Assembly (NCBI GenBank): GCA_035765775.1
Contig: DASTWV010000057.1
Span: 27,160-91,159 of the forward strand
Length of the DNA: 64,000 nt
From: Actinomycetota bacterium
Lineage (GTDB): Bacteria; Actinomycetota; CADDZG01; JAHWKV01; JAOPZY01
Direction of reading: 5' to 3'
Part shown: piece after piece, positions 1 to 64,000 of the stretch
How the letters are laid out: each line of letters starts with the position of its first letter
Numbering within the stretch: position 1 is the stretch's first letter
The notes under the pieces: model-generated
What the model was told of the DNA's origin: nothing
The model's database searches: none
What the model saw: the letters and a program-made list of their open reading frames with translations, nothing else
Program-made: the position numbers and the translations under genes

Positions 1-2221
1 CCGTGGCGGGGTCCCGGTCAACCAGGATCCCCGCCTCACCGTTACCGACCAGCTCGCAGACCCCGCTCACCCGGGTGGCGATAACCGGCAGCCCGCAGGC
101 GGCGGCCTCGAAGCTGGCCAGGGAGAAGGTCTCGTAGGCGCTGGGGAGGACGAAGACGTCGGCGGCCTGATAGAAGACCTCTGGCACCTCCGAAGGACCG
201 AAGAACGTCACATCGGGGGCCACGCCGCACGCCTCGGCGATCCCCTGCATGCGCCGGGGCTCCCCCCCGCCCACCACCCACAGGCGGTAAGGGCAGCCCT
301 GCTCCCGGACCCGCTCCAGCGCGTGGATGAGGATCGGAAGGCCCTTGCGGTCCCAATCTCCCCCGACGAAGAGGGCCACGAGGGCGTCCTCTGGGACCCC
401 GGCCTGGGCGCGCATGCGCGCGCGGGCGGCGCGGTCCGGGCGGAACACCTGGGCGTCCACCCCGTTGGGGCAGGTGGCGATGGCGACGCCCGGGAACCAG
501 CGGGCGAGCTCGGTGGCCACACCGAGGGACACCGGCGCCAGCCAGCCCAGGCGGCCAGGGCGGTAGCAGAGCCGCTCGCTGCCGCGGGCGATGGCCTTCG
601 ACACCGCCTTGTTGGCCCGGCGCAGCAGCGGGATGCCCCGCTCCGGGGGGAGGTCCCGCTGGGCGGCTTGTGCGCCGGCGTGGCAGTAGTGCACGGCGGC
701 CACATCGACTCGGTTCACCACAATGGCCCCGACGGTGTGCACCACGTCGGCGTCCACCCGCCGGAGGGCCACGCTGGCCCGGGCCAGGAACCACCCGAAG
801 CGCACCGCGAACGGCCGGGCGGGGATCGGGATGCGCGTCCAGCCCTCCACCAGGGGGATCAGCTCGGGCTCCAGGTACCCCGAAACCACGTGGAACCGGA
901 ATTCCCTGTAGGTGTGCTGGATCAGCTCGGCACACGCCCGCTCCATCCCGCCGCGGTGATCGACCCGGTGCGCCACCAGGGCGACCCGGGGCCGGGCGGC
1001 AGGATCCGCCGCGGGCGGGGGTGGGCCGGTGGGCCCGGGGGTGGCGTCGGGAGGGTGGCGCCGGAGCCTGCGCCCCCGGCCCGGGATGTCGAGCGAGGTG
1101 AGCAGCTCGGCGAAGCCCGCCGCCATCCGCTCCTCGGAGAACCGGGGGGCCCGGGCCAGGGCCCCCGCGCGCAGTGCTGCGGCCCGGGCTTCGTCCCCGA
1201 CGATGGAGAGGATGGCGTCCGCCATGGGAGCCGGCTCCCCCACCGGCACCAGCACCCCTGACACCCCGTCCTCGATGATCTCGAGCGGCCCCCCGGCAGC
1301 GGTCGCCACCAGCGGCTTGCCCAGGGCCAGCGCCTCCACCAACACCAGCCCGAAGGGCTCACCGAAGGAGGCGTGCACCACCACATCCATCGCGTCGAAC
1401 CACGGGTAGACATCGCTGCGGTGGCCGGCGAAGTGGACTCGGTCGGTGATCCCGAGCTCCTCCACCTGGGTCTGGAGCTGCGCCGGGTAGTCGCCCTCCC
1501 ACCCGAGGACCGCACCACCTACCACCAGGAAGCGCGCCGCGGGATTCGCCCTCGCCACCCGGGCGGCCGCCTCGAGGAACACCCGCTGGCCCTTCCAGGC
1601 CTGCAGGCGGCCGACGATGCCCACGACTGGGGCGGATTCCCAGCCTAGCTGCGCCCGGATCGCCTGGCCGGATCCGCGGTACTCCGCCACCTGTTCCACC
1701 GGCGATCCGAGATGGATCTTGACCACGCGGCGCTCCGGGGTCAGCTCCCGCTGGGCGGCAACCGCCTCCTCGCAGCTGGCCACCACGACCGTGGCGGGCA
1801 CCCGGGCGGCGACCGCATCCATCCGGGAGGCGGCATCCGGAATCCCCTGCTGCCACCAGATGGCCGGCACGCTGCTGGCCCAACAGGCGGCCCCGCCGTA
1901 CACGTGGCCCTTCGCCATGTTGGACACCACCGCCTGGATGCCGGTGCGGCGGATCATGCTCCGCAGCTCACGCACCACGCGGATGCCGGCGGCGGGGTCC
2001 CGGAGCCGACCGGCCTCCACCACGTGCGCCGGCCAGCCCACCTCGGCGAACCACTCCTCGACCGGACCCCGGTGCAGGAGCACAGGTTTCGGCTCGTACC
2101 CGAAGGCGGGGAGATGGCGCGCCAGGCCCACGAGGGCGCGCTCGGCGCCGCCCGGCACCGCGCTCGGGCTGACGAGCAACACCGCACCCTTGCCGGGACG
2201 CTGGTTTAGGAGGTGGGCCAT
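1..2221 (-). CDS. Tandem GT4-GT4 (two fused family-1-fold glycosyltransferase domains), partial: C-terminus runs off window start
   Basis: The minus frame from ATG 2221 stays open to position 1 and is not in the ORF track because no stop lies in the window. The N-terminus reads MAHLLNQRPGKGAVLLVSPSAVPGGAERALVGLARH, a GT4 N-terminal fold. A linker (...DIPGRGRRLRRHPPDATPGP...) leads to a second GT4-like start, RVALVAHRVDHRGGMER. The final residues in the window, ...FVLPSAYETFSLASFEAAACGLPVIATRVSGVCELVGNGEAGILVDRDP, form the GT4 E-x7-E region. The ATG lies 5 nt after the ugd stop, so the two genes are packed as an operon. Confidence 0.6.
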   Translation of the reverse strand, partial: MAHLLNQRPGKGAVLLVSPSAVPGGAERALVGLARHLPAFGYEPKPVLLHRGPVEEWFAEVGWPAHVVEAGRLRDPAAGIRVVRELRSMIRRTGIQAVVSNMAKGHVYGGAACWASSVPAIWWQQGIPDAASRMDAVAARVPATVVVASCEEAVAAQRELTPERRVVKIHLGSPVEQVAEYRGSGQAIRAQLGWESAPVVGIVGRLQAWKGQRVFLEAAARVARANPAARFLVVGGAVLGWEGDYPAQLQTQVEELGITDRVHFAGHRSDVYPWFDAMDVVVHASFGEPFGLVLVEALALGKPLVATAAGGPLEIIEDGVSGVLVPVGEPAPMADAILSIVGDEARAAALRAGALARAPRFSEERMAAGFAELLTSLDIPGRGRRLRRHPPDATPGPTGPPPPAADPAARPRVALVAHRVDHRGGMERACAELIQHTYREFRFHVVSGYLEPELIPLVEGWTRIPIPARPFAVRFGWFLARASVALRRVDADVVHTVGAIVVNRVDVAAVHYCHAGAQAAQRDLPPERGIPLLRRANKAVSKAIARGSERLCYRPGRLGWLAPVSLGVATELARWFPGVAIATCPNGVDAQVFRPDRAARARMRAQAGVPEDALVALFVGGDWDRKGLPILIHALERVREQGCPYRLWVVGGGEPRRMQGIAEACGVAPDVTFFGPSEVPEVFYQAADVFVLPSAYETFSLASFEAAACGLPVIATRVSGVCELVGNGEAGILVDRDPAT

Positions 2222-2225
2222 CGGT

Positions 2226-3551
2226 TTACGCGGCCGCTGGCTTCTGGGGAGGCCGGCCGGTCGGGTAGTACGCGAAGCCCGCTGCCGCCACCTCCTCGGG
2301 ATCCAGGAGGTTGCGGGCGTCGATGATGATCGGGATGGCCATGACCTCCCGGATCCGGGCGAGATCCAGGGCGCCGTACTCCGGCCAGTCGGTGGCCACC
2401 ACCAGGCAGTGCGCCCCCGTGGCCGCGGCATATGGGCCGTCGGCCAGTTCGAGCCCGGGCAGCGCGGCAACGGCCGAGGATCCTGCCGCGGGGTCGGCGC
2501 CGGCCACCTGCGCCCCGGCCTCCATGAGGTGCCCGGCCAAGCGGAGTGCGGGCGAGTCCCGGATGTCGTCGGTGCCCGGCTTGAAGGCGAGCCCCAGGAC
2601 CCCGACCCGCTTGCCCTCGAGGTTCCACAGGGCGGCGCGGACTTTGCCCACGATCGCGTCGAGCGCCTCGTCGTTCAGCTTGACCACCTCGTCGAGCAGG
2701 CTGAAGTCGTAGCCGAGTCGCGTGGCCTGCGAGCGGAAGGCCGCGAGATCCTTTGGGAAGCAGAACCCGCCGTAGCCGAGGCCGGCATTGAGGAAGGCGC
2801 GGCCGATCCGGGGGTCGGCGCCCATGATGTCGGCGATCGCCACCACATCGGCGCCCGAGGCCTCGCACACCCGGGCCAGGCCGTTGGCAAACGAGATCTT
2901 GAGGGCCAGGAAGGCGTTGCAGGCATGCTTGGCCAGCTCGGCGGTGGCCACGTCGGTGGCGAAGTACTGTGCCCCGGCATCGACAATCGGTGCGTACAGC
3001 TCCCGCAGGAGGCCGTGGGCGACCGCCGAGTCCGCCCCCACCAGGATCCGGTCCGGGCGCAGGGAATCCTCCACCGCCGCCCCCTCGCGCAGGAACTCGG
3101 GGTTGGATGCCACCTCGAAGCGGTGCCGGGTGGACCGCGAGAGCACGAGGCGGACCCACTCGGCGGTCTGCACCGGCACGGTCGACTTCTCCACCACCAC
3201 CATGTCCCGGCTAGCCCAGCGGGCCACGGCGGAGGCGGCGTGCTCCACCGCCACCAGGTTGGGCTCGCCGTTGGGCCGGCCCGGGGTGCCGACGCAGATG
3301 AATGCCACTTCGGCCCCGGCAATCGATGCTTCGGGGTTCCCGGCGAACACCAGGTGCCCTCCGGCCTGGCCGGCGTCCACCAGGGCCTGGAGGCCCTCCT
3401 CGTAGAAGGGCATCACTCCCGCCTGCAGCGCCGCCACCTTGGCGGCGTCGTCATCCAGGCCCACCACGTGGTGGCCGATGTGCGCCAGCGCGGCGGCAGT
3501 CACCAGGCCAACGTGGCCCGCGCCGATCACGACAATCCGTCGGCTTCTCAT
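2226..3551 (-). CDS. ugd: UDP-glucose 6-dehydrogenase
   Basis: 441 aa. N-terminal Rossmann motif IVVIGAGHVGLVTAAALA. UDPG/GDP-mannose dehydrogenase family motifs GGFCFPKD and a C-terminal UDP-binding domain. Confidence 0.9.
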   Translation of the reverse strand: MRSRRIVVIGAGHVGLVTAAALAHIGHHVVGLDDDAAKVAALQAGVMPFYEEGLQALVDAGQAGGHLVFAGNPEASIAGAEVAFICVGTPGRPNGEPNLVAVEHAASAVARWASRDMVVVEKSTVPVQTAEWVRLVLSRSTRHRFEVASNPEFLREGAAVEDSLRPDRILVGADSAVAHGLLRELYAPIVDAGAQYFATDVATAELAKHACNAFLALKISFANGLARVCEASGADVVAIADIMGADPRIGRAFLNAGLGYGGFCFPKDLAAFRSQATRLGYDFSLLDEVVKLNDEALDAIVGKVRAALWNLEGKRVGVLGLAFKPGTDDIRDSPALRLAGHLMEAGAQVAGADPAAGSSAVAALPGLELADGPYAAATGAHCLVVATDWPEYGALDLARIREVMAIPIIIDARNLLDPEEVAAAGFAYYPTGRPPQKPAAA

Positions 3552-3625
3552 ACGTCTCCTCTCAAAGGTGTGGATGGGGCATCGCTCCAGCCGGTCGCCC
3601 TCGGCAGGCGCGCCTGGGCCGGGCT

Positions 3626-5383
3626 TCAGTGGTCGTCGTGCGCCGGACGGCGCCGGGGCGCAGGCTCTCTCACCGGCTGATCGGGGAACCAGCCGTCGCC
3701 CGCAGCACCCTGCTGCCAGGGGTAGTCGGCGGAACGGGCGTGGGTGCTGACACTCGGCTGCGGGAGCTTCCCGCCCACCGGGCGGTTCGTCGCCCGCTCG
3801 GACCGCTCCCGCCTTCGGCGCGCCCCGCGGGGCTCTTCCGCGGTATACGAATAATAGTCGTACCCATAATATCCCGTATCATAATCAAAACCTCTGGACG
3901 ACCCGACTCCGTTGATCACAACCCCGAGCAGTTGGCCGCCCGCTTTCTGCAGCTGCGCCTGGGCGTGCGTGAGCGTCCGGTGGGTAACCTCGCCCGGGTT
4001 CACCACCAGCACCACCCCGTCCACCCGCGAGGCGAGCGCGCCGGCGTCCGCCACCCCCAGCAACGGGGGGGAGTCGATGATCACGAGGTCCGCCGCCGAG
4101 CGCAGGACCTCGAGGATCTCGCCGAAGCGGGCCGAGGCCAGGATCTCCGCCGGATTGGGCGGGGTGCGCCCGGCCGCCAGCACTCGCAGATGGGGCAGCT
4201 CGTTGGTCTGCATCAGGCGCTCCAGCGGCACGTTGGGCAGCACGGCGTCCACCAAGCCCAGCGAGTTCTGCAGCCCGAAGAACCGGTGGACGCTCGGGCG
4301 GCGGAGATCGGCCGAAACCAGGACGGTGCGGACACCGGAGACCGCGAACGCGGCGGCGATGTTGGCGGCCGTCGTGCTCTTGCCCTCCCCTTTCACCGAG
4401 CTGGTGACCAGCAGGGTGCCCAATGGCCGATCAACGGAGAGGAACCGCAGGTTGGTGCGCAAGCTGCGGTAGGCCTCGGCGGTGGGCGAGGCGGGGTTGT
4501 GCACCAGCGCCGCAGATCCCGCCGGGGTCTCCAGCTCCTTGGTATGGGGAACCGATCCCAGGATGAGCGAGCCCGTGACCGCCTCCACGTCCTCGGCGCT
4601 GCGCAGGCGGTCGTCGAGAGCCTCGATGAGCAACGCCAGGCCGACCGCCAGCAGGAGTCCCAGTGCTGCACCCAGCAGCACGTTCTGCTTCCCCTTCGGG
4701 CTCACCGGGAAGCGGGGGGTGGCGGCCGACTGCACGACGGATCCCCCACCGGACACGATTGAATTGGCGCCCGGCAGTTGGTCGAGTTGACCCTGGAGCG
4801 TCGTCAGGGTGTCGTTCATCGAGGTCACCGCGGTGGCGGAGGCGGGCGAGGCACCGGCGGCCGCAATCTGGGCCTTGAGCGAGTCGATCTGCGTGGTGAG
4901 GTCCTTGCTGGCGGCGGCGATGTCGTTGATCACCGCGTCCCGCTGGAAGGAGATGAACGCATTGGCCACCGCGTCGGCCCATGCGGCCGCCAGCGCAGGA
5001 TGGTGGTTGGCTGCCTGCACCTGGATGATCTGCGTGCCCGGAACCACCGACGCCTTGACTGTGGACCGCTGGGCGCCGGCGGCCCCGGGCGGCAGGTTCT
5101 TCTGGGCCAGCGTGAGCACCGCGTCGCTCTGGATCAGGGTGACGTCGGTCTGCATCGCCACGGTGGGATTAGCCAGGAAATTGAGCACGTCGGAATTCGG
5201 TGACGACGGGTTCACGAACGGGGTGACGTTGACTTCGGCGGTCGCCTGGTAGGTCGGCGCCATGCGGACCGACACCACTGCTGCGCTCACCGCCCCTGCG
5301 ACAACCAGGCCCGCGATGATCAGCCAGCGGCGCTTGAGGATGCGCAGGTACTTGCGGAGCAGCTGGGCGCCGGCGTCATCCAC
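3626..5383 (-). CDS. wzc: Wzc-like polysaccharide co-polymerase / BY tyrosine autokinase
   Basis: Cytoplasmic LLRKYLRILKRRW motif followed by TM1, then a periplasmic coiled-coil domain and TM2. The CpsD/CapB-like ATPase has Walker A GEGKST, and the C-terminus carries a Tyr cluster YDTGYYGYDYYSY. The track ORF runs to 5485. The likely start is the GTG at ~5383 just before the LLRKYL motif, overlapping the stop of the upstream HTH gene (sequence GTGGATGA). Confidence 0.85.
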   Translation of the reverse strand: MDDAGAQLLRKYLRILKRRWLIIAGLVVAGAVSAAVVSVRMAPTYQATAEVNVTPFVNPSSPNSDVLNFLANPTVAMQTDVTLIQSDAVLTLAQKNLPPGAAGAQRSTVKASVVPGTQIIQVQAANHHPALAAAWADAVANAFISFQRDAVINDIAAASKDLTTQIDSLKAQIAAAGASPASATAVTSMNDTLTTLQGQLDQLPGANSIVSGGGSVVQSAATPRFPVSPKGKQNVLLGAALGLLLAVGLALLIEALDDRLRSAEDVEAVTGSLILGSVPHTKELETPAGSAALVHNPASPTAEAYRSLRTNLRFLSVDRPLGTLLVTSSVKGEGKSTTAANIAAAFAVSGVRTVLVSADLRRPSVHRFFGLQNSLGLVDAVLPNVPLERLMQTNELPHLRVLAAGRTPPNPAEILASARFGEILEVLRSAADLVIIDSPPLLGVADAGALASRVDGVVLVVNPGEVTHRTLTHAQAQLQKAGGQLLGVVINGVGSSRGFDYDTGYYGYDYYSYTAEEPRGARRRRERSERATNRPVGGKLPQPSVSTHARSADYPWQQGAAGDGWFPDQPVREPAPRRRPAHDDH

Positions 5384-5687
5384 GGGCGCCCCCGGCGCCT
5401 TCGGCGGGAGCCGTGCGGGCGTCCGGGGGGGCGGCCCCCGCCCGGCTCCAGCTCGCCAGCACCCGGCCCACTTCGGAGACGGCAAAAAGCCGGTGGCCGC
5501 CGAAGGTCCGGTAACAGGCGATCTTGCCTTCGTCCGCCCAGGTCCGCACCGCCCGGGCGCTCACTCCCAGCGCCTTCGCCACCTCGGCGGTGCGCAGGGC
5601 GGGCTCCGCAGACGGCATCTCGGTGGGCGTCCCAGGACCGGCGAGATGACCGGGCAGCCGATCATGCATGGGATCAAGCTCTGACAT
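5376..5687 (-). CDS. Small MerR/excisionase-family HTH DNA-binding protein (BldC-like)
   Basis: An internal ATG sits behind the RBS AGGAGGGGA. The HTH region reads LRTAEVAKALGVSARAVRTWADEGKIACYRTFGGHRLF, typical of HTH_17/MerR N-terminal domains. The long track ORF 5376..6011 upstream of this ATG is a Cys/Ser/Arg-rich, non-protein-like extension. Confidence 0.6.
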   Translation of the reverse strand: MSELDPMHDRLPGHLAGPGTPTEMPSAEPALRTAEVAKALGVSARAVRTWADEGKIACYRTFGGHRLFAVSEVGRVLASWSRAGAAPPDARTAPAEGAGGARG

Positions 5688-5754
5688 GGTGCTCCCCTCC
5701 TGAGGGTGGACGTCGGGCAAGCCAGCGAGTGGCGGGACGGCAGGGATGGGCTGG

Positions 5755-6114
5755 TTACGAGGCCGCTTTGTCGCATAGGGCAGCAAGGGCGCCGCTGCGC
5801 AGCCGGTAAGCGTGCATCCGGGAGATGCCGAGCCTGCCGGCCACGGTCGACGGCGACAGGTCGGCGATGTACCACAAGAACAGCAGCTCCCGCTCCCGGG
5901 GTGCCAGGCGTTGGACCATCCGGCGGCGCAGCTCCTCGCGCTCGTCAAGACGGTGGACAAACCCGTCGTGGAATGGCCCGTGGGCAGCATCGAACGGCCC
6001 GTTCGAAACAAGCAGGACCGAGGCAGACTTGGGATCGAAGAGATCCCGATAGCGTTTCAGGGTCAGTGCCACCCCCTCCGGGGTGGCCCACAGCGTTGGC
6101 TCCGCACGTCCCAT
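5755..6114 (-). CDS. Small regulator containing only a sigma-70 region-4-like HTH
   Basis: C-terminal LAPRERELLFLWYIADLSPSTVAGRLGISRMHAYRLRSGALAAL matches sigma-70 region 4 (ECF/LuxR-like HTH). No region 2 is recognisable. Start taken at the internal MGRAEP. Confidence 0.5.
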   Translation of the reverse strand: MGRAEPTLWATPEGVALTLKRYRDLFDPKSASVLLVSNGPFDAAHGPFHDGFVHRLDEREELRRRMVQRLAPRERELLFLWYIADLSPSTVAGRLGISRMHAYRLRSGALAALCDKAAS

Positions 6115-6266
6115 GCCCACTCCGTTCTCGGTCCCCCCGGCCCGGCGGTCCAGCACGCACAACAGAAGAATGGCATCTCCTGAACCGTGTACGTGCCTTG
6201 AAACATGTAGTCCAGTAACTCTCCTTCTATAGGGGGTTATGGAGAAGCCGCAGGTACGATGCTGCC

Positions 6267-6827
6267 GTGACGACGGTGCTCTTCGTCTGCACGGCCAACC
6301 AGTGCCGCTCGCCCATGGCCGTTCTCTTCGCCCGGCAGGCCTTGGCCCAGCGGGAGCCACAGGTGCAGGTCATGGGGGCAGGGACCTCGGCCGCCGGCGC
6401 ACGGCCGGTGACACCCGCCACGGCCAAGGTCATGGCTCGCCGGGGGCTCGACGCCTCCGCGCACCGCTCCAGCGGCATCCTCGAGGCTCTCTCCCCCGAG
6501 CCTGACCTGGTGATCGGGCTGGCCCGAGAGCACGCCCGAACCGTCGTCGAGGAGCGCCCTGAGATGTTCCCGAAGACCTTTACCCTTAAGGATCTGGTTC
6601 GCCGGGCTACCGACGCCGGCCCGAGGGGCCACAACGAGGATCTCGCCTCCTACCTGTCCCGGCTGGGAGCGGGCCGCGGATTCTCGTCGTTGGCCGGGTG
6701 GGCTGCCACCGACGAGGTTGCCGACCCGGTAGGGCAACCACTGGCGGCCCACGAACGCTGCGCCGCCGAGCTCGAAACCCTGGTGGGCGCTCTGGTGGAC
6801 CATCTCTGGCCGCCACCGCGATCGTAA
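6267..6827 (+). CDS. Low-molecular-weight protein tyrosine phosphatase (Wzb-like)
   Basis: The P-loop VLFVCTANQCRSPMA is a C-X5-R(S) motif, and a D-P loop follows. 186 aa. Divergent from the wzc operon. Confidence 0.85.
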   Translation: MTTVLFVCTANQCRSPMAVLFARQALAQREPQVQVMGAGTSAAGARPVTPATAKVMARRGLDASAHRSSGILEALSPEPDLVIGLAREHARTVVEERPEMFPKTFTLKDLVRRATDAGPRGHNEDLASYLSRLGAGRGFSSLAGWAATDEVADPVGQPLAAHERCAAELETLVGALVDHLWPPPRS

Positions 6828-7454
6828 ATGCCCCGTCCATTCTGTAGGGCGTTCGACCAGCCGACTCTTCTCTGTCCTTGCGCTTCCATTCCTGGCTCGT
6901 CATATGGAGGCCGTCCGGTCCCTTCCAGGAATGCGGTGACCGCATGCGGCCCCCCATTTCCAGCTGGCATTCCCGGGAGATGTTCCCCGCCGGTTCCTGA
7001 CCAAACAGGGGCACCGGGACGAGAGACGAACGCCGCAGCTGCCGGGTCTCCGGGCGAGGTCGAGGCGGGGCCCGGGAGATCCACCCCGTCCCCGAGGCCC
7101 ACTGCTGAATGACGCCATACCCCACGTGTCAACCTTTCACGAGGTCCACGGTCAACAGAAACTTCAGGTGGAACGGACCCCCATCATAATCCGTTGAAAC
7201 GAACGTATCGTCTTCATATACCCGACGATCGTCCAAGATCACGTTTCGGGAGTTGCTTGATCCGATCCGGCATGAGGATGACGGGCGAGCCTGCCATTCC
7301 CGGACCATCCCGGGTGCCCGTCAGTGGACGGAGCCGCGGGGCGGCTGGCGGCCCGTCGGGGCCCCCTTCATCCGAAAAGGATTTTCCACTCCGGAATGTA
7401 CCGCCGTTTCTGTAACATTGTCAAGGCGGCTTTGTTTCCTGGAGATGAACACTT

Positions 7455-8111
7455 TTGACGCCCCCGGCTGGTCACCGGAGCGGTGCCGATTTCGTGACGA
7501 TGCTGCGAGGCGGAAAAAACGGCAAAGGGTTCGTGCACCATCATGGGAGGATGCACCATGCCGACCACGTCGCCCTGATCCGGGCCGGTGTCGAAGCTCA
7601 CCCGGGCACCTGGGCCGACCTGGGCTCAGGCCGGGGGGCCTTCACCCTCGCCCTGGCGGACCTCCTCGGACGCATCGGAGGCCCGGCCGGGACGATCCTT
7701 TCCATCGACCTCGACGCCGGCGCTTTGCGCTCGCAGGAGGAGGCGATGCGGCGGCGTTTCCCGGCCGCCCAGGTGGTCTACCGGCGGGCCGACTTCACCG
7801 ACCCCGCTGCCCGGGGCATCACGCCGGCCTCCCTCGACGGGCTGCTCATGGCGAACTCGCTGCACTTCATCCGCAGCCCGCGATCGGCCCTGGTGGATCT
7901 GGTAGCCCTCCTGAAACCGGGCGGCCGCTTCGTCCTGGTGGAATACGACACCGACTCGGGCACCACCTGGGTGCCGTACCCGCTCTCGTTCGCCACCTGG
8001 GAGCGGTTCTCGGCCGAGGTTGGGTTGCAGGCGACGCACCTGGTGCACCGGGTGCCGAGCCGCTTCCTGGGCCATATCTACTCGGCGGCAAGCGACGCCC
8101 CTGGAAGGTAG
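7455..8111 (+). CDS. Class I SAM-dependent methyltransferase
   Basis: Motif I DLGSGRGAFTLALA and motif II/post-I region LVEYD. Start may be the internal ATG at ~7500 or ~7551. Its TAG stop lies 10 nt before the DNA methyltransferase ATG. Confidence 0.7.
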   Translation: MTPPAGHRSGADFVTMLRGGKNGKGFVHHHGRMHHADHVALIRAGVEAHPGTWADLGSGRGAFTLALADLLGRIGGPAGTILSIDLDAGALRSQEEAMRRRFPAAQVVYRRADFTDPAARGITPASLDGLLMANSLHFIRSPRSALVDLVALLKPGGRFVLVEYDTDSGTTWVPYPLSFATWERFSAEVGLQATHLVHRVPSRFLGHIYSAASDAPGR

Positions 8112-8121
8112 CGTGGCCGCC

Positions 8122-8997
8122 ATGCCGGGCATCGACTGGGACGCGGTCATGGGGGGCTCGGCTTGCCGGACCGCCCTGGGCGCCCTGGTGGTCGGCGACG
8201 CCCTCGCACAGCTCCGGGTGCTCCCTGCCGCCAGCATCGACCTGGTGGTGACCTCGCCCCCCTACGACCGGCAGGGCAAGTACCACGACGGCCTGGCCTA
8301 CGGGCGGGACTGGTACGAGGGTTACTTCCTGGAGGTCACCGCCGAGATCCGCCGCCTGCTCGCGCCCCGGGGCAGCTTCGTCCTCAACTACCGCTCGAAA
8401 CGCCACGGCTCCGAGCGCGGGACCCTGCAGTACGAGCTCGTGTTCTGGCTCCGGGACCAGGGCTTCCTCTTCGCCGAGGATTTCGTGTGGGGCAAGCCCT
8501 CGCCCCCGCCCGGGCGGTTCAACCGGTTCCTGAAGGACGCCGTGGAGTACTGCTTCCAGTTCACCGTCTCGCCTGACTGGGCCTTTCACCCGGAGCATTG
8601 CCTGCGGCCCGCCCGCTGGGACGCCGCCGATCGCCTCCGGCGCCGGGCGCTGGCGCACAACTATGAGCGGGTGCAGGAGCCGTCCGGGCACGGGCGCCGC
8701 AGGGTGCAGGCCGGCCCCGACCTGGTGCGCCCCTCCACCTTGCTGGCCTTCGAGCCCGAGTTCGGCCCCAACCCCACCGGCCACCCCAGCCGGTTCCCCA
8801 TCGGGCTGCCAGACTTTTTCATCCGGCTGCTCAGCCAGCCCGGGGATGTGGTCCTCGACCCGTTCGCCGGCACCGGGACCACCGGGGTGGCAGCGGAGCG
8901 CCTGGGCCGGCGATGGCTGGCCGTGGAGGCCGATGCCAGCTACGCCGCAGGCTTGCCAGCCCGCCTGGCCGAGGCGCGCCCAGCTGACGGCGCCTGA
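8122..8997 (+). CDS. DNA methyltransferase, beta-class (N4-cytosine or N6-adenine)
   Basis: Motif IV DLVVTSPPY precedes motif I VLDPFAGTGTTGVAA. The IV->I order defines beta-class amino-MTases of the N6_N4_Mtase family. The internal ATG MPGIDWD is used, because the track ORF extension upstream overlaps the preceding gene. Confidence 0.85.
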   Translation: MPGIDWDAVMGGSACRTALGALVVGDALAQLRVLPAASIDLVVTSPPYDRQGKYHDGLAYGRDWYEGYFLEVTAEIRRLLAPRGSFVLNYRSKRHGSERGTLQYELVFWLRDQGFLFAEDFVWGKPSPPPGRFNRFLKDAVEYCFQFTVSPDWAFHPEHCLRPARWDAADRLRRRALAHNYERVQEPSGHGRRRVQAGPDLVRPSTLLAFEPEFGPNPTGHPSRFPIGLPDFFIRLLSQPGDVVLDPFAGTGTTGVAAERLGRRWLAVEADASYAAGLPARLAEARPADGA

Positions 8998-9041
8998 GGC
9001 GCGCGGCACTGCCGCCCGAGACCCTGCTGTGCTGCCGGGGA

Positions 9042-9290
9042 CTACGGGTGGAGGTTGTGTTCCTTTGCGATCTCCAGGAACTTCAAGATCTCGTCGGGCT
9101 TGGTGTCCTGGTTCCGCAGCGGCTGGAGGATCAGCGGGTCTTCGACCCTCTGGTGTGTGAACACGTGCCGGATGCCACGAGGGCCCTGGTAGCGGTAGCC
9201 ACAGGCCTCGATCATGCGCCGGAAATCGTTGAACGACACGTTGAGGACGTCACCGTTGCTGACCTGCTGGAAGAGCGGTTTGGGTTCCAT
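9042..9290 (-). CDS. HicA-like (YcfA family) putative toxin
   Basis: 82 aa from an internal ATG. The segment ...FRRMIEACGYRYQGPRGIRHVFTHQRVEDPLILQPLRNQDTKPDEILKFLEIAKEHNL follows the HicA pattern of an x-G-W/Y..G-S/x-H-h-F-x-H core followed by a Pro/Lys-rich C-terminus. Local GC is lower than the surroundings. Confidence 0.45.
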   Translation of the reverse strand: MEPKPLFQQVSNGDVLNVSFNDFRRMIEACGYRYQGPRGIRHVFTHQRVEDPLILQPLRNQDTKPDEILKFLEIAKEHNLHP

Positions 9291-9375
9291 GTGCTGCGAT
9301 GCTACCTGCTCTGCGCGGTTATGCAACCACCGGGGGCCGGGTGCATGACCCCGGGATGGGTAAACGTCAGGAGGG

Positions 9376-9930
9376 ATGGATGTCTTCGAGGCCATCAGGG
9401 CCCGGCGCAACGTGCGCCAGTTCGACGGCCGCCCGGTCCCGCCCACCGACCTGGACCGCATCCTGGAGGCCGGCCGCCTGGCTCCTTCGGCGGGCAATTC
9501 GCAGCCCTGGGACTTCATCCTCGTCACCGACCGGGCACTGCTCGAGGCCCTCGCCGGCGTCTGGCAGGGAGCCCGCCACGTCGCCGCGTCGGCGGCCACC
9601 ATCGCGCTGGTGGCCCCGGTGCTGGCCGATCCCGGGCGCAGCGCCATGGTGGAGTTCGACCTGGGCCAGGTGACCGCCCACCTGATGCTGGCCGCCGCCG
9701 AGCTGGGTGTCGGGTCGGCGCACGCTGCGGTCCGGGACCAGGATCTGGCCCGGCAGATCCTCGGCCTGCCGGGGGACCGCCGCCTGGCGTGGCTGATCGC
9801 CCTGGGCTACCCGGCTACCCGGGCGCTGCGGCCGCGCCGGCACCCGAACCGCCGGCCGCTGGAGGAGATCGTCCACCTGGACCGCTGGAACGAGGTCAGC
9901 CCGCCCGGACCTCCTCCAACCGGCGCCTGA
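9376..9930 (+). CDS. Nitroreductase-family flavoprotein
   Basis: RRNVRQF...[23 protein letters not shown] signature. 184 aa. Confidence 0.85.
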
Positions 9931-11143
9931 GGAACCGGCGCACCACGGCGTTCGCCGTGAGGCCCAGCGCCCGCTCGTAGGCGGCGGCCGCCTCCGCCCG
10001 CCGGCCCATGCGCCGGAAGAGGTCGGCCCGGGCGGCGTGGAACAGGTGGTAGCCGCCCAGCTCGTCGGCCAGCGGCGCCATGCGGGCCAGCCCGGCCGGG
10101 ATGTCGCCCGCCATCGCCACCGCCACCGCCCGGTTCAACTCGATCACCGGCGAGGGCACCTGGGCGGCCAGGAGGCCGTAGAGCCGGGCGATGGAGGCCC
10201 AGTCGGTGTCGGCCGCCGCCCGGGCCCGGCAGTGGGATGCCGCGATCGCCGCCTGGAGCTGGTAGGGCCCGGGCGCCGCCCGGGCGCCGAGATGGGCCAG
10301 CAGCCCCTCACCCTCGGCGATCTCGGCCCCGTCCCAGGCGCTGCGGTCCTGGTCCTCCAGGAGGACCAGCTCACCGCGGGCGGAGACCCGGGTGGCCCGC
10401 CGGGCATCGTGGAGCAGCATCAGGGCCAGGAGGGACACCACCTCGGGCTCGGTCGGCATCAGGGCCACCAGGACCCGGCCCAGCCGGATCGCCTCGGCAG
10501 CCAGCTCCCGGCGGATCAGTGCGTCGCCGCTGGTGGCCTCGTAGCCCTCGTTGTAGATCAGGTAGACGACGGCCAGCACCGAGCGCAGCCGCTCCGCCAG
10601 CAGGTGGTCCGGGGGCACCCGGTACGGGATGCCCGCCACCTTGATCTTGCGCTTGGCCCGCACCAGGCGCTGGGCCATGGTGGCCTCCGGAACCAGGAAG
10701 GCCCGGGCGATCTCCGGCGTCGTCAGCCCGCCCAGGCTCCACAGCGTGAGGGCCACGCGGGCCTCGGGGGCCAGCGCCGGGTGGCAGCAGGTGAAGATCA
10801 GGCGCAGGCGGTCGTCGTCGATGGCTCCCTCCGGCTCGTGCCCGGCCGCCTCCAGCGCGGCGAGCTGGCCCAGGGCGTCCCGCTTCTCGGTGAGGCGCCG
10901 GTCGCGCCGGAGCCGGTCGATGGCGCGGTGGCGGGCGGTGGTGGTGATCCAGGCGGCAGGGTTGTCGGGCAGCCCGTCCTGCGGCCACCGCTCCAGGGCC
11001 ACCACGAAGGCCTCCTGGACCGCCTCCTCGGCGACATCGAAGTCGCCGGTCAGCCGGATGAGCGTCGCGACCGCCCGCCCGCGCTCGGCACGGAACAGGC
11101 GGTCGACGACGCTGCCCGAAGAGCCCTCTGTGCTGATGGCTAG
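9896..11143 (-). CDS. ECF-type RNA polymerase sigma factor with C-terminal TPR-like extension (COG4941/ECF56-like)
   Basis: Region 2 (AFVVALERW...[16 protein letters not shown]) and region 4 ([31 protein letters not shown]) are present, followed by a ~200-aa helical extension. The start is uncertain: the track ATG at 11212 would overlap the YciI gene by 72 nt. The 3' end overlaps the nitroreductase 3' end by 35 nt (convergent). Confidence 0.8.
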
Positions 11144-11496
11144 CCTTCGTAGTCGATGACCGGGCGCACCTCGATCGACCCGGCCGCCGCGCCCGGGATC
11201 CTGGCGGCCCACTCGATGGCCTCGTCGAGGTCCTTGCAGGTGAAGACGTAGAAACCACCGAGGGCCTCCTTGGTCTCCGCGAACGGGCCGTCGGTGGTGA
11301 GCACCTGGCCGTCGCGCACCCGGACGGTGGTGGCCGTCGAGGAAGGCTGCAGGCCGTCGCCCGACTGGAAGATGCCGGCCGCCTGGGTCTCCTCGGTGTA
11401 GACCTGGTAGGCCTTGGCCATCTGCATGCCGTCCTCCGGCGTGGCGTCGGCGAAGCGCGACTCGTCGAGGTAGATCAGTGCCATGTACCTGGGCAT
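11140..11496 (-). CDS. YciI-like (DGPF domain) protein
   Basis: 118 aa, with motifs YMALIY...DGPFAETKE...GGFYVF. It is the canonical partner gene found upstream of COG4941/ECF41-56 sigma factors. Confidence 0.8.
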
Positions 11497-11629
11497 TGCG
11501 GTCTCCTTCCGGTCACCGGCACCCCTGCGGCGCCGTTTGACTGTACCGACGAACGGGGGGATGGCGAAATCGACAGCCGTCCAAAAAATTGTTGCTGCCG
11601 TTCTCCATGGATGGTCTATGCGGGGTGGT

Positions 11630-12115
11630 CTATGCGGCGCTCTCGGTGGTGGGGCCGGGCGGCGGAGCAGCCCGCGCTCCGTGGAAGTACGCCGACGCCT
11701 CCGGGCGGTAGAGCAACAGGATCGTCGCGGCGCCCACCCCCAGCACCACGAAGCTGGTCAGCTTGGTCCATGCCGGGTCGGCGTTGACCAGCGATGCCAG
11801 CCAGTCGGCGGCGAAGACGGCGAACAGCCCGGTGGCGGTCCGGCGCGCCCACCGGTAGCCGAGGCCGTTGGCGTGCGCCATCCACAGCCACAATGCGACG
11901 CCCAGGATGCCGGCCACCACGATCGCCACGATGGCGGCGGCGAAGGCGGCGTTGAGCTGGTGGTCGGTGAGGTGGTGCGCGCCGTGCTGGCGGATCGAGG
12001 TGCGGAGCTGGCCCATGAAGGCCAGGCCGAGGAGGAAGTTCAGCCCGCTCGCCACGGCCCCGGCGTGCATGAGCTTGACCGCCTGGGCGACGCTCGGCGG
12101 TGGGTCGGCACGCAT
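11630..12115 (-). CDS. Small integral membrane protein (4 predicted TM)
   Basis: The in-frame ATG lies 11 nt after the MidA stop. Hydrophobic segments include AFAAAIVAIVVAGILGVALWLW and FVVLGVGAATILLL. The upstream part of track ORF 11630..12940 is non-protein-like. Confidence 0.5.
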   Translation of the reverse strand: MRADPPPSVAQAVKLMHAGAVASGLNFLLGLAFMGQLRTSIRQHGAHHLTDHQLNAAFAAAIVAIVVAGILGVALWLWMAHANGLGYRWARRTATGLFAVFAADWLASLVNADPAWTKLTSFVVLGVGAATILLLYRPEASAYFHGARAAPPPGPTTESAA

Positions 12116-12128
12116 GGTGGCCAGAATG

Positions 12129-13295
12129 TCACGCCTCCCCCCCACTCCGGGGCATGGCAATGTCGCCTTTCGTCGCCCGGAACACCAGGATGTCGCCCAA
12201 GCCTCCCTCGGCGGCGAGAGCGGCGGCGGCCTCCGCCTCGCCCTCGAGCACCTCGGCCTGGCCGTGCCAGCCGCAGGCGGCGGCCCGCCACACCTGCTCG
12301 GCGAGGGCATCCACCACCTCCCCCAGCCCGATCGACAGCAGGAACAGGCGCTGTGTCGTGAGGGCCGGGTGGTGGAAGCCGGCGTGACGGGCGGCCCGGA
12401 TGACCGCCGAGAAGTTGACGTCGGCGGTGATGTCCTGATGGCCGGGGGCCTCGAGCGGGGCCTGGCCCCTCCCGGCCGGGCCGTAGGTCGCCAGCGTGCC
12501 GGTTGGCCCCCGATGCCAGATGTCGGGCTCGACATCACCGTAGTCGAGGACCAGGACCATCCCCTGCTGCAGGGCGCCGGAGGCCTCCTGCCACCAGGAC
12601 TCGAACGCTGGGCAGACCTCCATGCGGTCGCCCTCGTGGAGGTGCGGGGCCGCGGCCACCGCCGGCGCCGCCAGGTCGGCGCACGACAGGGGGCCGAGGC
12701 ACTCGTAGAGCCCGCGGCCGTCCGCATCGACGTACACCTCCCCCACCTCGCCCCGGGCCTTCTCCAGCACGTGGACCGGGAAGTTGTCCAGGACCTCGTT
12801 GGCCAGCAGGCAGCCGGTGACCGGGGAGCCGTCACCCAGGGCCGGGGTCCAGGCGGACCGCTCCGCCAAGGCCCCCAGGCGGGCGTGTTGCAGGTCCCGG
12901 ACCGGGGCGAAGCGCTCCACGAATCGCCAACGCAGGGCATCGGCTACCGGCCAGGCGAACGCCTCCTGGAGGGCCTCGGCCGCCAGATCGCCCTGGCCCG
13001 CCCCCACCTCGAGGACGGTGAACGGGTCCGGGCAGCCCAGTGCCTCCCAGATGCCAGCGAGTTCCCGGGCCAGGAGCCGGCCGAACCAGGGCGACACCGA
13101 CGAGGAGGTGGCGTAGTGGCCCCCGTGGCCGGGCTGGTGGGCGGCGTAGTAGCCGTGCTCGGGATCGTAGAGGGCGGCGTGCATGAACGCGGCGAAGGTC
13201 AGGGGTCCGCCCCGGCGGATCCTCGCCGTCAGCTCGTGCACGAGCCCGACCGTCACATGCCGGTTCCTCGAGCGTCTCCGCGCCCCGGACCGCAT
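12129..13295 (-). CDS. MidA/NDUFAF7-like class I SAM-dependent methyltransferase (DUF185)
   Basis: PLTFAAFMHAALYDPEHGYY, FGRLLARELAGIWEALGCPDPFTVLEVGAGQGDLA and VLANEVLDNFPVHVL are typical of COG1565. The upstream half of the 628-aa track ORF is a Pro/Arg/Gly-rich artefact. Start is the ATG at 13295 or the GTG 13 codons later. Confidence 0.8.
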   Translation of the reverse strand: MRSGARRRSRNRHVTVGLVHELTARIRRGGPLTFAAFMHAALYDPEHGYYAAHQPGHGGHYATSSSVSPWFGRLLARELAGIWEALGCPDPFTVLEVGAGQGDLAAEALQEAFAWPVADALRWRFVERFAPVRDLQHARLGALAERSAWTPALGDGSPVTGCLLANEVLDNFPVHVLEKARGEVGEVYVDADGRGLYECLGPLSCADLAAPAVAAAPHLHEGDRMEVCPAFESWWQEASGALQQGMVLVLDYGDVEPDIWHRGPTGTLATYGPAGRGQAPLEAPGHQDITADVNFSAVIRAARHAGFHHPALTTQRLFLLSIGLGEVVDALAEQVWRAAACGWHGQAEVLEGEAEAAAALAAEGGLGDILVFRATKGDIAMPRSGGEA

Positions 13296-13387
13296 GGGCG
13301 CGTTGCGGCGCCACTTCGCTAGTGCCCCTACTGCCTGCTGGTGCGTCGAGATATACCCCGGCCGGGCGGCCGGAGGCAAGCCGGCGA

Positions 13388-13978
13388 CTAGTGGGTGTAG
13401 GCCGGGGTCCCCCGGTGGGCGCTGCTGGCGCCGGTGCCGTTGGTGGACTTGCGGTCCGCCAGGGCTGCGGTCAGGCCGCTGACGTGGCTGCTGACCGGCT
13501 GGGCGCTGTACTGGGGTCGCTTGGCCACCGGTGACGTGTACAGCGACAGGTCGGGCAGGCGGATCCCCGGGTTTGCCACCCTGGCCGCACCGTTGTCCAC
13601 GGCGGCGTGGCGGGCATCCCAGCGGAAGGGGCGGTGGACCGGGGCGTTGGGCGTCTCCGCCTGGCGGGCCAGCTTGGCACGGCGGGCGAGGACCTCCTCG
13701 GGGGTCGGGCCGTAGAAGATGCGGCCATTGGCGATCCCGGTTTCGCGGGTCTCCACGGCGACGTGGTGCGGGATGATGCTGTTGCCCCGCCAGAGCATGC
13801 AGGTCGGGAAGAATCGGCCGTTTTTTTTGCCATACCCGGAGAACGGCCGGTACTCCAGTTCCTCCTGCGGCTCTCCGTTGTGCTGCCAGTACCCGGTCAC
13901 TGCTGCGTGATGAATGGTCTCCAACGCCGGCCCCCTTTGACGGACCCTCAAGATACGCCCGGCGGGCCCGGCCTTCAA
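13388..13978 (-). CDS. Hypothetical protein
   Basis: 196-aa ORF with strong GC3 bias and balanced composition (e.g. ETGIANGRIFYGPTPEEVLARRAKLARQ). No family recognised by eye. Confidence 0.4.
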   Translation of the reverse strand: MKAGPAGRILRVRQRGPALETIHHAAVTGYWQHNGEPQEELEYRPFSGYGKKNGRFFPTCMLWRGNSIIPHHVAVETRETGIANGRIFYGPTPEEVLARRAKLARQAETPNAPVHRPFRWDARHAAVDNGAARVANPGIRLPDLSLYTSPVAKRPQYSAQPVSSHVSGLTAALADRKSTNGTGASSAHRGTPAYTH

Positions 13979-14937
13979 TGCCTCGGTGGCGGTGCGGCCC
14001 CACCCCCGGGTGCACTGTGGCGAAGCGCTGTGGTGCGTCGGGCAGCGTCGTGATGCGGTAGTATTGCCCGGTTCGGGGCCGCTGGGCTCGTATAAAAAAC
14101 GTTCAGACGAGTCGCATAGGGCTCACCTACGCCGCTCCGGCGGCGGCCAGGGCGCCTGAGTGGCCCTCAAGAGGCATTGAGCGGCGGCCGCGGCTCCGCC
14201 GTGAAGCTCCGCGTGGTCCTGAGCCGCCCGTTGGTCAACTGCTGGCAGGAGGCCTGGCCGTCGATCCAGAGGTCGGCATCGCTGCGGCCGTGGCAGGCGA
14301 GGGCGATGAGCACATGGTCGGCCCCGGCGCACGCCCAGGCGTCGCTGCCCGGCCGGGCGGTGCGGGCGCGGTCAGCCGCGGCGGCCACCCCGCCGGCCTG
14401 GGCGGCGGTGAGATCGAGATGCCGTCCAGATCCCCACCGAGGCCCCCGGAGCCGTAGGAGCACACCAACCCGGCGGTCGGGTCCTGCACGGCCATCTCGA
14501 ACCAGAAGCCCAGGCCGGGGTTGCTGACGCCCCGCTGGACCAGAACGATTGGCGGACGAAGAGCCCCGCCACCACCCGGATGACCAGGAGGAGGGCGAGG
14601 GCGGTGGGGCGCACCCGATGACGCGTGGCCAAGCGGCGGAGCAAGAACCATGTATGCGCCCTGCCGTGGACCATGCAGGTAATGTCGGACCTTAGCAACG
14701 GGCGCTAAATAGCGCCACCGTGTCAAGTTCGGAGGATAGATTCGAGCCGGACCGGCTTGCTAGACCCCCCCAGCCCTCTTTGTGCATGGCTGAGCAGGAT
14801 AATCCTGCTCAGGGCGGCACAAATGGAGGGCGATCTGCAGGTTCGGGCTCATGCGGTCAGCAGTGTGTTGGGTCCCGGCCGGCGGAGTACACTTTCCCGA
14901 CACTCCGCGCGAGATCAGGCGTCAGCTTGGTGGCCCT

Positions 14938-15390
14938 ATGCCTAGGCTGTTCGGCAGGCGATCAACCTCGGCCGTGGCCCTTGTGGTTGGCAGTCGGAGA
15001 AACTATGTGCACGTGGTATCCCTTATCGTGCTCCTCGCGTCTCTGGCTGGGACTTCCTGTGCTCACCGGACTCATGCAGCTTCTCGGGCAACGATAACTG
15101 GACACATTTGGTTCGCCGGCCCGCGCGTGTTCTTCGTTGTTCCAGGAACCGTATGGGCTTATGAACGGAACGTCCAGGGTGAGGTCGTAGCCTCCTCTGA
15201 GACTGACACTCACGGCACTTTTAGCCTTTCGGTGCCGGCACCAGGGGTTTACGTCATCGGGGGGGACTCGCCAAAATTCAATGGGGGGAGTCCATCCCCC
15301 GCCCGTCCCGTGGCAGCGTGCGTGAGCTCACCGGTGCGCGTTTCTCCTCGGACAAGCGCCACTGTACGAGTGCTTTGTCAAGCTCAATAG
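14938..15390 (+). CDS. Small secreted protein with carboxypeptidase-regulatory-like (transthyretin-fold) domain
   Basis: Internal ATG MPRLFGRR, then the signal-like segment VVSLIVLLASLAGTSCA. The following ITGHIWFAGPRVFFVVPGTVWAYERNVQGEVVASSETDTHGTFSLSVPAPGVYVIGG resembles a CarboxypepD_reg/Cna-B-type beta-sandwich. The gene sits in a stretch of distinctly lower GC (~58%) next to tRNA genes. Confidence 0.5.
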   Translation: MPRLFGRRSTSAVALVVGSRRNYVHVVSLIVLLASLAGTSCAHRTHAASRATITGHIWFAGPRVFFVVPGTVWAYERNVQGEVVASSETDTHGTFSLSVPAPGVYVIGGDSPKFNGGSPSPARPVAACVSSPVRVSPRTSATVRVLCQAQ

Positions 15391-15558
15391 GCCGACCTGG
15401 GGCGCCCTGCGGGAATTGTCATTTGCGGGACTCGTAACTCTACCGCCCGATACCCTCGGGCGGATCTGGCCTCAATGTGGCCTGACGTTTCCGAGCAGGC
15501 CGTGGAGTCAGGGCCGCCGATCTGACGAAACTGGTCTGTGACCAGCGGAAATGCTCCG

Positions 15559-15632
15559 TACCCCCGACGGGTTTCGAACCCGTGATCTCCGCCTTGAGAG
15601 GGCGGTGTCCTAGGCCGCTAGACGACGGGGGC
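15559..15632 (-). tRNA. tRNA-Glu (anticodon CTC)
   Basis: The reverse complement GCCCCCGTCGTCTAGCGGCCTAGGACACCGCCCTCTCAAGGCGGAGATCACGGGTTCGAAACCCGTCGGGGGTA folds as a cloverleaf with a GTTCGAA T-loop. The anticodon loop is CTCTCAA. Close to E. coli tRNA-Glu. Coordinates are ±1. Confidence 0.85.
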
Positions 15633-15654
15633 CTGTGCCACTTCTGACGATCGG

Positions 15655-15727
15655 CTGCCGGGCAAGGACTCGAACCTTGAGCCTTCTGGGCCAGAACCAG
15701 ACGATCTGCCAATTGATCTACCCGGCA
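15655..15727 (-). tRNA. tRNA-Gln (anticodon CTG)
   Basis: The reverse complement TGCCGGGTAGATCAATTGGCAGATCGTCTGGTTCTGGCCCAGAAGGCTCAAGGTTCGAGTCCTTGCCCGGCA has a U1-A72 pair typical of bacterial tRNA-Gln, anticodon stem TCTGG/CCAGA, anticodon loop TTCTGGC and T-loop GGTTCGAGTCC. Coordinates are ±1. Confidence 0.85.
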
Positions 15728-15857
15728 ATCGCAAGCCAGTCTACCAAGCGCGGAGGCGCTCACGGCACAGCGGTACCGCCCGCCCGATCAGGGGCCAAGG
15801 TTCTCGAACTGTCGAGAACTGGATCGGCAGCGCCGTCAGGCTGCCGGATTTGGCCGT

Positions 15858-18290
15858 CTAGCGGGCTGCCCAGGCCCGGCTCCGGGGTCGAACCGGCGCC
15901 GGCTCCCCGGCCGGTTCCTCGACCTCGGCGCTCTGAGCGCTCGGCATCCCTGCCCACCAGAAGCCGTTGCCCGACGAGCCGTTGGAGGGAGGCCGGGGCG
16001 GGCGGGCTTCGGCGTCCCCGGTCGTTGCCTGCCGGGGAGAGGACTCCATCGCGTCCGCCACTGGGTGGTGAGATGCGGGCACGGGCGCTGGAGGCTCGGT
16101 CGCAGCCAGGATGTCCTCGACGTACACGATGCCCGGGATCTCCTCGGGCACCTCCGCCGCTGCCGGCCGGCGGTCGGTCGACCTGGGACGGGCGGCCGGA
16201 GCAACCGGGTCGGCCGCCCGAGCCGCGGGTCGTCCCGCGGCCGTCCGGGCCGAGGCGGCCGGTCGGGCGGCCGGGCGGTCGATCACCGGAGCACGCCGGG
16301 CCGCCGGCTCGAAGAGTTCGACGGGCAGCTGGCTCGGGAACTCGGGCGCCGCTGGTGGCACGGCGACTGGGCCGGCGGCCGCCCCCACCAGCACCGGCAC
16401 GGGAGTCGCCACCGGAGCCGGCGCCCGCACAGGCGCACGTTCCGGCCGGACAGGCTCCACGACCGGCCGGAACGGCTCCACAGCCGGCCGCACAGCCTCC
16501 GCAGCCTCCCCGGGCTCCAGGGCCGGGGTCGGCACCAGCACAGGGGCGGGGGCCAGCACTGGCCCGGCGAGCCGCTCCGCCGCCGCCCGCTTCTCGATCT
16601 CCTTCGACTTGCGGTGCGACCACCGGATGATCGGCCGCTCCATGCAGTAGTACGACACCGACCCCACGATCAGCGCCCCGCCGCAGGCGAAGGCGAACAT
16701 CTTGAGGAAGTCGCCCGAGGTGGCGTTAGGCGTCCAGTGCAACGTTTTCAGGGCATACCCCACGAACAGCAGGTGCGTGAGGTACAGCCCATAGCTCACG
16801 TCGCCCAGCTTCTTGCTGATCCAGTTTGTGAACGGGAACTGCGCCCATGTCGGCGCCAGAGCGGTCGCCAGGACCAGCACCGTGAAGCACACCGCCACCG
16901 GCGTGGTGCCGATCCAGTGGTCGAAGGGCCCGGACTTGAAGGCCACGTCCCGGGCTCCCGCCTGGTTCATCCACCACAGCACGCCCGACAACGATGCCGC
17001 CTCCACCGGCACCCAGGCCAGGGAGGGGATCTTGAACTTCAGGTTGCCGTTGCGGATCTGGACGAAGACGAAGGCCGCGGTCATGCCGAGCGCGAAGTGG
17101 GCGGTGTAGGTGGGGAACTGTGTGACCAGGATCTCCTTGACGAACTGGGGCGACTTCAGCCCGGCCCAGTGCGGCAGGGGGAACCAGCCGTGGGTCCCGA
17201 TGGTGCGCCAGGTGGCGGCGATCACCTCGGCGATGCCCAGGCCGACGAAGGGGTGCTTGCGGTACCACCCGGCGATCACCGGCAGCAGGGCGTAGAACAC
17301 CACTTCGATGGCCAGCGTCCACACCGCACCGTTGACGAAGAAGCCCTCGGGATAACCGAGCGCCAGCCCCAGGCTGTGCTGAGCGAAGGTCAGGTGGAGC
17401 AGCAGGGTCATCGAGCCCACCCGGGTGAAGGGCGTGACGTGCACCGGAACGGTGACCACCCAGGGCAGCAGGAGCAGGGTGGCGATCACCGCCAGGTAGT
17501 AGGCGGGCACGATCCGGGCACTCCGGCGCAGGGCGTAGGCCTTCTTGCTCCCGAAGTTGCCCTCCGCCACCATGGGCAGGAACAGCAGGAAGCCGCTCAA
17601 GATGAAGAAATAGTCGACGCTGACGTACGAGGCGACGATCAGGTGGAGCAGGAACTTGTTCGACAGGTGGGGCCGGGCAGCGGCATACAGGCAGTGGCAG
17701 GCCACGACGCCGATCGCCGCCAGCCCGCGGAAGCCGTCGGCCGACGGGACCCGCAGCCGGCCCTGGGCCCGTTTGCGGCGCCCCAGCCGGCGAGGCGCCT
17801 GACCTGCCGGTACCGATCCGCTGCCCTGGGGCGCGGTCTCCGCCGGCGGTGCATGGCCGTTCTGGGGCGGCGGGCGGAACCCGCTCCCGACCGGTGGGCG
17901 GATCTGGGCGGGCACGAAGGCGGAAATCCGGGCGCGCCCGGGCGCCGCCACCCTTTTCGCATGGCCATTGCCGTTGCCAGTGCCATTGCCGGTGCCATTC
18001 CCATTGGCCGCCCCATGGGCGTGACCGTTCGATCCCGCCGGGGCATGCCCGTTGGAGGAGACCGGGGCATGCCCGTTGGGCGCCGTCGAGCCGTGCCCGT
18101 TCCTTCCGGGCAACGCCCCGGGCAACACCCCGGGTACCCCGCCCAGCGGGCTGTACCCGTTCCGCCCCGTGGGGCTGCCGGGCTTCGGCCGGAAGGGGAT
18201 GTCGGGGTTCTCGGCCAGCAGGCGCGGACCCTTGGACGGCGAGCGCCGGGCGGTCTTCTTGGGCGCCGGGGCCGGCGGGCGGAGGCTCAC
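15858..18290 (-). CDS. Acyltransferase-3 family membrane O-acyltransferase with low-complexity N- and C-terminal extensions
   Basis: The AT3 core has FRGLAAIGVVACHCLYAA and VSVDYFFILSGFLLF with ~10 TM helices. The N-terminal ~200 aa is Asn/Gly/His/Pro-rich (NGHAPVSSNGHAPAGSNGHAHGAANGNGTGNGTGNGNGHA) and the C-terminal ~270 aa is Pro/Ala-rich. The likely start is a GTG overlapping the FkbM stop (GTGA) at ~18290. The track ATG at 18407 would overlap FkbM by 120 nt. Confidence 0.8.
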   Translation of the reverse strand: MSLRPPAPAPKKTARRSPSKGPRLLAENPDIPFRPKPGSPTGRNGYSPLGGVPGVLPGALPGRNGHGSTAPNGHAPVSSNGHAPAGSNGHAHGAANGNGTGNGTGNGNGHAKRVAAPGRARISAFVPAQIRPPVGSGFRPPPQNGHAPPAETAPQGSGSVPAGQAPRRLGRRKRAQGRLRVPSADGFRGLAAIGVVACHCLYAAARPHLSNKFLLHLIVASYVSVDYFFILSGFLLFLPMVAEGNFGSKKAYALRRSARIVPAYYLAVIATLLLLPWVVTVPVHVTPFTRVGSMTLLLHLTFAQHSLGLALGYPEGFFVNGAVWTLAIEVVFYALLPVIAGWYRKHPFVGLGIAEVIAATWRTIGTHGWFPLPHWAGLKSPQFVKEILVTQFPTYTAHFALGMTAAFVFVQIRNGNLKFKIPSLAWVPVEAASLSGVLWWMNQAGARDVAFKSGPFDHWIGTTPVAVCFTVLVLATALAPTWAQFPFTNWISKKLGDVSYGLYLTHLLFVGYALKTLHWTPNATSGDFLKMFAFACGGALIVGSVSYYCMERPIIRWSHRKSKEIEKRAAAERLAGPVLAPAPVLVPTPALEPGEAAEAVRPAVEPFRPVVEPVRPERAPVRAPAPVATPVPVLVGAAAGPVAVPPAAPEFPSQLPVELFEPAARRAPVIDRPAARPAASARTAAGRPAARAADPVAPAARPRSTDRRPAAAEVPEEIPGIVYVEDILAATEPPAPVPASHHPVADAMESSPRQATTGDAEARPPRPPSNGSSGNGFWWAGMPSAQSAEVEEPAGEPAPVRPRSRAWAAR

Positions 18291-19711
18291 GAGGGGCCCT
18301 CCCCGGCCAGGGTCACCCGCACCCACGCCACGGCCACACCCAGCTCGAGGTCCCCGTCCTCTGAGGCCGACGCCGGTGACCCGGGCGACGGGTTCACCGA
18401 GCTCCACAACCGGGTGGCCGACGTCCCCACCATCACCCGGGTGCTCCCCCTCCGGGACAGCGCCCCCTCCGGGACCACGCCGGCGTACAGGGTGCCGTGC
18501 CGGTGGGGCGAGGCGGTCAGTGCCACGTTCCGGCCCCCGACCGACACCGCCAGGCTCCCCTCGACCTCCGGGGTGACGGCCGCCGCCACCAGGAGCTCGA
18601 CGCGGGACCCGGCCCCCACCACCGCCGGCAGGTCGATCCAGGCGTCCCGGCCGGGCCCACTCCAGCGCAGGCCGAGGTCGCCCACCACCTGGGGCGGGTG
18701 CCAGCCCCCGCCGGCGAAGGCGGGGTCGGTCAGGCTGATCTTCACCGTCCCGGGCCGCCGGAACGACGAGACCGGGGCCGGGGCCGCCGGGGCCGGAGGC
18801 GCTCCCGGCGACGCCAGAGCCGCCGAAATCCGTTCGGCCACCGCCGGCGGGGCGCCATCCCGGGCCAACCCGAGGGCCAGCCCGGACACGTCGTGGAATC
18901 CCAGCGCCCCGGTGATGCAGGCGTCGCGCACGAGCTGGTGCCAGCCGAGACCGGCGGCCGGGTAGGCCACCTCCCGGCGCAGGTAGTAGGCGTTCGCCCA
19001 GAAGAGCTGGCCGGGGCCGCTGTCGAACCGGTGGGCGCCGTCATCCAGCTGCCACACGTCGGGCGTGCGCCAGCCGAGGTCGGCCCCCGCCTGCCCGTAG
19101 TGGGCGAGGTCCCGCAGCCGCCAGAGGACGAAACCCCGCCGGCGCAGGAACCGGTCGACGTCGCCGAATAGCGGCGCCCCGGCGTAGAGCTCGTTGAACT
19201 CGACCTCGACCTCGACCGCCCGCACCCCGGCCAGGGTCGCCTGGGCGCCCTCCAGGACGCCCAGCTCCGACCCCTGCGTATCGACCTTGATGACATCCAC
19301 CCGCGCGATCCCCTCAGCGGCGCACCACTCGTCCAGGACGGCCAGCTCGACCATCACCGAGGACTCCGGGGTGATCACCCCGAGGCCCGGGTGCCGCTCG
19401 TAGGCCGCCGCCGAAGGCGGGTAGAGCGAGGAGCACGCCGGCTGCCGGGTGACGTGCAGGGTGGCCACCCCCGAACGGGGGCCCAGCGCCACCGGCGCTA
19501 CCCGGTGCGGCGCCCCCGACCGCCGGTGGAGTTCCTGCAGCCGCCGGCACTCCTCGGCGTCCGGCTCGAAGCCGATGGCCACATAGCGGTCACCCAGGTC
19601 GTCCCAGGTGGAAGCAAACCCCCACCGGGCGCCCACGTCAACCACGACGATGGGGTCGTCGAGGAGGGGGGCGATGGCGGCGGCTCGCGAGGAAGGTAGA
19701 GGTAGATCCAA
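18287..19711 (-). CDS. FkbM-family SAM-dependent methyltransferase with C-terminal extension
   Basis: Motifs VVDVGARWG and IKVDTQGSELGVLEGA (Methyltransf_21/FkbM), followed by a ~200-aa C-terminal beta-rich extension. Confidence 0.8.
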   Translation of the reverse strand: MDLPLPSSRAAAIAPLLDDPIVVVDVGARWGFASTWDDLGDRYVAIGFEPDAEECRRLQELHRRSGAPHRVAPVALGPRSGVATLHVTRQPACSSLYPPSAAAYERHPGLGVITPESSVMVELAVLDEWCAAEGIARVDVIKVDTQGSELGVLEGAQATLAGVRAVEVEVEFNELYAGAPLFGDVDRFLRRRGFVLWRLRDLAHYGQAGADLGWRTPDVWQLDDGAHRFDSGPGQLFWANAYYLRREVAYPAAGLGWHQLVRDACITGALGFHDVSGLALGLARDGAPPAVAERISAALASPGAPPAPAAPAPVSSFRRPGTVKISLTDPAFAGGGWHPPQVVGDLGLRWSGPGRDAWIDLPAVVGAGSRVELLVAAAVTPEVEGSLAVSVGGRNVALTASPHRHGTLYAGVVPEGALSRRGSTRVMVGTSATRLWSSVNPSPGSPASASEDGDLELGVAVAWVRVTLAGEGPS

Positions 19712-19824
19712 TTGGGCACCTCTCGGGGCGGCACCGGACGGCGCATTCTACATGTCACGCATCATCGGCAGGCATGACCGTTTTGCTAAGCGCCAATCCG
19801 GCGCGGCCTTGCTAGCCTCCCGCC

Positions 19825-22347
19825 ATGCGCATCGGCATCGACTACCAGATCCTCGCCCTGGGGCCGGAGCTCATCACCCGGGGGATGGGCCGCTACACCC
19901 AGCAGCAGCTGCGCGAGGTCCTGGCGGTGGACCGGGACAACGAGTACCTCCTGCTGTGCGAGGCGGGGGCCGACCTCTCGCTGATCGATCCCGCCGTCCT
20001 GGAAGCCCCCAACGTCGACCTCGCCTGCTACCCGAAACCCCGCGCCGAGGTGACCGAAGCGACCACCCTCCAGCTGGCCGAGCACTACCTGGCCTGGCTG
20101 GAGCGCCAGGGCCTCGATCTCTACCACGCCACCGCCCCGCTCATGCTGACCGGCCCCCCGCTGGTCCGCGTGGACACCTGCCCCACAGTCGTCACCCTCT
20201 ACGACCTCATCCCGCTGCGCTACCCCGACCGCTACTACGTCGAGGACCCCCTCCGCCGCCAGTACGAGCGGGGCCTCGGGTTCCTGGCGACCGCCGACCG
20301 GCTCCTCGCCATCTCGGAGTACGCCCGGAGCGACGCCGTGGCCCTCATCGGCTACCCGGAGGAGCGCATCGACAAGGCCTGGCCGATCGCCGACGACGTC
20401 TTCCGGCCGCTCCCCGACCACCTCGTCCGCAAGCTGCTCAGCGTGGTCTCCAGCCGGATCCGGATCCCCGAGCACTACCTGCTCACGGTCAGCCACATCC
20501 ACTACTCCAAGAACCTCGACACGCTGCTCCGGGCGTACGCCGGCCTCCCCGAGGCCCTGCGCACCCGGCTGCCGCTGGTGCTCTGCTGCCACCTGGACCA
20601 GGCCAGCCTGAACGCCGTCGGCAGCCTGGCCTTCGACCTCGGCATCAGCGCCGACCTCGTGATCACCGGTGGCGTGTCCGACGCCGAGCTCGCCGCCCTG
20701 TACAACCGGGCGACGCTGGTGGTCCACCCGTCCCGGGCCGAGGGCTTCGGGTTCCCGGTGCTGGAGGCGATGCGCTGCGGTGCCCCGGTGGTCACCACCA
20801 CAGCGTCGTCCCTGCCCGAAGTGGCGGGCGACGCCGCGCTCCAGGTGGACCCCGAGGACGCCGGCTCCCTCGCCGCCGCCATCCAGCGGGTGGCCGGCGA
20901 CCCGGCCCTCCAGGCCACCCTGCGGGCGAAGGGCTTCGTCCAGGCGGAGCGCTTCAACCGCCACCAGCTGGCCGAGGCCACCCTGGCGTGCTACCAGCGG
21001 GCCGTCGCCCTCCCACCGGCGCCCGGAGGACCGGGACCCGCAGGCCGGCGGATCGCCCTGTGGACTCCCCTGCCGCCGCAGGCCACCGGCATCGCCGACT
21101 ACTCGGCAGAGCTCCTGGACGGCCTCGCCACCCGGTGCGAGGTGGACGTCTTCGTCGACGGCGGGTACCTCCCGGCGGGAGCCGTCCTGCAGCGCCACCA
21201 CATCCACCACGCCTCCGGCTTCGTCCGGCGCAACGCAGCCCGCCCGTACGACGCCGTGCTCTACCAGGTGGGGGCATCACCCTTCCACGCCTACATGACG
21301 GCGGCGTTCGAGGCCCACCCGGGCATCGCCGTGCTCCACGACCTCATCTGGAGCAACGTCGTGTACACCGAGATCGTCCACGAGACGGGCGACGCCCCCC
21401 GGTTCCACCGCATGCTGGCCGACCTGCACGGCGCCCGGGCGGTCGAGGAGCTGCGCCGGCTCGCCTTCGAGGACCAGGACGCGGTCTGGGACTTCTTCGG
21501 GCGCTACCCGATGCTCGACCCGGTGGTGAACCCGAGCATCGCCCAGATCGTGCACTTCCCGGACGCCGCCCGGGAGCTGCTGGCTGCCTTCCCGGGCAGC
21601 CACCCCTGGGTGGTGCCGATGGGGGTGGCCGATCCCTATGCGGGCCAGCCGGACCTGGACCAGGCGGCGGCGCGCACCGCCCTCGGGATGGACCCGGAGC
21701 GCTTCGTCGCCTCCCTCGTCGGCCTGGTCCACCCGCTCAAACGGGTCGAGTCCTGCCTGTGGGCCATCGCCGCCCTGAAGGAGCAGGGCCGCCACCCCCT
21801 CCTGGTGGTCGCCGGCCCGTGTTACGACCAGGCCTACCTGGAGCGGCTCTCCCACCTCGGCTACACGCTGGGCCTGGGCGACACCCTGGAGTTCACCGGC
21901 CGGCTCCCCCGGGAGGACTTCGACCGGCACATGGTGGCCGCCGATGTGATCGTCAACCTGCGCGCCCCGGTCCACAAGCACATGTCGGCAGTGCTCATGC
22001 GCTCGGTCGCCGCCGGCAAGCCGGTGGTGCTCAGCGACCTCCCGGAGTGGCGCTTCCTGCCCGGGTCGTTCTGCTGGCGGGTCCCCGTGGCGGGCGAGGC
22101 CGAGGCGGTGGCCACCGCCCTCGGCGCCCTGGAGGACGACCCCGGGCGCCGCCGGGCCATGGGTGAGGCCGCCCGCGCCTGGTACCTGGCCGAGGGCACC
22201 GCCGAGCGGATGGCGGAGCGCTACCTCGGGGTGGTCGATGCCGTGATCGGCGGCCGGGGCCAGCCTCCCCCTGCCCACCGGGGCGCCCCCCAGACGGATC
22301 GATACAATTCGCCGGTGCCCGGACCGCTGACCCCCTCTTCCGCATGA
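19825..22347 (+). CDS. Tandem GT4-GT4 glycosyltransferase (two complete family-1-fold GT domains in one 840-aa protein)
   Basis: Domain 1 (~1-400) includes LTVSHIHYSKNLDTLLRAY, GFGFPVLEAMRCGAPVVTT and the E-x7-E region. Domain 2 (~410-840) includes GLVHPLKRVESCLWAIAAL and SAVLMRSVAAGKPVVLSDLPEW. Resembles WbdA-type dual-domain mannosyl/rhamnosyl transferases. The stop overlaps the next gene's start (ATGA). Confidence 0.85.
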   Translation: MRIGIDYQILALGPELITRGMGRYTQQQLREVLAVDRDNEYLLLCEAGADLSLIDPAVLEAPNVDLACYPKPRAEVTEATTLQLAEHYLAWLERQGLDLYHATAPLMLTGPPLVRVDTCPTVVTLYDLIPLRYPDRYYVEDPLRRQYERGLGFLATADRLLAISEYARSDAVALIGYPEERIDKAWPIADDVFRPLPDHLVRKLLSVVSSRIRIPEHYLLTVSHIHYSKNLDTLLRAYAGLPEALRTRLPLVLCCHLDQASLNAVGSLAFDLGISADLVITGGVSDAELAALYNRATLVVHPSRAEGFGFPVLEAMRCGAPVVTTTASSLPEVAGDAALQVDPEDAGSLAAAIQRVAGDPALQATLRAKGFVQAERFNRHQLAEATLACYQRAVALPPAPGGPGPAGRRIALWTPLPPQATGIADYSAELLDGLATRCEVDVFVDGGYLPAGAVLQRHHIHHASGFVRRNAARPYDAVLYQVGASPFHAYMTAAFEAHPGIAVLHDLIWSNVVYTEIVHETGDAPRFHRMLADLHGARAVEELRRLAFEDQDAVWDFFGRYPMLDPVVNPSIAQIVHFPDAARELLAAFPGSHPWVVPMGVADPYAGQPDLDQAAARTALGMDPERFVASLVGLVHPLKRVESCLWAIAALKEQGRHPLLVVAGPCYDQAYLERLSHLGYTLGLGDTLEFTGRLPREDFDRHMVAADVIVNLRAPVHKHMSAVLMRSVAAGKPVVLSDLPEWRFLPGSFCWRVPVAGEAEAVATALGALEDDPGRRRAMGEAARAWYLAEGTAERMAERYLGVVDAVIGGRGQPPPAHRGAPQTDRYNSPVPGPLTPSSA

Positions 22348-23576
22348 CCGTGTCGTTCGCCGAGCTGCCCGCCGTCCTGCGGGCCGCCGAGGACCGGGTC
22401 CGCGCCCTGCACGAGGAGCTCGCCCGGGGCGTCACGGCCGTCGACGAGGCGCTGGCCGCCATTGACCGGGACCGGGACGCCGCCGACGAGGCCCTCGACG
22501 CCGTCCCGGCCATCGGGCGCCGCCTGGCTGGCCGCCTGGCCGCCGCCGACGTGTCCGCCCCAGCCGTCCCCCTCGACGGTCCGGGCTGGGAGCCGGTGCC
22601 GGTGGCCGTGGGCGACGGCCTCGCCTTCACCGTGATGCTCGACACCGCCATGCACGACCCGGTGACCGCCGGGCTCGCCACCGGGCGGACCTCGGACGAG
22701 CCCCTCATTGCCCTGATGCTGGAGTTCGTGCAGCCGGGCGACTGGGTCATCGACCTCGGCGCCCACGTCGGCACCTTCTCGCTGGCCGCCGCCGCCCGGG
22801 GGTGCGGCGTCCTGGCCATCGAGGCGTCCCCCGCCAACGCCGCCCTGCTGCGGGCCAGCGCCGCCCGCAATGGGTTCCACGACCTCCGGGTCATCCACTG
22901 CGCCGCCACCGACACCGCCGGCCCCCTCTCCTTCGAGGCCAACGGCCCGTGGGGGCACATGACCTGGGGCGGCGAAGGGGAGACCCACACCGTCACGGTG
23001 CCCGGGGTGCCCATCGACCAGCTGCTGGGCGCCTTCGCCTCCCCCCCGCCCGCCTTCATCAAGATGGACGTCGAGGGCGCCGAGCTGAAGGCGATCGCCG
23101 GCATGCGGGCGCTGCTGTCCGGGCCGGGCGCCCCGCCGGTGCTCTTCGAGTCCAACGGCCACGCCCTGGCCCTCGCCGGGGCCACGCCCAACGAGCTGCA
23201 GGCCTGCTTCGAGGAGCTGGGCTACGCCACCTACCTGATCGAGGGCCGCCGCCTCACCCGGCTCTCCCCGGACGAGGTCCAGGTGGTCACCGTCGCCGAC
23301 TGCCTGGCGATGAAGCGCCGGCCCGCCGGTCTCGACGCCTGGGAGGTCCGCATCCAGTCCACCGAGGAGGATGCCCTGCTGCGCATCACCGCCGAGGCCG
23401 CCCACCCCAACCCGGACTGCCGGGCGTACGCCGCCCGGGCGCTGGAGGGGCTGGACCCCGAGCTCCTGTCCCACCCGCTGGTGACCGGGGCGCTGGCCGA
23501 CCTCCGGGCAGATGCCGACCCCGTCGTGGTGGCGGCAGCCGCCTGGTCGCACCCCGGCGAGGGGGCGCAGCCGTGA
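22344..23576 (+). CDS. FkbM-family SAM-dependent methyltransferase
   Basis: Motifs VIDLGAHVGTFSLAAA and IKMDVEGAELKAIAG. 410 aa. Confidence 0.8.
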   Translation: MTVSFAELPAVLRAAEDRVRALHEELARGVTAVDEALAAIDRDRDAADEALDAVPAIGRRLAGRLAAADVSAPAVPLDGPGWEPVPVAVGDGLAFTVMLDTAMHDPVTAGLATGRTSDEPLIALMLEFVQPGDWVIDLGAHVGTFSLAAAARGCGVLAIEASPANAALLRASAARNGFHDLRVIHCAATDTAGPLSFEANGPWGHMTWGGEGETHTVTVPGVPIDQLLGAFASPPPAFIKMDVEGAELKAIAGMRALLSGPGAPPVLFESNGHALALAGATPNELQACFEELGYATYLIEGRRLTRLSPDEVQVVTVADCLAMKRRPAGLDAWEVRIQSTEEDALLRITAEAAHPNPDCRAYAARALEGLDPELLSHPLVTGALADLRADADPVVVAAAAWSHPGEGAQP

Positions 23577-23578
23577 CC

Positions 23579-24697
23579 ATGGTCTCCTACGCCCAGAACG
23601 GTGAGGACGTCCTCCTGGACCGCTGCTTCCCCCGGGGCAAGGCCGGCTTCTACATCGACGTCGGCGCCAGCGACCCGTCGGTGGCGTCGGTCACCCGCCA
23701 CTTCTACGACCTGGGCTGGCACGGCATCAACGTCGAGCCCACCACCGGCTCGTTCGAGCGGCTGCAGGCCGAGCGCCGCCGGGACATCAACCTCAACGTG
23801 GCGGCCTCCGACCGCAGCGGCGAGCTCACGTTCCACGAGTTCCCCGGCTACGACTCCGGCGTGTCCACCGCCTCCGAGGTCAACTACACCCGCCACCGGG
23901 ACGCCGGCCTCACAGCCACGGAGCGCACCGTCGCCGCCCTGACGCTGGCGGAGATCTGCGAGCGCCACGTACCGGGCCCGATCGACTTCCTGTCCGTGGA
24001 CGTCGAGGGCCACGAGGAGAAGGTGCTGGCGGGCGCCGACTTCACCCGTTGGCGCCCCCGGGTGGTCCTGGTGGAGGCTACCGAGCCGACCACCCTGGAG
24101 GAGGGCATCGACCCGCCCCGGCTGCTGCAGCCCAGCCACGAGTCCTGGGAGCCGATCCTGCTGGAGGCGGGCTACCTGTTCGCCGCCTTCGACGGCATCA
24201 ACCGCTTCTATGTCCGCAAGGAGGACGCCGACCTCGCGCCGGTCCTGGCGGTGCCGGTGAACTTCCTGGACGGCTACCTCACCTACGCCCACTTCAAGTT
24301 GCAGAAGGACCTGGAGATGCTGCGCAGCGAGCAGTACGCCGACTGGGTGGCCAACCAGACCCTGCGGGCCGAGTACCAGTCCCTCTCCGGCGAGCTGGCC
24401 GTGCTCCGGGCGGCGTACGAGAAGGTGGAGCGGGCTCTCACCACCATGCGGGCGGCCTACGAGCACCTCCGGGGCGAGGTGGCGCAGGCGGAACGCGTCG
24501 CGGGCGACGCGCTCGGCGCGGTCGCCGACGCCCGGGCGCAGGTGGAGCACGTCAGCCCCCTGGCCCTAGCCGTCGCCCGCCGGCTGACTGCCGCCTCCAG
24601 CCGCTACCCTGGCGCCGCCCGGCCGCTGAAGCAGGCGCTGCGGGCCGGCCGCGACCTGAAGCGTTCCATCGACGGCAGCAAGGGGGGACCCCGATGA
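23579..24697 (+). CDS. FkbM-family SAM-dependent methyltransferase with C-terminal coiled-coil
   Basis: Motifs YIDVGASDPSV and LSVDVEGHEEKVLAGA. The C-terminal ~120 aa is heptad-like (LQKDLEMLRSEQYADWVANQTLRAEYQSLSGELAVLRAAYEKVERALTTMRAAYEHLRGEVAQAE). An alternative GTG start overlaps the previous stop (GTGA). Confidence 0.8.
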   Translation: MVSYAQNGEDVLLDRCFPRGKAGFYIDVGASDPSVASVTRHFYDLGWHGINVEPTTGSFERLQAERRRDINLNVAASDRSGELTFHEFPGYDSGVSTASEVNYTRHRDAGLTATERTVAALTLAEICERHVPGPIDFLSVDVEGHEEKVLAGADFTRWRPRVVLVEATEPTTLEEGIDPPRLLQPSHESWEPILLEAGYLFAAFDGINRFYVRKEDADLAPVLAVPVNFLDGYLTYAHFKLQKDLEMLRSEQYADWVANQTLRAEYQSLSGELAVLRAAYEKVERALTTMRAAYEHLRGEVAQAERVAGDALGAVADARAQVEHVSPLALAVARRLTAASSRYPGAARPLKQALRAGRDLKRSIDGSKGGPR

Positions 24698-25452
24698 TCG
24701 ATCTGCCGGCACGCCAGGACGACCCCAGGCTCCAGGGCTGGTACCACACCATCGAGCTCGGCAACGGGCTGGTGTCCGACGGGTTCTTCGACCACCGCCC
24801 GGTGGTGCACCGCTACGGCATCCCCGAGTCCCTGCGGGGCAAGGAGGTGCTGGACGTCGGCACGGGCGACGGCTTCTTCGCCTTCGAGATGGAGCGCCGG
24901 GGCGCCGCCCGGGTGACCGCCATCGACGTCGCCCGCATGAAGGACTGCGACTGGGTTCCCAATATGCGCTACCGGCTGGCCGACGCCGCCATGGGCGACC
25001 CGTGGCCCCGGCACTTCCGCCTGGCCCACGCCATGCGCCGCTCCCGGGTGGACTACAAGCCGTGCAACGTGTACGACCTGTCGCCCTACACCGTCGGCAT
25101 GTTCGACATCGTGTTCTGCGGCTCGCTGTTGCTGCACCTGCAGAACCCGTTGGCCGCCCTGATCGCCATCCGGTCGGTCACCCGGGAGTACGCCATCATC
25201 GAGACCGCCATCGAGCCGGAGTGGGACGAGAAGTACCCCTCCCGGCCGGTGCTGTCGTTCGGCTACCAGAAGGACGAGGTGGTGCCGGGCGAGAACAACG
25301 CCTTCTGGGTGATGAGCTCCTGCACCCTCGAGAAGATGATCCGCTACGCCGGCTTCGCCGAGGTGGAGCGCCAGGGCACCTTCATGCTGCCGCCCCACAC
25401 CGACGTCACGGCGTGCTCGATGATCGCCAAGCCGCCGCCGGCCTGGGGCTGA
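24694..25452 (+). CDS. Class I SAM-dependent methyltransferase (CmoB/DUF1698-like)
   Basis: ATG overlaps the preceding stop (ATGA). The N-terminal WYHTIELGNG is followed by motif I VLDVGTGDGFFAFEM and by DIVFCGSLLLHL. Confidence 0.8.
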   Translation: MIDLPARQDDPRLQGWYHTIELGNGLVSDGFFDHRPVVHRYGIPESLRGKEVLDVGTGDGFFAFEMERRGAARVTAIDVARMKDCDWVPNMRYRLADAAMGDPWPRHFRLAHAMRRSRVDYKPCNVYDLSPYTVGMFDIVFCGSLLLHLQNPLAALIAIRSVTREYAIIETAIEPEWDEKYPSRPVLSFGYQKDEVVPGENNAFWVMSSCTLEKMIRYAGFAEVERQGTFMLPPHTDVTACSMIAKPPPAWG

Positions 25453-25828
25453 CGGCCCGCCGGGTACGGCGCAGGAGCAGGAACAGGGTCAGCACCAGCA
25501 CCGGCAACACGGTGCAGTGGTAGGCGATGTCGATGGCCGGCCCGCCCGAGATCGTGATGGTCACCCCGACCAGGAATCCGGCGATGGCGAAGCCGACGGC
25601 GGCCACCACGCCCGCCCACGACCTGGCGGGCGCCCGCCAGCCCGCCCCGGCGCCCACGGCGAGCACGGCGCCGATGACCGCCTCGGCGATCCCCGCGGCA
25701 CTCGGCCGGTAGGGCGGCGTCCCGCCCCCCACGACCCCGCTCAGGTGCAGGGTGGACATCACCGCCAGGGACGCGGCCTCGGCGGCCATGAGGATGGCTG
25801 CGGAGCGGGGGACGCGGCGCTCGTTCAT
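25406..25828 (-). CDS. Small membrane protein (3-4 TM)
   Basis: Hydrophobic helices include AAILMAAEAASLAVMSTL, AVIGAVLAVGAGAGW, VVAAVGFAIAGFLVGVTI and TVLPVLVLTLFLLL. Convergent with the methyltransferase above and overlapping its 3' end. Confidence 0.45.
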   Translation of the reverse strand: MNERRVPRSAAILMAAEAASLAVMSTLHLSGVVGGGTPPYRPSAAGIAEAVIGAVLAVGAGAGWRAPARSWAGVVAAVGFAIAGFLVGVTITISGGPAIDIAYHCTVLPVLVLTLFLLLRRTRRAVSPRPAAAWRSSSTP

Positions 25829-25949
25829 GGAGCCATTGTCGGGCCGGCGGAGCGGCGCGTCGTCGTCCTGCGGGCCCCATTGCCCCTACATCTCTGGGCG
25901 TAGGCGCGGCCGGGGTGCTCGGCCCAGCGCCGGACCTCGGGCATTCCGG

Positions 25950-27900
25950 CTTTGGAGAGTCTGTGAGTGCTGGAGGTAGCTATACAGGCCGTCGCAGAAT
26001 CACGCGCCATAGAGCGGGCTTCACCCCTCGATGGGTCACATCCGGAGGCTCCTAGGCCGCCACAAGGACATCCCGCCGGAGGATGTTTCTGCGCCCGGTC
26101 CCGTGCAAGACGCGCCTGAGCGAGCGGAGAGCGCCGGAGGTGGCCGGGGAACCTGCCTTCCCGTGCCGCATCCGTGGCGAGTGCTTCTTGCCATACAGCT
26201 TCAGCAGGTTGTTGCACATGGCCAGCAGGATCCACTCGTCGTTGGCGCCCTGCTCGCCCATGCGCAAGAACTGTCGGTAATGGCGATTCCATTTGATCTG
26301 GCCGAAGACCGGCTCGACGATGTACTGGCGCTGGGCGTAGGCCGCCACCCCCTCCTCGGTGAGCAGGCGGTGCGTCATGGCGTCGATCGGCGAGCAGCCC
26401 TCGGGCGGGTCCCCCACCCGGTAGCCCTCCTCGGCCTGCTGGTGGCGCAGCTTGTAGGCCTTGGACGTGGCGATCATCCGGGGAGGGCCGGCGGCGGTCA
26501 GGTTGGCGGTGCTCAGGTAGCCGGCGTCGGCCAGCACCAGGTCGAACGAGTCGGTGATGCCCGCCAGCTCCAAGTTGGCGAGGCCGAGGACCACCATCGG
26601 CTGGTAGGAGCCGGTGTCGGCGGCGCAGGTGGTGACCTGGGCGCCCACGATGATCTGGTCCGAGCTCACCAACGCCTGGGCGTTGAAGGCCTGGAGGTAG
26701 CGGCCGGCCTGGTCCACCATGATGGCGCTGGCGGGGTCGGTGGTGTTGATCTTCTCCTCGGCCGCCCGGGCGGCGTCCTGGGCGGCCGCCTCGGCCAGCT
26801 GGGCCTGTGCGGCGGCCACCCCCCGGTCCAGGTTTGGGTGGCGTCCTCCCGGCTTGCGGCCCTGGGCTGCCGCCTCCGCCTCCACCGCCTGGCGGCGGGC
26901 CTTGACCGCCTCGGCCTGTTCTTTGGCGACCTCCAGGTCGGCTTCGGCCTCCGGCAGGGTGGGCTGGTCGCGGGTGGTCAGCCGAGGATCGACCCGGGGT
27001 GCCCGCCGGGCGGTCTCCCGTCGGCGCTCGGTGCGCTCCGCCAGACCCTGGCGTTCGGCGTCCAGGGCGTCGGCGTGGCGCTGGTTGACCAGCTCCAGCG
27101 CGGCGTTCAGGTGGGCCTCCCGGGACCCGGGCTCGATCAGGTGCTCGGGCAGCTCGTCGCCCCGGGACTGGCCGAGGCGCTGGTCGTCCTCGGCGTCGGC
27201 CAGCTCACCCTGGCTGACCAGCTCGGCAGCCTTCTTGGTGGCCTCGGCCTTCAACTCGGCCAACTCCTTAGCGATCTGTTTTTTGGTGCGGTTGGCCCTG
27301 AGCGAGGCGCGGGCACGGATCTTGGTGCCATCCAGGGCGACTGTGCCCGCGATCGTCAGCCCGGCGGCTTGGCACAGCATCAGGATGTCGCTGAACAGCG
27401 CCCGGATCTGGGGAGCCTGCTCGGCGCGGAAGCGGGCGATCGTGGCGTGGTCGGGCACCTGGTTGGCGGCGATCACCCGGAAGGCGACGTCGACCTTGCA
27501 GGCTGCCTCGATCGCCCGGGAGGAGTACACCCCGGTGCAGTAGGCGTAGAACAGCAAGGTGAGCAGCATCTCGGGGTCATAGGCGGCCCGGCCGGGACCC
27601 CAGTTGGGGTGGCGGCCGTGCAGCTTCCAGGTCTTTTGCTTGAGCTTGTCGACGACGCTGAGCACGAACCAGGCGAGGTGGTCCGGGGGCAGCCAGTCGA
27701 GCAGGCTGGGCGGCATGAGGAACGGGGTCATGCGATCCGTGGAGACATAGTGTTTGGCCATGCCCCCATTCGCGCACACTTCCGGGGGAAGGTGTTGGAT
27801 TTCGCGATTGCTAGTTTGAGGCCTCGATTTTGCGACACCCTGATAGGTGGCTCAGCGTCACAGGAAACTCCACTAGTGGCCCTGGCATCCATCTCCAAGC
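25950..27900 (-). mobile_element. IS1182-family insertion sequence (boundaries approximate)
   Basis: Contains the 26052..27779 transposase ORF. An imperfect terminal inverted repeat, GCTTTGGAGAG at ~25950 and CATCTCCAAGC at ~27890, flanks ~1.95 kb. The element is inserted between a membrane-protein gene and a REP13E12-like element. Confidence 0.6.
26052..27779 (-). CDS. IS1182-family DDE transposase
   Basis: The N-terminal MTPFLMPPSLLDWLPPDHLAWFVLSVVDKL is the IS1182 N-terminal signature. Also present are YDPEMLLTLLFYAYCTGVYSSRAIE, a central coiled-coil and a C-terminal DDE region (ADAGYLS...). 575 aa. Confidence 0.8.
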   Translation of the reverse strand: MCANGGMAKHYVSTDRMTPFLMPPSLLDWLPPDHLAWFVLSVVDKLKQKTWKLHGRHPNWGPGRAAYDPEMLLTLLFYAYCTGVYSSRAIEAACKVDVAFRVIAANQVPDHATIARFRAEQAPQIRALFSDILMLCQAAGLTIAGTVALDGTKIRARASLRANRTKKQIAKELAELKAEATKKAAELVSQGELADAEDDQRLGQSRGDELPEHLIEPGSREAHLNAALELVNQRHADALDAERQGLAERTERRRETARRAPRVDPRLTTRDQPTLPEAEADLEVAKEQAEAVKARRQAVEAEAAAQGRKPGGRHPNLDRGVAAAQAQLAEAAAQDAARAAEEKINTTDPASAIMVDQAGRYLQAFNAQALVSSDQIIVGAQVTTCAADTGSYQPMVVLGLANLELAGITDSFDLVLADAGYLSTANLTAAGPPRMIATSKAYKLRHQQAEEGYRVGDPPEGCSPIDAMTHRLLTEEGVAAYAQRQYIVEPVFGQIKWNRHYRQFLRMGEQGANDEWILLAMCNNLLKLYGKKHSPRMRHGKAGSPATSGALRSLRRVLHGTGRRNILRRDVLVAA

Positions 27901-27978
27901 GCCGCGCCAGTGACGCCGGGCGCCCGTCGCAGGGTGAAGAGGGTTCGGCTGGGTGGAGGGTGGAGGGAAGGCCCGGCC

Positions 27979-29505
27979 TTAACGGGGCGGGGGGTCCTCC
28001 CAGTCGTAGTGGGCGGGGCCGAGCTCGAAGGTCTCGGTTTGCTCCTCGTAGAGCCAGGCGTCCTCCGCTGGCGGCCCCGTGCTGGGGGACCGGGTGTCGG
28101 GGGGTGGCTTGGCCGCCTCCTCGATCACGCCCCGGGGCACCCCCGAGAAGCGGCCGTCCCTGCCGTAGAGCCCACAGATGACATCGACCAGGTTCATCGA
28201 CCCCCCGAGGTAGCGGCACAGGGTGTCGGTGGGCTCCACCGGGAAGCCGAGCTGGGCGGTGTAGGTGACCTCGGGGCGCTCCTCGGCGCCCACCTCCGAG
28301 CCATCGGGCCGCAGGAAGCAGAACTGCCCCGGGGCGGCCACCACGATGCGGTAGCCCCCCTCGTGCACCAAGACGTGGTGCGCCCAGCACAGCTGACACA
28401 GGTTGGCCAACGAGGTCTCCCCGCCCTTAGCCCAGTGCACGATGTGGTGGCCCTCGACATGGCGGGTGTGGCCACAGCCGGGGAACACGCAGCCCTGGTC
28501 CCGGGAGCCCAGGGCGGTGCGCAGGGGGGTGGGCAGGCACCGGCTGCGCCGCCCCACCGACAACGGCTGGCCGTCGGCGTCCTCGACGAGCGTGACCACG
28601 GTGGCGTCGCAGGTGATGCGCCGGGCGGACTCCGGGGCCAGGGGGGCCTCGGCCCCCGCCAGCTCGCAGCGGGCGTCTGGCCCGGGCTGGTGGCCGGAGA
28701 GCAGGGCGGCGTCGACGTGGACCACCACCTCGGCGCGGGCCGCCCCCGGGCGGGCGGAGCACTCCCGGTCCCGCACCGCCTCACAGATCGCCACCAGGGC
28801 GTCGGCCTGGCGGGCCTCCCAGGGCCGGCGTGCGGTCTCGGTCGGGGAGTCGCGCACCTCGAGCTGTTGCGCCTCGGCCTTGAGCTCGGCGGCCACCTGG
28901 TTGAGGGCCGCCTCGATCACCAGCCCGGCCTCCGGGGAGAAGGTGCCCGAGAGGTGGAAGAAGCCCTCGTCGTCGAAGCAGTACGACAGCCCCCGGGCCT
29001 CCCGCCCGGCCAGGGCGGCCTCGTTCCGGGCCGCCTCGCCATGGGCCGCCAGCAGCCAGCGGTAGCGGCGCAGCGCCCGCTCCAGCATCGGGCCGGTGGC
29101 CGCCCGGGCCAGGGCGATGAGCTCGTCTTCGATCTCGGGGGTGGCCACCCGGAGCAGGGCACCCACCTGGCTCCAGCACAGCTTGCCCGCCGAGAACGCC
29201 TGCCGGATCCTGGTGCACTCCTGCAGCCTGCGGGCCAGGGCGACCATCTCGCGTGCCGCCCGGGAGCCCATGCCCGCCCGGTAGCCCAGGAACGAGGCCA
29301 TGGCCGGGGTGCCCTCCCAGCCCCGGGCGGTCTCGTAGGCCGCGACCCAGCACAGCGCCTGGCACTGGGCGGCTGCCACCTGGCCGAGCAGGGAGACCAC
29401 CGCGTCCCCCAGGGCCTCGGTGCCGAAGTCCTCGGGCGGGAACAGATCCGTGGTCGGTTGCTCGAACATGTGTTCTATGATACCCGGCAGTGCAGAAGAA
29501 TGCAA
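27979..29505 (-). CDS. DUF222 / HNH endonuclease protein (REP13E12-like repetitive element protein)
   Basis: The DUF222 N-terminal region precedes an HNH motif, CVFPGCGHTRHVEGHHIVHWAKGGETSLANLCQLCWAHHVLVHEGGY. This is the architecture of the actinobacterial 13E12 repeat family. Confidence 0.8.
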   Translation of the reverse strand: MHSSALPGIIEHMFEQPTTDLFPPEDFGTEALGDAVVSLLGQVAAAQCQALCWVAAYETARGWEGTPAMASFLGYRAGMGSRAAREMVALARRLQECTRIRQAFSAGKLCWSQVGALLRVATPEIEDELIALARAATGPMLERALRRYRWLLAAHGEAARNEAALAGREARGLSYCFDDEGFFHLSGTFSPEAGLVIEAALNQVAAELKAEAQQLEVRDSPTETARRPWEARQADALVAICEAVRDRECSARPGAARAEVVVHVDAALLSGHQPGPDARCELAGAEAPLAPESARRITCDATVVTLVEDADGQPLSVGRRSRCLPTPLRTALGSRDQGCVFPGCGHTRHVEGHHIVHWAKGGETSLANLCQLCWAHHVLVHEGGYRIVVAAPGQFCFLRPDGSEVGAEERPEVTYTAQLGFPVEPTDTLCRYLGGSMNLVDVICGLYGRDGRFSGVPRGVIEEAAKPPPDTRSPSTGPPAEDAWLYEEQTETFELGPAHYDWEDPPPR

Positions 29506-29811
29506 GCGATGGGCAACGGATCTTGAAGATTTTCTTACGGTAGCTCGCTCGATCCCGCTGACAGCAGCGGTTCCGCGTCGCCGTTGCCCACTTCGTGGAA
29601 GATCTGGGGCCGGGCTGGCCCTTCCGGCCGGGCCTCAGGGTGAAGGGTATAGAAGGTGGAGGGAACCGGCGACATCATGGACCTTCCCCCCAGATGGGCG
29701 GGCCAGCTGGCAGTTCGGGCCCGGCGTCACGCCGGCGAGGCTCAGGTCGTGCGGCGCCCGATCCGCACCCACGACGTCTCCCGCTCCCGGGAGCGACGGC
29801 CTGACCCGCCG

Positions 29812-30438
29812 TCATCCTGCGTCTTCGCCGGCCGTTTCCTCCCCCGCCCGCGCTGCCGCCCGCAACTGGTCCTCGGACCAGGTCAGGCGGCCGCTGCGCA
29901 GATCGTCGACGACGCCCTCGACCCAGCGCAGCTCGGTCCCGGTCACCGCCCACTGGTACTCGGAGTCCAGCAGGGCGACCCGGGGCACGCCGACGGCGCC
30001 TCGCAGGCCCTCGGTCTGGCGGTCGAGCTCGGCCTGCAGGTCAGCTCGGCGGCACTCGAGCTGGGCCAGGGCATCGTCCGGCCCGAGCAGCATCACGAAG
30101 GACATCCCGGCCGGGAACTCGGGGAAGTCGGGAGCCGGGGAGGCGACCATCGCCCGGACCCATTCCACGACCACCCGTCGCCCCTCGGCGGTGATCTCGT
30201 AGACCACCCGCTCCGGGCGCTGACCCTCCCGGAGCACCTCCCGGACGGCGATGAGGCCTTCCCGGTCGAGGCGCTCGATGACCTTGTAGAGCGTCGCCCG
30301 CTGCCCGACGTTCACCACGTCGCCCTTGCCCCACTGCTTGAGCAGTTGTTGCATGCGGTACGGGTGCAACGGCTCGTAGCAGAGGAGGGCCAGGGCGGCC
30401 ATGGCCAGAGGGGAACGACGGTGCACGTCCGGACCCAT
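29812..30438 (-). CDS. PadR-family transcriptional regulator with C-terminal dimerisation extension
   Basis: The winged-HTH core reads MAALALLCYEPLHPYRMQQLLKQWGKGDVVNVGQRATLYKVIERLDREGLIAVRE, typical of PadR. Start is the ATG at 30438 or the internal ATG at 30402. Confidence 0.75.
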   Translation of the reverse strand: MGPDVHRRSPLAMAALALLCYEPLHPYRMQQLLKQWGKGDVVNVGQRATLYKVIERLDREGLIAVREVLREGQRPERVVYEITAEGRRVVVEWVRAMVASPAPDFPEFPAGMSFVMLLGPDDALAQLECRRADLQAELDRQTEGLRGAVGVPRVALLDSEYQWAVTGTELRWVEGVVDDLRSGRLTWSEDQLRAAARAGEETAGEDAG

Positions 30439-30475
30439 AATAACTAGTCCATTAGTTGTAGATACACTAGTTGCC
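30439..30475. promoter_or_regulatory. AT-rich palindromic element upstream of padR (candidate operator/promoter)
   Basis: Two ACTAGT palindromes 17 bp apart within the local GC minimum (AACTAGTCCATTAGTTGTAGATACACTAGTT), directly 5' of the PadR ORF. Confidence 0.35.
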
Positions 30476-30880
30476 CCTCCAACAGGGGAGAAGAGATCAT
30501 GGCAGATGCTCTGACCCCAGGGCTGATGCCCGCCGGTTCCTGCAACAACCCTGCCCGCACCCACTGACGCGTGTGAGGCACGGCACCGGTGGCCACATCG
30601 AGCTCCAGACGCGGTGGACACCGTGCGCGCAGACCGCGACGGCACGTGATCGTGCTCGATGCCGTGGTCATCGTCCCGGCCCCGGCTGACGACGGCCCGC
30701 TTGGCGCACGAGTCCGTACCCGACTCGTGGGCGAGCAGTTGGCTGCCCTGTGTTGATTGACCTCGAGGTCACCTCGGCTCTGCGAGGCCTGTGGCCGGCG
30801 GACCGTTGGCCCGCGGCTGGGCTCTCCGGCACACCCTGACGATCTACGACGCCCCCGGAGGGCTTTCAGGGACGCCTCTT

Positions 30881-32683
30881 TCAGGCGCTCGCCGGGGGCA
30901 CCCCCGGCACCCCCCGCACCCGCAGGCCGAGCTCCTTCAGCTGCGCCTCCTCGACAGCATCCGGCGCCCCGGTCAGCAGGTCGGTGAACGACGACGTCTT
31001 CGGGAAGGCGATCACCTCCCGGATCGAGTCCTTCCCTGCCAGCATCGCCACCAGCCGGTCGATGCCGAAGGCGATCCCGCCGTGGGGGGGGGCGCCGTAC
31101 TGGAACGCCCGCACGAACCAGCCGAAGCGCTGCTCGGCCCGCTCCTCGTCGATACCGATCAGCGAGAACACCCGGCGCTGCAGGTCCGGGCGATGGATAC
31201 GCACGGAGCCGCCGCCCAGCTCCCACCCGTTCAGCACCAGGTCGTAGGCCCGGGCGCGCACCGCCCCGGGGTCGGACTCCAGGATTGCCTCGTCGTCGGG
31301 ATGCGGGGCGGTGAAGGGGTGGTGGACCGGGTCCCAGCGGCGCTCGGTGTCGTTCCACTCCACCAGGGGCATGTCCACCACCCAGGTCAGCTGCCAGGAG
31401 GCAGGGTCGGTCGGGGCCAGGGCCGGCCGGAGCCCCAGCAGGTCCGCCACCGCCAGGCGCACCGCCCCGAGGGCCCGGTTGGCCACCGCCCGGCGGTCGG
31501 CCACCACCAGCACCAGGTCCCCATCGGTGGCCCCGGTGGCTGCGGCCAAAGAGTCCACCACCGCAGCGGACAGGAACTTGGCCAGCGGCGAGGTCACCCC
31601 GCCCTCGGCAGCGGCGTCGAACACCAGCCATGCCAGGCCCCCCGCCCCGTTGGCCTTGGCGACCGCGGTCAGGGCGTCGAGGTCCTTCCGGCCCCGCCCG
31701 GTCGCCGCCCATCCGGGCACGCAGACAGCCCGGGCCGCCCCCCCGGCGTCCAGGGCACGGCGGAACACTTGCACCTCGGAGGCGGCGAACACCGCTCCGA
31801 CGTCCACCATCGCCAGGCCGAAGCGCAGGTCGGGCTTGTCGGTGCCGTAGCGGTCCATCGCCTCCTCGAAGCGGATCCGGGGCAGGGGCACCGGGATGTC
31901 GACGCCGTGGGCGGCCCGGAACACGGCCGCCACCATGCCCTCCGTAACCCCCAGCACCGACTCCTCGTCGGCGAAGGACATCTCGACGTCCAGCTGCGTG
32001 AACTCGGGCTGGCGGTCCGCCCGGGGATCCTCGTCCCGCAGGCACTTGACGATCTGGTAGTAGCGGTCCACGCCCGCCACCATCAGCAGCTGCTTGAAGA
32101 GCTGGGGCGACTGCGGCAGGGCGAAGAACGCCCCCGGCTCCAGCCGGGAGGGCACCAGGAAGTCCCGGGCGCCCTCGGGCGTGCTCTTGGTCAGCAAGGG
32201 GGTCTCGACCTCCAGGAAGCCCTCGGCGTCGTAGTGCTCCCGGATGGCCCGGACCACCGTCGAGCGCAGCCGGAGCAGGGCCTGCATCTCGGGCCGGCGC
32301 AGGTCCAGGTAGCGGTAGCGCAGGCGGGTGTCCTCCCCCGCCTCGGTGCGGTCCTCGATCTGGAAGGGCGGGACGGCCGCCTCGGCCAGCAACTCGATCG
32401 ACGAGGCCGCCACCTCCACCTCCCCGGTGCCGATGTTCGGGTTCACGTTGGCGGGGGGCCGGGCCCGGACCTCGCCGGTGACCATCAGCACGAACTCCGG
32501 CCGCACCCGCTGCACGACGGTGTGCGCCTCCGGCGAGTCTTCGGGGTGCACCACCACCTGGACCAGGCCCTCCCGGTCCCGCAGGTCCAAGAACACCACC
32601 CCGCCGTGGTCCCGGCGGGCCTGCACCCAACCGGCGAGGCGCACCGAGCGGCCGGCATCCCCGGCACGCAGCAACCCGCACAT
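30881..32683 (-). CDS. aspS: Aspartyl-tRNA synthetase
   Basis: The class II aaRS N-terminal OB fold has RAGDAGRSVRLAGWVQARRDHGGVVFLDLRD. Motifs 1-3 are present (FFALPQSPQLFKQLLMV, GGGSVRIHR, GIAFGIDRLVAML). The internal ATG at 32683 is used, because the track extension upstream is Arg/Pro-rich. Confidence 0.9.
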   Translation of the reverse strand: MCGLLRAGDAGRSVRLAGWVQARRDHGGVVFLDLRDREGLVQVVVHPEDSPEAHTVVQRVRPEFVLMVTGEVRARPPANVNPNIGTGEVEVAASSIELLAEAAVPPFQIEDRTEAGEDTRLRYRYLDLRRPEMQALLRLRSTVVRAIREHYDAEGFLEVETPLLTKSTPEGARDFLVPSRLEPGAFFALPQSPQLFKQLLMVAGVDRYYQIVKCLRDEDPRADRQPEFTQLDVEMSFADEESVLGVTEGMVAAVFRAAHGVDIPVPLPRIRFEEAMDRYGTDKPDLRFGLAMVDVGAVFAASEVQVFRRALDAGGAARAVCVPGWAATGRGRKDLDALTAVAKANGAGGLAWLVFDAAAEGGVTSPLAKFLSAAVVDSLAAATGATDGDLVLVVADRRAVANRALGAVRLAVADLLGLRPALAPTDPASWQLTWVVDMPLVEWNDTERRWDPVHHPFTAPHPDDEAILESDPGAVRARAYDLVLNGWELGGGSVRIHRPDLQRRVFSLIGIDEERAEQRFGWFVRAFQYGAPPHGGIAFGIDRLVAMLAGKDSIREVIAFPKTSSFTDLLTGAPDAVEEAQLKELGLRVRGVPGVPPASA

Positions 32684-32730
32684 GTCGCTGCGGTAGGGGC
32701 TGAGCCCGGGGCCGCGCCCGTCCAGAGCGC

Positions 32731-33237
32731 TCACGGCGCCGCGCTCGCCATCCGGCGGGCCAGGCGCTCCCGGGTGGACTCGAGGCCCTCGGGCAGCACC
32801 ATGGTGTCGCCGAAGAGCGGCATGAAGTTGGTGTCGCCGCTCCAGCGGGGCACGGCGTGGATGTGGAGGTGGTCCGGGGCCCCCGCCCCTGCGGCCCGGC
32901 CGATGTTGATCCCGACGTTGCACCCGTCCGGGGTCATCTCCACCTTCAGGGCGGCCAGGGAGCGGATCAGCAGGTCCATCAGCGCCATGCGTTCCTCCAC
33001 GGTGAGCAGTTCCAGGTCGCCGATGTGGCGGGTCGGCACCACCATGACGTGCCCGCTGTTGTACGGGTAGCGGTTCAGCACCACGAAGGCGGCCGGCTCC
33101 CGGGCGACCACCAGGCTGGCGGCATCATCGGTGGAGGCGGCTGCATCGCACAGGAAGCATCCCGTCCCAGCGGTGGGGCCCTCCTTGGGGGCGCTGACGT
33201 AGGCCAGGCGCCAGGGCCGGAAGAGGCGCTCCATCAA
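32731..33237 (-). CDS. HIT-family (histidine triad) nucleotide hydrolase/transferase
   Basis: Cys cluster CFLC and HIT motif HLHIHAVPR (H-x-H-x-H). 168 aa. Its start overlaps the thrS stop by 4 nt. Confidence 0.85.
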   Translation of the reverse strand: MMERLFRPWRLAYVSAPKEGPTAGTGCFLCDAAASTDDAASLVVAREPAAFVVLNRYPYNSGHVMVVPTRHIGDLELLTVEERMALMDLLIRSLAALKVEMTPDGCNVGINIGRAAGAGAPDHLHIHAVPRWSGDTNFMPLFGDTMVLPEGLESTRERLARRMASAAP

Positions 33238-35042
33238 TCGAGGACGCCCCGGCGGGCGACCTCGTCCACCAGGCCGGCGACGAAGCGGTCCAGGGGCACC
33301 CCGTCGGACTTCTCGCCGGTGCGAGCCCGCACCGAGACCGTCCCGGCCTCCATCTCCCGGTCGCCCAGCACCAGCATGTACGGCACCTTCATCCCCTGGG
33401 CTTTGCGCACCCGGTTGCCCAGCGTCTCCCCGGACTCGTCCACCTCAGCCCGAAGGCCGGCCGCGGCCAGAGCCGCAGCAACCTCGGTCGCGTACGGCCC
33501 ATGCCGGTCGGCGATCGGGATGACCACGACCTGGATCGGCGCCAGCCAGGCGGGGAATGCGCCGGCGTAGTGCTCCACCAGGATGCCGAAGAACCGCTCC
33601 ACCGAGCCGAACAACGCCCGGTGGATCATCCACGGGCGGACGCGCTCGTTGTCGGCGCTGACGTAGGACATGTCGAAGCGGGCGGGCATGTTGAAGTCCA
33701 CCTGCAGGGTCGAGACCTGCCAGGCCCGGCCGATGGCGTCCCGGATGTCGACGTCGATCTTCGGCCCGTAGAAGGCGGCGTCCGCCTCGTTGATCACGTA
33801 GGGCACGCCCTCGGCCTCCAGGGCCTGGCGGAGCGCCGAGGTGGCCAGGTCCCAGCCCTCGTCGGTGCCCACGCTCTTGGCCGGGTCCCGGGTGGAGAGT
33901 TTGGCCTCGAAGGTGTCGAAGCCGAAGTCGCGCAGCATGCGCAGGACGAAGCCCAGCAGGCTGCGCAGCTCGTCCACCACCTGTTCCTCGGGCAGGAAGA
34001 TGTGGGCGTCGTCCTGGGTGAAGCCCCGGGCACGCAGAAGCCCGTGCAGGACGCCGCTGCGCTCGAAGCGGTACACCGAGCCGAACTCGAAGATGCGCAG
34101 CGGCAGCTCCCGGTAGGAGCGCATGCGGCTCTTGTAGACCAGGATGTGGAACGGGCAGTTCATCGGCTTGACGTAGTACTTGGCGCCCTCCAGCTCCATG
34201 GGCGGGTACATGTTCTCGGCGTAGAAGCCGAGGTGGCCCGAGATCTCCCACAGCGTGGACCGGGCGACGTGGGGCGTGAAGGCGAACTCGTAGCCCGAGC
34301 GCTCGTGCACCTGGCGGGAGTACTCCTCCATGATCCGGCGGATCAGCGACCCTTTCGGGTGCCACACCGCCAGCCCGCCGCCCAGCTCGGAGGGGAAGGA
34401 GAACAGGTCCAGCTCCGTGCCCAGCCGCCGGTGGTCGCGGCGCTGCGCCTCCTCGAGGCGGTGCAGGTAGGCCTCGAGGTCGGCCTTGGTGAACCACGCC
34501 GTGCCGTAGATCCGCTGCAGCATCGGGCGGTGCTCGTCGCCCCGCCAGTAGGCGCCCGAGGTGCGCAGGAGCTTGAAGGCCGGGATGGCGCCGGTGGAGT
34601 CGACGTGCGGGCCGCGGCACAGGTCCAGGTAGCTCTGGCCCGGCTTGGCCTTGCTGGGGTTGCGGTACAGCGACACCCGCTCCCCTTCGACGCCCTGCTC
34701 GGAGGACTCGCCGATGCCCTGCAGGATCTCCACCTTGTAGGGCTGGTCCGAGAACAGCTCGATCGCCTCCGGGATCGAAACCTCCTCGCGCTCGAAGGGC
34801 TGGTCCTGGCGGATGATCCCCTGCATCTGCTTCTCGATGGCCGCCAGGTCCTCGGGCAGGAACGGCCGGCCGATGTCGAAGTCGTAGTAGAAGCCGTCCT
34901 CGATGGGCGGACCGATGGCGTAGTGGGCGTCCGGCCACAGGGCGAGCACCGCCTGGGCCATGACGTGGGCCGCCGAGTGGCGCAGCACCGCCAGCGCCTC
35001 CGGGTCGTGGTCGCGCTCCGCCGGGGGCGCCTGCTCGCTCAT
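33234..35042 (-). CDS. thrS: Threonyl-tRNA synthetase (short form lacking N-terminal TGS domain)
   Basis: Begins close to the editing-domain HxxxH motif (RHSAAHVMAQAV). The class II catalytic core (HRRLGTELDLFSF, FTQDDAHIF, RPWMIHRALFGSVERF) and an anticodon-binding domain are present. 602 aa from the internal ATG at 35042. Confidence 0.9.
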   Translation of the reverse strand: MSEQAPPAERDHDPEALAVLRHSAAHVMAQAVLALWPDAHYAIGPPIEDGFYYDFDIGRPFLPEDLAAIEKQMQGIIRQDQPFEREEVSIPEAIELFSDQPYKVEILQGIGESSEQGVEGERVSLYRNPSKAKPGQSYLDLCRGPHVDSTGAIPAFKLLRTSGAYWRGDEHRPMLQRIYGTAWFTKADLEAYLHRLEEAQRRDHRRLGTELDLFSFPSELGGGLAVWHPKGSLIRRIMEEYSRQVHERSGYEFAFTPHVARSTLWEISGHLGFYAENMYPPMELEGAKYYVKPMNCPFHILVYKSRMRSYRELPLRIFEFGSVYRFERSGVLHGLLRARGFTQDDAHIFLPEEQVVDELRSLLGFVLRMLRDFGFDTFEAKLSTRDPAKSVGTDEGWDLATSALRQALEAEGVPYVINEADAAFYGPKIDVDIRDAIGRAWQVSTLQVDFNMPARFDMSYVSADNERVRPWMIHRALFGSVERFFGILVEHYAGAFPAWLAPIQVVVIPIADRHGPYATEVAAALAAAGLRAEVDESGETLGNRVRKAQGMKVPYMLVLGDREMEAGTVSVRARTGEKSDGVPLDRFVAGLVDEVARRGVLD

Positions 35043-35097
35043 GGCTCGCAGACTACCAAGCAGCCTTCGGGCGCCCCCCGGCGGGTAGGGTGGGGGC

Positions 35098-35427
35098 ATG
35101 CCCGCACCGGAGGAGGCCAGCCGCATCCCGGCGGACCAGATCGTCCGGGACTTCCTGCACGCCCAGAACCTGGAGCAGGTGGGCAAGGCGGAGGAGGCGG
35201 TGGGCCTCTACGAGGAGGCGGTCGCCGCCGGGTTCGACGCCGCCGGGCCCTACGACCGCCTGATCTTCATCTACCAGCAGCGCCGGGCGCACCGGGACGT
35301 CATCCGGGTGTGCGAGGCGTCGCTGCGGGCCGTGCGCACCTACGAGGCGAAGCGCACCTGGTACCGGGCGCAGATGGCCGAGGCCGAGAAGGCCCTCGGG
35401 GCGCCGCCGGCGCCGACCGCCCGGTAG
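35098..35427 (+). CDS. Hypothetical small helical protein
   Basis: 109 aa with high GC3 and TPR-like helical composition (EEAVGLYEEAVAAGFDAAGPYDRLIFIYQQRRAHRDVIRVCEASLRAV). Confidence 0.45.
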   Translation: MPAPEEASRIPADQIVRDFLHAQNLEQVGKAEEAVGLYEEAVAAGFDAAGPYDRLIFIYQQRRAHRDVIRVCEASLRAVRTYEAKRTWYRAQMAEAEKALGAPPAPTAR

Positions 35428-35484
35428 CTGGAGGCCACGGCAGGCAGGACCCGCCGGCGTTCCGTGGGCAGGAAACCGGGGCGG

Positions 35485-36390
35485 CTAGGCCCGGCCCTCG
35501 TAGACGTCGACGAAGTGGCGGTACTTGCGTGCGATCAGCGCGGCGCCCGCTGAGCGGTCCATCGTCCCGCTCGCCACGCCCTTCACGGACTCGTTGAAGA
35601 TCGACCGCCCGATGGCGAAGCCGAGGTAGCCCGGCACGCCGGCCCCGGCCCGCAACCAGGTCTCCACCTTGGCGTCGTCCGCCCCCCGGCCCAGCACCAC
35701 GCAGCCCACGGTGTCCCGGCCGTCCCGGCGGACCAGTTCGGAGACCTGCCCGCAGGTCTCCCGGGACTCCAGGCCCTCGATCTTCCAGACGTCGGGGTCG
35801 ATGCCGGCCTCCTGGATCTCCTCGATGATGCGCAGCATCAGCCCGGGGCGGACCTCGGTGTCGTAGCGGTTGGCGTCGCCGCCCACGGCGGCGAGTTGCG
35901 CAGGCGTCGCCGGCACCAGCAGCTCGAAGAGGAACCGCCGGCCGTGGTCGGCCAGCCAGTCGCCGAGGCGCTTGAGGCGGGCGAACTGGCGCTGGTTCAT
36001 CTCGGGGTCCCACTCCGGGTTGGAGCGCACCAGCACCTTGGCGAAGGTGGGGTCGAACTCCTCGATGTGGTCCCCGAAGGCGTCGCCGTACTCGAAGTCG
36101 AACTCGTCCTGGCCGGTCTTCTCCACCGGCATGGCGAAGGGGAACCCGTCCGCCTTCGCCTTGCGGGCGACGTCGGCGCCGTACTGCTCGTCGGTGAGCA
36201 CCCCGGCGGTCTCCACGGCGGCGCCGTCGGCGATGGCCTGCTGCAGGCCCTCGAAGATCAGCAGCTTGCCGTCGGCGATCCGCGCGGTGTCCTCAGCGGT
36301 CGGCGGCCCGGTTACGCCGAAGAGCTTCTGGAAGGACCCCCGGTGGTCGAAGGCCATGATGTAGATCGTGCGGTCGTAGCCGAGTGGCAT
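35485..36390 (-). CDS. DUF2090-family protein (IolC C-terminal-like, putative aldolase)
   Basis: N-terminal IYIMAFDHRGSF and TIM-barrel-like alternation. 301 aa. Family assignment is by recollection of the DUF2090 N-terminal motif. Confidence 0.55.
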   Translation of the reverse strand: MPLGYDRTIYIMAFDHRGSFQKLFGVTGPPTAEDTARIADGKLLIFEGLQQAIADGAAVETAGVLTDEQYGADVARKAKADGFPFAMPVEKTGQDEFDFEYGDAFGDHIEEFDPTFAKVLVRSNPEWDPEMNQRQFARLKRLGDWLADHGRRFLFELLVPATPAQLAAVGGDANRYDTEVRPGLMLRIIEEIQEAGIDPDVWKIEGLESRETCGQVSELVRRDGRDTVGCVVLGRGADDAKVETWLRAGAGVPGYLGFAIGRSIFNESVKGVASGTMDRSAGAALIARKYRHFVDVYEGRA

Positions 36391-36405
36391 CGCGGTCCAG
36401 CCCTC

Positions 36406-37014
36406 CTAGTCGTCTGCTCCGTCGTCGGTGTCCAGCCCGCTGTGGAGTTCGGCGTGCAGGGCGGCCAGGTCGGCCAGCTCCCCGGCGGTCCTGCCCGCCT
36501 CCACCTCGTGGGCACGGATGAGGTGCCCCACCATCTTCTCCTCGTCCGACAGGAGCAATACCCAGTCGCCGATCACCTCGCCCAGGCTCTCGACCCAGGC
36601 GGGCCGGTCATCCTCGGGCTGAGCCATCAGCTCCTCGAGGACGGGGTCGAGCATGCTGCGCGGGATCAGGCCCAGCACCCCCGCCACCGGGAACACATCG
36701 GAGACCACGAGGCGCCCGTCGCGTTCCTGCGCCAGGTGGAAGTCCCGGCCCCGGTACTGGCGGACCCAGCCCTCGAGCGCGTCGTCGTCCTCCAGGTCCC
36801 GCAGGCTCTCCACGACAAAGTCGAAGGTCTCCGCCCGGGACAGCGCGAGGTCCCAGTCGGCGATCAGGACGAAGGCTTCCAGCGCCTCCTCGAGCTCGGC
36901 CGTGACCGGGACATCGAGCTCGTCGCCCTCCCAGTCCTCGCCCTCGTCCTCGTCGTCCTCGAGATCCTCGTCCAACTCCTCTTCGAGGGTCTCGTCGTCA
37001 TCGCCGTTGGCCAT
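36406..37014 (-). CDS. Acidic hypothetical protein
   Basis: 202 aa. The N-terminal 40 aa is poly-Asp/Glu (DDDETLEEELDEDLEDDEDEGEDWEGDE) and the protein is overall highly acidic. Tightly follows the ABC-F gene. Confidence 0.5.
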   Translation of the reverse strand: MANGDDDETLEEELDEDLEDDEDEGEDWEGDELDVPVTAELEEALEAFVLIADWDLALSRAETFDFVVESLRDLEDDDALEGWVRQYRGRDFHLAQERDGRLVVSDVFPVAGVLGLIPRSMLDPVLEELMAQPEDDRPAWVESLGEVIGDWVLLLSDEEKMVGHLIRAHEVEAGRTAGELADLAALHAELHSGLDTDDGADD

Positions 37015-37063
37015 GGCCGGATCATACCGAGAAGGGCCGCAGCCCCAAACCGATGGGACCGCC

Positions 37064-39025
37064 TCAGCGCGCCGCGGCCTGTTCCTCCAGGAGCCCGGCG
37101 GCTTCCTCCCAGGCGGCCTCCAGGTCCTTCACCCGCTTGGCCCGGGCCTCGTAGTCGTCCACCAGGCCGGCGACATCGGCCCCGGAAGCGTAGACCGCGG
37201 GATCCGCCAGGCGGGCGGTCAGCTCGTTCAGCCGGGCCGATTCCGCCTCCAGCTGGGCCTCGATGCGGCTGACCGATTGCTGCAGGGCCCGGAGGGCTGA
37301 CCGGGCCTGGGCCCCCGCCCGGCGCCGGTCGGCGGCGGCCTGGCCGTTCTCGGGCTTCGCGTTGGTCTGGGCCGAGGCCTTGCCGGCCCTGCCCGCCGGC
37401 GGGGCGCCCGCCTGGGCGTCACGCTGCGAGAGGTAGAAGTCATAGTCGCCGGCGTAGGAGGTGACCCGGCCCGCCCGCACCTCGACCACCCGGGTGGCGA
37501 CGCTGCGAATCAGGTGGCGGTCGTGGGTGACCAGGACCAGTGCCCCCTGGTAGGCCAGCAGGGCCTGCTCCAGGACATCCCGGCTGGCGATGTCGAGGTG
37601 GTTGGTGGGCTCGTCGAGGACCAGCACGTTCAGCGGTGTCACCAGGAGCTTGGCGATCGCCAGCCGGGTGCGCTCGCCCCCGGACAGCACGCTGATCGGC
37701 TTGCGCAGATCCTCGGCGCTGAACCGGAAGCGGCCCAGCAGGTCGCCGGGCCGGATCGCCGCTCCGGCGGGGATGGCCGCGGCGATCTCATCCAGGACCC
37801 GGTTGGTCATAGTGAGGGTCTCATCCTGGTGCTGGGCGAAGTAGGCCAGCGCCACGTTGTGGCCCAGCGTGCGCTGCCCCTCCTGCGGAACCAGGACGCC
37901 GGCGAGCAGCTTCAGCATCGTGGTCTTGCCTGCCCCGTTGGGCCCCACCAGGGCGATCTTCTGGCCCCGCTCGACCGCGAGGTCCAGCCCGGCGTACAGC
38001 GGCGTCGCCCCGTAGCCGAACGACACGCCGTGCAGCTCGACCACCACCCGGCCGGCCCGGGGCGGCGTCGGGAAGGCGAGCCCCATCGCCCGGGGGCGCA
38101 CCTCGGGCACCCGGGGACCCCCTTCGGCCCGGGCCCGCTCCTGGGCCTTGATGCGGCTCTGCACCTGGCGGGCCTTGGTCGCCTTGGCCCGGAAGCGGTC
38201 GATGAACTCCTGCGCCTCGGCATCCGAGCGTGCCCGGGCGCGCTCGGCGGCCTCGGCCTGCTCGGTCGCCAGCGCCCGCTGGGCCACGTAGGCCTCGTAG
38301 TCGCCCTTGTAGGCCACCAGCTTCCCGCCGTCGATCTCCACCACCCGGGTGGCGACCTGGTTGATGAACTCCCGGTCGTGCGACACCAGGAAGACGGCCC
38401 CGTGGTAGGTCCGGATGAAGCGCTCCAGCCACTCGACCGCTTCGATGTCGAGGTGGTTGGTGGGCTCGTCCAGCAACAGGAGATCCGGGGCGGCCAGGAG
38501 CAGCTTGGCGAGGGCGGCACGCATCAGCTGCCCACCGGACAGGGCGTCGGCCGGCATCGCCAGATCGGCCCCGGCGAACCCGACCCCGGCGAGGATCGAG
38601 CGGGCCTCGAACTCCACCGAATAGCCGTCCAGGCCGGTGAAGCGCTCGTGGAGCTCGGCGTGCTCGGCGATGAGCCGGTCGCGCTCGGGTCCCTCCTCGG
38701 AGCCGACCAGCTCCTCCTCCAGGACGGCCAGCCGGCGGCCGGTCTCGGTGACGTCGCCGGCGGCGGTCAGCACCTCGTCCAGCAGGCTGCGGCCGGGCAG
38801 CGGGTCGGCCTCCTGGCGGAGGTACCCGATCACCGCCCGCTTGATGACCTGGATCTCCCCCCGGTCCGGGGCCTGCTCGCCGGCCAGCATGTCGAAGAGC
38901 GTGGTCTTGCCCGATCCGTTCGGGCCCACCAGGGCCACCCGGTCCCGCGGCCCGACGTGCAGGGCGGCGCCGGTGAACAGGTCCCGGGGGCCGAACGCCT
39001 TCCACAGATTGGTCACCGTGATCAT
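37064..39025 (-). CDS. ABC-F family ATPase (Uup/EttA-like; two ABC domains, no TMD)
   Basis: Walker A GPNGSGKTT in domain 1 and GPNGAGKTT in domain 2, each followed by an LSGG signature, with an inter-domain linker and a C-terminal coiled-coil. The internal ATG MITVTNLWKAF is used. Confidence 0.9.
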   Translation of the reverse strand: MITVTNLWKAFGPRDLFTGAALHVGPRDRVALVGPNGSGKTTLFDMLAGEQAPDRGEIQVIKRAVIGYLRQEADPLPGRSLLDEVLTAAGDVTETGRRLAVLEEELVGSEEGPERDRLIAEHAELHERFTGLDGYSVEFEARSILAGVGFAGADLAMPADALSGGQLMRAALAKLLLAAPDLLLLDEPTNHLDIEAVEWLERFIRTYHGAVFLVSHDREFINQVATRVVEIDGGKLVAYKGDYEAYVAQRALATEQAEAAERARARSDAEAQEFIDRFRAKATKARQVQSRIKAQERARAEGGPRVPEVRPRAMGLAFPTPPRAGRVVVELHGVSFGYGATPLYAGLDLAVERGQKIALVGPNGAGKTTMLKLLAGVLVPQEGQRTLGHNVALAYFAQHQDETLTMTNRVLDEIAAAIPAGAAIRPGDLLGRFRFSAEDLRKPISVLSGGERTRLAIAKLLVTPLNVLVLDEPTNHLDIASRDVLEQALLAYQGALVLVTHDRHLIRSVATRVVEVRAGRVTSYAGDYDFYLSQRDAQAGAPPAGRAGKASAQTNAKPENGQAAADRRRAGAQARSALRALQQSVSRIEAQLEAESARLNELTARLADPAVYASGADVAGLVDDYEARAKRVKDLEAAWEEAAGLLEEQAAAR

Positions 39026-39077
39026 GGGGCCAGTGTAGGGGCGGGATAGCGCCCGACCTGCGGTAGCATCCCGGGCC

Positions 39078-39998
39078 GTGCCCGAGTGGACCCCCGAGAT
39101 CGACGTCGACGCCGACCTGGCCCGGCGCCTGGTCGGCACCCAGTTCCCCGAGGTCGACACGACCTCGCTGGAGGCCTTCGGCGAGGGCTGGGACAACGTC
39201 CTGTGGCTGACCGGCGGCGGCACCCTGTTCCGCTTCCCGCGCCGGGAGATGGCGGCTCCGGGCGTGGCCCGGGAGCTCGCGGTCCTGCCGGTCCTGGCCG
39301 GGCGCCTGCCGCTGGCCGTCCCGGCAGTCGAGCGGGCAGGCAAGCCCGACGAGGCCGCCGGCTACCCCTGGCCCTTCTTCGGTGGCCCGCCGATCCCGGG
39401 CCGGGAGTCGGGCGAGGCGGCCCTGACCGACGACCAGCGAGCGGGCATCGCCCGGCCCCTCGGTGAGTTCCTCCACGCCCTCCACGCGCCGGCGACCGCC
39501 GAGGCGGTCCAAGCCGTCTATGACCTCCCCGTGGACCCGAACCGGCGGGCCGACATGGGCGAGCGCATCCGCCGCACCCGCATGGCCTGGGGCGACCTCC
39601 AGCGCCTGGGTCTCTGGTCGCCGAGCGGCGCCATCATCGACGTCATCGAAGGCGCCCGCATGCTGCGCTACCCAACCACCACAGCGGTGGTCCACGGCGA
39701 CCTGCATTTCCGCCACCTGTTGATCGAGGGCGGGCGTCTCAGCGGGGTCATCGACTGGGGCGATACCTGCCTCGCCTGCCCCGCCATCGACCTGCCGCTC
39801 TACTGGAGCTTTTTCCCGCCCTCGGCACGCGCCGAGTTCCTGCAGGCCTACGGCCCGGTCAGCGACCAGGACCTGGTCCGGGCACGGGTCCTCGCCCTCT
39901 GGATGAACGCCGTCCTGGCCCTGTACGGGCACCAGACCGGCAAGGAGGCGGTCGTGCGGGAGGCCGTGGGGGGCCTGCGCCGCGCCAGCGTGGACTGA
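39078..39998 (+). CDS. Aminoglycoside/antibiotic phosphotransferase (APH) family kinase
   Basis: The Brenner motif HGDLHFRHLL and IDWGD are typical of the APH/choline-kinase-like fold. 306 aa. Confidence 0.8.
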   Translation: MPEWTPEIDVDADLARRLVGTQFPEVDTTSLEAFGEGWDNVLWLTGGGTLFRFPRREMAAPGVARELAVLPVLAGRLPLAVPAVERAGKPDEAAGYPWPFFGGPPIPGRESGEAALTDDQRAGIARPLGEFLHALHAPATAEAVQAVYDLPVDPNRRADMGERIRRTRMAWGDLQRLGLWSPSGAIIDVIEGARMLRYPTTTAVVHGDLHFRHLLIEGGRLSGVIDWGDTCLACPAIDLPLYWSFFPPSARAEFLQAYGPVSDQDLVRARVLALWMNAVLALYGHQTGKEAVVREAVGGLRRASVD

Positions 39999-40134
39999 AG
40001 CGGGAGCTGAGGGCCCGATGTGGGCCGATTGTTCCCAGATTTAACCCATTCGCGCTGGTATCAAACGTCGCGCGCTGCCATCATTTAAGAGTGGCTGCTC
40101 GTTGGGCGCGGCGTGGCGCGGTAGAGGAGGGGTA

Positions 40135-40563
40135 ATGGACCTGAGCAAGCTGACCAAAGGGGATCGCATAGTGGTCGCCGGCGCGATCCTGCTGGTGCTG
40201 GATCTGCTTCTGCTTCCCTGGCTGTCGTACAGCATTCCGGGGATCCTGACCGTCTCAGTCAAGGGCGTCGATGCGCCTGATTCCCTGCTGGGGGTACTGG
40301 CCCTGGTCATCGCTCTTGCGATGGGGGCCCAGATCGTTCTGGCTCGCATGAGCGAGGTGAAGCTGCCGGAAATCGGCATGCCGTGGGGCCAGGCACACTT
40401 CTTCGGAGGCGTGGCGACCCTTGTGCTTCTCGGGCTGAAGTTCATCCTCCACACCAGCCACCTCGCCATCGGTGCCTACCTGGGCCTGATCTTCGCCATT
40501 GTGCTCACGGTCGGGGCGGTCGCGGTGCGCAAGGAGTCGACGACTGCCGGCACCGCCGGCTAG
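40135..40563 (+). CDS. Small integral membrane protein (4 TM)
   Basis: Internal ATG MDLSKLTKGDRIVVAGAILLVLDLLLLPW, with three further hydrophobic helices. Confidence 0.5.
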   Translation: MDLSKLTKGDRIVVAGAILLVLDLLLLPWLSYSIPGILTVSVKGVDAPDSLLGVLALVIALAMGAQIVLARMSEVKLPEIGMPWGQAHFFGGVATLVLLGLKFILHTSHLAIGAYLGLIFAIVLTVGAVAVRKESTTAGTAG

Positions 40564-41146
40564 GGCCTCTGGTTTTGGTTTCCTGCGAGCCCGGGCGCTA
40601 GGACACGGCCCGGGCTCGTGCGCGCCAGCCCCATGGCCACGAGGGCGGGGCTGACCGTCCAGGCTGGATGCGCCGGCTCGCACGAGACAGTTGGATGCGA
40701 AAGAAGGTCGGTCGGGGGGCACGTGAAGGTCGCCACATGCGTCCCCGACCACCACTGTGCGATGGTCCCCCCAACGCCGAGCACCAGGGCCACCACGCAG
40801 TAGCCGGCTACCCAGCGGTCCCCGGCTCCTTCCGGGCGCCCCACACGGTGAGGGCGGGCAGGACGACGCAGAGGGCCACGACGAACGAGGCATCGACTCG
40901 TTGTTATCGACGGGCGGGGCGAACAAAGCGAGTAGCCAAAAGGGACTAACCTGCACTGCTAGGCGTGAAAGCATCGGTTCAGGCTGGCGGAGACACGTTT
41001 GTGCATCGCTGACCGCTAATAAGGCGGTTATTCATGCACGAAAGCTGTCCACCGATGCACATACTGCCCTGACCGGGCCCTTACAGCGTCTCAGGACAGG
41101 CCGGGACCGGCCGATGTTCCCCCTGGAGCGGGCACAACACTTCTGA

Positions 41147-41218
41147 GTGGGCGCGACTGGGATCGAACCAGTGGCCTCTGCTGTGTGAGAGCAGCGCTCT
41201 CCCCCTGAGCTACGCGCC
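41147..41218 (-). tRNA. tRNA-Val (anticodon CAC)
   Basis: The reverse complement GGGCGCGTAGCTCAGGGGGAGAGCGCTGCTCTCACACAGCAGAGGCCACTGGTTCGATCCCAGTCGCGCCCA gives a canonical cloverleaf. The anticodon loop is CTCACAC and the T-loop is GGTTCGATCC. Coordinates are ±1. Confidence 0.85.
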
Positions 41219-41264
41219 CCCAGGAGGTACCTCGTCCACGAAGTATAGGCGCCGGGCGGCCCCG

Positions 41265-41906
41265 TCAGCGGCGCCGGAGCGCAACCATCACCCCGTCCCG
41301 GGTCGGCACGATCGCCGAGTCGAAGTCGGGGTCGGCGGCGATCAGGTCGTTGTGCCGCCGGATGGCCACCGTGGACGCCTCGTCGTTGTCCCGGGCCACC
41401 TTGCCGGACCACAGGACGTTGTCGCAGATGTAGAGGCCCCCCACCCGGACCCGCTCCCGGGCCAGCGCCCAGGCGCCGGGGTAGCCCTCCTTGTCGATGT
41501 CGCAGTACACAATGTCGAACTCGCCGGGGATCTCCCGCAGGGCGACCATGGCGTCGCCCACCACGAAGCGGCAGCGGGGCCACACCCCTGCCCGGGTGAG
41601 GAACCCCTCCGCCTGGCGGGCGTTCTCGGGATCCGTGTCGGTCAGGGTCACCTCGCCGCCCTCCCCGACCGCCCGGGCGAACCAGTAGGCCGAGAACCCG
41701 AAGCCCGAGCCCATCTCGAACACCCGGCGGGCACCGATGGAGCGGGCGAGGAGCTCGACGGTGGAGCCCACGACCCGGCCCACGATCGGGAAGCCCCGCT
41801 GCTCGGCGAGCGCCTCCATGTCCTGCAGCACGGGCTCGTCGAACCGGTCGGTGAGCCGGCGCAGGTAGGCCGAGACGTCGGCGTCGATGAAATCCACGGG
41901 CCCCAT
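41265..41906 (-). CDS. Class I SAM-dependent O-methyltransferase (family 3, caffeoyl-CoA OMT-like)
   Basis: VFEMGSGFGFSAYWFA (motif I), DIVYCDIDKEGY and GGLYICDNVLWSG, as in the Methyltransf_3 family. Confidence 0.85.
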   Translation of the reverse strand: MGPVDFIDADVSAYLRRLTDRFDEPVLQDMEALAEQRGFPIVGRVVGSTVELLARSIGARRVFEMGSGFGFSAYWFARAVGEGGEVTLTDTDPENARQAEGFLTRAGVWPRCRFVVGDAMVALREIPGEFDIVYCDIDKEGYPGAWALARERVRVGGLYICDNVLWSGKVARDNDEASTVAIRRHNDLIAADPDFDSAIVPTRDGVMVALRRR

Positions 41907-41962
41907 CCTCTCACCCGAAAACCGAAGGAAGCCGGGGGAAGCCGGGGGACACCGGGGGTACC

Positions 41963-42757
41963 GTGGGAACCATGGCCGCCACCGACCAGCACGCCCTCGA
42001 CACCGTCCGGGGCTGGATCGCCGGAGCGAGGTCGATCGTCGCCCTCACCGGTGCCGGCATCTCCACCGAGTCCGGGATCCCGGACTTCCGGGGGCCGTCC
42101 GGGGTGTGGACCCGGGACGCCAAGGCGGAGCGCCTGAGCCACATCGACGCCTACGTCTCCGATCCCGCCCTCCGGGTCGAGGTCTGGCGCCAGCGCATTG
42201 CCCACCCGGCGTGGAGCGCGGTGGCGAACCCGGGCCACCGGGCGTTGGTCGACCTGGAGCACTCGGGGCGGCTCTCGATGCTGGTGACCCAGAACATCGA
42301 CGGCCTCCACCGCGACGCCGGCACGTCGCCCGGCCTCCTCATCGAGATCCACGGCACCATGCGGGACGTCATCTGCCTGGCATGCGGCGACCGGTTCCCC
42401 GCCCAGCAGGCCTTCGACCGGGTCCGGGCGGGCGAGGAGGACCCGCCCTGCCTGGGCTGCGGCGGCATCCTGAAGTCGGCCACCATCTCGTTCGGCCAGT
42501 CCCTCATCCCCGAGGACCTCGCCCGGGCCGAGCGGGCGGCCGCGGAGTGCGACCTCCTCCTCGCCATCGGCACATCGCTGCTGGTCTACCCGGTGGCGGG
42601 CCTGCCCCGCATCGCCCTGGAGCACGGCGCCCGACTGGTGATCGTCAACGGTGAGCCGACCCCCTATGACGGCGCCGCCCACGCCGTGGTCCGCCTGCCC
42701 ATCGGCCAGGTGCTCCCCCGCCTCATCCCTCACGAACCGGGCCGGCTGCCCTCGTAG
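41963..42757 (+). CDS. NAD-dependent protein deacylase, Sir2/CobB family
   Basis: LTGAGISTESGIPDFRG, QNIDGLH and Zn-binding CLACG...CLGCGG. Confidence 0.85.
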   Translation: MGTMAATDQHALDTVRGWIAGARSIVALTGAGISTESGIPDFRGPSGVWTRDAKAERLSHIDAYVSDPALRVEVWRQRIAHPAWSAVANPGHRALVDLEHSGRLSMLVTQNIDGLHRDAGTSPGLLIEIHGTMRDVICLACGDRFPAQQAFDRVRAGEEDPPCLGCGGILKSATISFGQSLIPEDLARAERAAAECDLLLAIGTSLLVYPVAGLPRIALEHGARLVIVNGEPTPYDGAAHAVVRLPIGQVLPRLIPHEPGRLPS

Positions 42758-43554
42758 AAGGCCACGGCCGCCGCGCTCGCCACGTTCAGCGAGTCGACCC
42801 CGGCCGCGATCGGGATGCGGACTGCCGCATCGGCCGCCGAGAGGGCTGCCGCAGACAGGCCGGGGCCCTCGGTGCCCAGCAGGAACGCCACCCGGTCCCG
42901 GGCGCCCAGGCCCAGCGAGCGGATGTCTGCCGCCCCGGCACCCGGCGTGAGGGCGACAACGTAGAACCCCTCCGCCCGCAACCACCCGATGCCCCCCGGC
43001 CACGCCGCCAGCCGGGCGGAGGGCACCGAGAGGACGTGGCCGATCGAGACCCGGATGCAGCGGCGGTAGAAGGGGTCACAACATTCGGGCGACAGCAGCA
43101 CGGCGTCCAGCCCGAAGGCGGCGGCGTTGCGAAAGATGCCGCCCAGGTTCTCGTGGTCGGTGACCGCCTCGGTGACCGCCACCCGCCGGGCGGAGGCCAC
43201 CAGGGCCGCCGGGTCCACCGCCGGCCCCCGGAGGGCCGACGCCAGGACCCCCCGGTGGATGTTGAAGCCCGCCACCGCGTTCATGACCGCCTGGTTCGCC
43301 ACGTAGACCGGGTGGGCGACGCCATCGAGCAGCGCCCCGAGAGCGGCCAGCCCCTTCGGGGTCACCAGCACCGAGCGCACGCCGAACCCGGACCCGAGCA
43401 GCCGGCGGACGACGAGCTCGCCCTCGGCGATGAAGATCCCCTGGCCGCCCGCCCCCGGCTCCTCGACCGCCCGGCGCAGGTCAGCATCCTTCAGGCCGAT
43501 GTAGTCGGCCAACCGGGGATCCCCGGGGTCGTCGACCTCGACCGGGGCGCTCAC
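42730..43554 (-). CDS. TrmH/SpoU-family RNA 2'-O-methyltransferase
   Basis: An N-terminal VDDPGDPRLADY (L30e-like substrate-binding) region precedes SPOUT motifs ENLGGIFRNAAAFGLDAVLL, LLGTEGPGLS and IPIAAGVDSLNVASAAAVAFYE. The GTG start overlaps the stop of the upstream oxidoreductase (GTGA). The track ORF extends a further ~250 aa upstream in a Gly/Arg-rich non-protein-like stretch. Confidence 0.8.
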   Translation of the reverse strand: MSAPVEVDDPGDPRLADYIGLKDADLRRAVEEPGAGGQGIFIAEGELVVRRLLGSGFGVRSVLVTPKGLAALGALLDGVAHPVYVANQAVMNAVAGFNIHRGVLASALRGPAVDPAALVASARRVAVTEAVTDHENLGGIFRNAAAFGLDAVLLSPECCDPFYRRCIRVSIGHVLSVPSARLAAWPGGIGWLRAEGFYVVALTPGAGAADIRSLGLGARDRVAFLLGTEGPGLSAAALSAADAAVRIPIAAGVDSLNVASAAAVAFYEGSRPGS

Positions 43555-44570
43555 CCGATATCGACCAGCACCTTGCCCACCGCCCCCGCCTCGACGGCCT
43601 CGTGCGCGGCGGCCATCTCCTCGAGCGGGAAGCGGATCACGGGCAGGCCGGCCGCCTCCCCCACCCGGAGAGCGCCGTCCGCCACGGCGCTCGCCACGGC
43701 GGCCACCGCCGCCTGCTTCACCGCCGGGGCCAATCCGTACACGAGCACGAACTGCCACCGGGCATTCAGCACCATCGAGGGCCGCACCGGGATCGCCGCC
43801 TCCGGGGTCCCGCCGCTGGCGTAGGAGGCCACGGTGCCCCCGGGAGCGAGCACCGCCATGTCCAGGGCGGCATTGGCGACGACGGCCACTTCGACCACCA
43901 GGTCCACGCCGCCCGGAGCCGCCGCCCGGATGGCCGACCCGGCGTCCTCGGTGCGGTAGTTCACCACGCAGTGCGCCCCGGCGGCGGCCGCCAGGACGCC
44001 CTTCTCGGGACTGCTGACGGTCGTGATCACGGTCGCCCCGGCCCAGCGGGCGAGCTCGATGGCGGCGTGGCCCACCGACCCGGCCCCACCGGCCACCAGG
44101 ACCGTCCTGCCCGCCAGCGCCCCGGGGGCCAACTGGGCCGGGCCCTCCCCCGCCGTGAGGCAGCGGTGGGCGGTGATCGCCGGGGTGCCGAGGCTGGCGC
44201 CGAGCTCGAACGGGGCGCCCCCGGGCAGGGCGACGGCGTGGTCGGCGGGGAGGGCGACGAACTCCTGGCCGGTGCCCCCCGGGCGCTGGAACTGGGCTTC
44301 CCACAGCCAGACCCGCTCCCCCACCCGGCCCTCCGGGACACCCGGGCCCACCGCCTCGATCACGCCGGCGCCGTCCTGGTTCGGTACCACCTCGGGGAAG
44401 GGCGTCGGCTGATCGGGCGCGCTCCCCCGGCGCACCTTCCAGTCGGTCGGGTTGACGCCCGATACCGCCACCCGGACCAGCACCTCGCCCGGACCCGGGT
44501 CGGGTACGGGCCGCTCAGCCAGCTGCAGCACCTCCGGCCCCCCGGTGCGGGAATACACGATTGCCTTCAT
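43551..44570 (-). CDS. NADPH:quinone oxidoreductase / medium-chain dehydrogenase-reductase family
   Basis: N-terminal MKAIVYSRTGGPEVLQLAERPVPDPGPGEVLVRV, and a Rossmann motif LVAGGAGSVGHAAIELA. Confidence 0.85.
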   Translation of the reverse strand: MKAIVYSRTGGPEVLQLAERPVPDPGPGEVLVRVAVSGVNPTDWKVRRGSAPDQPTPFPEVVPNQDGAGVIEAVGPGVPEGRVGERVWLWEAQFQRPGGTGQEFVALPADHAVALPGGAPFELGASLGTPAITAHRCLTAGEGPAQLAPGALAGRTVLVAGGAGSVGHAAIELARWAGATVITTVSSPEKGVLAAAAGAHCVVNYRTEDAGSAIRAAAPGGVDLVVEVAVVANAALDMAVLAPGGTVASYASGGTPEAAIPVRPSMVLNARWQFVLVYGLAPAVKQAAVAAVASAVADGALRVGEAAGLPVIRFPLEEMAAAHEAVEAGAVGKVLVDIG

Positions 44571-44748
44571 CTTGTCGCTCCTCCCTTATGCCAACAGAGC
44601 CATCGTCCCACGCAGGGCCGGAGTGCCAAGAGTTCAAGAGGTGTTCACGCTCCGTTCACACAAACGGGGCGTTGCGCTGCGCGGCACTGTGTAGGCTCGA
44701 GAGAGAACCGATGAACAGGACCGAGGGGCCGAGAGGCCGGAGAAGCCA

Positions 44749-45387
44749 TTGAAGAGGGGACAGCCGGGTCCCGAGACCGCCGTGGACCGCCTGCTGGAGC
44801 GCCAGCGGTTGGCGCAGGCACTGGCCTACGTCCCGGCCGGGGTCCGCCTGCTCGACGTGGGGTGCGGCGACGGCGCCCTCCTGCGGGCCGCCGGATCCCG
44901 GATCGGATGGGGGGTGGGCATCGACCCCGCCCTCCCCGGCACCATCATCGGGCGCAACTACCGGTTGGTCCGGGGGGCGTTCCCCCAGCACCTCGACGAC
45001 CGGGACCCCTTCGACGTCATCACCCTGCTGGCGCTCCTCGAGGAAGTACCCCGGGGCCAGCTCCCCGCCCTGGCCTCGGCCTGCGCCATGCACCTGCACC
45101 CGGGCGGGCGCCTCATCGTCACCACGCCCTCACCGGGGGTGGACGGGGTGGCCCGCCTGCTGGAGAGCGCCCACGTCATCTCGGGCCCGCCCCGGCGGCG
45201 CACCCTGCTCGATGCCGCCGAGATCCGGGACGTCTTCGCCGCCGCCGGGCTTTCCATCGAGGCCAGCCGGCACTTCGAGCTCGGCTACAACAACGTGCTG
45301 GTTTTCGCCCGGAACCGCCTGGCGCGGACCTTCATCCAGCTGCCCGACACCGCCCCCCGGCACCCGGTCCTCTCCGGCCGGGGCTGA
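44749..45387 (+). CDS. Class I SAM-dependent methyltransferase
   Basis: Motif I LLDVGCGDGALL and motif II HLHPGGRLIV. 212 aa. Confidence 0.75.
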   Translation: MKRGQPGPETAVDRLLERQRLAQALAYVPAGVRLLDVGCGDGALLRAAGSRIGWGVGIDPALPGTIIGRNYRLVRGAFPQHLDDRDPFDVITLLALLEEVPRGQLPALASACAMHLHPGGRLIVTTPSPGVDGVARLLESAHVISGPPRRRTLLDAAEIRDVFAAAGLSIEASRHFELGYNNVLVFARNRLARTFIQLPDTAPRHPVLSGRG

Positions 45388-45723
45388 TCCCCCGGCGGCC
45401 CGCCGGCTGGTGTAGCGCTCGTACTGCATCCGGAACAGGGCGATCACGCCCTCGGCGTCCTCGGGGCGGCGCATCCAGCAGCTCACCCACCCGCTGTCGG
45501 GCAGCACATGGTGGGGCTCGGCCCGGCCTGCAGCGATCACCTCGTCGTGGATGCGGCGGGGGAAGGGCAGGTCCGCCAGGCGGTCGCCGTGCACGTGGCC
45601 CAACTCCCGGCGGCCGAGCCGGTACTCGATCCCGCCGAAGCGGTGCACGGTGGTCGCAACCCCCGGCCAGGATGCCACCGCCTCACGGATCAACTGGCCG
45701 GCGGATTTCGCAGACGTGGCCAT
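45130..45723 (-). CDS. Hypothetical protein (true 3' end uncertain; ORF overlaps convergent methyltransferase by ~250 nt)
   Basis: Internal ATG MATSAKSAGQLIREAVASWPGVATTVHRFGGIEYRLGRRELGHVHGDRLADLPFPRRIHDEVIAAGRAEPHHVLPDSGWVSCWMRRPEDAEGVIALFRMQYERY. This ~110-aa N-terminal part is compositionally protein-like. The C-terminal tail overlapping the methyltransferase is Gly/Pro-rich and probably not translated in this form. Confidence 0.35.
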   Translation of the reverse strand: MATSAKSAGQLIREAVASWPGVATTVHRFGGIEYRLGRRELGHVHGDRLADLPFPRRIHDEVIAAGRAEPHHVLPDSGWVSCWMRRPEDAEGVIALFRMQYERYTSRRAAGGSAPAGEDRVPGGGVGQLDEGPRQAVPGENQHVVVAELEVPAGLDGKPGGGEDVPDLGGIEQGAPPGRARDDVGALQQAGHPVHPR

Positions 45724-45992
45724 GAACCACGGTACTCCGGGCCAAATTTTTAACTTGACCGCCGCGCCCGGCGTCCGGAGAATCAAGAGAAATCGGCGAT
45801 TCCCGTGCCACTGGGGGCCCCCGCTTGTATCACCAAACGGACAACTCGCCAGCGATTCACGTACCACCGGCCCCCGATCCCGCCCGGGGGGCCGCCGCTA
45901 TCCACACCGGCGCCTCGGCCGCCATGCTGGCCACCCGCGGCGCCAGCCCCGGGGTCGTCCCGGCCAAGATCCGGGCACCCAGGGCGGATGGC

Positions 45993-48815
45993 ATGCGCCG
46001 GCTCCGGCTCGAGGAGGCCCTCGCCGCCGGGGCGTGGGACCGCACGCTGAGCCTGATAGCCGCCCCGGCGGGCGCGGGCAAGACGACGCTGCTGGCCCAG
46101 TGCGCCGCCGCGCTGGGCGCGCCGGCCGCCTGGTACCGGGTCGAGGAATCCGACGGCGACGCCCGCCTTGCGCTGGCCTACCTCGAGGCCACCCTGCGTG
46201 ACGCCCTCCCCGGCCTGCCCGGCCTCCCGGGCGGGTGGGCGAGCGTGGAGGACGCCGTGCTCGCCCTGGAGGGGTCCCCCGCCACCCGGGTGGTCCTGGT
46301 GGTCGACGACCTCCACCTCCTCGAGGGGACACCGGCGGCCGGGGCCTTCGAGCAGTTGCTCGCCTACCGGCCCCCGTCGCTGGCCGTCCTGGCCGCCACC
46401 CGGCGCGTGCCGTCCCTGGCCCTGCTCACCCGCCTGCGCATCGCCGGCCAGCTCCTCTACCTGGGGGCCGAGGACCTCCGCTTCCGGAGCTGGGAGGTGG
46501 AGCGCCTGTTCGCCGAGCACTACCGCCAGCCCCTCCCGCCGGAGGAGGCGGGCGAGCTGGCCCGCCGGACCGAGGGCTGGGCCGCCGGGCTGCAGATGTT
46601 CCACCTGGGCACCAGCGGCAAGACCGCCACCGAACGGCGCCAGACCCTGGCCGCCCTCGCCACCCGGCGGCTGGCCCGCGAGTACCTCGCCCGCAACGTG
46701 CTGGACGACCTGCCGCCCGCGCTGCGCCAGTTCCTGGTCGGAAGCTGCGTCCTCAGCCGCATGTCCGGGCCGCTGTGCGACGCCCTGCTCGGCACCACCG
46801 GCAGCGAGCGCTGCCTGCAGGAGCTGGAGCGCCGCCAGGTGTTCACCTCCACACTCGACACCGGCGGCTACCGCTACCACGAAGCCCTCCGGGCGCACCT
46901 CGAAGGGGTGCTGCGGGAGGAGCTCGGCCCCGACCTCGCCCGGGACCGCTACCGCAAGGCGGGGACCGTCCTGGAGGCCGACGGGCTGGCGGTCGACGCC
47001 CTGCAGGCGTACTGCCGGGCAGAGGACTGGCCGTCGGTGGAGCGGCTGCTGGGCGCGGCGGGCGGCAGCCTGGCCATGGGGCGGGGCGACTGGATCAGCC
47101 TGCTCCCAGCGAACCTGCGCGCCCACGATCCCTGGGCACTGCTGGCCACCGCCCGCCGGCTGCGGGCGCACGGCCGCTGGACCGAGGCCCAGGCCACCTA
47201 CCGCCTCGCCGAGGAGGGGTTCGGCTCCCAGGCCGGCCCGCAGACCGGCCTGGACAGCGCGGTGGAGGAGCGCCTCGCCCTGGGCTCCTGGATGGAGCCC
47301 GCCCCGCCTGCCCCCGACTGGAGCGGGGCTCTCCGCCGGGCGGTCGCCGGCGACCCCCTGGGCGCCCTGGCCGGCGGCATCGCCGGGGCGCGCGGGCTGC
47401 TGGCGGGGGGCCTGGCCAGCCTGCTGGCCGGGGACGTCGATGAGGCCCGGAGCCGGCTCGCCACCGTCCTCGGCGCCGAGGACGCCAGCCCCGAGCTGGC
47501 TGCCGGGGCCATGGTCGCCGAGGCGGCCGCCGCGGCCCTCGCCGGTCTCCCGGAGGCCAAGGAACTCGCCGAGCACGCCTCGGCCCGGGCCGAGGAGCTG
47601 CGGATCCCCTGGCTGGCCCGGGTCGGCCAGGCGGTCCTCGCCCTCACCGACCGCCCGGACGGGCGCTCCGAGGCAGCCGCGGCCCGCTTCTTCTGCCAGG
47701 AGCAGGGCGACGCCTGGGGCGCCAGCCTCGCCGGGCTGCTCGAGGGCCTCGGGGAGCTGCAGGCGGGCGGGACGCACGCCGGCGTGCTGGAACAGGCCGC
47801 CCACGGCTTCGCCGGGCTGCACGCCTACGTCCTCGAGGCCTGGTGCCTGTGCGCCCGGGCCGCGATGCTGGCCGCCGCCGCCGACCCGCAGGCCCGGGCA
47901 GCGGCCGATCACGCCGAGCGCCAGGCCCGCCGCGTGGGCCTGCGGGGACCGTGGGCGCTGGCCTACCTCGCCCTTGCCCGCATCGACGGGGCCTCGCTCG
48001 ACGAGGTCGGCCGCTGGGCCGGGGCGCTCAGCCGGGACAGCGGGTTGGCCCTGCTGCGTGCCTTCGCAGCCCCCCGGGCAAGGACGGGCCCGGCTGACCC
48101 CCCGCCGCCCCCCGTGCGGGTGCAGTGCTTCGGCGGGTTCAGCCTCTCGGTGGGCGGCGCCGAGGCGGACCTCGCCCGGGTGAAGCCCCGACCCAGGAAG
48201 CTTCTGCACCTGCTGGCCCTGCACGCCGGCGCCCCCCTGCACCGTGAGGTCCTGATCGAAGCTCTGTGGCCGGGCGCCGATCCCCGCGTGGGTGCCCGGA
48301 ACCTGCACGTGGCGGTCTCGGTCCTGCGCCAGTGCCTCCAGTCCGCCCCTGTGTCAGGGGCGGTGCGCATCGACCGGGACGGGGAGGACTACCGGCTGGT
48401 CCCGGCCGCGGCCTGGTCGGTCGATGTCGTCGAACTGGCCGACCTCGTGGGGCGCGCCCGGCGCCTCCAGGCAGGCGGCGAGCAGGCCGAGGCCGTCGGG
48501 ACGCTGACCACCGCCCTCAGCATCTACCGGGGCGAGCTCTTCCCGGAGGACGGGCCGGACGACTGGGTGGTGCGGGCCCGGGAGCGCTTCCGGTCCCTGG
48601 CGGTCGAGTCCGCCTGCGAGCTGGCCGACCTCCTCCTGGCCGAGGGCGACGGGCTGGCCGCGGCCCGGGCATGCGAGCTGGGCCTGGACGCCGACCACAC
48701 CCGGGATGACCTGTGGCGGGCCCTCGAGGAGGCCCACGAGTTGGCTGGCAACCACGCCGCCGCCCTGGCGGCGCACCGGCGCTACGAGAAGGTGCTGGCC
48801 GACCTGGGGATTTAG
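45993..48815 (+). CDS. Large regulator: N-terminal NB-ARC/AAA ATPase + TPR-like repeats, C-terminal SARP module (OmpR-type winged HTH + BTAD)
   Basis: MalT/LAL-like N-terminus RLRLEEALAAGAWDRTLSLIAAPAGAGKTTLLAQ (P-loop), with LVVDDLHLL as Walker B. A long Ala/Leu-rich helical repeat region follows. The C-terminus has VRVQCFGGFSLSVGG....RPRKLLHLLALHAGAPLHREVLIEALWPG (wHTH) and ELFPEDGPDDWVVRARERFRSLAVESACELADLLLAEGD....AALAAHRRYEKVLADLGI (BTAD). The domain order is inverted relative to canonical AfsR/SARP-LAL proteins. The internal ATG at 45993 is used. Confidence 0.8.
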   Translation: MRRLRLEEALAAGAWDRTLSLIAAPAGAGKTTLLAQCAAALGAPAAWYRVEESDGDARLALAYLEATLRDALPGLPGLPGGWASVEDAVLALEGSPATRVVLVVDDLHLLEGTPAAGAFEQLLAYRPPSLAVLAATRRVPSLALLTRLRIAGQLLYLGAEDLRFRSWEVERLFAEHYRQPLPPEEAGELARRTEGWAAGLQMFHLGTSGKTATERRQTLAALATRRLAREYLARNVLDDLPPALRQFLVGSCVLSRMSGPLCDALLGTTGSERCLQELERRQVFTSTLDTGGYRYHEALRAHLEGVLREELGPDLARDRYRKAGTVLEADGLAVDALQAYCRAEDWPSVERLLGAAGGSLAMGRGDWISLLPANLRAHDPWALLATARRLRAHGRWTEAQATYRLAEEGFGSQAGPQTGLDSAVEERLALGSWMEPAPPAPDWSGALRRAVAGDPLGALAGGIAGARGLLAGGLASLLAGDVDEARSRLATVLGAEDASPELAAGAMVAEAAAAALAGLPEAKELAEHASARAEELRIPWLARVGQAVLALTDRPDGRSEAAAARFFCQEQGDAWGASLAGLLEGLGELQAGGTHAGVLEQAAHGFAGLHAYVLEAWCLCARAAMLAAAADPQARAAADHAERQARRVGLRGPWALAYLALARIDGASLDEVGRWAGALSRDSGLALLRAFAAPRARTGPADPPPPPVRVQCFGGFSLSVGGAEADLARVKPRPRKLLHLLALHAGAPLHREVLIEALWPGADPRVGARNLHVAVSVLRQCLQSAPVSGAVRIDRDGEDYRLVPAAAWSVDVVELADLVGRARRLQAGGEQAEAVGTLTTALSIYRGELFPEDGPDDWVVRARERFRSLAVESACELADLLLAEGDGLAAARACELGLDADHTRDDLWRALEEAHELAGNHAAALAAHRRYEKVLADLGI

Positions 48816-48840
48816 CGTCGGCGGTGCTGCCGACGCTCGC
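48816..48840. terminator. Bidirectional hairpin between convergent genes (putative terminator)
   Basis: A perfect 9-bp inverted repeat, AGCGTCGGC-ggtgct-GCCGACGCT, lies immediately after the regulator's TAG and 6 nt before the PAAR gene stop. A short T-run (TTT) precedes it on the plus strand. Confidence 0.4.
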
Positions 48841-48845
48841 CGAGC

Positions 48846-49148
48846 CTAGCCGCCGATCTCCACGGTCGGGAGACCCAAAGCGATCGCCCCGCCGTGCGCG
48901 GTGGTGTCGCCCATCCGGGCGGCGGGCTTGCCGTTGATCAGGACCGTGACCGAGCCCTTCACGATCGTGTCGGGCGGCCCCACGCAGGTGCACATCATGC
49001 CCATCGTGGCCGCCGGGACGCCCCCGATCAACACCGGGGGGCCTGCCGGGGGCCCGGTCACCGGCCCGCCGACGTGCGGTATGGGCGGCGTTCCGGGCGT
49101 GACCATCGGGCAGGTGTGCATGTCGCCGATGCGGGCCGCCGGGGGCAT
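48846..49148 (-). CDS. PAAR-domain spike-tip protein
   Basis: 100 aa from an internal ATG behind the AAGGAG RBS. Sequence MPPAARIGDMHTCPMVTPG...PVLIGGVPAATMGMMCTCVGPPDTIVKGSVTVLINGKPAARMGDTTAHGGAIALGLPTVEIGG carries three PAAR-like motifs (PAARIGD, PAATMG, PAARMGD). Confidence 0.85.
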   Translation of the reverse strand: MPPAARIGDMHTCPMVTPGTPPIPHVGGPVTGPPAGPPVLIGGVPAATMGMMCTCVGPPDTIVKGSVTVLINGKPAARMGDTTAHGGAIALGLPTVEIGG

Positions 49149-49155
49149 GGCTCTC

Positions 49156-51804
49156 CTACTCCTTGGTGAAGAACTCCAGCTCACTGATGGCCACGGAGGT
49201 GCCACCGCTGGACGACGGGTAGACCGACTCGATGGTGATCGTCACCCCCCGGATGCCATGGCCGTGCTCCAGGGTCAGGAGCTGGGCGTCGGGCTGGTTC
49301 TTGAGCGTCAGGGTGTCCGACTGCCCGTTGCTGTAGCTGATGAGCACCGACTTCGGCCGCGGCTCGGCGACAAAGGTGGCGCCAATGCCGCTGAACACGT
49401 TCACCCGGTCCAGGTTGACCGGTTGCTGGGACGTGGAGGAAAAGAGGATGAACATCGAGACCCCCACCCCGAGCTTGGGGCTCGCCTGCGCCTGCCACCA
49501 GGTGTTGGTGTGACCGTCGATGGCCTGCGCCGCCAGGTGCGTGGGCACTGAGGAGGTCGACGAGGCGTTCAACGGCGTCACCAGGTTGTAGTGCGGCGAC
49601 ACCTTCTTGCGGATGCTGGAGGTGACGCTCTTCACCTTGTTCTCGACTGTCTTGCGGTACGGCCCGGCGGCGGCCACGATCCCGGCGACCACCGCCAGGG
49701 CGATTATGATCTTGATCACCTTGCCCACTGCCGAGGGCTTGGGGGCTGTCCGGCTCCCGTGGCCCTGGGCCGGCCGTTCGCCGGCGGCGAGCACCGCCTT
49801 CTTCCGCCCGAAGATGCGCTTCCACCAGGAGACCTTGGGTGTCGGGGCCACGACCGCCGCCTCCAGCGAGGTGCCACAGCGCCGGCAGAACCTGCGGTTG
49901 GGCGTATTGCCCTCACCGCACTGGCCGCAGATGAGGTCGCCCGGAGCGTAGGTGCGGGCCGGTGGCGGCGCCTCCGCAGGGGCGGGCCGGGCTTTGGCGG
50001 CCGCGGGCTTCACCGCCTCGGGCTGGGACACCTGGGGCTTCACCGCCGCGGGGGCCTGGGGCGGCATCGGTCCCCCGTACGGCGAGGGCGACGCGGCGTA
50101 GGGAGGCGCCGGTGCGCCGGGGGCCGGGGCTGGCGTGTCGGCTCGTGACGCGGCCGCGGGGGCCTGCGTCGCCGGAGCCGGTTCCCAGAGGGAACGCTGC
50201 GGCGGCGGAGGGCCCGGTGGTGCGGGAGGAGGTGGAGCTCCCCACAGAGGAGGTCCCGCGGGCGCGGCAGGCGGCGCGGGCGGGCCTGCTGCCGGTGCCG
50301 GGGTGGGTCGGGGGCCGGCCGGCGATGCCCCGGGCGGTGGTGGTGGGGGCGCCTTGGCCACGAGTGCCGCTGCTCGGCGGGCAGCCTCCTGGGCCTTGGC
50401 CGCCTGCTCGGCGGCGAGGCGGGCCTCCTCCTGCGCCCGGCGGGCCTCCTCTTCCGCCTGGGCCTTGGCGGCGGCCTCCGCTTCCGCGCGTCGGGCCTGC
50501 GCCTCCGCTTCCCGGCGGGCGGCCTCATGAGCCTGGGCGGCAGCTGCAGCCCGAGCCTCCTCCTCGAGCCGGGCGGCCTGCTCAGCCTGGCGCGCCTGTT
50601 CCGCCTCGGCAGCCTCCTCGGCCGGCGTTGGGGGTGGCGTGCCGTCCGGTCCAGCCGCCAGGCCAGCCCCGGGCGCCGAGCCGGCGTCGCCGGGCGACGG
50701 GGGCGACCCAAACGACGTGGCGGGCGCAGGCGGCGAGAGAGGCGCAGCAGGCGATACGGCGGGCTCCGACGGCGCCGGCCCAGCAGGCGGGCGGGTCCCC
50801 AGGACGCTCTGCATCCGTGGACGACGTGCCCTGCCGGTTTCCGGCGCCGGGGCGCCCGTCGATGCCGGGGCGTCAGCCGCTGCGGTCGACAGAGATTCGG
50901 CTTCGGCGCCTACCGGTCCTTCCGGACCGGCGGGTGCAGGGGCGTCGTCCGCCAAGGACCGGCGCCCGGGGCGAGCCGGCCCCAACGGAGCGTCGCTCAG
51001 GCTGTAGCGGCCGGACGCGAGCGGTTCTGCCCATGGTTCCACCCGGGCCCGGGCAGGCTCTCCCGCCGGCCCAGGCGGCTCCGCACTCGGCCCAGGAGGC
51101 GCTGCTCCCACCGGTCCGGGTGGCCGTTCGGCGGTCTTCTCACCCCGCGGGCCCGGTCTCGGCCCACCGGTCCCGGCCGCCTCGGCCGGGGGCTCCGGTG
51201 CCACGTCCGGACCCGGTTTCGGTCCCGGCTTGGACGCTTCCTCCGAGCGGGCCGCAGCCGCAGCCGCCTCAGCAGCCGCCTGCATTTGGGCCTGGGCGGC
51301 GTCGGCAGCTTGGGTGGCGTCGGCAGCTTGGGCGGCCTGCCGTCTCGCAGCTTCCTCGGCCTCAGCGGCGGCGTGGCGCCGGGCGGCTTCCTCAGCCTCG
51401 GCCCGTTGGTGCTCCTGCTCGGCGGCCACCCGGGCGGCCTCGGCCGCAGCCCGCCGGGCCTGCTCCTCGGCGGCGGCACGGCGGGCGGCTTCCTCGGCGG
51501 CTCGGCGGGCGGCCTCCTCGGCCTCCGCTGCCCGGCGGCGGGCTTCCTCGGCAGCTCGCTGGGCGGCGAGGCGCTGGCGCTCCTCCTCCCGTTGCCGGAG
51601 CTCGGTGGCCAGGTCGGGCGGCGGGGGGGGCGGGGTCAGCGGAGCCGGCGCCGGGGTGGGTGAAGGCACCGGAGCGGCCTCCGGGGGGAACGCCGGGGCG
51701 GCGGGTGCCTCGCGCTCCCCGGTGAATTCCAGGAAGGAGCCGCAGGAACCGCAGAACTCGTCGCCGTCCTCGTTGCGGTTCCCGCACTGCTTACAGATGA
51801 TCAA
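49156..51804 (-). CDS. Double zinc-ribbon / coiled-coil / single-TM / discoidin (F5/8 type C)-like domain protein embedded in the CIS operon
   Basis: The likely TTG start overlaps the gpI stop, and a GAGGTGG RBS lies 7 nt upstream. The N-terminal zinc ribbon is IICKQCGNRNEDGDEFCGSCGSF. About 500 aa of Ala/Glu/Arg-rich coiled-coil (RRAAEAEEAARRAAEEAARR...) alternate with Pro-rich segments. A second zinc ribbon is LICGQCGEGNTPNRRFCRRCGTS. One TM helix (VIKIIIALAVVAGIVAAAG) follows. The C-terminal ~170 aa, AIDGHTNTWWQAQ....GGTSVAISELEFF, resembles the F5_F8_type_C/NPCBM carbohydrate-binding fold. The upstream ~115 codons of track ORF 49156..52149 are a non-coding extension. Confidence 0.7.
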   Translation of the reverse strand: MIICKQCGNRNEDGDEFCGSCGSFLEFTGEREAPAAPAFPPEAAPVPSPTPAPAPLTPPPPPPDLATELRQREEERQRLAAQRAAEEARRRAAEAEEAARRAAEEAARRAAAEEQARRAAAEAARVAAEQEHQRAEAEEAARRHAAAEAEEAARRQAAQAADATQAADAAQAQMQAAAEAAAAAARSEEASKPGPKPGPDVAPEPPAEAAGTGGPRPGPRGEKTAERPPGPVGAAPPGPSAEPPGPAGEPARARVEPWAEPLASGRYSLSDAPLGPARPGRRSLADDAPAPAGPEGPVGAEAESLSTAAADAPASTGAPAPETGRARRPRMQSVLGTRPPAGPAPSEPAVSPAAPLSPPAPATSFGSPPSPGDAGSAPGAGLAAGPDGTPPPTPAEEAAEAEQARQAEQAARLEEEARAAAAAQAHEAARREAEAQARRAEAEAAAKAQAEEEARRAQEEARLAAEQAAKAQEAARRAAALVAKAPPPPPPGASPAGPRPTPAPAAGPPAPPAAPAGPPLWGAPPPPAPPGPPPPQRSLWEPAPATQAPAAASRADTPAPAPGAPAPPYAASPSPYGGPMPPQAPAAVKPQVSQPEAVKPAAAKARPAPAEAPPPARTYAPGDLICGQCGEGNTPNRRFCRRCGTSLEAAVVAPTPKVSWWKRIFGRKKAVLAAGERPAQGHGSRTAPKPSAVGKVIKIIIALAVVAGIVAAAGPYRKTVENKVKSVTSSIRKKVSPHYNLVTPLNASSTSSVPTHLAAQAIDGHTNTWWQAQASPKLGVGVSMFILFSSTSQQPVNLDRVNVFSGIGATFVAEPRPKSVLISYSNGQSDTLTLKNQPDAQLLTLEHGHGIRGVTITIESVYPSSSGGTSVAISELEFFTKE

Positions 51805-52340
51805 CCGGTGACCACCTCGATCTGGTGGGGGATGTGGGCGGGCTTTCCCGAGGAAACTACCGCTTCGAGCCGTTGGCGATCCACAACTCCTGCATCGGCC
51901 ACCCGAACCCGCACCTTGAGGGACGGCTCGGCGGTGCCCGGGAGATCGCCGTTGGGCACCGGCGACCACGCGGCGGCCCCGCTCTCCTCCACCTCGACGT
52001 CGCCCCCGAAGACAAGGCGCACTAGCCCGACCAACCCCCGCACCGTCCCCCGCTGCGCGTAGAGCGCGGACGCCTCGCCCACCAGCGCCCGCCGCCGCTC
52101 CAGCGACCAGGTCTCGTCCAGCACCACCCCCACCCAGCCGGCCAACCATTCCAAAAAGTCCGGGGGAGCGACGGCGGGGCTCAGGTAGGCGTCGAGGTTG
52201 TCGAGGGCCAGGAACACCGGCGCCAGCACCTCATCCAGCCCGGCGGTGATGCGCTGGGTGAAGCTGTCCTCGTAGTAGATCGGCGGCAGCAGGAACCCCA
52301 GCGGCTGGGGGCTGGCCATACCCCGGACGGCGCCCCTCAT
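51801..52340 (-). CDS. Baseplate protein, P2 gpI-like (Afp12/Pvc12 position)
   Basis: LLPPIYYED...DAYLSPAVAPPDFLEWLAGWVGVVLDETWSLERRRALVGEASALYAQRGT matches the Tail_P2_I family signature (LLPP....LLPWLA....W....R.....HR.KGT). The ATG overlaps the gpJ stop (ATGA). Confidence 0.75.
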   Translation of the reverse strand: MRGAVRGMASPQPLGFLLPPIYYEDSFTQRITAGLDEVLAPVFLALDNLDAYLSPAVAPPDFLEWLAGWVGVVLDETWSLERRRALVGEASALYAQRGTVRGLVGLVRLVFGGDVEVEESGAAAWSPVPNGDLPGTAEPSLKVRVRVADAGVVDRQRLEAVVSSGKPAHIPHQIEVVTG

Positions 52341-54283
52341 GCCGGCTCGACCAGGACCTGGTGCCCGTAGGAGAACACCAGGGCATGGGGGTCGATCGCC
52401 AGGCGCTGCACGGCCTCGCCCCGCCGGCCGGTGATCGGATCCGCCGGGTAGAGGCGGGCCTCGTCCACCAGCTCGACACCCGGCAGGCGCTGCAGGACCG
52501 CGTAGACCTCACCCGCGTGGATGGGGCGCCCGAACGGCCAGCCGGTCCCGTCGGGGCCGCCGCTGATCGGGTGGAAGTACCCGTAGAGGGCTTCGACCGC
52601 CGCCGCCCGCAGGCGGTCCACCGAGGCCGACCGGCGGGCCCGCAGCCGGGCCACCACGGTGATCCCCTGGTAGACCGGGGGCTCCACCACCAGGCGGGAG
52701 CCGATCACCCGGCGCTCGTCGAGGGCCCCCGCGACCCGGGCGAGCGTCTCGTCCGAGGGGACCAGCTGCTCGAACTCCAGGCGCCCGGCCTCCCGCTCGC
52801 TGGCCGCCGGCACCACCAGCACCCGGACGGCCCCGGGATCGGCGCCATTGCCCGCAGGCGCACACCGGACCCGGGCGACCTCGGGCGCCGCCTCGAGGGA
52901 GATCTGCTCGTAGTCCTCGGCGGTCACCGCCCGGTCCCGGGTCCGCAGGGTGAGGGGGCCCCGCAGTTTCGCCGACTCCAGGTCCTCGCCGTCCACCCCG
53001 CCCGAAGCGGGGCGCCGGTTCACCACCGAGCCCACGAAGGGGATCGTGGTGCGCAGCACCGAGATGGCACCCCGAGCGACGTTGCCCCGCCGGCCGCCGC
53101 CGGTGCGGTAGGAGCGCACCCGCAGGACGGCGCCGTCGCCCGGGGCGGCCCCGTACCGGCGCAGGGACCCGTCGGGCTCCCGGACGGCGGGGCCGAAGGC
53201 GATCTCGCCGCTGGCGGCGTCCAGCTGGAAGTGGCGGTCGTGCGGGCCGCTGTGGGCGAAGCCGTCCACCGGAGCCCACTCCTCCCACCCCTCGCCCTCG
53301 CTCACCTCGAGGATCACGGGGGCCTCCCCCGGGACCACCGGGGCGTTGCGCAGCGGGTAGCGCTGGCCGGCGCCCCCGGTGGCGGTGGCCACCACCTCGC
53401 CCTCGATGATCTCGGCGTTCACCGCCACCGTCGTCCCGCCGATGGTGGACGCCGCCACCCGGCTGATGAACGGCGGGGCGCTGTAGACCGGCTGGCCCTC
53501 CTCGGCGTCGGTGACCCGGCAGCGCAGCCAGCCCGCCCGTCGGCCGGCGATCTGGGAGGCCTGGTGGGAGGCGGGGACGTGCAGCACCACCTCGCCGTCC
53601 TTGTTCAGGCCCCCGGTGGTGTCCCGCTCGAGCTCGCAGACTGCCCAGCCCCGGCCATCCCATGCCTCCCAGGCAATCGGGGGGTTCCGGGGGTCGACAC
53701 CGACGCCCTCGATCCGGCAGCCCAGCTCCAGGAGGACCGCACACGACGGCACCGGGTTGGACAGGCCGATCAGGAGGGCGTCGCCCGGCTTGGGGGGCGC
53801 ATCGAAGCACGGGAAGCCATCCCCGATCTCCAGCCGGTCGGTCTGGTCGCCGGCCTGTGGGCCGAGGGCCGTGGCGACGCGAGACCGGGAGCACGGAACA
53901 ATGGCGAGGTCCGAGAGCACCGTGAACGACACCGCCTCCTCGGTGGGCGTGCGCAGCGTCGATACCTCGGTCCCGGCGGGGACGTCGATGGTGACCTCCT
54001 GGGTGGCGGACAGCCAGAAGGTCACGTCCACCTTGGCGGCGGTGGGTGGGAACAGCCGGATCCCCATGAGGTCCAGGAACTTGATGTAGAGCCGGTCGGG
54101 CACCCGGTTCAGCCGGAACAGCAGCTGGTCGGTCATGAAGGCGAACGTCTCGATCAGCGTCACGCCCGGGTCGGAAACGTTGTGGTCGGTCCACTCCGGG
54201 CAGCGCTGCTGGACCAGGCGCTTGGCCTCGTCGACCAGGTCCTGGAACCGGCGATCATCCAGGTTCGGCGCCGGCAGCGTCAT
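52337..54283 (-). CDS. Baseplate J-like protein (gpJ / Afp11 homologue)
   Basis: 648 aa. The N-terminal LDDRRFQDLVDEAKRLV....WTDHNVSDPGVTLIETFAFMTDQLLFRLNRVP is the conserved Baseplate_J N-terminus. Confidence 0.85.
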   Translation of the reverse strand: MTLPAPNLDDRRFQDLVDEAKRLVQQRCPEWTDHNVSDPGVTLIETFAFMTDQLLFRLNRVPDRLYIKFLDLMGIRLFPPTAAKVDVTFWLSATQEVTIDVPAGTEVSTLRTPTEEAVSFTVLSDLAIVPCSRSRVATALGPQAGDQTDRLEIGDGFPCFDAPPKPGDALLIGLSNPVPSCAVLLELGCRIEGVGVDPRNPPIAWEAWDGRGWAVCELERDTTGGLNKDGEVVLHVPASHQASQIAGRRAGWLRCRVTDAEEGQPVYSAPPFISRVAASTIGGTTVAVNAEIIEGEVVATATGGAGQRYPLRNAPVVPGEAPVILEVSEGEGWEEWAPVDGFAHSGPHDRHFQLDAASGEIAFGPAVREPDGSLRRYGAAPGDGAVLRVRSYRTGGGRRGNVARGAISVLRTTIPFVGSVVNRRPASGGVDGEDLESAKLRGPLTLRTRDRAVTAEDYEQISLEAAPEVARVRCAPAGNGADPGAVRVLVVPAASEREAGRLEFEQLVPSDETLARVAGALDERRVIGSRLVVEPPVYQGITVVARLRARRSASVDRLRAAAVEALYGYFHPISGGPDGTGWPFGRPIHAGEVYAVLQRLPGVELVDEARLYPADPITGRRGEAVQRLAIDPHALVFSYGHQVLVEPA

Positions 54284-54702
54284 TCCCCGACCCCCGCTTC
54301 CGGCAGGGTCTCGCTCGGGATCACGTAGAAGGGGAACACCAGGTTGCGGGGGTCATTGGTGCCGCGGATCGAGTACTGCACGTCGATGTAGACCGTCGAG
54401 GCATCGGCCGGGTCGGTGGTCACCGCGATCCCTTCCACATCCACCCGGGGCTCCCAGCGCTCGATCGACCGGCGCACCTCGTAGGCGATCCGCCCGGCGG
54501 TGGACCCGGTGACGGCGGCGAAGACGAAGTCGTGGATGGCGCACCCGAACTCGGGGCGCATCGGCCGCTCGCCGTAGGCGGTCCCGATGATGAGCCGGAT
54601 GGCCTCCTCGACCTCCTGTTCGCGCCCGACGAGGGCGATGCCCCCGCTGGCGCTGGTGCGCACCGGGAAGGCCCAGCCCTTGCCGACGAAGTCCTCGGTC
54701 AC
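54280..54702 (-). CDS. gp25/GPW-like baseplate wedge protein (lysozyme-like fold)
   Basis: VTEDFVGKGWAFPVRTSASGGIALVGREQEVEEAIRLIIGTAYGERPMRPEFGCAIHDFVFAAV....IERWEPRV belongs to the GPW_gp25 family. The GTG start follows a GAGGGAG RBS, and the track ORF extends further upstream into noise. Confidence 0.85.
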   Translation of the reverse strand: MTEDFVGKGWAFPVRTSASGGIALVGREQEVEEAIRLIIGTAYGERPMRPEFGCAIHDFVFAAVTGSTAGRIAYEVRRSIERWEPRVDVEGIAVTTDPADASTVYIDVQYSIRGTNDPRNLVFPFYVIPSETLPEAGVGE

Positions 54703-54728
54703 GTGCGCTCCCTCATCGTTGGCCCACC

Positions 54729-56597
54729 TCAGTTGATCTTGACGATGGCGCCCTGGACCTGGACCATGGCGCCGCCTTTGAGCTCGGCAGTGGCGTTGGC
54801 GTTGATGCTGATCGTGGCGCCCTGCACCGTGACCTGGGCGGTTCCGTTCGCCTTCAGCTGCACCCCCTTGATCTCGACGTTGCCGCCGCCGCCGTCGATC
54901 GACACCCCGCTGTCGGCCTTGATGCTCACCTGGCGGCCCTTGAGGTCCAGGTTGCCCGCTGCGGTGATCTTGATGTCGCCCGGGGCCCCCTTGCACTCGA
55001 TCTCGATGGTCCCGTCGGCATTGATGGTCAGCTTCTGGTTGTTCTTCGACAGCTTCACGATGTACTTGCTGTCGCCGGTCTGCAGCAGGATCCCGTCGTC
55101 GGTCCCCTCCTTCTCGGTGAAGGAGAGGCGGTGGTGGGTGCGGCTGAAGAAGTCCCGGCGCTGGACCTTGCCCGAGGCATCGTCGATGGTCGGCACCGAG
55201 CCGGTCGGCGGCTTGTCGACGCCGTTGTAGAGCCCGGCCAGCACGTACGGCCGGCGGCTGTCGCCCTGCTCGAAGGCCACCAGCACCTCGTCGCCCACCT
55301 CGGGCACCAGCACGGCCCCGTACCCGTTGCCCGCCGAGATCTGGGCGACCCGCGCCCAGTCGCTTTCGTAGGTATCGTCCAGCCAGGGGAACTTCAGCTT
55401 GACCCGGCACTGGTTCTCCGGGTCCTTGGCATTGGTCACGATCGCCTGCACCACCCCGGGGATGGGTTTCCGGGACGCGGAACCGCTGCCCTTGCCCGCT
55501 GCCCCGCCGGAAGCGAGGCCCAGCAGCGTCGAGTTCTGCTTGCCGCTCACGGTGAAAAAGGTGGTGTAGCCGCCGTCGGGGTCATAGTGGTGGCGGGCGG
55601 AGGTCAGGCGGTACTTACCGTCGAACGGCTTGCCCACCTGCCCGAGGCTGACGGCCGCCCCCGCCTTCAGGTCGGTGTTGCCCAGGGCCACGCCGTCGAA
55701 GGTGGCGGAGGCGCTGCCGATGTCCTCGGCCCGGGCCGCGGCGGCGGCCTCGCACTCGGCCTGCGTGGCGAACGGGATGCTGGCGGCGAGGTGCGTCGGC
55801 GAGCCGAATTTGCCGCCCAGGTCCGCCGGGGTGACATCGAGATGGCTGGCGGAGCTCTTCGCCGGCGACGTCCCCACTATCTCCCGCTTCTGCTTGGGGT
55901 CCCAGCTCCGGACCTTGACCTCCGTGACCTGCTCGGCGGCGGAGACCGCGCAGCGGAAGCTCAGCAGGTTCTCCCCCAGGGTGAGCTGCAACGGGTTGGT
56001 GGAGGCAAGCGTGCCGGGGCCCGGAGCGCCCGACGCCGACTGCGGCTTGCGGAAGTCGAGCTTGCCCTTGGTGACCATCAGCTCGTAGCCCACCTCGGCC
56101 GACAGCCCACCGAGGAAGTCCCAGTCCGAGCAGTTGAACTGCGTGATCACGTCGTGCACGACCGATGTCGAGTCGACGGTCCCCAGCGACAGTCCATTGC
56201 GCTGGGCCACCTTGCCCGCCACGTCCGAGTAGCTCATGTTCTTGTAGGCCGCGGTGGTCCGCCCCCGGAACAAGCGGTGGGACGTGTCGAGTCCGCGGAC
56301 CACCGAGAGCGTCCCCAGCGGGTCGTGCTCGGCCTCCAGGGCCGTGATCTCGGCGTCCTCGATCAGGACCGTTCCCGAGGGGCTGGCATCCGACACCACC
56401 TTGATGGTCACCTTGCCGCCGATCTGGATCCCGGACGAGGCCGCAAACACCACCCGGCCAGGGTCCCGGAAGGTGAGCACGAAGGCGTCCGGGAGGTTGA
56501 GGCTGGTCTCCACGTAGGCGGACACCAGCAGCTCCTCGAGCGACGCGCTGAGCGGGGAGCCTGCGAGGCTCACCGACAGCGAGTGGGTGGGGTTCAT
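54729..56597 (-). CDS. VgrG/gpD-gp5-like central spike protein
   Basis: 622 aa from an internal ATG overlapping the upstream stop (ATGA). An N-terminal Phage_GPD-like region and a middle OB/gp5-like region (GVVQAIVTNAKDPENQCRVKLKFPWLDDTYESDWARVAQISAGNGYGAVLVPEVGDEVLVAFEQGDSRRPYVLAGLYNG) are present. The C-terminus is a beta-helix of repeats (KLTINADGTIEIECKG...DIKITAAGNLDLKGRQVSIKADSGVSIDGGGGNVEIKG...). Confidence 0.85.
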   Translation of the reverse strand: MNPTHSLSVSLAGSPLSASLEELLVSAYVETSLNLPDAFVLTFRDPGRVVFAASSGIQIGGKVTIKVVSDASPSGTVLIEDAEITALEAEHDPLGTLSVVRGLDTSHRLFRGRTTAAYKNMSYSDVAGKVAQRNGLSLGTVDSTSVVHDVITQFNCSDWDFLGGLSAEVGYELMVTKGKLDFRKPQSASGAPGPGTLASTNPLQLTLGENLLSFRCAVSAAEQVTEVKVRSWDPKQKREIVGTSPAKSSASHLDVTPADLGGKFGSPTHLAASIPFATQAECEAAAAARAEDIGSASATFDGVALGNTDLKAGAAVSLGQVGKPFDGKYRLTSARHHYDPDGGYTTFFTVSGKQNSTLLGLASGGAAGKGSGSASRKPIPGVVQAIVTNAKDPENQCRVKLKFPWLDDTYESDWARVAQISAGNGYGAVLVPEVGDEVLVAFEQGDSRRPYVLAGLYNGVDKPPTGSVPTIDDASGKVQRRDFFSRTHHRLSFTEKEGTDDGILLQTGDSKYIVKLSKNNQKLTINADGTIEIECKGAPGDIKITAAGNLDLKGRQVSIKADSGVSIDGGGGNVEIKGVQLKANGTAQVTVQGATISINANATAELKGGAMVQVQGAIVKIN

Positions 56598-57310
56598 GCC
56601 GGCCCCGCTGCCGAGGAGATCGAGGGGATGAGCAGGTGGCGACCGGCGGCCACCCGGAGCGGGTCGTCGATCCCATTGGCCTCGGCCAGCGCCCGCCACA
56701 GCGTCGGGTCGCCGTACTCCTGGTAGGCGATGCCAGCCAGCGTGTCCCCCTCGAGGAACTGGCGGGTCGCCATCGCCGCCAGAGCCCCCGAGGTGGGGTT
56801 CTGCTTGCCCTGCTTGGTCGGCAGCTCGTGCAGGGTGAGGGAGCACACCGCCCGGATCGGCTTGCCGTTGGGGTGGAACAGCGTGTAGCGGGCGCTGACC
56901 TGCTGGATGTAGCCCACGAAGTACACCTTGTCCCAGCCGAAGCGCACCGCAGGGGGCACCGGCCGGTCCTTGCCCTGCGAGGCGGACGTCGGCGTGCAGG
57001 CATCGATGAGCTTCTGCACGTCCTTGGAGACGTCCCCGTCGGACTCCTCCGAGGCGTCGAGGAACATCTCCAGGCTCATGTGCGACGGGTTGGGCCCCAT
57101 GTACTGCGCCGGCCCGGCGTTGCTGCTGCCGGCGACGTTGGTGGTCTGCCAGTTGGCGCTCTTGGCGATGGAGAACTCCTGGGGGTTGAACTGGAAGTGG
57201 ATGGTGCCCGTGGTCGAGCCGGCGCTCACCTCGCCGGTCGAGGAGCTCTTGATCTCGGCCAGCTCCAGGTAGGCCATGGTGAAGCCCGAGGGCGGGGGTC
57301 CTATGGGCAT
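56594..57310 (-). CDS. LysM-domain baseplate hub / tube-initiator-like protein (Afp7/Pvc7 position)
   Basis: The C-terminal LysM domain reads GDTLAGIAYQEYGDPTLWRALAEANGIDDPLRVAAGRHLLIPS. The N-terminal ~180 aa is beta-rich and tube-like. Position between the tube and spike genes. Confidence 0.7.
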   Translation of the reverse strand: MPIGPPPSGFTMAYLELAEIKSSSTGEVSAGSTTGTIHFQFNPQEFSIAKSANWQTTNVAGSSNAGPAQYMGPNPSHMSLEMFLDASEESDGDVSKDVQKLIDACTPTSASQGKDRPVPPAVRFGWDKVYFVGYIQQVSARYTLFHPNGKPIRAVCSLTLHELPTKQGKQNPTSGALAAMATRQFLEGDTLAGIAYQEYGDPTLWRALAEANGIDDPLRVAAGRHLLIPSISSAAGPA

Positions 57311-57313
57311 GGC

Positions 57314-57754
57314 CTACGCCGCCTCGAGGGTGAAGCCGTTGTGGGCGATCTCGAGCGATTCCTCCGCCACCTTGGGCGACTCCGCCGAGAACGAGGGCCC
57401 GCTCCACTTCACCGGGATGACCCCGGTCAGGTGCCAGGTCACCAGGCGGTTGCCCTGCGGGGTGAGCGCCACGATCTCGGCCGAGGTGCGCTTGACCCCC
57501 TTCGCCAGCCCGGCCAGCCAGGAGGCCACCTTGATGCTCTCCGGGCCGATCGGGCGGGTGAAGCGCACGTTGGAGAAGGTGATGCGCACCGGCAGCTTCC
57601 AGACGTAGCCGTTGTTGCCCCCCTCGACCCGCTCCTCGGTGACGACGTCCATCGACAGCCCGTCGCAGGTGGTGAACTCGCCCAGGTCCACGCCGTCGAT
57701 GCGCACGTGGAAGTAGAGGGCGACTGCTGGGTCGGTGTCGGTGGCGCCGGGCAC
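57314..57754 (-). CDS. Tail tube protein (T4 gp19 / Afp1-5 family)
   Basis: 146 aa. ALYFHVRIDGVDLGEFTTCDGLSMDVVTEE....VWKLPVRITFSNVRFTRP is characteristic of the Phage_T4_gp19 tube family. Confidence 0.85.
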   Translation of the reverse strand: MPGATDTDPAVALYFHVRIDGVDLGEFTTCDGLSMDVVTEERVEGGNNGYVWKLPVRITFSNVRFTRPIGPESIKVASWLAGLAKGVKRTSAEIVALTPQGNRLVTWHLTGVIPVKWSGPSFSAESPKVAEESLEIAHNGFTLEAA

Positions 57755-57770
57755 GTCGGTCGGTTTCCTT

Positions 57771-60700
57771 TCAGGTGAGGTCGGTCAGGAGTCCCGCCCG
57801 CTCCCGGTCGTGCCAGAGCTCCCGGCGCAGGTAGGGCCGGAGGCGGGGGTAGAGGCGGCGGGCGAGCTCATCGATGTCGTCGGGCAGGGCTTTGTTCGGC
57901 TCCACCGGGGCCGTCTCGGGGCCGGCGGTGGCCGCAGATGCCGCCGGGCTGGTTGCCGGTGAACGTGGGGCCGGGGAGGTTCTGGGCGGGCTGGCCATGG
58001 GGGACGGGGTGCCGGTGGCGGTTTCTGTCGGCGCTCGCTGCACCATGCGGAACACCTGCTCCGCCGTGGGGCGGGTGGGAGCAGGAGATAGCCGCAGGAT
58101 GGGGGCGGGAAGCGGGGAGCGGGACACCAGGGCATCCATGGAAGCCCTACCCCCCGGCGCCGACCGGGGCTGGGACGACGGGGCGGCCGGCGTTGCCGGG
58201 GCGGCCGGCGTTGCCGGGGCGGCCGGGCCGTGGCCGGGGAGAGATCGTTGCAGGGCGCGGACCCCGAGGAGCGGAGTCGGTGCCTCGGGCAGCCTGGGGG
58301 CCGCCCACGGGGTGGCGGTCGGCATCGGGAGGGCCGGCAGGTCGGCGCCGGTGGGGTCTGGGTGCGCGGGGCCCGGAGGCGGCGAATTGGGCAGAACCCC
58401 GGTGGCGTCGGCCTCACCTCGCCCCCGGAGGGCGGTGGCGATCGGGCGCTCGGGGAGCGGGGCGGTATGGCCGGCCGGGACCCGGTGCGCGGGGCCCGGA
58501 GGCGAACTGGACAACAAAAGCCGTGAGTTCTGAGGGTAATGGTGCGCGGAAACCTCGGGGCTGGGCGCGACGCCGGCGCTGGGCAGCGCCGTGGCGATCG
58601 GGCGCTCGGGCAGCGGGGCGATGTGCTCGACCGGGGATGGGGACCGCTCTGGGAGCGCCGGAAGGTTGACCAAGTGGGATTCGGTGGGTGAATGGGGCAA
58701 CAAGACCGGTGGATGCTGCGCGTGACGCTGCGCGGAAACCTCAGGACGGGCCGGCGTTGCGGCAGCGCCTTCGTCCGTTGGGCGGGGCAAGGCGGTGGCG
58801 ATGGGACGCTCCGCCAGCGATGAGATCTCCCAGCTGCGTGGCGCCGAAGGTTCGGCGAATGTGCCCGGCAGCCGAGAAGCACCCTCCTTGCTCAGTTCGA
58901 GCCCAGTCCCGGGCAGCTCGGCCGGCACGGGGGGGCTTTGGTGCTGGGAGTCTGCGGGCAGCGCGGTGGCGATCGGGCGCTCCGTGAGCGGCGCAACCCC
59001 GGTGGCCGGGACGGCCTGCGCCGGGTCCGTCTGCGCCGCGTCGGTCTGCGCCGGGAGGGCGGCCGCCGGCCCCCCGGGGACAACCGGGAGCGTCGGCTCC
59101 GGGATTCTGTGTACACCGGGGTGCTCCATATGGCGCTGCGTGTACACAGAATCCGGGGTTGGCGACAATCGCTGGGCGGTTCGCTCGGGAGCTGCGCCCC
59201 GGGCGGTCAGCGGCGGGGCAGGCGGCGACGCGGACGGGACACTCTCGGGCAGCCGGGCGGGGACGACCGCCCCGCGCATCGCCCCGGCGGGGTTTCCGGC
59301 GCCCTCGCTGAGCGGCGGAGCAGCCTCGGGCAACGAGGTCGAGATCGGTCGGTCGGCCAGCGGCGGTGCGGCGGGTGAGCTGACCGATGGATCGGGGCCT
59401 TCCGTGATCCGCTGCGGTGCCGGTTCCGGGGTCTGCGACGAGAGAGGTGCCGGCGGCCACGATGTAATGGGCACATCCTCCGGGATCCGGACGGCGGGTG
59501 CCTCGCCACGCTCCGCTGGAACGGTGCCGGCGCTCCCATCCGGCGGCAGGGGCGGTGCCACCTCGGGCAGCGCGGTCTCGATCGGTCGTTCGGCCAGGGG
59601 GGGTGTGACCAGCGCTCTGGTGGCCGCCGAAGAAGGAGCGTCGACGAGCTGCTGCACCGGCGCCTCCGGCTTGGACGCGAGGTCCGCCGGAGGAGCACCG
59701 GCCTTGCCCGGCAACGGTGCCCCCAGCCCGAGGCCCAGCTGGCGGATGGTCCGTCGCTTCACGGCCACCGGAGCGGTCCGGGCCACAGCCGCTGCTCCGG
59801 GTGCCACGACGGGCGAAGAGGGCGATGCCGGACCCGGTGCGGCCGGGGAGCGCGGCGGGGCTATAGGCGGACCCGAAGGATCCGAGGGCCCCGGCAACGG
59901 CGAGGCAATCGGCGGAGCCGCCGAGGCAGGGCTGCCCGCGGCGGCAGGGCCAGACGGAACGGCGGGGGGAGCCGAGCGGACCACCGGGGCCGCCGGGAGA
60001 CGCTGGATCGGTGGCCCGGACGGGACGGGAGTGACCGGTCCGCCGTTCCGGGATGCGGCCGGCCGGGGGGCCGCGGCCGGAGGCACCGGCCGGGGCGGAA
60101 GCTGGTCGGGTGGCGACACCAGGTCCGCCGGCCCCTCGGCGGCGGGGGGCAACGTCTCGGCTCCTAGCGTCGGCGCCTCCATCGGCCGTCCTTGGGGTGC
60201 CATGGAGGGAACGGGCGGTTCGGCGACCGGTTCGACGGGCAGCCCAGCGACTGTCTGCGCCACCGGCCCCGCAGGGTCTGCAGAGGGAACACCGACCGGG
60301 GCAACGCGGGGCAAAGGGATGGTCGCGGCAGGGGCTGCCACCGACCGCGAGACGGACGGCATCTCCACCGCCGGGAGCTCCCGGGGCACCAGGCCTTTCG
60401 GGGCTGCCTGGAGGAGCGGCCGGATCGGCTTGGAAACTGGGACCGCGGGACTGGCCCCCCTCGGGGCCGCGCCGGCGGAGTCCCGCCCGCTGAGCTGGCC
60501 CGGATCCGGAACCGGGTCGATCTCCCGGGCCGGCGCGCCCGCCGACTGCTGCTGCACCTGAGGCTCCGCCCCGGTCTCGACTAGCGACCCCGGCACCACC
60601 GCATCCGATCCCAGCACCACAACCGGCCCCGGCACCGGCACCGGCGCCCCAACTGCCGGGGGAACGGGGGCAGCGGGCTCGCTCCACCGGATCGCCGGGG

Positions 60701-61148
60701 GGTCGGCCGCCCGGAACACGGTCCGCCAGGTCCGCTCCCGCCCAGGCCCTCCGGCCCGCCGCCGGGGAGCACGGGGAGCACGTTGGGCACGGGGAGCACG
60801 GGGGGCAAGGGGCGGGGAAGCTACCTGACGCTGCACGGGTGCCGGGGCCACCACAGAGGTCAGCCCGCTCACCAGGCCTGCCGGCGCTTCCTCCGACACC
60901 CCGTGCGCCAGCGGCGCCAGGAAGGGGTAGGGCGCCGTCTGGGCGGCAAGGCCGTCCTTGAAACTCTGGACCCCCACCACGGTGGGCATCGCACCGAGGA
61001 CCGGCTCGAACCCGCGGGCGGCCCGCCACTCCCCGGCCTCGGGGCGCGCAGAGGCGGGCGGCGTCACCGGCGGGGCGACGGGAACCGACTCAGGCCGCGC
61101 ACCCTGACCGGCACCGCGGCCAGCCCGGGCACCGAAACCGCCCCGCAC
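57771..61148 (-). CDS. Pro/Ala-rich tandem-repeat protein in tape-measure position (putative length determinant)
   Basis: 1125 aa with high GC3 throughout. There are at least 7 divergent ~55-60-aa repeats sharing the core P-L-(A/T)-(E/D)-R-P-I-(A/S/E)-T-(A/S)-L-P. The core is conserved at amino-acid level despite nucleotide divergence. The distinct charged C-terminus is DIDELARRLYPRLRPYLRRELWHDRERAGLLTDLT. The gene is tightly packed between the two tube genes (7-nt and 16-nt gaps). Confidence 0.6.
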   Translation of the reverse strand: MRGGFGARAGRGAGQGARPESVPVAPPVTPPASARPEAGEWRAARGFEPVLGAMPTVVGVQSFKDGLAAQTAPYPFLAPLAHGVSEEAPAGLVSGLTSVVAPAPVQRQVASPPLAPRAPRAQRAPRAPRRRAGGPGRERTWRTVFRAADPPAIRWSEPAAPVPPAVGAPVPVPGPVVVLGSDAVVPGSLVETGAEPQVQQQSAGAPAREIDPVPDPGQLSGRDSAGAAPRGASPAVPVSKPIRPLLQAAPKGLVPRELPAVEMPSVSRSVAAPAATIPLPRVAPVGVPSADPAGPVAQTVAGLPVEPVAEPPVPSMAPQGRPMEAPTLGAETLPPAAEGPADLVSPPDQLPPRPVPPAAAPRPAASRNGGPVTPVPSGPPIQRLPAAPVVRSAPPAVPSGPAAAGSPASAAPPIASPLPGPSDPSGPPIAPPRSPAAPGPASPSSPVVAPGAAAVARTAPVAVKRRTIRQLGLGLGAPLPGKAGAPPADLASKPEAPVQQLVDAPSSAATRALVTPPLAERPIETALPEVAPPLPPDGSAGTVPAERGEAPAVRIPEDVPITSWPPAPLSSQTPEPAPQRITEGPDPSVSSPAAPPLADRPISTSLPEAAPPLSEGAGNPAGAMRGAVVPARLPESVPSASPPAPPLTARGAAPERTAQRLSPTPDSVYTQRHMEHPGVHRIPEPTLPVVPGGPAAALPAQTDAAQTDPAQAVPATGVAPLTERPIATALPADSQHQSPPVPAELPGTGLELSKEGASRLPGTFAEPSAPRSWEISSLAERPIATALPRPTDEGAAATPARPEVSAQRHAQHPPVLLPHSPTESHLVNLPALPERSPSPVEHIAPLPERPIATALPSAGVAPSPEVSAHHYPQNSRLLLSSSPPGPAHRVPAGHTAPLPERPIATALRGRGEADATGVLPNSPPPGPAHPDPTGADLPALPMPTATPWAAPRLPEAPTPLLGVRALQRSLPGHGPAAPATPAAPATPAAPSSQPRSAPGGRASMDALVSRSPLPAPILRLSPAPTRPTAEQVFRMVQRAPTETATGTPSPMASPPRTSPAPRSPATSPAASAATAGPETAPVEPNKALPDDIDELARRLYPRLRPYLRRELWHDRERAGLLTDLT
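58430..59620. repeat. Tandem array of degenerate ~165-190-bp repeats (coding; inside the Pro-rich ORF)
   Basis: Recurring core GGCGGTGGCGATCGGGCGCTC(G/C)G(G/C)GAGCGG and variants at ~58433, 58596, 58790, 58959, 59338 and 59571 on the plus strand. The reverse complement encodes ...ERPIATA.... Confidence 0.6.
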
Positions 61149-61154
61149 CGGGGC

Positions 61155-61313
61155 TCACCTACCCCGGTCCTGTTCCTCGTTCAGCCGTCCGATCTCCTTC
61201 ACGAAGCGCTGCCGGACGGGATGCTCGAGGTCCAGGATGTCGTCGAGGCTCCAGTGGAAGTGGTAGGCGACGTACGCGACCTCCCGGTAGAGCCGGTCTG
61301 GCGCGTACGTCAC
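61155..61313 (-). CDS. Small ORF (52 aa) in -1 frame overlapping the preceding gene's stop
   Basis: The GTG start overlaps the TGA of ORF 61310..61783 (tcGTGAcg). It encodes VTYAPDRLYREVAYVAYHFHWSLDDILDLEHPVRQRFVKEIGRLNEEQDRGR, which is protein-like and has high GC3, and it ends 7 nt before the Pro-rich gene. It may be an independent small protein or a -1 frameshift extension. Confidence 0.3.
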   Translation of the reverse strand: MTYAPDRLYREVAYVAYHFHWSLDDILDLEHPVRQRFVKEIGRLNEEQDRGR

Positions 61314-61783
61314 GATTCCCCCAGGCGACCACCGGCCACATCGACCGAGAAGTTGTGCTCGCAGGCCGGGCAGGTCACCGCGGCCCGGGTGTGGCCCTCT
61401 TCGTTGATCCGCCGGTAGAGGTCCTGGAGGAACGCCACGTCGGAGGCGAACATGTTCTCCAGCACCCCACCGTGGATGTCCTCCACCGTCCCCAGCCGGG
61501 TGATCACCCGGGCCAGCAGCACGATGGTCAGGTAGGCAGGGTTCTCCTTGACCCGGTCGTCGTGCAGCGGCAAGAGCTCGTCCCGGGCGGTCGCCAGGCG
61601 CATGGCGCCGTTGCGGTGCACCGTGCCCGACCGGTCGACATAGCCCCGGGGGAGCACGAAATCGAACTCGGTCTGGAGCTTGCGCGGCTCCTCCGCGCGC
61701 CCCGCCCCGCGCCCGGAACCCTCGGAGGGCGCGTCGTCCTCGCTCCTGCCCGCCTCCAGGACGGGCGCCAGTCCCCGGCGCAT
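61310..61783 (-). CDS. Hypothetical CIS-associated protein (possible tape-measure/tail assembly chaperone)
   Basis: <=157 aa. Protein-like segments include EFDFVLPRGYVDRSGTVHRNGAMRLATARDELLPLHDDRVKENPAYLTIVLLARVITRLGTVEDIHGGVLENMFASDVAFLQDLYRRINEEGH, plus CxxC (TCPACEH). The start overlaps the tube gene stop by 1 nt, although the true start may lie further downstream. Confidence 0.45.
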   Translation of the reverse strand: MRRGLAPVLEAGRSEDDAPSEGSGRGAGRAEEPRKLQTEFDFVLPRGYVDRSGTVHRNGAMRLATARDELLPLHDDRVKENPAYLTIVLLARVITRLGTVEDIHGGVLENMFASDVAFLQDLYRRINEEGHTRAAVTCPACEHNFSVDVAGGRLGES

Positions 61784-62226
61784 CAGGCGGGTGCGCAGCC
61801 TTCGTGGGCGATCGTGAGCTTCTCGGTGAGGATGCTGGTGTCACCGGCTTTCAACGTCCCCACCTCCAGCACCTTGGGCCAGCAGTTGGTCAGCTTGTAG
61901 CGCATGATCTCGGCACCCTGGTAGTCGTAGACAATCACCGAGCCGCCCTTCCGGGAGACGGGCATGTTGCCCTGGTGAGCGTCCTTGACCCAGTCCTGGA
62001 AGGTCTTGTCCGACGTCAGGCCCCGGGTGATGCTGATCTCGCCGATCTTCGGCCGGCCGGGGAGCTGCTTGTTGACGTACTTGCCGTCTTTGGTGTTGGC
62101 CTTGAGCTCGATGACGTCCTGCTCCATCTTCACGCCCGACAGCTCCTGGATCTGCTTGATCTGGATGCCGTCGAATTCGAACCCGAACGACCAGCCAACA
62201 CTCGCATCCTCATCGGGCAGGGCCAT
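61783..62226 (-). CDS. Tail tube protein (T4 gp19 / Afp1-family), second paralogue
   Basis: 147 aa. WSFGFEFDGIQIKQIQELSGVKMEQDVIELK....YKLTNCWPKVLEVGTLKAGDTSILTEKLTIAHEG fits the Phage_T4_gp19 family. Confidence 0.85.
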   Translation of the reverse strand: MALPDEDASVGWSFGFEFDGIQIKQIQELSGVKMEQDVIELKANTKDGKYVNKQLPGRPKIGEISITRGLTSDKTFQDWVKDAHQGNMPVSRKGGSVIVYDYQGAEIMRYKLTNCWPKVLEVGTLKAGDTSILTEKLTIAHEGCAPA

Positions 62227-62274
62227 AGGACCTGTACCCCCTTTCGTTCAGTAGCAGGCAGTAAGCAGGGACGG

Positions 62275-63804
62275 TTATTCGGTCAGCGATGCTCCGCCGG
62301 AGAACTGCGAGAGCCGGAAGACCACGAACTCAGCGGGCTTAACCGGGGCAACGCCGATCTCGCAGATCACCATCCCGGCGTCGATCGACTCCGCCGGGTT
62401 GGTCTCGTCGTCGCACTTCACGTAGTACGCCTGGTCGGGGTTCAGACCGAACAGGGCGCCCTTGCGCCACTCGTTCACCAGGAAGGTGGCGATGGTGCGG
62501 CGCATCTTGGCCCACAGCGCATAGTCGTTCGGCTCGAAAACGGCCCACTGGGTGCCGCCCAGGATGGACTCCTCCAGGTAGTTGAACAGCCGCCGGATGT
62601 TGAGGTACCGCCACGCCGGGTCGCTGGACAGGGTGCGGGCGCCCCACACCCGCGTGCCCCGGCCGGGGAAGTTGCGGATGCAGTTGATGCCGTGGGGGTT
62701 CAGGAGGTCGTGCTCGCTCTTGGTGATGTTCAACTCCAGGGTGATCGCCCCCCGGACCACCTCGTTGGCAGGTGCCTTGTGCACGCCCCGGGTGTCGTCG
62801 TTGCGCCCCCAGATGCCCGCCATGTGCCCGCTGGGCGGGACGAAGATGTTCTGCCCCGAGGCGGGGTCGAAGACCTTGATCCACGGCCAGTACAGGGCGG
62901 CGTACTTGGAGTCGTAGCCCGCCTTGTCCACCCGCCACTCCCGGATCTGCTGGGCGTTCAGCCCGGGCGGGGAGTCGAGGATGGCCACCCGGTCGCCCAT
63001 CAACTCGCAGTGGGCGATCATCGCCAGCTGGACCGCCTTCAGCCCCTCCTGGTCGATCATGCCCTTCTGGTAGGCGGCCATGAGGTCGGGCACGCACACC
63101 ATCGTGATCGGGTCGATGGCCTCCAGGCCCCCGAAGCCGGTCCGGTCCGACGCGTCGCCTACGTAGTCGTCCGGCGCCAGGCGGGCCGGGGCGGGCGGGC
63201 TGCCCCCGCCGGTCAGGCTCACGGTGGACTTGACGGGCTTGTCGAGCGCGGCGCCCGGCGTGGCCTCCTCGATGCGGATCACTTTGGAGACGGCGTTCAC
63301 CATGGCCACCACGTTCTGGCGACCCTTCTTGGTGCTGGCCTTGTCGAACTCCTCGACCTGTTGGCCGTCGCGGCGGATGATGAGCTTGAACTGGTCCTCG
63401 GTGGCGCCCTCCCCGGGGTCGGCCACCTCGACCGAGATGTTGTTGCCCGCCGCCCCCGGCTCCAGCGCCCGGATGACGTAGCCGCCCAGCCGGGCGTCGG
63501 CCCCGCTGGCCAACTCGCCCCGCGGCCCGGAGCCGTTGCCGTCGCCGCCCACCCGGACGACGTAGCACGCTCCCCCGCCGTTGAGGAAGTACCCGTACAC
63601 CGCGTGGGCGAGGTAGGTGCCCTCGACGAACTCGCCGAAGGTGTTCGTGAACTGGCCCCAGTTGGTGCAGAGCGTCGGCTCGTTCAAGGGGCCCTGGGCA
63701 GCAAGGCCGACGAACGCGGCCACCGCCGTCCCCACGCCTTCGATCGGCCGGGATCCGGAGTCCACCTCCTCGACATAGACGCCGGGGGACAGGTACTGGG
63801 GCAT
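62275..63804 (-). CDS. Contractile tail sheath protein
   Basis: 509 aa. The N-terminal MPQYLSPGVYVEEVDSG is the canonical sheath start. A C-terminal conserved sheath domain follows (WPWIKVFDP...GINCIRNFPGRGTRVWGARTL). A strong GAGGAGGAGG RBS lies upstream. Confidence 0.9.
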   Translation of the reverse strand: MPQYLSPGVYVEEVDSGSRPIEGVGTAVAAFVGLAAQGPLNEPTLCTNWGQFTNTFGEFVEGTYLAHAVYGYFLNGGGACYVVRVGGDGNGSGPRGELASGADARLGGYVIRALEPGAAGNNISVEVADPGEGATEDQFKLIIRRDGQQVEEFDKASTKKGRQNVVAMVNAVSKVIRIEEATPGAALDKPVKSTVSLTGGGSPPAPARLAPDDYVGDASDRTGFGGLEAIDPITMVCVPDLMAAYQKGMIDQEGLKAVQLAMIAHCELMGDRVAILDSPPGLNAQQIREWRVDKAGYDSKYAALYWPWIKVFDPASGQNIFVPPSGHMAGIWGRNDDTRGVHKAPANEVVRGAITLELNITKSEHDLLNPHGINCIRNFPGRGTRVWGARTLSSDPAWRYLNIRRLFNYLEESILGGTQWAVFEPNDYALWAKMRRTIATFLVNEWRKGALFGLNPDQAYYVKCDDETNPAESIDAGMVICEIGVAPVKPAEFVVFRLSQFSGGASLTE

Positions 63805-63945
63805 AGGGCCTCCTCCTCGCTACGAGGTCGATGTGCAGGATCTGGCGTCCAGCGTCCGCCTTTCGGGAGGCGGCAACAACGGCCAAGCGGACCGTTCTCG
63901 GGGAAGGCCTGGCTGCCCTCTTGGGTTGCCTGAAGAGGCAGACCC

Positions 63946-64000
63946 CTACTCGCTGCCCTCTTTCTCTTCCTCTTCTTCCTCCTGGCGCTGCACGGGAGCG
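63946..64000 (-). CDS. 3' end of an upstream gene with poly-Glu C-terminus (partial)
   Basis: The minus-strand frame ends ...APVQRQEEEEEEKEGSE* at ~63946 and continues beyond the window end. It is 140 bp upstream of the sheath gene across a hairpin-containing spacer. Confidence 0.25.
   Translation of the reverse strand, partial: APVQRQEEEEEEKEGSE

Follow-up and report, generated by a model that had tools for sequence, protein, structure and literature searches.

The window analyzed here (the whole stretch of DNA, 64,000 nucleotides) carries a contractile injection system (CIS) locus that is collinear with the phage P2 operon FI-FII-E-E'-T-U-D. Its genes run in the order sheath, tube, chaperone, DUF6760, an ORF of 1125 aa, tube initiator, GpU-like/LysM hub, and spike (Table 1). 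Because this order is that of P2, the 1125-aa ORF occupies the slot of gpT, the tape-measure gene. The preliminary description had already assigned it to a tape-measure slot, between the two tube genes and immediately before the LysM hub. The assignment is now stronger, with a chaperone pair directly upstream and the block collinear with P2, but the neighbors differ: two chaperone-like ORFs lie between the 1125-aa ORF and tube 1, and a second tube gene, directly downstream, separates it from the hub. This second tube protein is Cis5/Afp5-like, and Cis5 corresponds to Sco4248 (Casu 2023 Supplementary Table 1). The gene order of the window recurs in 9 related actinomycete loci; L009 confirms the downstream side only, because its contig ends inside the gene, leaving a C-terminal stub. 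No other ruler candidate was found within the locus. A 997-aa protein with a Zn-ribbon and glycan-binding features is the better candidate for a fiber or adaptor.

Table 1. Features of the CIS locus and of the 1125-aa ORF, in window positions.
Feature	Position	Strand	Evidence
Sheath protein	62275..63804	-	Pfam Phage_sheath_1, Phage_sheath_1C
Tube protein 1, gp19 family	61783..62226	-	Pfam Phage_T4_gp19 E=1.2e-30
Tail assembly chaperone-like protein, 157 aa; P2 gpE counterpart, by position Sco4251	61310..61783	-	PHROG 508 E=1.1e-4
Candidate -1 frameshift site, conserved CTGGGGGAA run just 5' of the chaperone stop	61316..61324	-	
DUF6760 ORF, 52 aa, resembles P2 gpE'	61155..61313	-	Pfam DUF6760 E=1.6e-13, Phage_P2_GpE E=0.13
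Candidate atypical tape measure protein ORF, 1125 aa, Pro/Ala-rich	57771..61148 (stop codon included)	-	ORF list and translation
Conserved N-terminal region, aa 40-108, W..LP.(V/I)QR...F..GLA....P.FLxPLxHxxS..AP.GLV.GL	60825..61031	-	Alignments, BLASTP, tblastn
Mid-protein motif RQLGLGLGAPLP, aa 469-480	59709..59744	-	Ortholog translations
Degenerate repeat region, aa 516-959	58272..59603	-	Repeat search, pattern search, codon comparison
Six copies of [AP][PS]Lx[ED]RPIxTxL[PR]	59565-59603, 59328-59366, 58956-58994, 58785-58823, 58581-58619, 58425-58463	-	
Degenerate seventh motif copy, aa 830	58623-58661	-	
Conserved extreme C-terminal motif DDIDELARRLYPRLRPYLRRELWHDRERAGLLTDLT, aa 1090-1125	57774..57881	-	Alignments, profile search
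Second gp19-family tube protein (tube initiator, Cis5/Afp5-like)	57314..57754	-	Pfam Phage_T4_gp19 E=6.1e-29
Hub, CIS_tube/GpU-like with LysM	56594..57310	-	CIS_tube E=5.1e-26, Phage_P2_GpU E=1.5e-5, LysM E=1.5e-4
Spike, VgrG/gp5-like; start codon approximate	54729..56597	-	Pfam Phage_base_V E=1.5e-27

The 1125-aa ORF was recovered exactly as proposed earlier, on the minus strand, which had gone unstated; its frame is uninterrupted from 61148 to 57771. Its GTG start lies 6 nt past the stop of the DUF6760 ORF, and 16 nt separate its end from the gene that follows; within this tight packing it is the largest gene of the CIS module. Proline makes up 21.2% of the protein and alanine 17.9%.

Long open frames can arise by chance in DNA of 75% GC, or as the shadow of genes on the opposite strand. 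Spurious long ORFs occur commonly in this DNA: a different frame of the same strand has one of 762 aa, and the opposite strand one of 588 aa. Gene callers leave the 1125-aa ORF uncalled. Its GC3, previously described as very high, is 0.81, barely above GC1 (0.80; GC2 is 0.68) and below the 0.90-0.98 of neighboring genes, a difference from the adjacent structural genes that also counts against a tape measure. Nevertheless, an artifactual ORF has almost no chance of being the right explanation. A single open frame joins the conserved N- and C-terminal motifs in 6/6 intact orthologs, as well as in some 30 full-length members from the database. In a frame conservation test, the sense frame scored 310 bits with 5 orthologs, versus 41-43 bits for the antisense frames with the closest ortholog only. 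Codon pairs in the 13-codon repeat core of the six good copies comprise 85 identical pairs, 59 synonymous differences, and 51 non-synonymous differences. The 1125-aa ORF is thus a genuine, conserved gene. The synonymous changes in the core, the conservation of both termini in this frame only, and the tandem-repeat periods in three orthologs that have long arrays, nearly all of them divisible by 3, bear out the earlier claim of selection on the protein.

Other Actinomycetota, among them Streptacidiphilus and Streptomyces, have orthologs in this slot, and no related locus inspected had it empty. Intact ortholog ORFs (n=6) measure 521, 720, 815, about 835, 1057, and 1165 aa, and three more, cut by a contig end or assembly gap, measure at least 586, 633, and 1010 aa. 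The ortholog in L008 is split over three reading frames. Orthologs have the N-terminal region and the C-terminal motif in common, while their centers are variable and carry in-frame repeats of their own. In six annotated genomes only a C-terminal stub of 40–260 aa was called, and gene callers place either this stub or antisense ORFs where the full ORF lies. The family is large, unnamed, and usually missed by annotation.

The N-terminal region of the window protein is 49% identical to P0001 over 80 aa (BLASTP), and L001 and L004 also match it (tblastn). A mid-protein motif of the type (R)RxGLGAP(L/I/M), to which RQLGLGLGAPLP belongs, recurs in L001-L004, L007, L010, and P0001. At the other end, the family motif spans 40 aa (DLDxLARRLYxxxxxxLxxELxxDRERAG), and an exhaustive search with the C-terminal profile at E<=1e-3 returned 3070 cluster representatives, a family size that again argues against a chance frame. 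[quoted passage not shown] The charged C-terminus noted in the preliminary description is thus present; it had been called unique, and is instead the hallmark of a large family. Since it is common to so many representatives, it fits a conserved docking element, with a hypothetical partner.

Composition and structure prediction both point to a non-helical protein, as had been suggested. The longest Pro-free run is 20 aa, and outside aa 60-81, 1029-1036, and 1087-1124 the AF2 model is all coil. Short helices at aa 60-70 and 78-81 fall within the N-terminal region, and the helix at aa 1087-1124 is the only stretch with pLDDT above 50. As the model is single-sequence with a mean pLDDT of 33, its coil prediction is weak evidence. 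The protein is probably unfolded.

The central repeats are real but less regular than first described. A degenerate DNA pattern for (E/D)RPIxTxL gave 6 matches, all within the ORF and on the minus strand, against an expectation of 0.00 (100 shuffles). In place of at least 7 copies there are 6 clear ones (at aa 516, 595, 719, 776, 844, and 896) and a degenerate one; the two DNA examples quoted previously were both found, as copies 7 and 2. A regular unit of ~55-60 aa had been proposed, but the clear copies are spaced irregularly, by 79, 124, 57, 68, and 52 aa (range 52–124), similarity in the flanks is patchy and confined to some units, and Tandem Repeats Finder reported no long-period array in the region. 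In DNA the spacings are 156, 204, 171, 372, and 237 nt, with 5/5 divisible by 3, a pattern that likewise speaks for a coding sequence. The PLxERPIATALP repeat was not found in orthologs, which carry different repeats, and it is therefore, by this sequence comparison, lineage-specific rather than a conserved functional unit.

Directly before the ORF lies a pair resembling the chaperones of tailed phages. All 7 of 7 orthologs of the 157-aa protein match PHROG 508 'tail assembly chaperone' (best E 1.7e-8). The DUF6760 frame is -1 relative to the chaperone, with a GTGA overlap. The CTGGGGGAA DNA is identical in the window, L001, L003, L007, and L008, while L004 has TCGGGGGAA; in L008 the DUF6760 frame lacks a start codon at the chaperone junction. 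These sequence features mark the run as a candidate site at which a -1 frameshift may fuse the chaperone to DUF6760. P2 gpE/gpE+E' and lambda gpG/gpGT are alike in having two overlapping ORFs directly before the tape-measure slot, the second in the -1 frame. DUF6760 also shares an FHW-centered motif with P2 gpE', although the resemblance is weak (hhalign against P2 E+E', E=9e-4, probability 22%). Unlike in the P2 and lambda pairs, DUF6760 has a GTG start in most loci, so it may also be made separately, and the G5 run departs from the canonical X XXY YYZ heptamer.

We searched for known homologs of the 1125-aa protein. Pfam, NCBIfam, and PHROG gave no match for the full protein, its termini, or 10 family members; PDB chains gave no credible match for the protein or its N- and C-terminal profiles; and tblastn against 50,697 phage genomes found no relative. 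By these sequence comparisons (Pfam, NCBIfam, PHROGs, PDB chains), there is no detectable homology to any known tape measure protein (TMP). Pfam detected in the protein no domain of an enzyme or toxin and none of the DUF4157, sortase, or LysM type, and neither a signal peptide nor a transmembrane segment was found (maximum 19-residue hydropathy 1.46).

These results bear on the possibility that the gene encodes an extensin-like Pro-rich protein of the envelope or cell wall, or a fiber or anchor component, merely located in the operon. Its Pro/Ala/Ser/Thr-rich composition resembles that of actinobacterial cell-surface linkers, and a LysM hub is encoded nearby. Yet the protein has none of the export, membrane, or anchoring features just listed, its N-terminus is basic and Gly-rich rather than hydrophobic, the 997-aa protein is better suited to a fiber or adaptor role, and the Streptomyces systems are cytoplasmic. 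We regard such an origin as highly improbable.

What is observed is a gene in the slot after the chaperone whose product has conserved ends, a variable repeat-bearing center, and a predicted non-helical character. We consider it reasonably probable that it is an atypical, non-helical tape measure of an actinobacterial CIS, with a putative ruler function. A tape-measure gene has been stated to be absent from Streptomyces CIS or lineage II eCIS (PMC10066040, PMC12237407, PMC6899500). The particles of Streptomyces coelicolor are nonetheless strictly uniform, with lengths of 230 nm and 268 nm (PMC10066040, PMC12237407). Sco4249/4250 lie in the tape-measure slot and were left out of the component table of the S. 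coelicolor CIS papers. The scaling of 0.2156-0.229 nm per TMP residue in eCIS (preprint 10.64898/2026.05.27.728243) predicts a length of 243-258 nm for the 1125-aa protein and of 251-267 nm for the Streptacidiphilus ortholog (1165 aa), in a comparison that crosses species, with particles from S. coelicolor and ORF lengths from other organisms. The 1125-aa protein is a candidate for the length ruler that Streptomyces-type systems are said in the literature not to have.

A fuller proposal, which could equally prove right or wrong, is that the family is the 'missing' tape measure of Streptomyces-type CIS (lineage II / IId and related actinobacterial systems), a disordered Pro/Ala-rich ruler with docking ends and a gpE/E+E'-like chaperone pair, whose length changes by in-frame gain and loss of repeats. 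The conserved C-terminal helical motif would dock in the complex of hub, spike, and tube initiator. The long Pro/Ala-rich chain would be intrinsically disordered, making the usual helical bundle impossible for it, and would be held extended by the chaperone pair, namely the 157-aa protein alone and the putative product in which a -1 frameshift joins it to the gpE'-like DUF6760. Tube subunits would polymerize around the chain until the conserved N-terminal region is reached, when growth would stop and the cap would bind. Over evolution, central segments would be duplicated or lost in frame, the six ERPIATALP units being this lineage's version. That the chain lies in the lumen, docks to the hub, binds the chaperones, and controls length is what we infer.

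The protein could instead be a passenger of the lumen or baseplate, a disordered cargo, plug, or tether whose conserved C-terminus docks on the hub or tube initiator and which is expelled on firing, with length set otherwise. Streptomyces CIS do carry the tape-measure-related effectors Tme and Sle1 (PMC11126660, PMC13277306), and disordered N-terminal regions are typical of eCIS cargo. The lack of TMP homology and of a helical core, the 2-fold length range, and the fast-evolving center would suit an effector or linker as well. We nevertheless find a passenger unlikely: the protein has no enzymatic or toxin domain, DUF4157, or transmembrane segment; its gene lies inside the structural operon right after the chaperone, whereas Sle1/Sle2 lie outside the operon in opposite orientation; the locus would be left with no ruler candidate; and the ORF size matches the eCIS nm-per-residue scaling (again across species).

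Disordered Pro-rich chains are sensitive to proteases. The protein could also be an assembly-only scaffold that acts with the chaperones in tube initiation and is then degraded or released, leaving mature particles free of it. In keeping with this, mass spectrometry of purified S. coelicolor particles and the cryo-EM model, in which nine proteins were built, reported no such protein, a result that counts against the tape-measure reading as well. Its absence from the mass spectrometry may, however, reflect only missing annotation, because the ORF was probably not in the search databases, and symmetrized maps cannot show disordered chains. The conserved extreme C-terminus and N-terminal region also fit a ruler with two docking ends, and we judge the scaffold explanation to be quite unlikely.

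The result is a concrete and widespread candidate ruler (3070 cluster representatives) in the canonical slot, overlooked because of an atypical GC pattern over codon positions, a low-complexity sequence, and a systematic failure of annotation. Gene finders call only the short C-terminal stub or antisense ORFs, which may be how the family as a whole went unnoticed. If the protein is a ruler, the alpha-helical tape-measure paradigm would be broken, and a non-helical chain could measure a phage-tail-like tube. Particle length could then be tuned by adding or removing repeats and, because repeats would set the ruler's length, both particle length and cargo capacity would be easy to engineer through them. 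Should the protein prove to have another role, thousands of actinobacterial genomes still contain a mis-annotated gene in a structural operon.

The 1125-aa ORF resembles the genes of P2 gpT, T4 gp29, and Afp14/Pvc14/Alg14 ('Cis14') in lying between the chaperone(s) and the tube-initiator, hub, and spike genes. Like known TMPs, it is the largest ORF of its module and has conserved termini and a length-variable center, and its size fits the about 0.22 nm per residue of eCIS TMPs, with particles and ORFs taken from different species. It differs from known TMPs in lacking detectable sequence homology to them, in having no transmembrane or coiled-coil segments, and in belonging to a family absent from sequenced phages. 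Characterized TMPs, including those of eCIS, have an alpha-helical center, whereas here the center is Pro/Ala-rich and predicted to be disordered. This contrast, together with the missing homology and the lack of phage relatives, weighs against a tape measure.

Tme (S. davawensis BN159_7576) and Sle1 (S. lividans SLIV_17115) are other actinobacterial CIS proteins that are large and partly disordered; their proposed place is the lumen of the tube, in contact with its initiator or with the spike (PMC11126660, PMC13277306), and the Tme gene likewise lies just upstream of baseplate genes. Both contain coiled coils and transmembrane helices, carry a functional domain at the C-terminus (in Tme, a nuclease), and include or partner with DUF4157; the family of the 1125-aa protein, located in the canonical slot, shows none of these. 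The 1125-aa protein has no Pfam domains, and no helix is predicted apart from the termini, which does not agree with membership of the Tme/Sle1 type. The Sle1 gene is found upstream of the gene for the sheath, in reverse orientation, and particles remain normal when it is deleted.

A parallel of principle only, from unrelated machines and with no sequence relationship, is offered by YscP and FliK of type III secretion and flagellar systems. These are secreted, largely unfolded rulers with conserved terminal domains, and their length is tuned by insertions, deletions, and repeats in a Pro-rich or disordered center, at about 0.19 nm per residue.

The CIS (contractile injection system) genes of the window are collinear with the F operon of phage P2, which runs FI (sheath), FII (tube), E, E', T (tail length determinator), U and D, and the ORF occupies the position of gpT. 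By this collinearity, the preliminary description's placement of the ORF in the tape-measure slot holds.

Genes of the CIS locus and the adjoining regulator, by position in the window
Feature	Position	Strand	Remarks
Sheath	62275-63804	-	
gp19-family tube	61783-62226	-	
157-aa tail-assembly-chaperone-like protein	61310-61783	-	PHROG 508
DUF6760	61155-61313	-	
Candidate tape measure ORF	57771-61148	-	uninterrupted, GTG start, 1125 aa (ORF listing and translation)
Second gp19-family tube protein	57314-57754	-	
CIS_tube/GpU-like + LysM hub	56594-57310	-	
Spike	~54729-56597	-	
gp25	54280-54720	-	
Baseplate_J	52337-54283	-	
Tail_P2_I	51801-52340	-	
997-aa Zn-ribbon/glycan-binding protein	49156-52149	-	
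PAAR-motif protein	48846-49205	-	
996-aa SARP-type regulator	45825-48815	+	AAA + Trans_reg_C + BTAD

The ORF starts 6 nt past the stop of the preceding 52-aa ORF and ends 16 nt short of the next gene. The 997-aa protein after Tail_P2_I is probably the fibre or adaptor of this CIS. Its sequence contains two zinc-ribbon regions along with long stretches rich in Ala/Glu/Arg and in Pro, and its C-terminal domain is a glycan-binding one of the NADase_discoid type. DZR + F5_F8_type_C proteins occupy its place in related loci. The PAAR gene comes last in the locus, past this fibre-like gene, and in the related loci L008, L012 and L014 it is found beside the spike and gp25. The CIS genes appear to end there, near 48.8 kb. 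The divergent regulator adjoins the locus, and in Kribbella (L013) BTAD regulators too adjoin the CIS genes. Past the regulator, at ~42-45 kb, are housekeeping genes for a Sir2-family deacetylase and a zinc-type alcohol dehydrogenase/quinone oxidoreductase (41963-42757 (+), 43551-44570 (-)).

The product of the ORF is 21.2% Pro and 17.9% Ala and is almost charge-neutral (93 K+R versus 87 D+E). Its longest Pro-free run is 20 aa. AF2 run on the single sequence gave coil throughout the centre, which at a mean pLDDT of 33 is weak evidence, and the sole part with pLDDT >50 was a helix at aa 1087-1124. No hydrophobic segment is found in the product (maximum 19-residue Kyte-Doolittle score 1.46), and a transmembrane or secreted envelope protein is rejected on this hydropathy together with the N-terminal sequence. 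An envelope or fibre protein is, in our estimate, very improbable.

Long spurious ORFs are common at the 75% GC found here, so the length of the ORF is by itself little proof of a gene. GC1 (0.80) and GC2 (0.68) are both unusually high; the GC3 of 0.81, which had been described as very high, is below that of the flanking structural genes (0.90-0.98), and the description was overstated. The decisive evidence is comparative. The downstream tube protein served as the anchor for locating related Actinomycetota loci, and others were reached via family members. In every anchor-found locus the slot holds a long ORF (L001, 1057 aa; L003, 720 aa; L004, 521 aa; L002, at least 586 aa), and further slot ORFs appear in the second table. 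Judged on the intact orthologs, with cut orthologs showing those features that fall within the recovered part, the shared features are a ~65-aa N-terminal region (W..LP.(V/I)QR...F..(G)LA....P.FLxPLxHxV.P..P.GLV.GL), short dispersed motifs ((R)RxGLGAP(L/I), hydrophobic-QR and APLLG) and a 40-aa motif at the extreme C-terminus (DLDxLARRLYxxxxxxLxxELxxDRERAGxLxD). Six-frame tblastn of the ORF frame against ortholog ORF frames gave 310 bits (6 HSPs, 5 orthologs), while antisense frames reached 41-43 bits, in the closest ortholog only. Tandem-repeat periods, checked in the three orthologs with long arrays, were 225, 21, 15 and 12 nt in L001, 138, 60, 42, 39 and 30 nt in L007, and 141, 93, 87 and 42 nt in L010; the sole period that is not a multiple of 3 is a 40-nt row in L010 with 20% indels, which overlaps the 42-nt array. 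On this comparative evidence across orthologs the ORF is a real gene, constrained at the protein level, and the view that it is spurious is scarcely credible.

In L008, a 4.1-Mb MAG contig, the ortholog (5848-8291) is spread over three frames, with a 367-aa N-terminal, a 550-aa middle and a 96-aa C-terminal part. Either the split is an indel error made in assembling low-complexity sequence, or this copy is a pseudogene.

The repeats of the window protein center on the ERPIATALP motif. A degenerate DNA pattern for (E/D)RPIxTxL has 6 matches, all within the ORF and on the coding strand, where 0.00 are expected (100 dinucleotide-preserving shuffles). These six copies begin at aa 516, 595, 719, 776, 844 and 896, with spacings of 79, 124, 57, 68 and 52 aa that are all multiples of 3 nt, and a seventh, degenerate copy (PALPERSPSPVEH) begins at aa 830. 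Units 1 and 2 are alike over ~50 aa of flank, PEVSA(Q/H) is common to units 4 and 6, and PPGPAH to units 6 and 7. Because Tandem Repeats Finder reports no long-period array at these units and the spacing is irregular, aa 516-959 is a degenerate repeat region rather than a regular tandem repeat. The motif in the preliminary description is therefore real, but its seven regular 55-60-aa units give way to six good copies and one degenerate copy spaced 52-124 aa apart. Codon pairs in the 13-codon core of the six good copies comprise 85 identical pairs, 59 synonymous and 51 non-synonymous differences, and the L, R, P, I, T and L of the core are unchanged although their codons differ, in agreement with the selection on the repeat peptide proposed earlier. 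Sequence comparison indicates that the motif is confined to the window's lineage and is not kept elsewhere in the family. The hydrophobic-QR motif, typically P(V/I)QR, occurs 7-20 times per protein in almost all family members (in the window protein at aa 106, 382, 967, 1037 and elsewhere). This motif and LGAPL are family-wide and may, speculatively, be contact sites for the chaperone or tube.

The family's orthologs range from 521 to 1165 aa in length, via lineage-specific in-frame duplications. L001 has a 75-aa unit in two copies with 92% DNA identity. The Streptomyces sp. PA5.6 ortholog has ~8 copies of a 31-aa PVQR unit (L010 668-1416) and ~2 tandem copies of a 47-aa unit, and its RPRRTAIGAPxPPVQRS motif occurs three times; the window protein's own duplications are the 6 ERPIATALP units. 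Length change of this sort would be the evolution expected of a ruler. A lumen passenger or plug lacking ruler function is an alternative reading of the product that we regard as unlikely.

The two ORFs preceding the gene resemble a tail assembly chaperone pair. The 157-aa protein matches PHROG 508 'tail assembly chaperone' (E=1.1e-4), as do 7 of the 7 orthologs tested (best E 1.7e-8), and its single-sequence AF2 model (pLDDT 52) is too poor for a fold search. DUF6760 is weakly like the E' part of P2 gpE+E': it matches Pfam Phage_P2_GpE weakly (E=0.13) and gpE+E' by hhalign with E=9e-4 and a probability of 22%, with an FHW-centred motif in common. Its frame is -1 relative to the chaperone ORF, which it overlaps by GTGA. 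Directly ahead of the chaperone stop, at 61316-61324, is CTGGGGGAAT, which is kept across six loci (the window, L001, L003, L007 and L008, and in variant form L004), and at the L008 junction DUF6760 lacks a start codon (GAG, not GTG). The -1 frame, the conserved run and the missing start in L008 suggest a programmed -1 frameshift fusion of the P2 E/E+E' type, with CTGGGGGAA as the candidate site at the junction, and DUF6760 may be the gpE' equivalent. An assembly-only scaffold is a further candidate role for the ORF product, and one we consider improbable.

The C-terminal profile was run with HMMER in an exhaustive search over 1.84 billion cluster representatives. It matched 3070 proteins at E<=1e-3 and 762 at E<=1e-10; of the 150 matches listed out of the 3070, nearly all carry the motif at their C-terminal end. 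Approximately 30 long members (613-1032 aa) have both conserved ends, 11-24% Pro, and 0-20 hydrophobic-QR motifs each, mostly 7-16. No Pfam domain was found in any member tested, the family has no NCBIfam, PHROG or PDB match, and the C-terminal motif was not found in phage genomes or plasmids. PDB matches to MOP23A, MpAFP and CNNM, obtained with the protein and its N- and C-terminal profiles, were dismissed as chance. Whole-protein search returned 1 match only, with low-complexity candidates dominating, while terminal-motif searches succeeded; a word-indexed search with the terminal motifs gave short proteins only. Among database entries, many are C-terminal stubs of 32-260 aa starting at an internal Met or Val. 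The long ORF is uncalled in 6 of the 6 annotated genomes checked, where only a 40-260-aa C-terminal stub is annotated and the remainder is unannotated or lies under antisense or wrong-frame ORFs.

Annotated and full-length forms of the slot ORF
Genome	Annotated	Full ORF	Position in locus
Streptacidiphilus CP048289 (L007)	87 aa + two antisense ORFs	1165 aa	4767-8264
Streptomyces sp. PA5.6 (L010)	260 aa + wrong-frame and antisense ORFs	at least 1010 aa	1-3033, contig ends in gene
Rhodococcus koreensis (L012)	97 aa, following 2.1-kb unannotated gap	at least 633 aa	~3917-6294, interrupted by assembly gap
Kribbella (L013)	40 aa	~835 aa	~3616-6123
Actinophytocola (L014)	63 aa	815 aa	3745-6192
Window's own MAG (HEU5003796.1)	122 aa	1125 aa	

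A plausible reason why gene callers miss the ORF is its atypical codon-position GC pattern. Several draft assemblies are broken or gapped inside the gene (L009 1-185, L010 at 1 and L012 at a run of N); its repeat-rich sequence is apparently difficult to assemble, a further reason for its being under-represented in databases. We regard the gene, its family, its slot and its annotation status as firmly established, and the family exposes a systematic annotation failure. Stub-only annotation probably underlies published claims that the tape-measure gene is absent. Chen et al. 2019 described afp14 homologs as generally missing from lineage II eCIS (PMC6899500), and for Streptomyces CIS the lack of a tape-measure gene is stated in PMC10066040 and PMC12237407.

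The product has the position of a tape measure protein (TMP) but lacks detectable sequence homology to TMPs and a predicted helical centre, so we do not assign it to any known TMP family. Functionally it is most likely an atypical tape measure, a reading we hold with moderate confidence and whose ruler function we infer entirely. Since the centre is unable to form long helices (Pro-free runs of 20 aa or less; AF2 coil), the chain would measure in an extended, disordered state. The conserved C-terminal helices would dock in the initiator/hub/spike complex, the chaperone pair would bind the chain and hold it extended, and the tube would polymerise along it until the conserved N-terminal region, where the cap would form. 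Across eCIS, particles lengthen by 0.2156 nm for each TMP residue; the AlgoCIS value is 0.229 nm, and in that system engineered duplications and deletions shift length as predicted (preprint 10.64898/2026.05.27.728243). Applied here, this scaling gives 243-258 nm for 1125 aa and 251-267 nm for the 1165-aa Streptacidiphilus ortholog. Non-contractile particles of S. coelicolor are homogeneous at ~230 nm (Casu et al., PMC10066040), and a second study gives 268 nm (PMC12237407); the scaled lengths are within the range measured for that species and hence compatible in size, as a cross-species coincidence and not a test.

Our literature search found no paper on a Pro-rich protein in the CIS tape-measure slot. 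The Casu component table (PMC10066040) assigns Sco4248 as Cis5 (tube initiator) and Sco4252 as Cis1, lists Sco4251 without assignment, and skips Sco4249/4250, the genes in the ORF's slot. Vladimirov et al. refer to a 'divergent promoter region' between sco4248 and sco4249, which implies that sco4249 is annotated antisense to the operon. In S. venezuelae, DEJ49_28200 (81 aa) bears the family's C-terminal motif, and the close Streptomyces relative PA5.6 has its open frame, with an identical C-terminus, directly before the tube initiator. From the promoter description, the component table, DEJ49_28200 and PA5.6 we infer that the Streptomyces model systems encode a homolog of the ORF and that SCO4249/4250 are spurious antisense mis-calls. 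In PMC13033682, 'SCO4249' is a typographical slip in a reference to PhoP and has no bearing here. For a gap that the Streptomyces CIS literature itself states, the family provides a specific answer that can be tested. The Streptomyces tape-measure-related effectors Tme and Sle1 (PMC11126660, PMC13277306) differ from the ORF protein: they have coiled coils and transmembrane helices and are associated with DUF4157. Sle1 is moreover encoded elsewhere than in the slot, and particles are normal upon its deletion.

What the first reader, a model, noticed from the sequence alone, without database searches (positions are those of the whole stretch)
61155..61783. Two overlapping small ORFs upstream of the putative tape measure in a -1 frame relationship, as in phage gpG/gpGT chaperones
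ORF 61310..61783 (<=157 aa) ends in TGA. A 52-aa ORF (VTYAPDRLYREVAYVAYHFHWSLDDILDLEHPVRQRFVKEIGRLNEEQDRGR) starts in the -1 frame with a GTG overlapping that stop (GTGA) and ends 7 nt before the Pro-rich gene. The -1 frame is also open across most of ORF1. In tailed phages the tail-assembly chaperone pair upstream of the tape measure is produced by a conserved -1 programmed frameshift, so this arrangement may be an analogous G/GT-like pair. The sequence at the ORF1 end (CTG GGG GAA TCG TGA) is not a canonical X XXY YYZ slippery heptamer, so coupled re-initiation at GTG is equally plausible. Such chaperone pairs have not generally been described for CIS loci.
Basis: inference. Interest (0 to 1): 0.55.

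Follow-up and report, generated by a model that had tools for sequence, protein, structure and literature searches.

The report
Frameshifted tail-chaperone pair in injection-system locus
Two small overlapping genes between the tube gene and a large proline-rich gene of a bacterial phage-tail-like injection system are a phage-type tail assembly chaperone pair whose second part is almost certainly made by a programmed -1 ribosomal frameshift, a feature conserved in many such loci across phyla but not annotated or described for them.

Summary
ORF1 (61310-61783, minus strand, 157 aa) and ORF2 (61155-61313, 52 aa, Pfam DUF6760) overlap by GTGA, with ORF2 in the -1 frame.

The G/GT-like reading is strongly supported, and coupled re-initiation is not equally plausible.
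- The junction G_GGG_GAA is the "five-two" slippery motif of about a thousand actinobacteriophage chaperone frameshifts.
- It is invariant at synonymous sites in 81 of 81 actinobacterial loci.
- In 83 distant loci (GC 0.32-0.76) a G-run heptamer sits at the same position in 80 (plus one GGAAAAG).
- 69 of those 83 have no ATG/GTG/TTG for ORF2, and the frame-switch window can be as short as 13-19 nt.
- A hairpin 5-6 nt downstream shows clear covariation in the distant set.
- Synteny is sheath, tube, ORF1, ORF2, then a large protein and/or second tube protein, then the LysM hub.

The predicted product is a 209-aa fusion. No experiment exists. The CIS papers I read call these genes unknown and say that no tape measure is present. 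This is a new member of a known kind.

The parts
61310..61783 (-). ORF1, 157 aa: G-like tail assembly chaperone. The variable N-terminal ~35 aa are followed by a conserved core (residues ~36-150) with an invariant CxxC.
61155..61313 (-). ORF2, 52 codons, -1 frame: T-like extension (DUF6760 domain). Predicted to be made only, or mainly, as the C-terminal part of the ORF1-ORF2 fusion.
   Evidence: Pfam DUF6760 E 1.6e-13, 51 bits against a cutoff of 27. GC3 0.89. -1 frame in 81/81 actinobacterial loci. AF2: three helices (5-19, 23-27, 32-51), pLDDT 77. Public annotation is a stand-alone 'DUF6760 family protein'.
61316..61322 (-). Slippery heptamer G_GGG_GAA (ORF1 codons Gly155, Glu156, preceded by the G of Leu154).
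   Evidence: Position. Invariant in 81/81 loci, including synonymous sites. Same motif as the SEA-PHAGES 'five-two' chaperone frameshifts and corynephage phi16. Positional equivalents GGGGGAA/GGGGGAG/GGGGGGA/GGGGGGG in 80 of 83 distant loci.
61267..61313 (-). Candidate stimulatory hairpin. The 5' arm is GUGACGUACGCG (61313-61302) and the 3' arm is CGCGUACGUCGC (61278-61267). The 8-bp core CGUACGCG/CGCGUACG starts 6 nt after the heptamer.
   Evidence: Present in the MFE and centroid folds. 90% of cells paired across 49 actinobacterial sequences, against 12-55% for slid controls, but almost no covariation, and RNAalifold does not select it. The analogous hairpin in non-actinobacterial loci is supported by covariation.
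61155..61783 (-). Predicted transframe product (GT-like), 209 aa: ORF1 residues 1-156 (or 1-155 plus Gly), then Ile, then ORF2 read with Val at its first codon. The junction is ...GGRLGE|IVTYAPDR... for tandem slippage, or ...GGRLGG|IVTYAPDR... for P-site slippage.
   Evidence: Inference from the heptamer and frames. A metagenomic protein, P0137, reads ...GGRLGGIVTYAADRLY..., most likely a homopolymer error, which shows that the fused frame is readable.
61783..62226 (-). Tube protein gene immediately upstream. Its TGA overlaps the ORF1 ATG.
   Evidence: Pfam Phage_T4_gp19 E 1.2e-30. Sequence.
62275..63804 (-). Sheath protein gene.
   Evidence: Pfam Phage_sheath_1 and Phage_sheath_1C.
57771..61148 (-). 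Pro/Ala-rich 1125-aa ORF immediately downstream of ORF2. It is the candidate client of the chaperones (a tape-measure-like or lumenal protein); its identity is unproven.
   Evidence: No Pfam, NCBIfam or PHROG hit. A 421-1290-aa Pro/Ala-rich ORF occupies this position in 66/66 actinobacterial loci. The C-terminal ~160 aa are conserved in 34 loci. GC3 0.81 is not decisive for the strand.
57314..57754 (-). Second tube-like protein (Cis5/Afp5-like tube initiator).
   Evidence: Pfam Phage_T4_gp19 E 6e-29; NCBIfam CIS5_fam below its cutoff.
56594..57310 (-). LysM / CIS_tube hub protein (Afp7-like).
   Evidence: Pfam CIS_tube E 5e-26, LysM.

Best explanation
ORF1 and ORF2 are the tail assembly chaperone pair of a contractile injection system (CIS), the counterpart of phage lambda G/GT and P2 E/E+E'.

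Most ribosomes translate ORF1 to its TGA and make a 157-aa G-like chaperone. A fraction slips back one base on G_GGG_GAA (61322-61316), two codons before the stop. In that slip tRNA-Gly re-pairs GGG to GGG, and tRNA-Glu re-pairs GAA to GGA using a G:U pair. A downstream hairpin probably helps. These ribosomes continue in the -1 frame through the 52 DUF6760 codons and produce a 209-aa GT-like fusion. The GTG that overlaps the stop is read as an internal valine; it is not needed as an initiator.

Inferred, not shown: by analogy with phage chaperones, the G and GT proteins coat a long protein of the tube lumen (here most likely the adjacent Pro/Ala-rich 1125-aa protein), and the T domain recruits tube subunits onto the baseplate and tube-initiator complex. 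Both chaperones would be displaced as the tube polymerises.

Shown here: the anatomy, the homology and fold of ORF1, conservation of the slippery site, absence of start codons in relatives, RNA covariation in relatives, and synteny. Inferred: the frameshift event itself and its efficiency, the stimulatory role of the hairpin, and the client and mode of action of the chaperones.
For: 1. Anatomy: GTGA overlap, ORF2 in the -1 frame. The same arrangement occurs in 81/81 actinobacterial loci.

2. Nucleotide-level selection: codons CGC CTG GGG GAA have zero third-position entropy in 81 distinct loci. Other Arg/Leu/Gly codons in the same genes show about 1-1.7 bits, and Glu is GAG in 69-100% of loci at the other conserved Glu codons of ORF1.

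3. GGGGGAA is the only sequence seen for the 'five-two' motif in about a thousand SEA-PHAGES chaperone frameshifts, and that paper discusses the same G:U re-pairing. It is also predicted for corynephage phi16.

4. In 83 distinct non-actinobacterial loci (GC 0.32-0.76) the heptamer sits at a fixed position 45 nt before the AYxAYHFH motif: GGGGGAA 37, GGGGGAG 16, GGGGGGA 14, GGGGGGG 13, GGAAAAG 1, with 2 exceptions. 69/83 have no ATG/GTG/TTG in the -1 frame at the junction. In 14 loci the stretch between the upstream -1-frame stop and the ORF1 stop is 20 nt or less (minimum 13), and in the printed sequences it always contains the G run.

5. A hairpin 5-6 nt downstream in those loci: 90.1% of cells paired, 7/12 pairs with changes on both sides, 49 compensatory cells against 19.5 +/- 3.4 in shuffles (0/500 reach it), covariation score 0.205 against at most 0.132 for slid controls. 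RNAalifold finds the stem on its own. The Val codon in the 3' arm reads GTA in most loci and GTG in most of the rest, at GC up to 0.76 (column 54 is A in about 72 of 81 sequences and G in about 7).

7. Coding signal: the -1 frame is non-coding over ORF1 (GC3 0.48) and coding from the junction onward (GC3 0.89).

8. Synteny: sheath > tube > ORF1 > ORF2 > (large protein) > tube2 > LysM hub, in actinobacterial and distant loci. This is the position of the chaperone genes in P2-like myoviruses (established knowledge).

9. The ORF1 proteins listed by the homologue search are 138-165 aa; no fused ORF appears among the top 120.
Against: - There is no experimental evidence: no transframe peptide, reporter assay or ribosome profiling.
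- In this window and in 70 of 81 actinobacterial loci a usable GTG or ATG overlaps the ORF1 stop, with a G-rich stretch just upstream. Some coupled initiation of a free 52-aa product cannot be excluded here.
- The hairpin of the window's own lineage shows no covariation and is weakened in Streptomyces loci (15 of 49 break the pair 23-61). Its fold energy is not unusual for the composition (z -0.87).
- The presumed client has no similarity to known tape measure proteins and is predicted to be Pro-rich rather than helical.
- Published work on Streptomyces CIS states that no tape measure gene is present.
- Loci were collected through ORF1 similarity and are phylogenetically related, so counts of loci are not independent events.
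Confidence: 0.8

Rival explanations
1. Two separate proteins. ORF2 is translated on its own by translational coupling or re-initiation at the GTG that overlaps the ORF1 stop, with the G-run acting as a Shine-Dalgarno-like element. No fusion is made.
For: A GTGA overlap is the commonest coupling arrangement in bacterial operons (established knowledge). The tube gene and ORF1 are also coupled, by a TGATG overlap. 66 of 81 actinobacterial loci have GTG and 4 have ATG at this position. GGGGG resembles GGAGG. Public pipelines annotate a stand-alone 52-aa DUF6760 protein.
Against: - 11 of 81 actinobacterial loci have CTG at this position.
- 69 of 83 distant loci have no ATG/GTG/TTG at all. The corresponding codon there is usually GTA, GTC, ATC or ATA, i.e. 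a conserved hydrophobic residue.
- The G-run lies only 3-4 nt from the putative start, which is too close for a good SD spacing.
- An SD would not need invariant flanking bases (CGCCT...AATC) or a fixed codon phase.
- -1-frame residues upstream of the 'start' (P-G-G-I) are kept across lineages.
Confidence: 0.08
2. The frame change is made at the RNA level. RNA polymerase slips on the G run and adds one G to a fraction of transcripts, which are then translated conventionally into the fusion.
For: The shift site is always a homopolymeric G run of 5-7 bases. One extra G would give exactly the ...LGGIVTY... protein, as seen in P0137.
Against: - Known bacterial transcriptional slippage needs runs of about 7-9 or more A or T (established knowledge). 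Five G is short.
- One locus has GGAAAAG instead of a G run (L097).
- A covarying hairpin at the classical 5-6-nt spacing, and identity with a motif assigned to ribosomal frameshifting in actinophages, both fit the ribosomal mechanism better.
Confidence: 0.05
3. The frameshift is real, but the proteins are not tape-measure chaperones. They could act in baseplate-hub assembly, as proposed for T4-like 'baseplate hub assembly' proteins, or as adaptors that load cargo into the tube. The Pro-rich protein would then be an effector rather than a ruler.
For: - The best matches among viral predicted structures are T4-like 'baseplate hub assembly protein' entries (E 2e-7 to 6e-5), with weak Pfam T4_baseplate hits.
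- In non-actinobacterial loci ORF2 is followed directly by the second tube gene, and the variable protein comes after it.
- Large disordered proteins at this position in another Streptomyces CIS are described as tape-measure-related effectors.
Against: - The gene order tube > pair > large protein in actinobacteria is the order of chaperone and tape measure genes in P2-like phages (established knowledge).
- Every locus has one large variable protein between the pair and the LysM hub.
- 1125 aa times the published eCIS slope of 0.2156-0.229 nm per residue gives 243-258 nm, close to the 268-nm S. coelicolor particle. This is a consistency check only.
Confidence: 0.15

Closest known systems
Phage lambda gpG/gpGT, and the conserved -1 frameshift in tail assembly chaperone genes of long-tailed phages, as annotated in actinobacteriophages
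   Same: - Two overlapping ORFs between the tube (major tail) gene and a large downstream gene.
- The second ORF is in the -1 frame.
- The slippery heptamer lies near the 3' end of the first ORF. The GGGGGAA motif is the same one used by about a thousand actinophage chaperones.
- ORF1 shares the fold of the HK97 chaperone.
   Different: - The locus is a chromosomal contractile injection system, not a phage.
- There is no detectable sequence similarity to any of 50,697 phage genomes at tblastn level.
- The T extension is short (about 53 aa) and is its own Pfam family, DUF6760.
- The shift site is only 2 codons from the ORF1 stop.
- The downstream 'client' is Pro/Ala-rich and unlike known tape measures.
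P2 gpE/gpE+E' and Mu gp41/gp42 (myovirus and R-type tailocin chaperones)
   Same: - Contractile-tail context with the order sheath, tube, chaperone pair, large protein.
- The extension is about 50 aa.
- There are weak Pfam hits to Phage_TAC_7 and Gp41_Mu.
   Different: - The Pfam hits are below the curated cutoffs.
- ORF1 is larger and carries a C-terminal CxxC beta-hairpin.
- The slippery sequence is G-rich. My memory that P2 uses a T-rich heptamer was not checked here.
B. subtilis YqbN/XkdN (PBSX/skin-element phage-like particle), PDB 3klu
   Different: Only 8% identity. I did not test whether a frameshift is used there. My recollection that yqbN lies between the tube-like and tape-measure-like genes was not checked.
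Lineage II 'subtype-specific genes of unknown function' in eCIS catalogues, and sco4251 in the S. coelicolor CIS cluster
   Same: - Probably the same genes. Lineage II eCIS carry conserved genes in which no known functional domain could be identified, and they lack afp14.
- sco4251 is the third gene of the sheath operon and is of unknown function.
   Different: - These papers assign no function and mention no frameshift. They state that a tape measure is absent.
- The mapping sco4251 = ORF1 and sco4250 = ORF2 is my inference from gene order, not a sequence comparison.

Membership tests
G/GT-type tail assembly chaperone pair with programmed -1 frameshift | Two overlapping ORFs located between the tube (major tail) gene and the next large tail gene. 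| tested here: met
   The window order is sheath, tube, ORF1, ORF2, 1125-aa ORF. The same order occurs across actinobacterial and distant loci.
G/GT-type tail assembly chaperone pair with programmed -1 frameshift | The second ORF is in the -1 frame and lacks its own initiation signals. | tested here: inconclusive
   The -1 frame holds in 81/81 actinobacterial loci and in all distant loci. No start codon in 69/83 distant loci. The window itself has a GTG, so this is met for the family but not decisive for this locus.
G/GT-type tail assembly chaperone pair with programmed -1 frameshift | A slippery heptamer in the ORF1 frame near its 3' end. | tested here: met
   G_GGG_GAA at 61316-61322. It matches the known actinophage motif, is invariant at synonymous sites, and has positional equivalents in 81/83 distant loci.
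G/GT-type tail assembly chaperone pair with programmed -1 frameshift | A downstream stimulatory RNA structure. This is common in such cassettes but not obligatory. | tested here: inconclusive
   The window lineage has an 8-12-bp hairpin 6 nt downstream, 90% paired, without covariation. The distant lineages have a hairpin with strong covariation.
G/GT-type tail assembly chaperone pair with programmed -1 frameshift | The first ORF is homologous to known tail assembly chaperones. | tested here: met
G/GT-type tail assembly chaperone pair with programmed -1 frameshift | The fusion protein is actually produced, at a fixed low ratio to the short product. | not testable with these tools
   This needs proteomics or a reporter assay. 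Supplementary tables of the S. coelicolor papers list Sco4251 only at the protein level.
G/GT-type tail assembly chaperone pair with programmed -1 frameshift | A tape measure protein is encoded next to the pair and is bound by the chaperones. | tested here: inconclusive
   A large ORF is always adjacent or close, but it has no tape-measure homology. Binding is not testable here.
Pfam DUF6760 (PF20546) | Score above the curated gathering threshold. | tested here: met
   ORF2 scores 51 bits against a cutoff of 27, E 1.6e-13, over profile positions 5-51 of 89.
Pfam Phage_TAC_7 (P2 gpE / Mu gp41 / gp14) and Gp41_Mu | Score above the curated gathering threshold. | tested here: not met
   The window ORF1 gives no hit. 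7/34 and 4/34 family members hit at E of 1e-3 or weaker, below the 25-27-bit cutoffs.
Contractile injection system (eCIS/CIS, Afp-like, lineage II) | Sheath, two tube-family proteins, LysM hub, VgrG-like spike, gp25 wedge and baseplate J in one cluster. | tested here: met
   Pfam hits to Phage_sheath_1, Phage_T4_gp19 (twice), CIS_tube with LysM, Phage_base_V, GPW_gp25, Baseplate_J and Tail_P2_I.
Contractile injection system (eCIS/CIS, Afp-like, lineage II) | A Pvc16_N tail terminator and an AAA+ ATPase, the features that distinguish eCIS from phage tails. | not tested
   I did not look for them systematically in the window. By analogy with S. coelicolor they would lie beyond the sheath gene, past the window end at 64000. 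A related distant locus, L093, has Pvc16_N.

The most novel reading that the evidence does not exclude
Lineage II contractile injection systems, including the Streptomyces CIS that is reported to lack a tape measure, do use a phage-style ruler pathway. In this reading the frameshift-made G/GT pair chaperones the adjacent 700-1290-aa Pro/Ala-rich protein in actinobacteria, or the variable protein between the second tube gene and the LysM hub in other phyla. That protein is the missing length-determining lumenal protein, and it would be largely non-helical, unlike known tape measures. DUF6760 would then be a T domain that exists in cells only as part of a fusion.
Probability: 0.35. Interest if true: 0.75.

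Novelty: new member of a known kind. Interest (0 to 1): 0.62.

Why it matters
- Annotation. A conserved recoding signal (slippery G run plus hairpin) sits in a very large family of CIS loci: more than 8000 ORF1 protein clusters at 90% identity. Annotation pipelines split it into a 'hypothetical protein' and a free-standing 'DUF6760 protein'. Where no start codon exists they may miss the second part altogether, which I did not check. The DUF6760 family can now be read as the T extension of a chaperone.

- Assembly mechanism. A chaperone pair implies a client. The literature on Streptomyces CIS notes uniform 268-nm particles yet states that no tape measure gene exists. The pair points directly at the neighbouring Pro/Ala-rich protein as a testable candidate for the ruler or lumenal protein.

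- Engineering. Work on re-engineering eCIS length and cargo depends on the tape measure. Heterologous expression of lineage II systems would fail, or give aberrant tubes, if the frameshift cassette is disrupted by codon optimisation.

- Evolution. It shows that the frameshift, one of the most conserved features of phage tail modules, was kept after domestication of tails into injection systems.

Tried and rejected
- My first script suggested that in L027 and L067 the ORF2 frame reads through into the Pro-rich protein. Recomputing from the junction gave ordinary 50-aa ORF2s, so that was an artefact and is not used.

- The 'natural fusions' in the exhaustive protein search (P0132, P0137, P0178, P0192, P0247) carry further frame errors. 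They look like sequencing or assembly frameshifts, so I did not count them as evidence. P0206 and P0264 are truncated in-frame fusions of unknown quality.

- Covariation for the actinobacterial hairpin was not supported (2 compensatory cells; 67 of 500 shuffles do as well). RNAalifold prefers a different, invariant pairing.

- Rfam gave no match at E up to 1 in 61000-61900.

- A PDB sequence search with the ORF1 profile gave only chance zinc-ribbon or Trm112 hits at E about 1.

- tblastn of the fusion against 50,697 phage genomes gave no match.

- Pfam, NCBIfam and PHROGs gave nothing for the Pro-rich protein.

- GC3 could not settle the coding strand of the Pro-rich region (0.81 against 0.80 for the opposite-strand ORF).

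- A broad 25-sequence alignment was too diverse for locus retrieval. A 5-sequence alignment worked.

- The heptamer count within the window is not above chance.
Full report
**1. What is in the sequence**

All the genes of interest lie on the minus strand of a high-GC window.

| Coordinates | Feature | Evidence |
|---|---|---|
| 62275-63804 | Sheath gene | Pfam Phage_sheath_1 and 1C |
| 61783-62226 | Tube gene | Phage_T4_gp19 |
| 61310-61783 | ORF1, 157 aa | |
| 61155-61313 | ORF2, 52 aa | |
| 57771-61148 | Pro/Ala-rich ORF, 1125 aa | |
| 57314-57754 | Second tube-family gene | |
| 56594-57310 | LysM/CIS_tube hub | |
| from 56591 down | Spike, gp25 wedge, baseplate J, P2-I-like protein | |

This is a contractile injection system (CIS) operon.

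ORF1 ends CTG GGG GAA TCG TGA. The ORF2 GTG overlaps that stop (GTGA), so ORF2 is in the -1 frame.

Two details need correcting:
- The gap to the Pro-rich GTG is 6 nt, not 7.
- The open -1 frame across ORF1 means nothing. Its GC by codon position (0.89/0.75/0.48) is non-coding, whereas ORF1 (GC3 0.92) and ORF2 (GC3 0.89) look like real genes.

**2. What the two ORFs are**

ORF2 is a full-threshold member of Pfam DUF6760 (E 1.6e-13). No paper in the searchable library mentions that family.

ORF1 has no Pfam or NCBIfam family, but it belongs to a very large and well conserved family. More than 8000 clusters were found, and the 120 best are 138-165 aa and all 'hypothetical'.

Evidence that ORF1 is a chaperone:
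- 31 of 34 diverse members match PHROG 508 'tail assembly chaperone', best E 3.8e-10; the window protein itself scores 1.1e-4.
- Some members give sub-threshold hits to Pfam Phage_TAC_7 (P2 gpE / Mu gp41) and Gp41_Mu.
- An AlphaFold model built with a 34-sequence alignment is confident in the core (pLDDT 96-98 over residues ~40-120, mean 82.7).
- Among predicted viral structures, the best matches are T4-like 'baseplate hub assembly' proteins (E 2e-7).

ORF2 is predicted as a small three-helix domain (pLDDT 77). No bona fide phage genome among 50,697 encodes a tblastn-detectable relative of either part. The family therefore appears specific to CIS loci and is only remotely related to phage chaperones.

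**3. Evidence from 80 actinobacterial loci**

A scan of species-representative genomes returned 80 loci from Streptomyces, Kribbella, Nocardioides, Cellulomonas, Pseudarthrobacter and others. ORF1 identity to the window is 60-78%.

- Including the window, 81 of 81 have ORF2 in the -1 frame with the same 4-nt overlap.
- The four ORF1 codons CGC CTG GGG GAA are identical in all 81 distinct sequences (third-position entropy 0).
- Other Arg, Leu and Gly codons of the same genes vary freely (about 1-1.7 bits), and Glu is GAG in 69-100% of loci at the other conserved Glu codons of ORF1.
- GGG and GAA are minority codons in these genomes, so this is selection on the nucleotides.
- The codon overlapping the stop is GTG in 66 loci, CTG in 11 and ATG in 4.

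**4. The heptamer is a known slippery sequence**

The PRFect paper reports that, in the manually curated actinobacteriophage (SEA-PHAGES) set, the 'five-two' motif was GGGGGAA in all of about a thousand tail-assembly-chaperone frameshifts. It explains this by G:U pairing of the Glu tRNA with GGA after the slip. The same heptamer was proposed for corynephage phi16. The window uses it in the same phase: (CT)G GGG GAA.

**5. Evidence from distant loci**

I used a small alignment of distant ORF1 homologues as the query. This retrieved 14 loci from viral-contig data and 80 from metagenomes, with GC from 0.32 to 0.76.

Synteny is the same: sheath(s), tube, ORF1, ORF2, second tube protein, a variable protein, LysM hub.

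Among 83 distinct junctions:
- The slippery position, exactly 45 nt before the conserved AYxAYHFH motif of ORF2, reads GGGGGAA (37), GGGGGAG (16), GGGGGGA (14), GGGGGGG (13) or GGAAAAG (1), with two exceptions.
- Those two exceptions have other candidates: C_CCG_GGG in L088 and A_AAT_TTT in L093.
- 69 of 83 have no ATG, GTG or TTG in the -1 frame anywhere in the junction zone. The codon that is GTG in the window is typically GTA, GTC, ATC or ATA, that is, an internal hydrophobic residue.
- In 14 loci the -1 frame is closed by a stop so close upstream that only 13-20 nt remain between that stop and the end of ORF1. In the printed sequences that stretch always contains the G run.

In those lineages ORF2 can only be reached by changing frame on the G run.

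**6. The downstream hairpin**

In the distant set, a hairpin starts 5-6 nt after the heptamer. It has an outer stem ((N)GCUACC pairing with GGUAGC(N)) and an inner stem of 4-5 pairs. Evidence:
- 90.1% of cells are paired.
- 7 of 12 pairs show changes on both sides.
- There are 49 compensatory cells against 19.5 +/- 3.4 in shuffles (0 of 500 reach the observed value).
- The covariation score is 0.205, against 0.039-0.132 when the partners are slid.
- RNAalifold predicts the outer stem independently.
- The outermost pair occurs as G-C, A-U, C-G and U-A. Its 5' base changes the amino acid (Gly/Ser/Arg/Cys), and its 3' base is the silent third position of an Ala codon.
- The Val codon in the 3' arm reads GTA in most loci and GTG in most of the rest, even at 0.7 GC (column 54 is A in about 72 of 81 sequences and G in about 7).

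The window's own lineage has a different hairpin at the same place. Its core is CGUACGCG/CGCGUACG, extendable to 12 bp (61313-61302 with 61278-61267). It is 90% paired across 49 sequences, but it lacks covariation and is weakened in Streptomyces. I call it a candidate only.

**7. Mechanism**

Most ribosomes terminate ORF1 at TGA and give the 157-aa G-like protein. A fraction slips -1 on G_GGG_GAA and reads ATC GTG ACG..., giving a 209-aa GT-like fusion. The junction is ...RLGE-IVTYAPDR... for tandem slippage, or ...RLGG-IVTY... for P-site slippage.

- Shown here: the anatomy, conservation of the slippery site, the start-less relatives, the covarying hairpin in relatives, the chaperone-like fold and the synteny.
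- Inferred: that the shift occurs, its efficiency, and the function.

By analogy with lambda G/GT (established knowledge; cited), the pair would coat a long lumenal protein and recruit tube subunits.

The candidate client in actinobacteria is the Pro/Ala-rich ORF:
- An ORF of 421-1290 aa (median about 980, about 17% Pro and 19% Ala) fills this position in 66 of 66 loci with enough flank.
- In other phyla, ORF2 abuts the second tube gene, and a variable protein follows it before the LysM hub (tube2-to-LysM gap 1.1-2.9 kb).
- The window protein has no detectable tape-measure homology.
- As a consistency check only: 1125 aa times the published eCIS slope of 0.2156-0.229 nm per residue gives 243-258 nm. 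The S. coelicolor particle is 268 nm.

**8. Rival explanations**

- Pure re-initiation at GTG cannot explain the start-less majority of relatives, the CTG variants or the invariant flanks. It may still add some free ORF2 in actinobacteria.
- Transcriptional slippage on five G is unlikely. It does not explain the hairpin at ribosomal spacing or the GGAAAAG variant.
- A non-chaperone role for a genuinely frameshifted pair remains open, for example hub assembly or cargo loading.

**9. Comparison with what is known, and novelty**

The -1 frameshift in tail chaperone genes is textbook for phages and P2-like tailocins.

For CIS I found no description:
- Two searches combining contractile injection systems with assembly chaperones, tape measure or frameshifting returned no title or abstract that describes such a pair in a CIS locus.
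- The Streptomyces CIS papers call sco4251 'unknown function' and say that a tape measure gene is absent or atypical.
- The eCIS catalogue notes lineage II-specific genes in which no known functional domain could be identified, and no afp14.
- A 2026 preprint on the AlgoCIS ruler mentions chaperones only for phages.
- Public annotation gives 'hypothetical protein' and 'DUF6760 family protein'.

I therefore rate it a new member of a known kind. The mechanism is ordinary. The family, its CIS context, its conserved cassette and its implication for CIS length control are new.

**10. Caveats**

- Everything here is computational.
- Loci are related to one another and were found through ORF1.
- The literature search covers open-access text only.
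- The mapping to sco4251/sco4250/sco4249 rests on gene order alone. One supplement draws sco4248 and sco4249 as divergent, which I could not resolve.

Noticed in passing
window 57771-61148 (-): The 1125-aa Pro/Ala-rich ORF contains about six copies of a motif like (L/P)xERPI(A/E/S)T(A/S)LP and has a conserved C-terminal ~160 aa. A comparable ORF (421-1290 aa) occupies the same position in 66/66 actinobacterial loci. Its length times the published eCIS ruler slope gives about 243-258 nm.
   Followed up: partly
window 58795-60561 (+), opposite the Pro-rich ORF: The reverse strand of the Pro-rich gene carries a 588-aa Gly/Ala-rich ORF with equal GC3 (0.80 against 0.81). A supplement of a S. coelicolor paper draws sco4248 and sco4249 as divergent genes, so the homologous region may be annotated on the wrong strand in that genome. 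I did not check this.
   Followed up: no
L095-L100 (metagenomic loci); protein P0121: Some non-actinobacterial loci carry two tandem ORF1 copies before ORF2. One 244-aa protein contains two ORF1 domains in a single chain.
   Followed up: no
L090:5001-5400, L092, L094: One low-GC lineage (GC 0.39) has an ORF1 homologue with no DUF6760 ORF in the ~1 kb available downstream. In L090 a short direct repeat (GGATAGGAATT) follows the stop. My queries also found no sheath or tube gene nearby.
   Followed up: no
window 61254-61331 (-), alignment A4 columns 9-14 with 72-77: In actinobacteria, RNAalifold pairs the slippery UGGGGG with CUUCCA of the His-Phe-His codons 58 nt downstream. The pairing is kept in 49/49 sequences but without covariation. 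It could be chance or a long-range element.
   Followed up: partly
window 61310-61783 (-), ORF1 residues ~133-148: ORF1 has an invariant CxxC in a C-terminal beta-hairpin, with nearby His residues. Many members give weak zinc-ribbon hits. Only two Cys are present, so metal binding is uncertain.
   Followed up: no
ORF1 model m232d01c955b6 against BFVD: ORF1 resembles about 120 residues of 260-270-aa T4-like 'baseplate hub assembly' proteins. Weak Pfam T4_baseplate alignments place the match at the C-terminal end of that family (E 2e-7 by Foldseek). This hints that these T4-type proteins and tail assembly chaperones belong to one superfamily.
   Followed up: partly
protein P0212 (76 aa): This metagenomic protein joins an ORF2-like sequence to the ORF1 C-terminus at a shared RINxEGH-like stretch. 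ORF2's C-terminus (EIGRLNEEQD) and ORF1 (YRRINEEGH) resemble each other there. It is probably an assembly chimera.
   Followed up: no
window 49156-52149 (-): A 997-aa protein with several zinc-ribbon motifs follows the baseplate genes, in the position where fibre or effector genes sit in other CIS loci.
   Followed up: no
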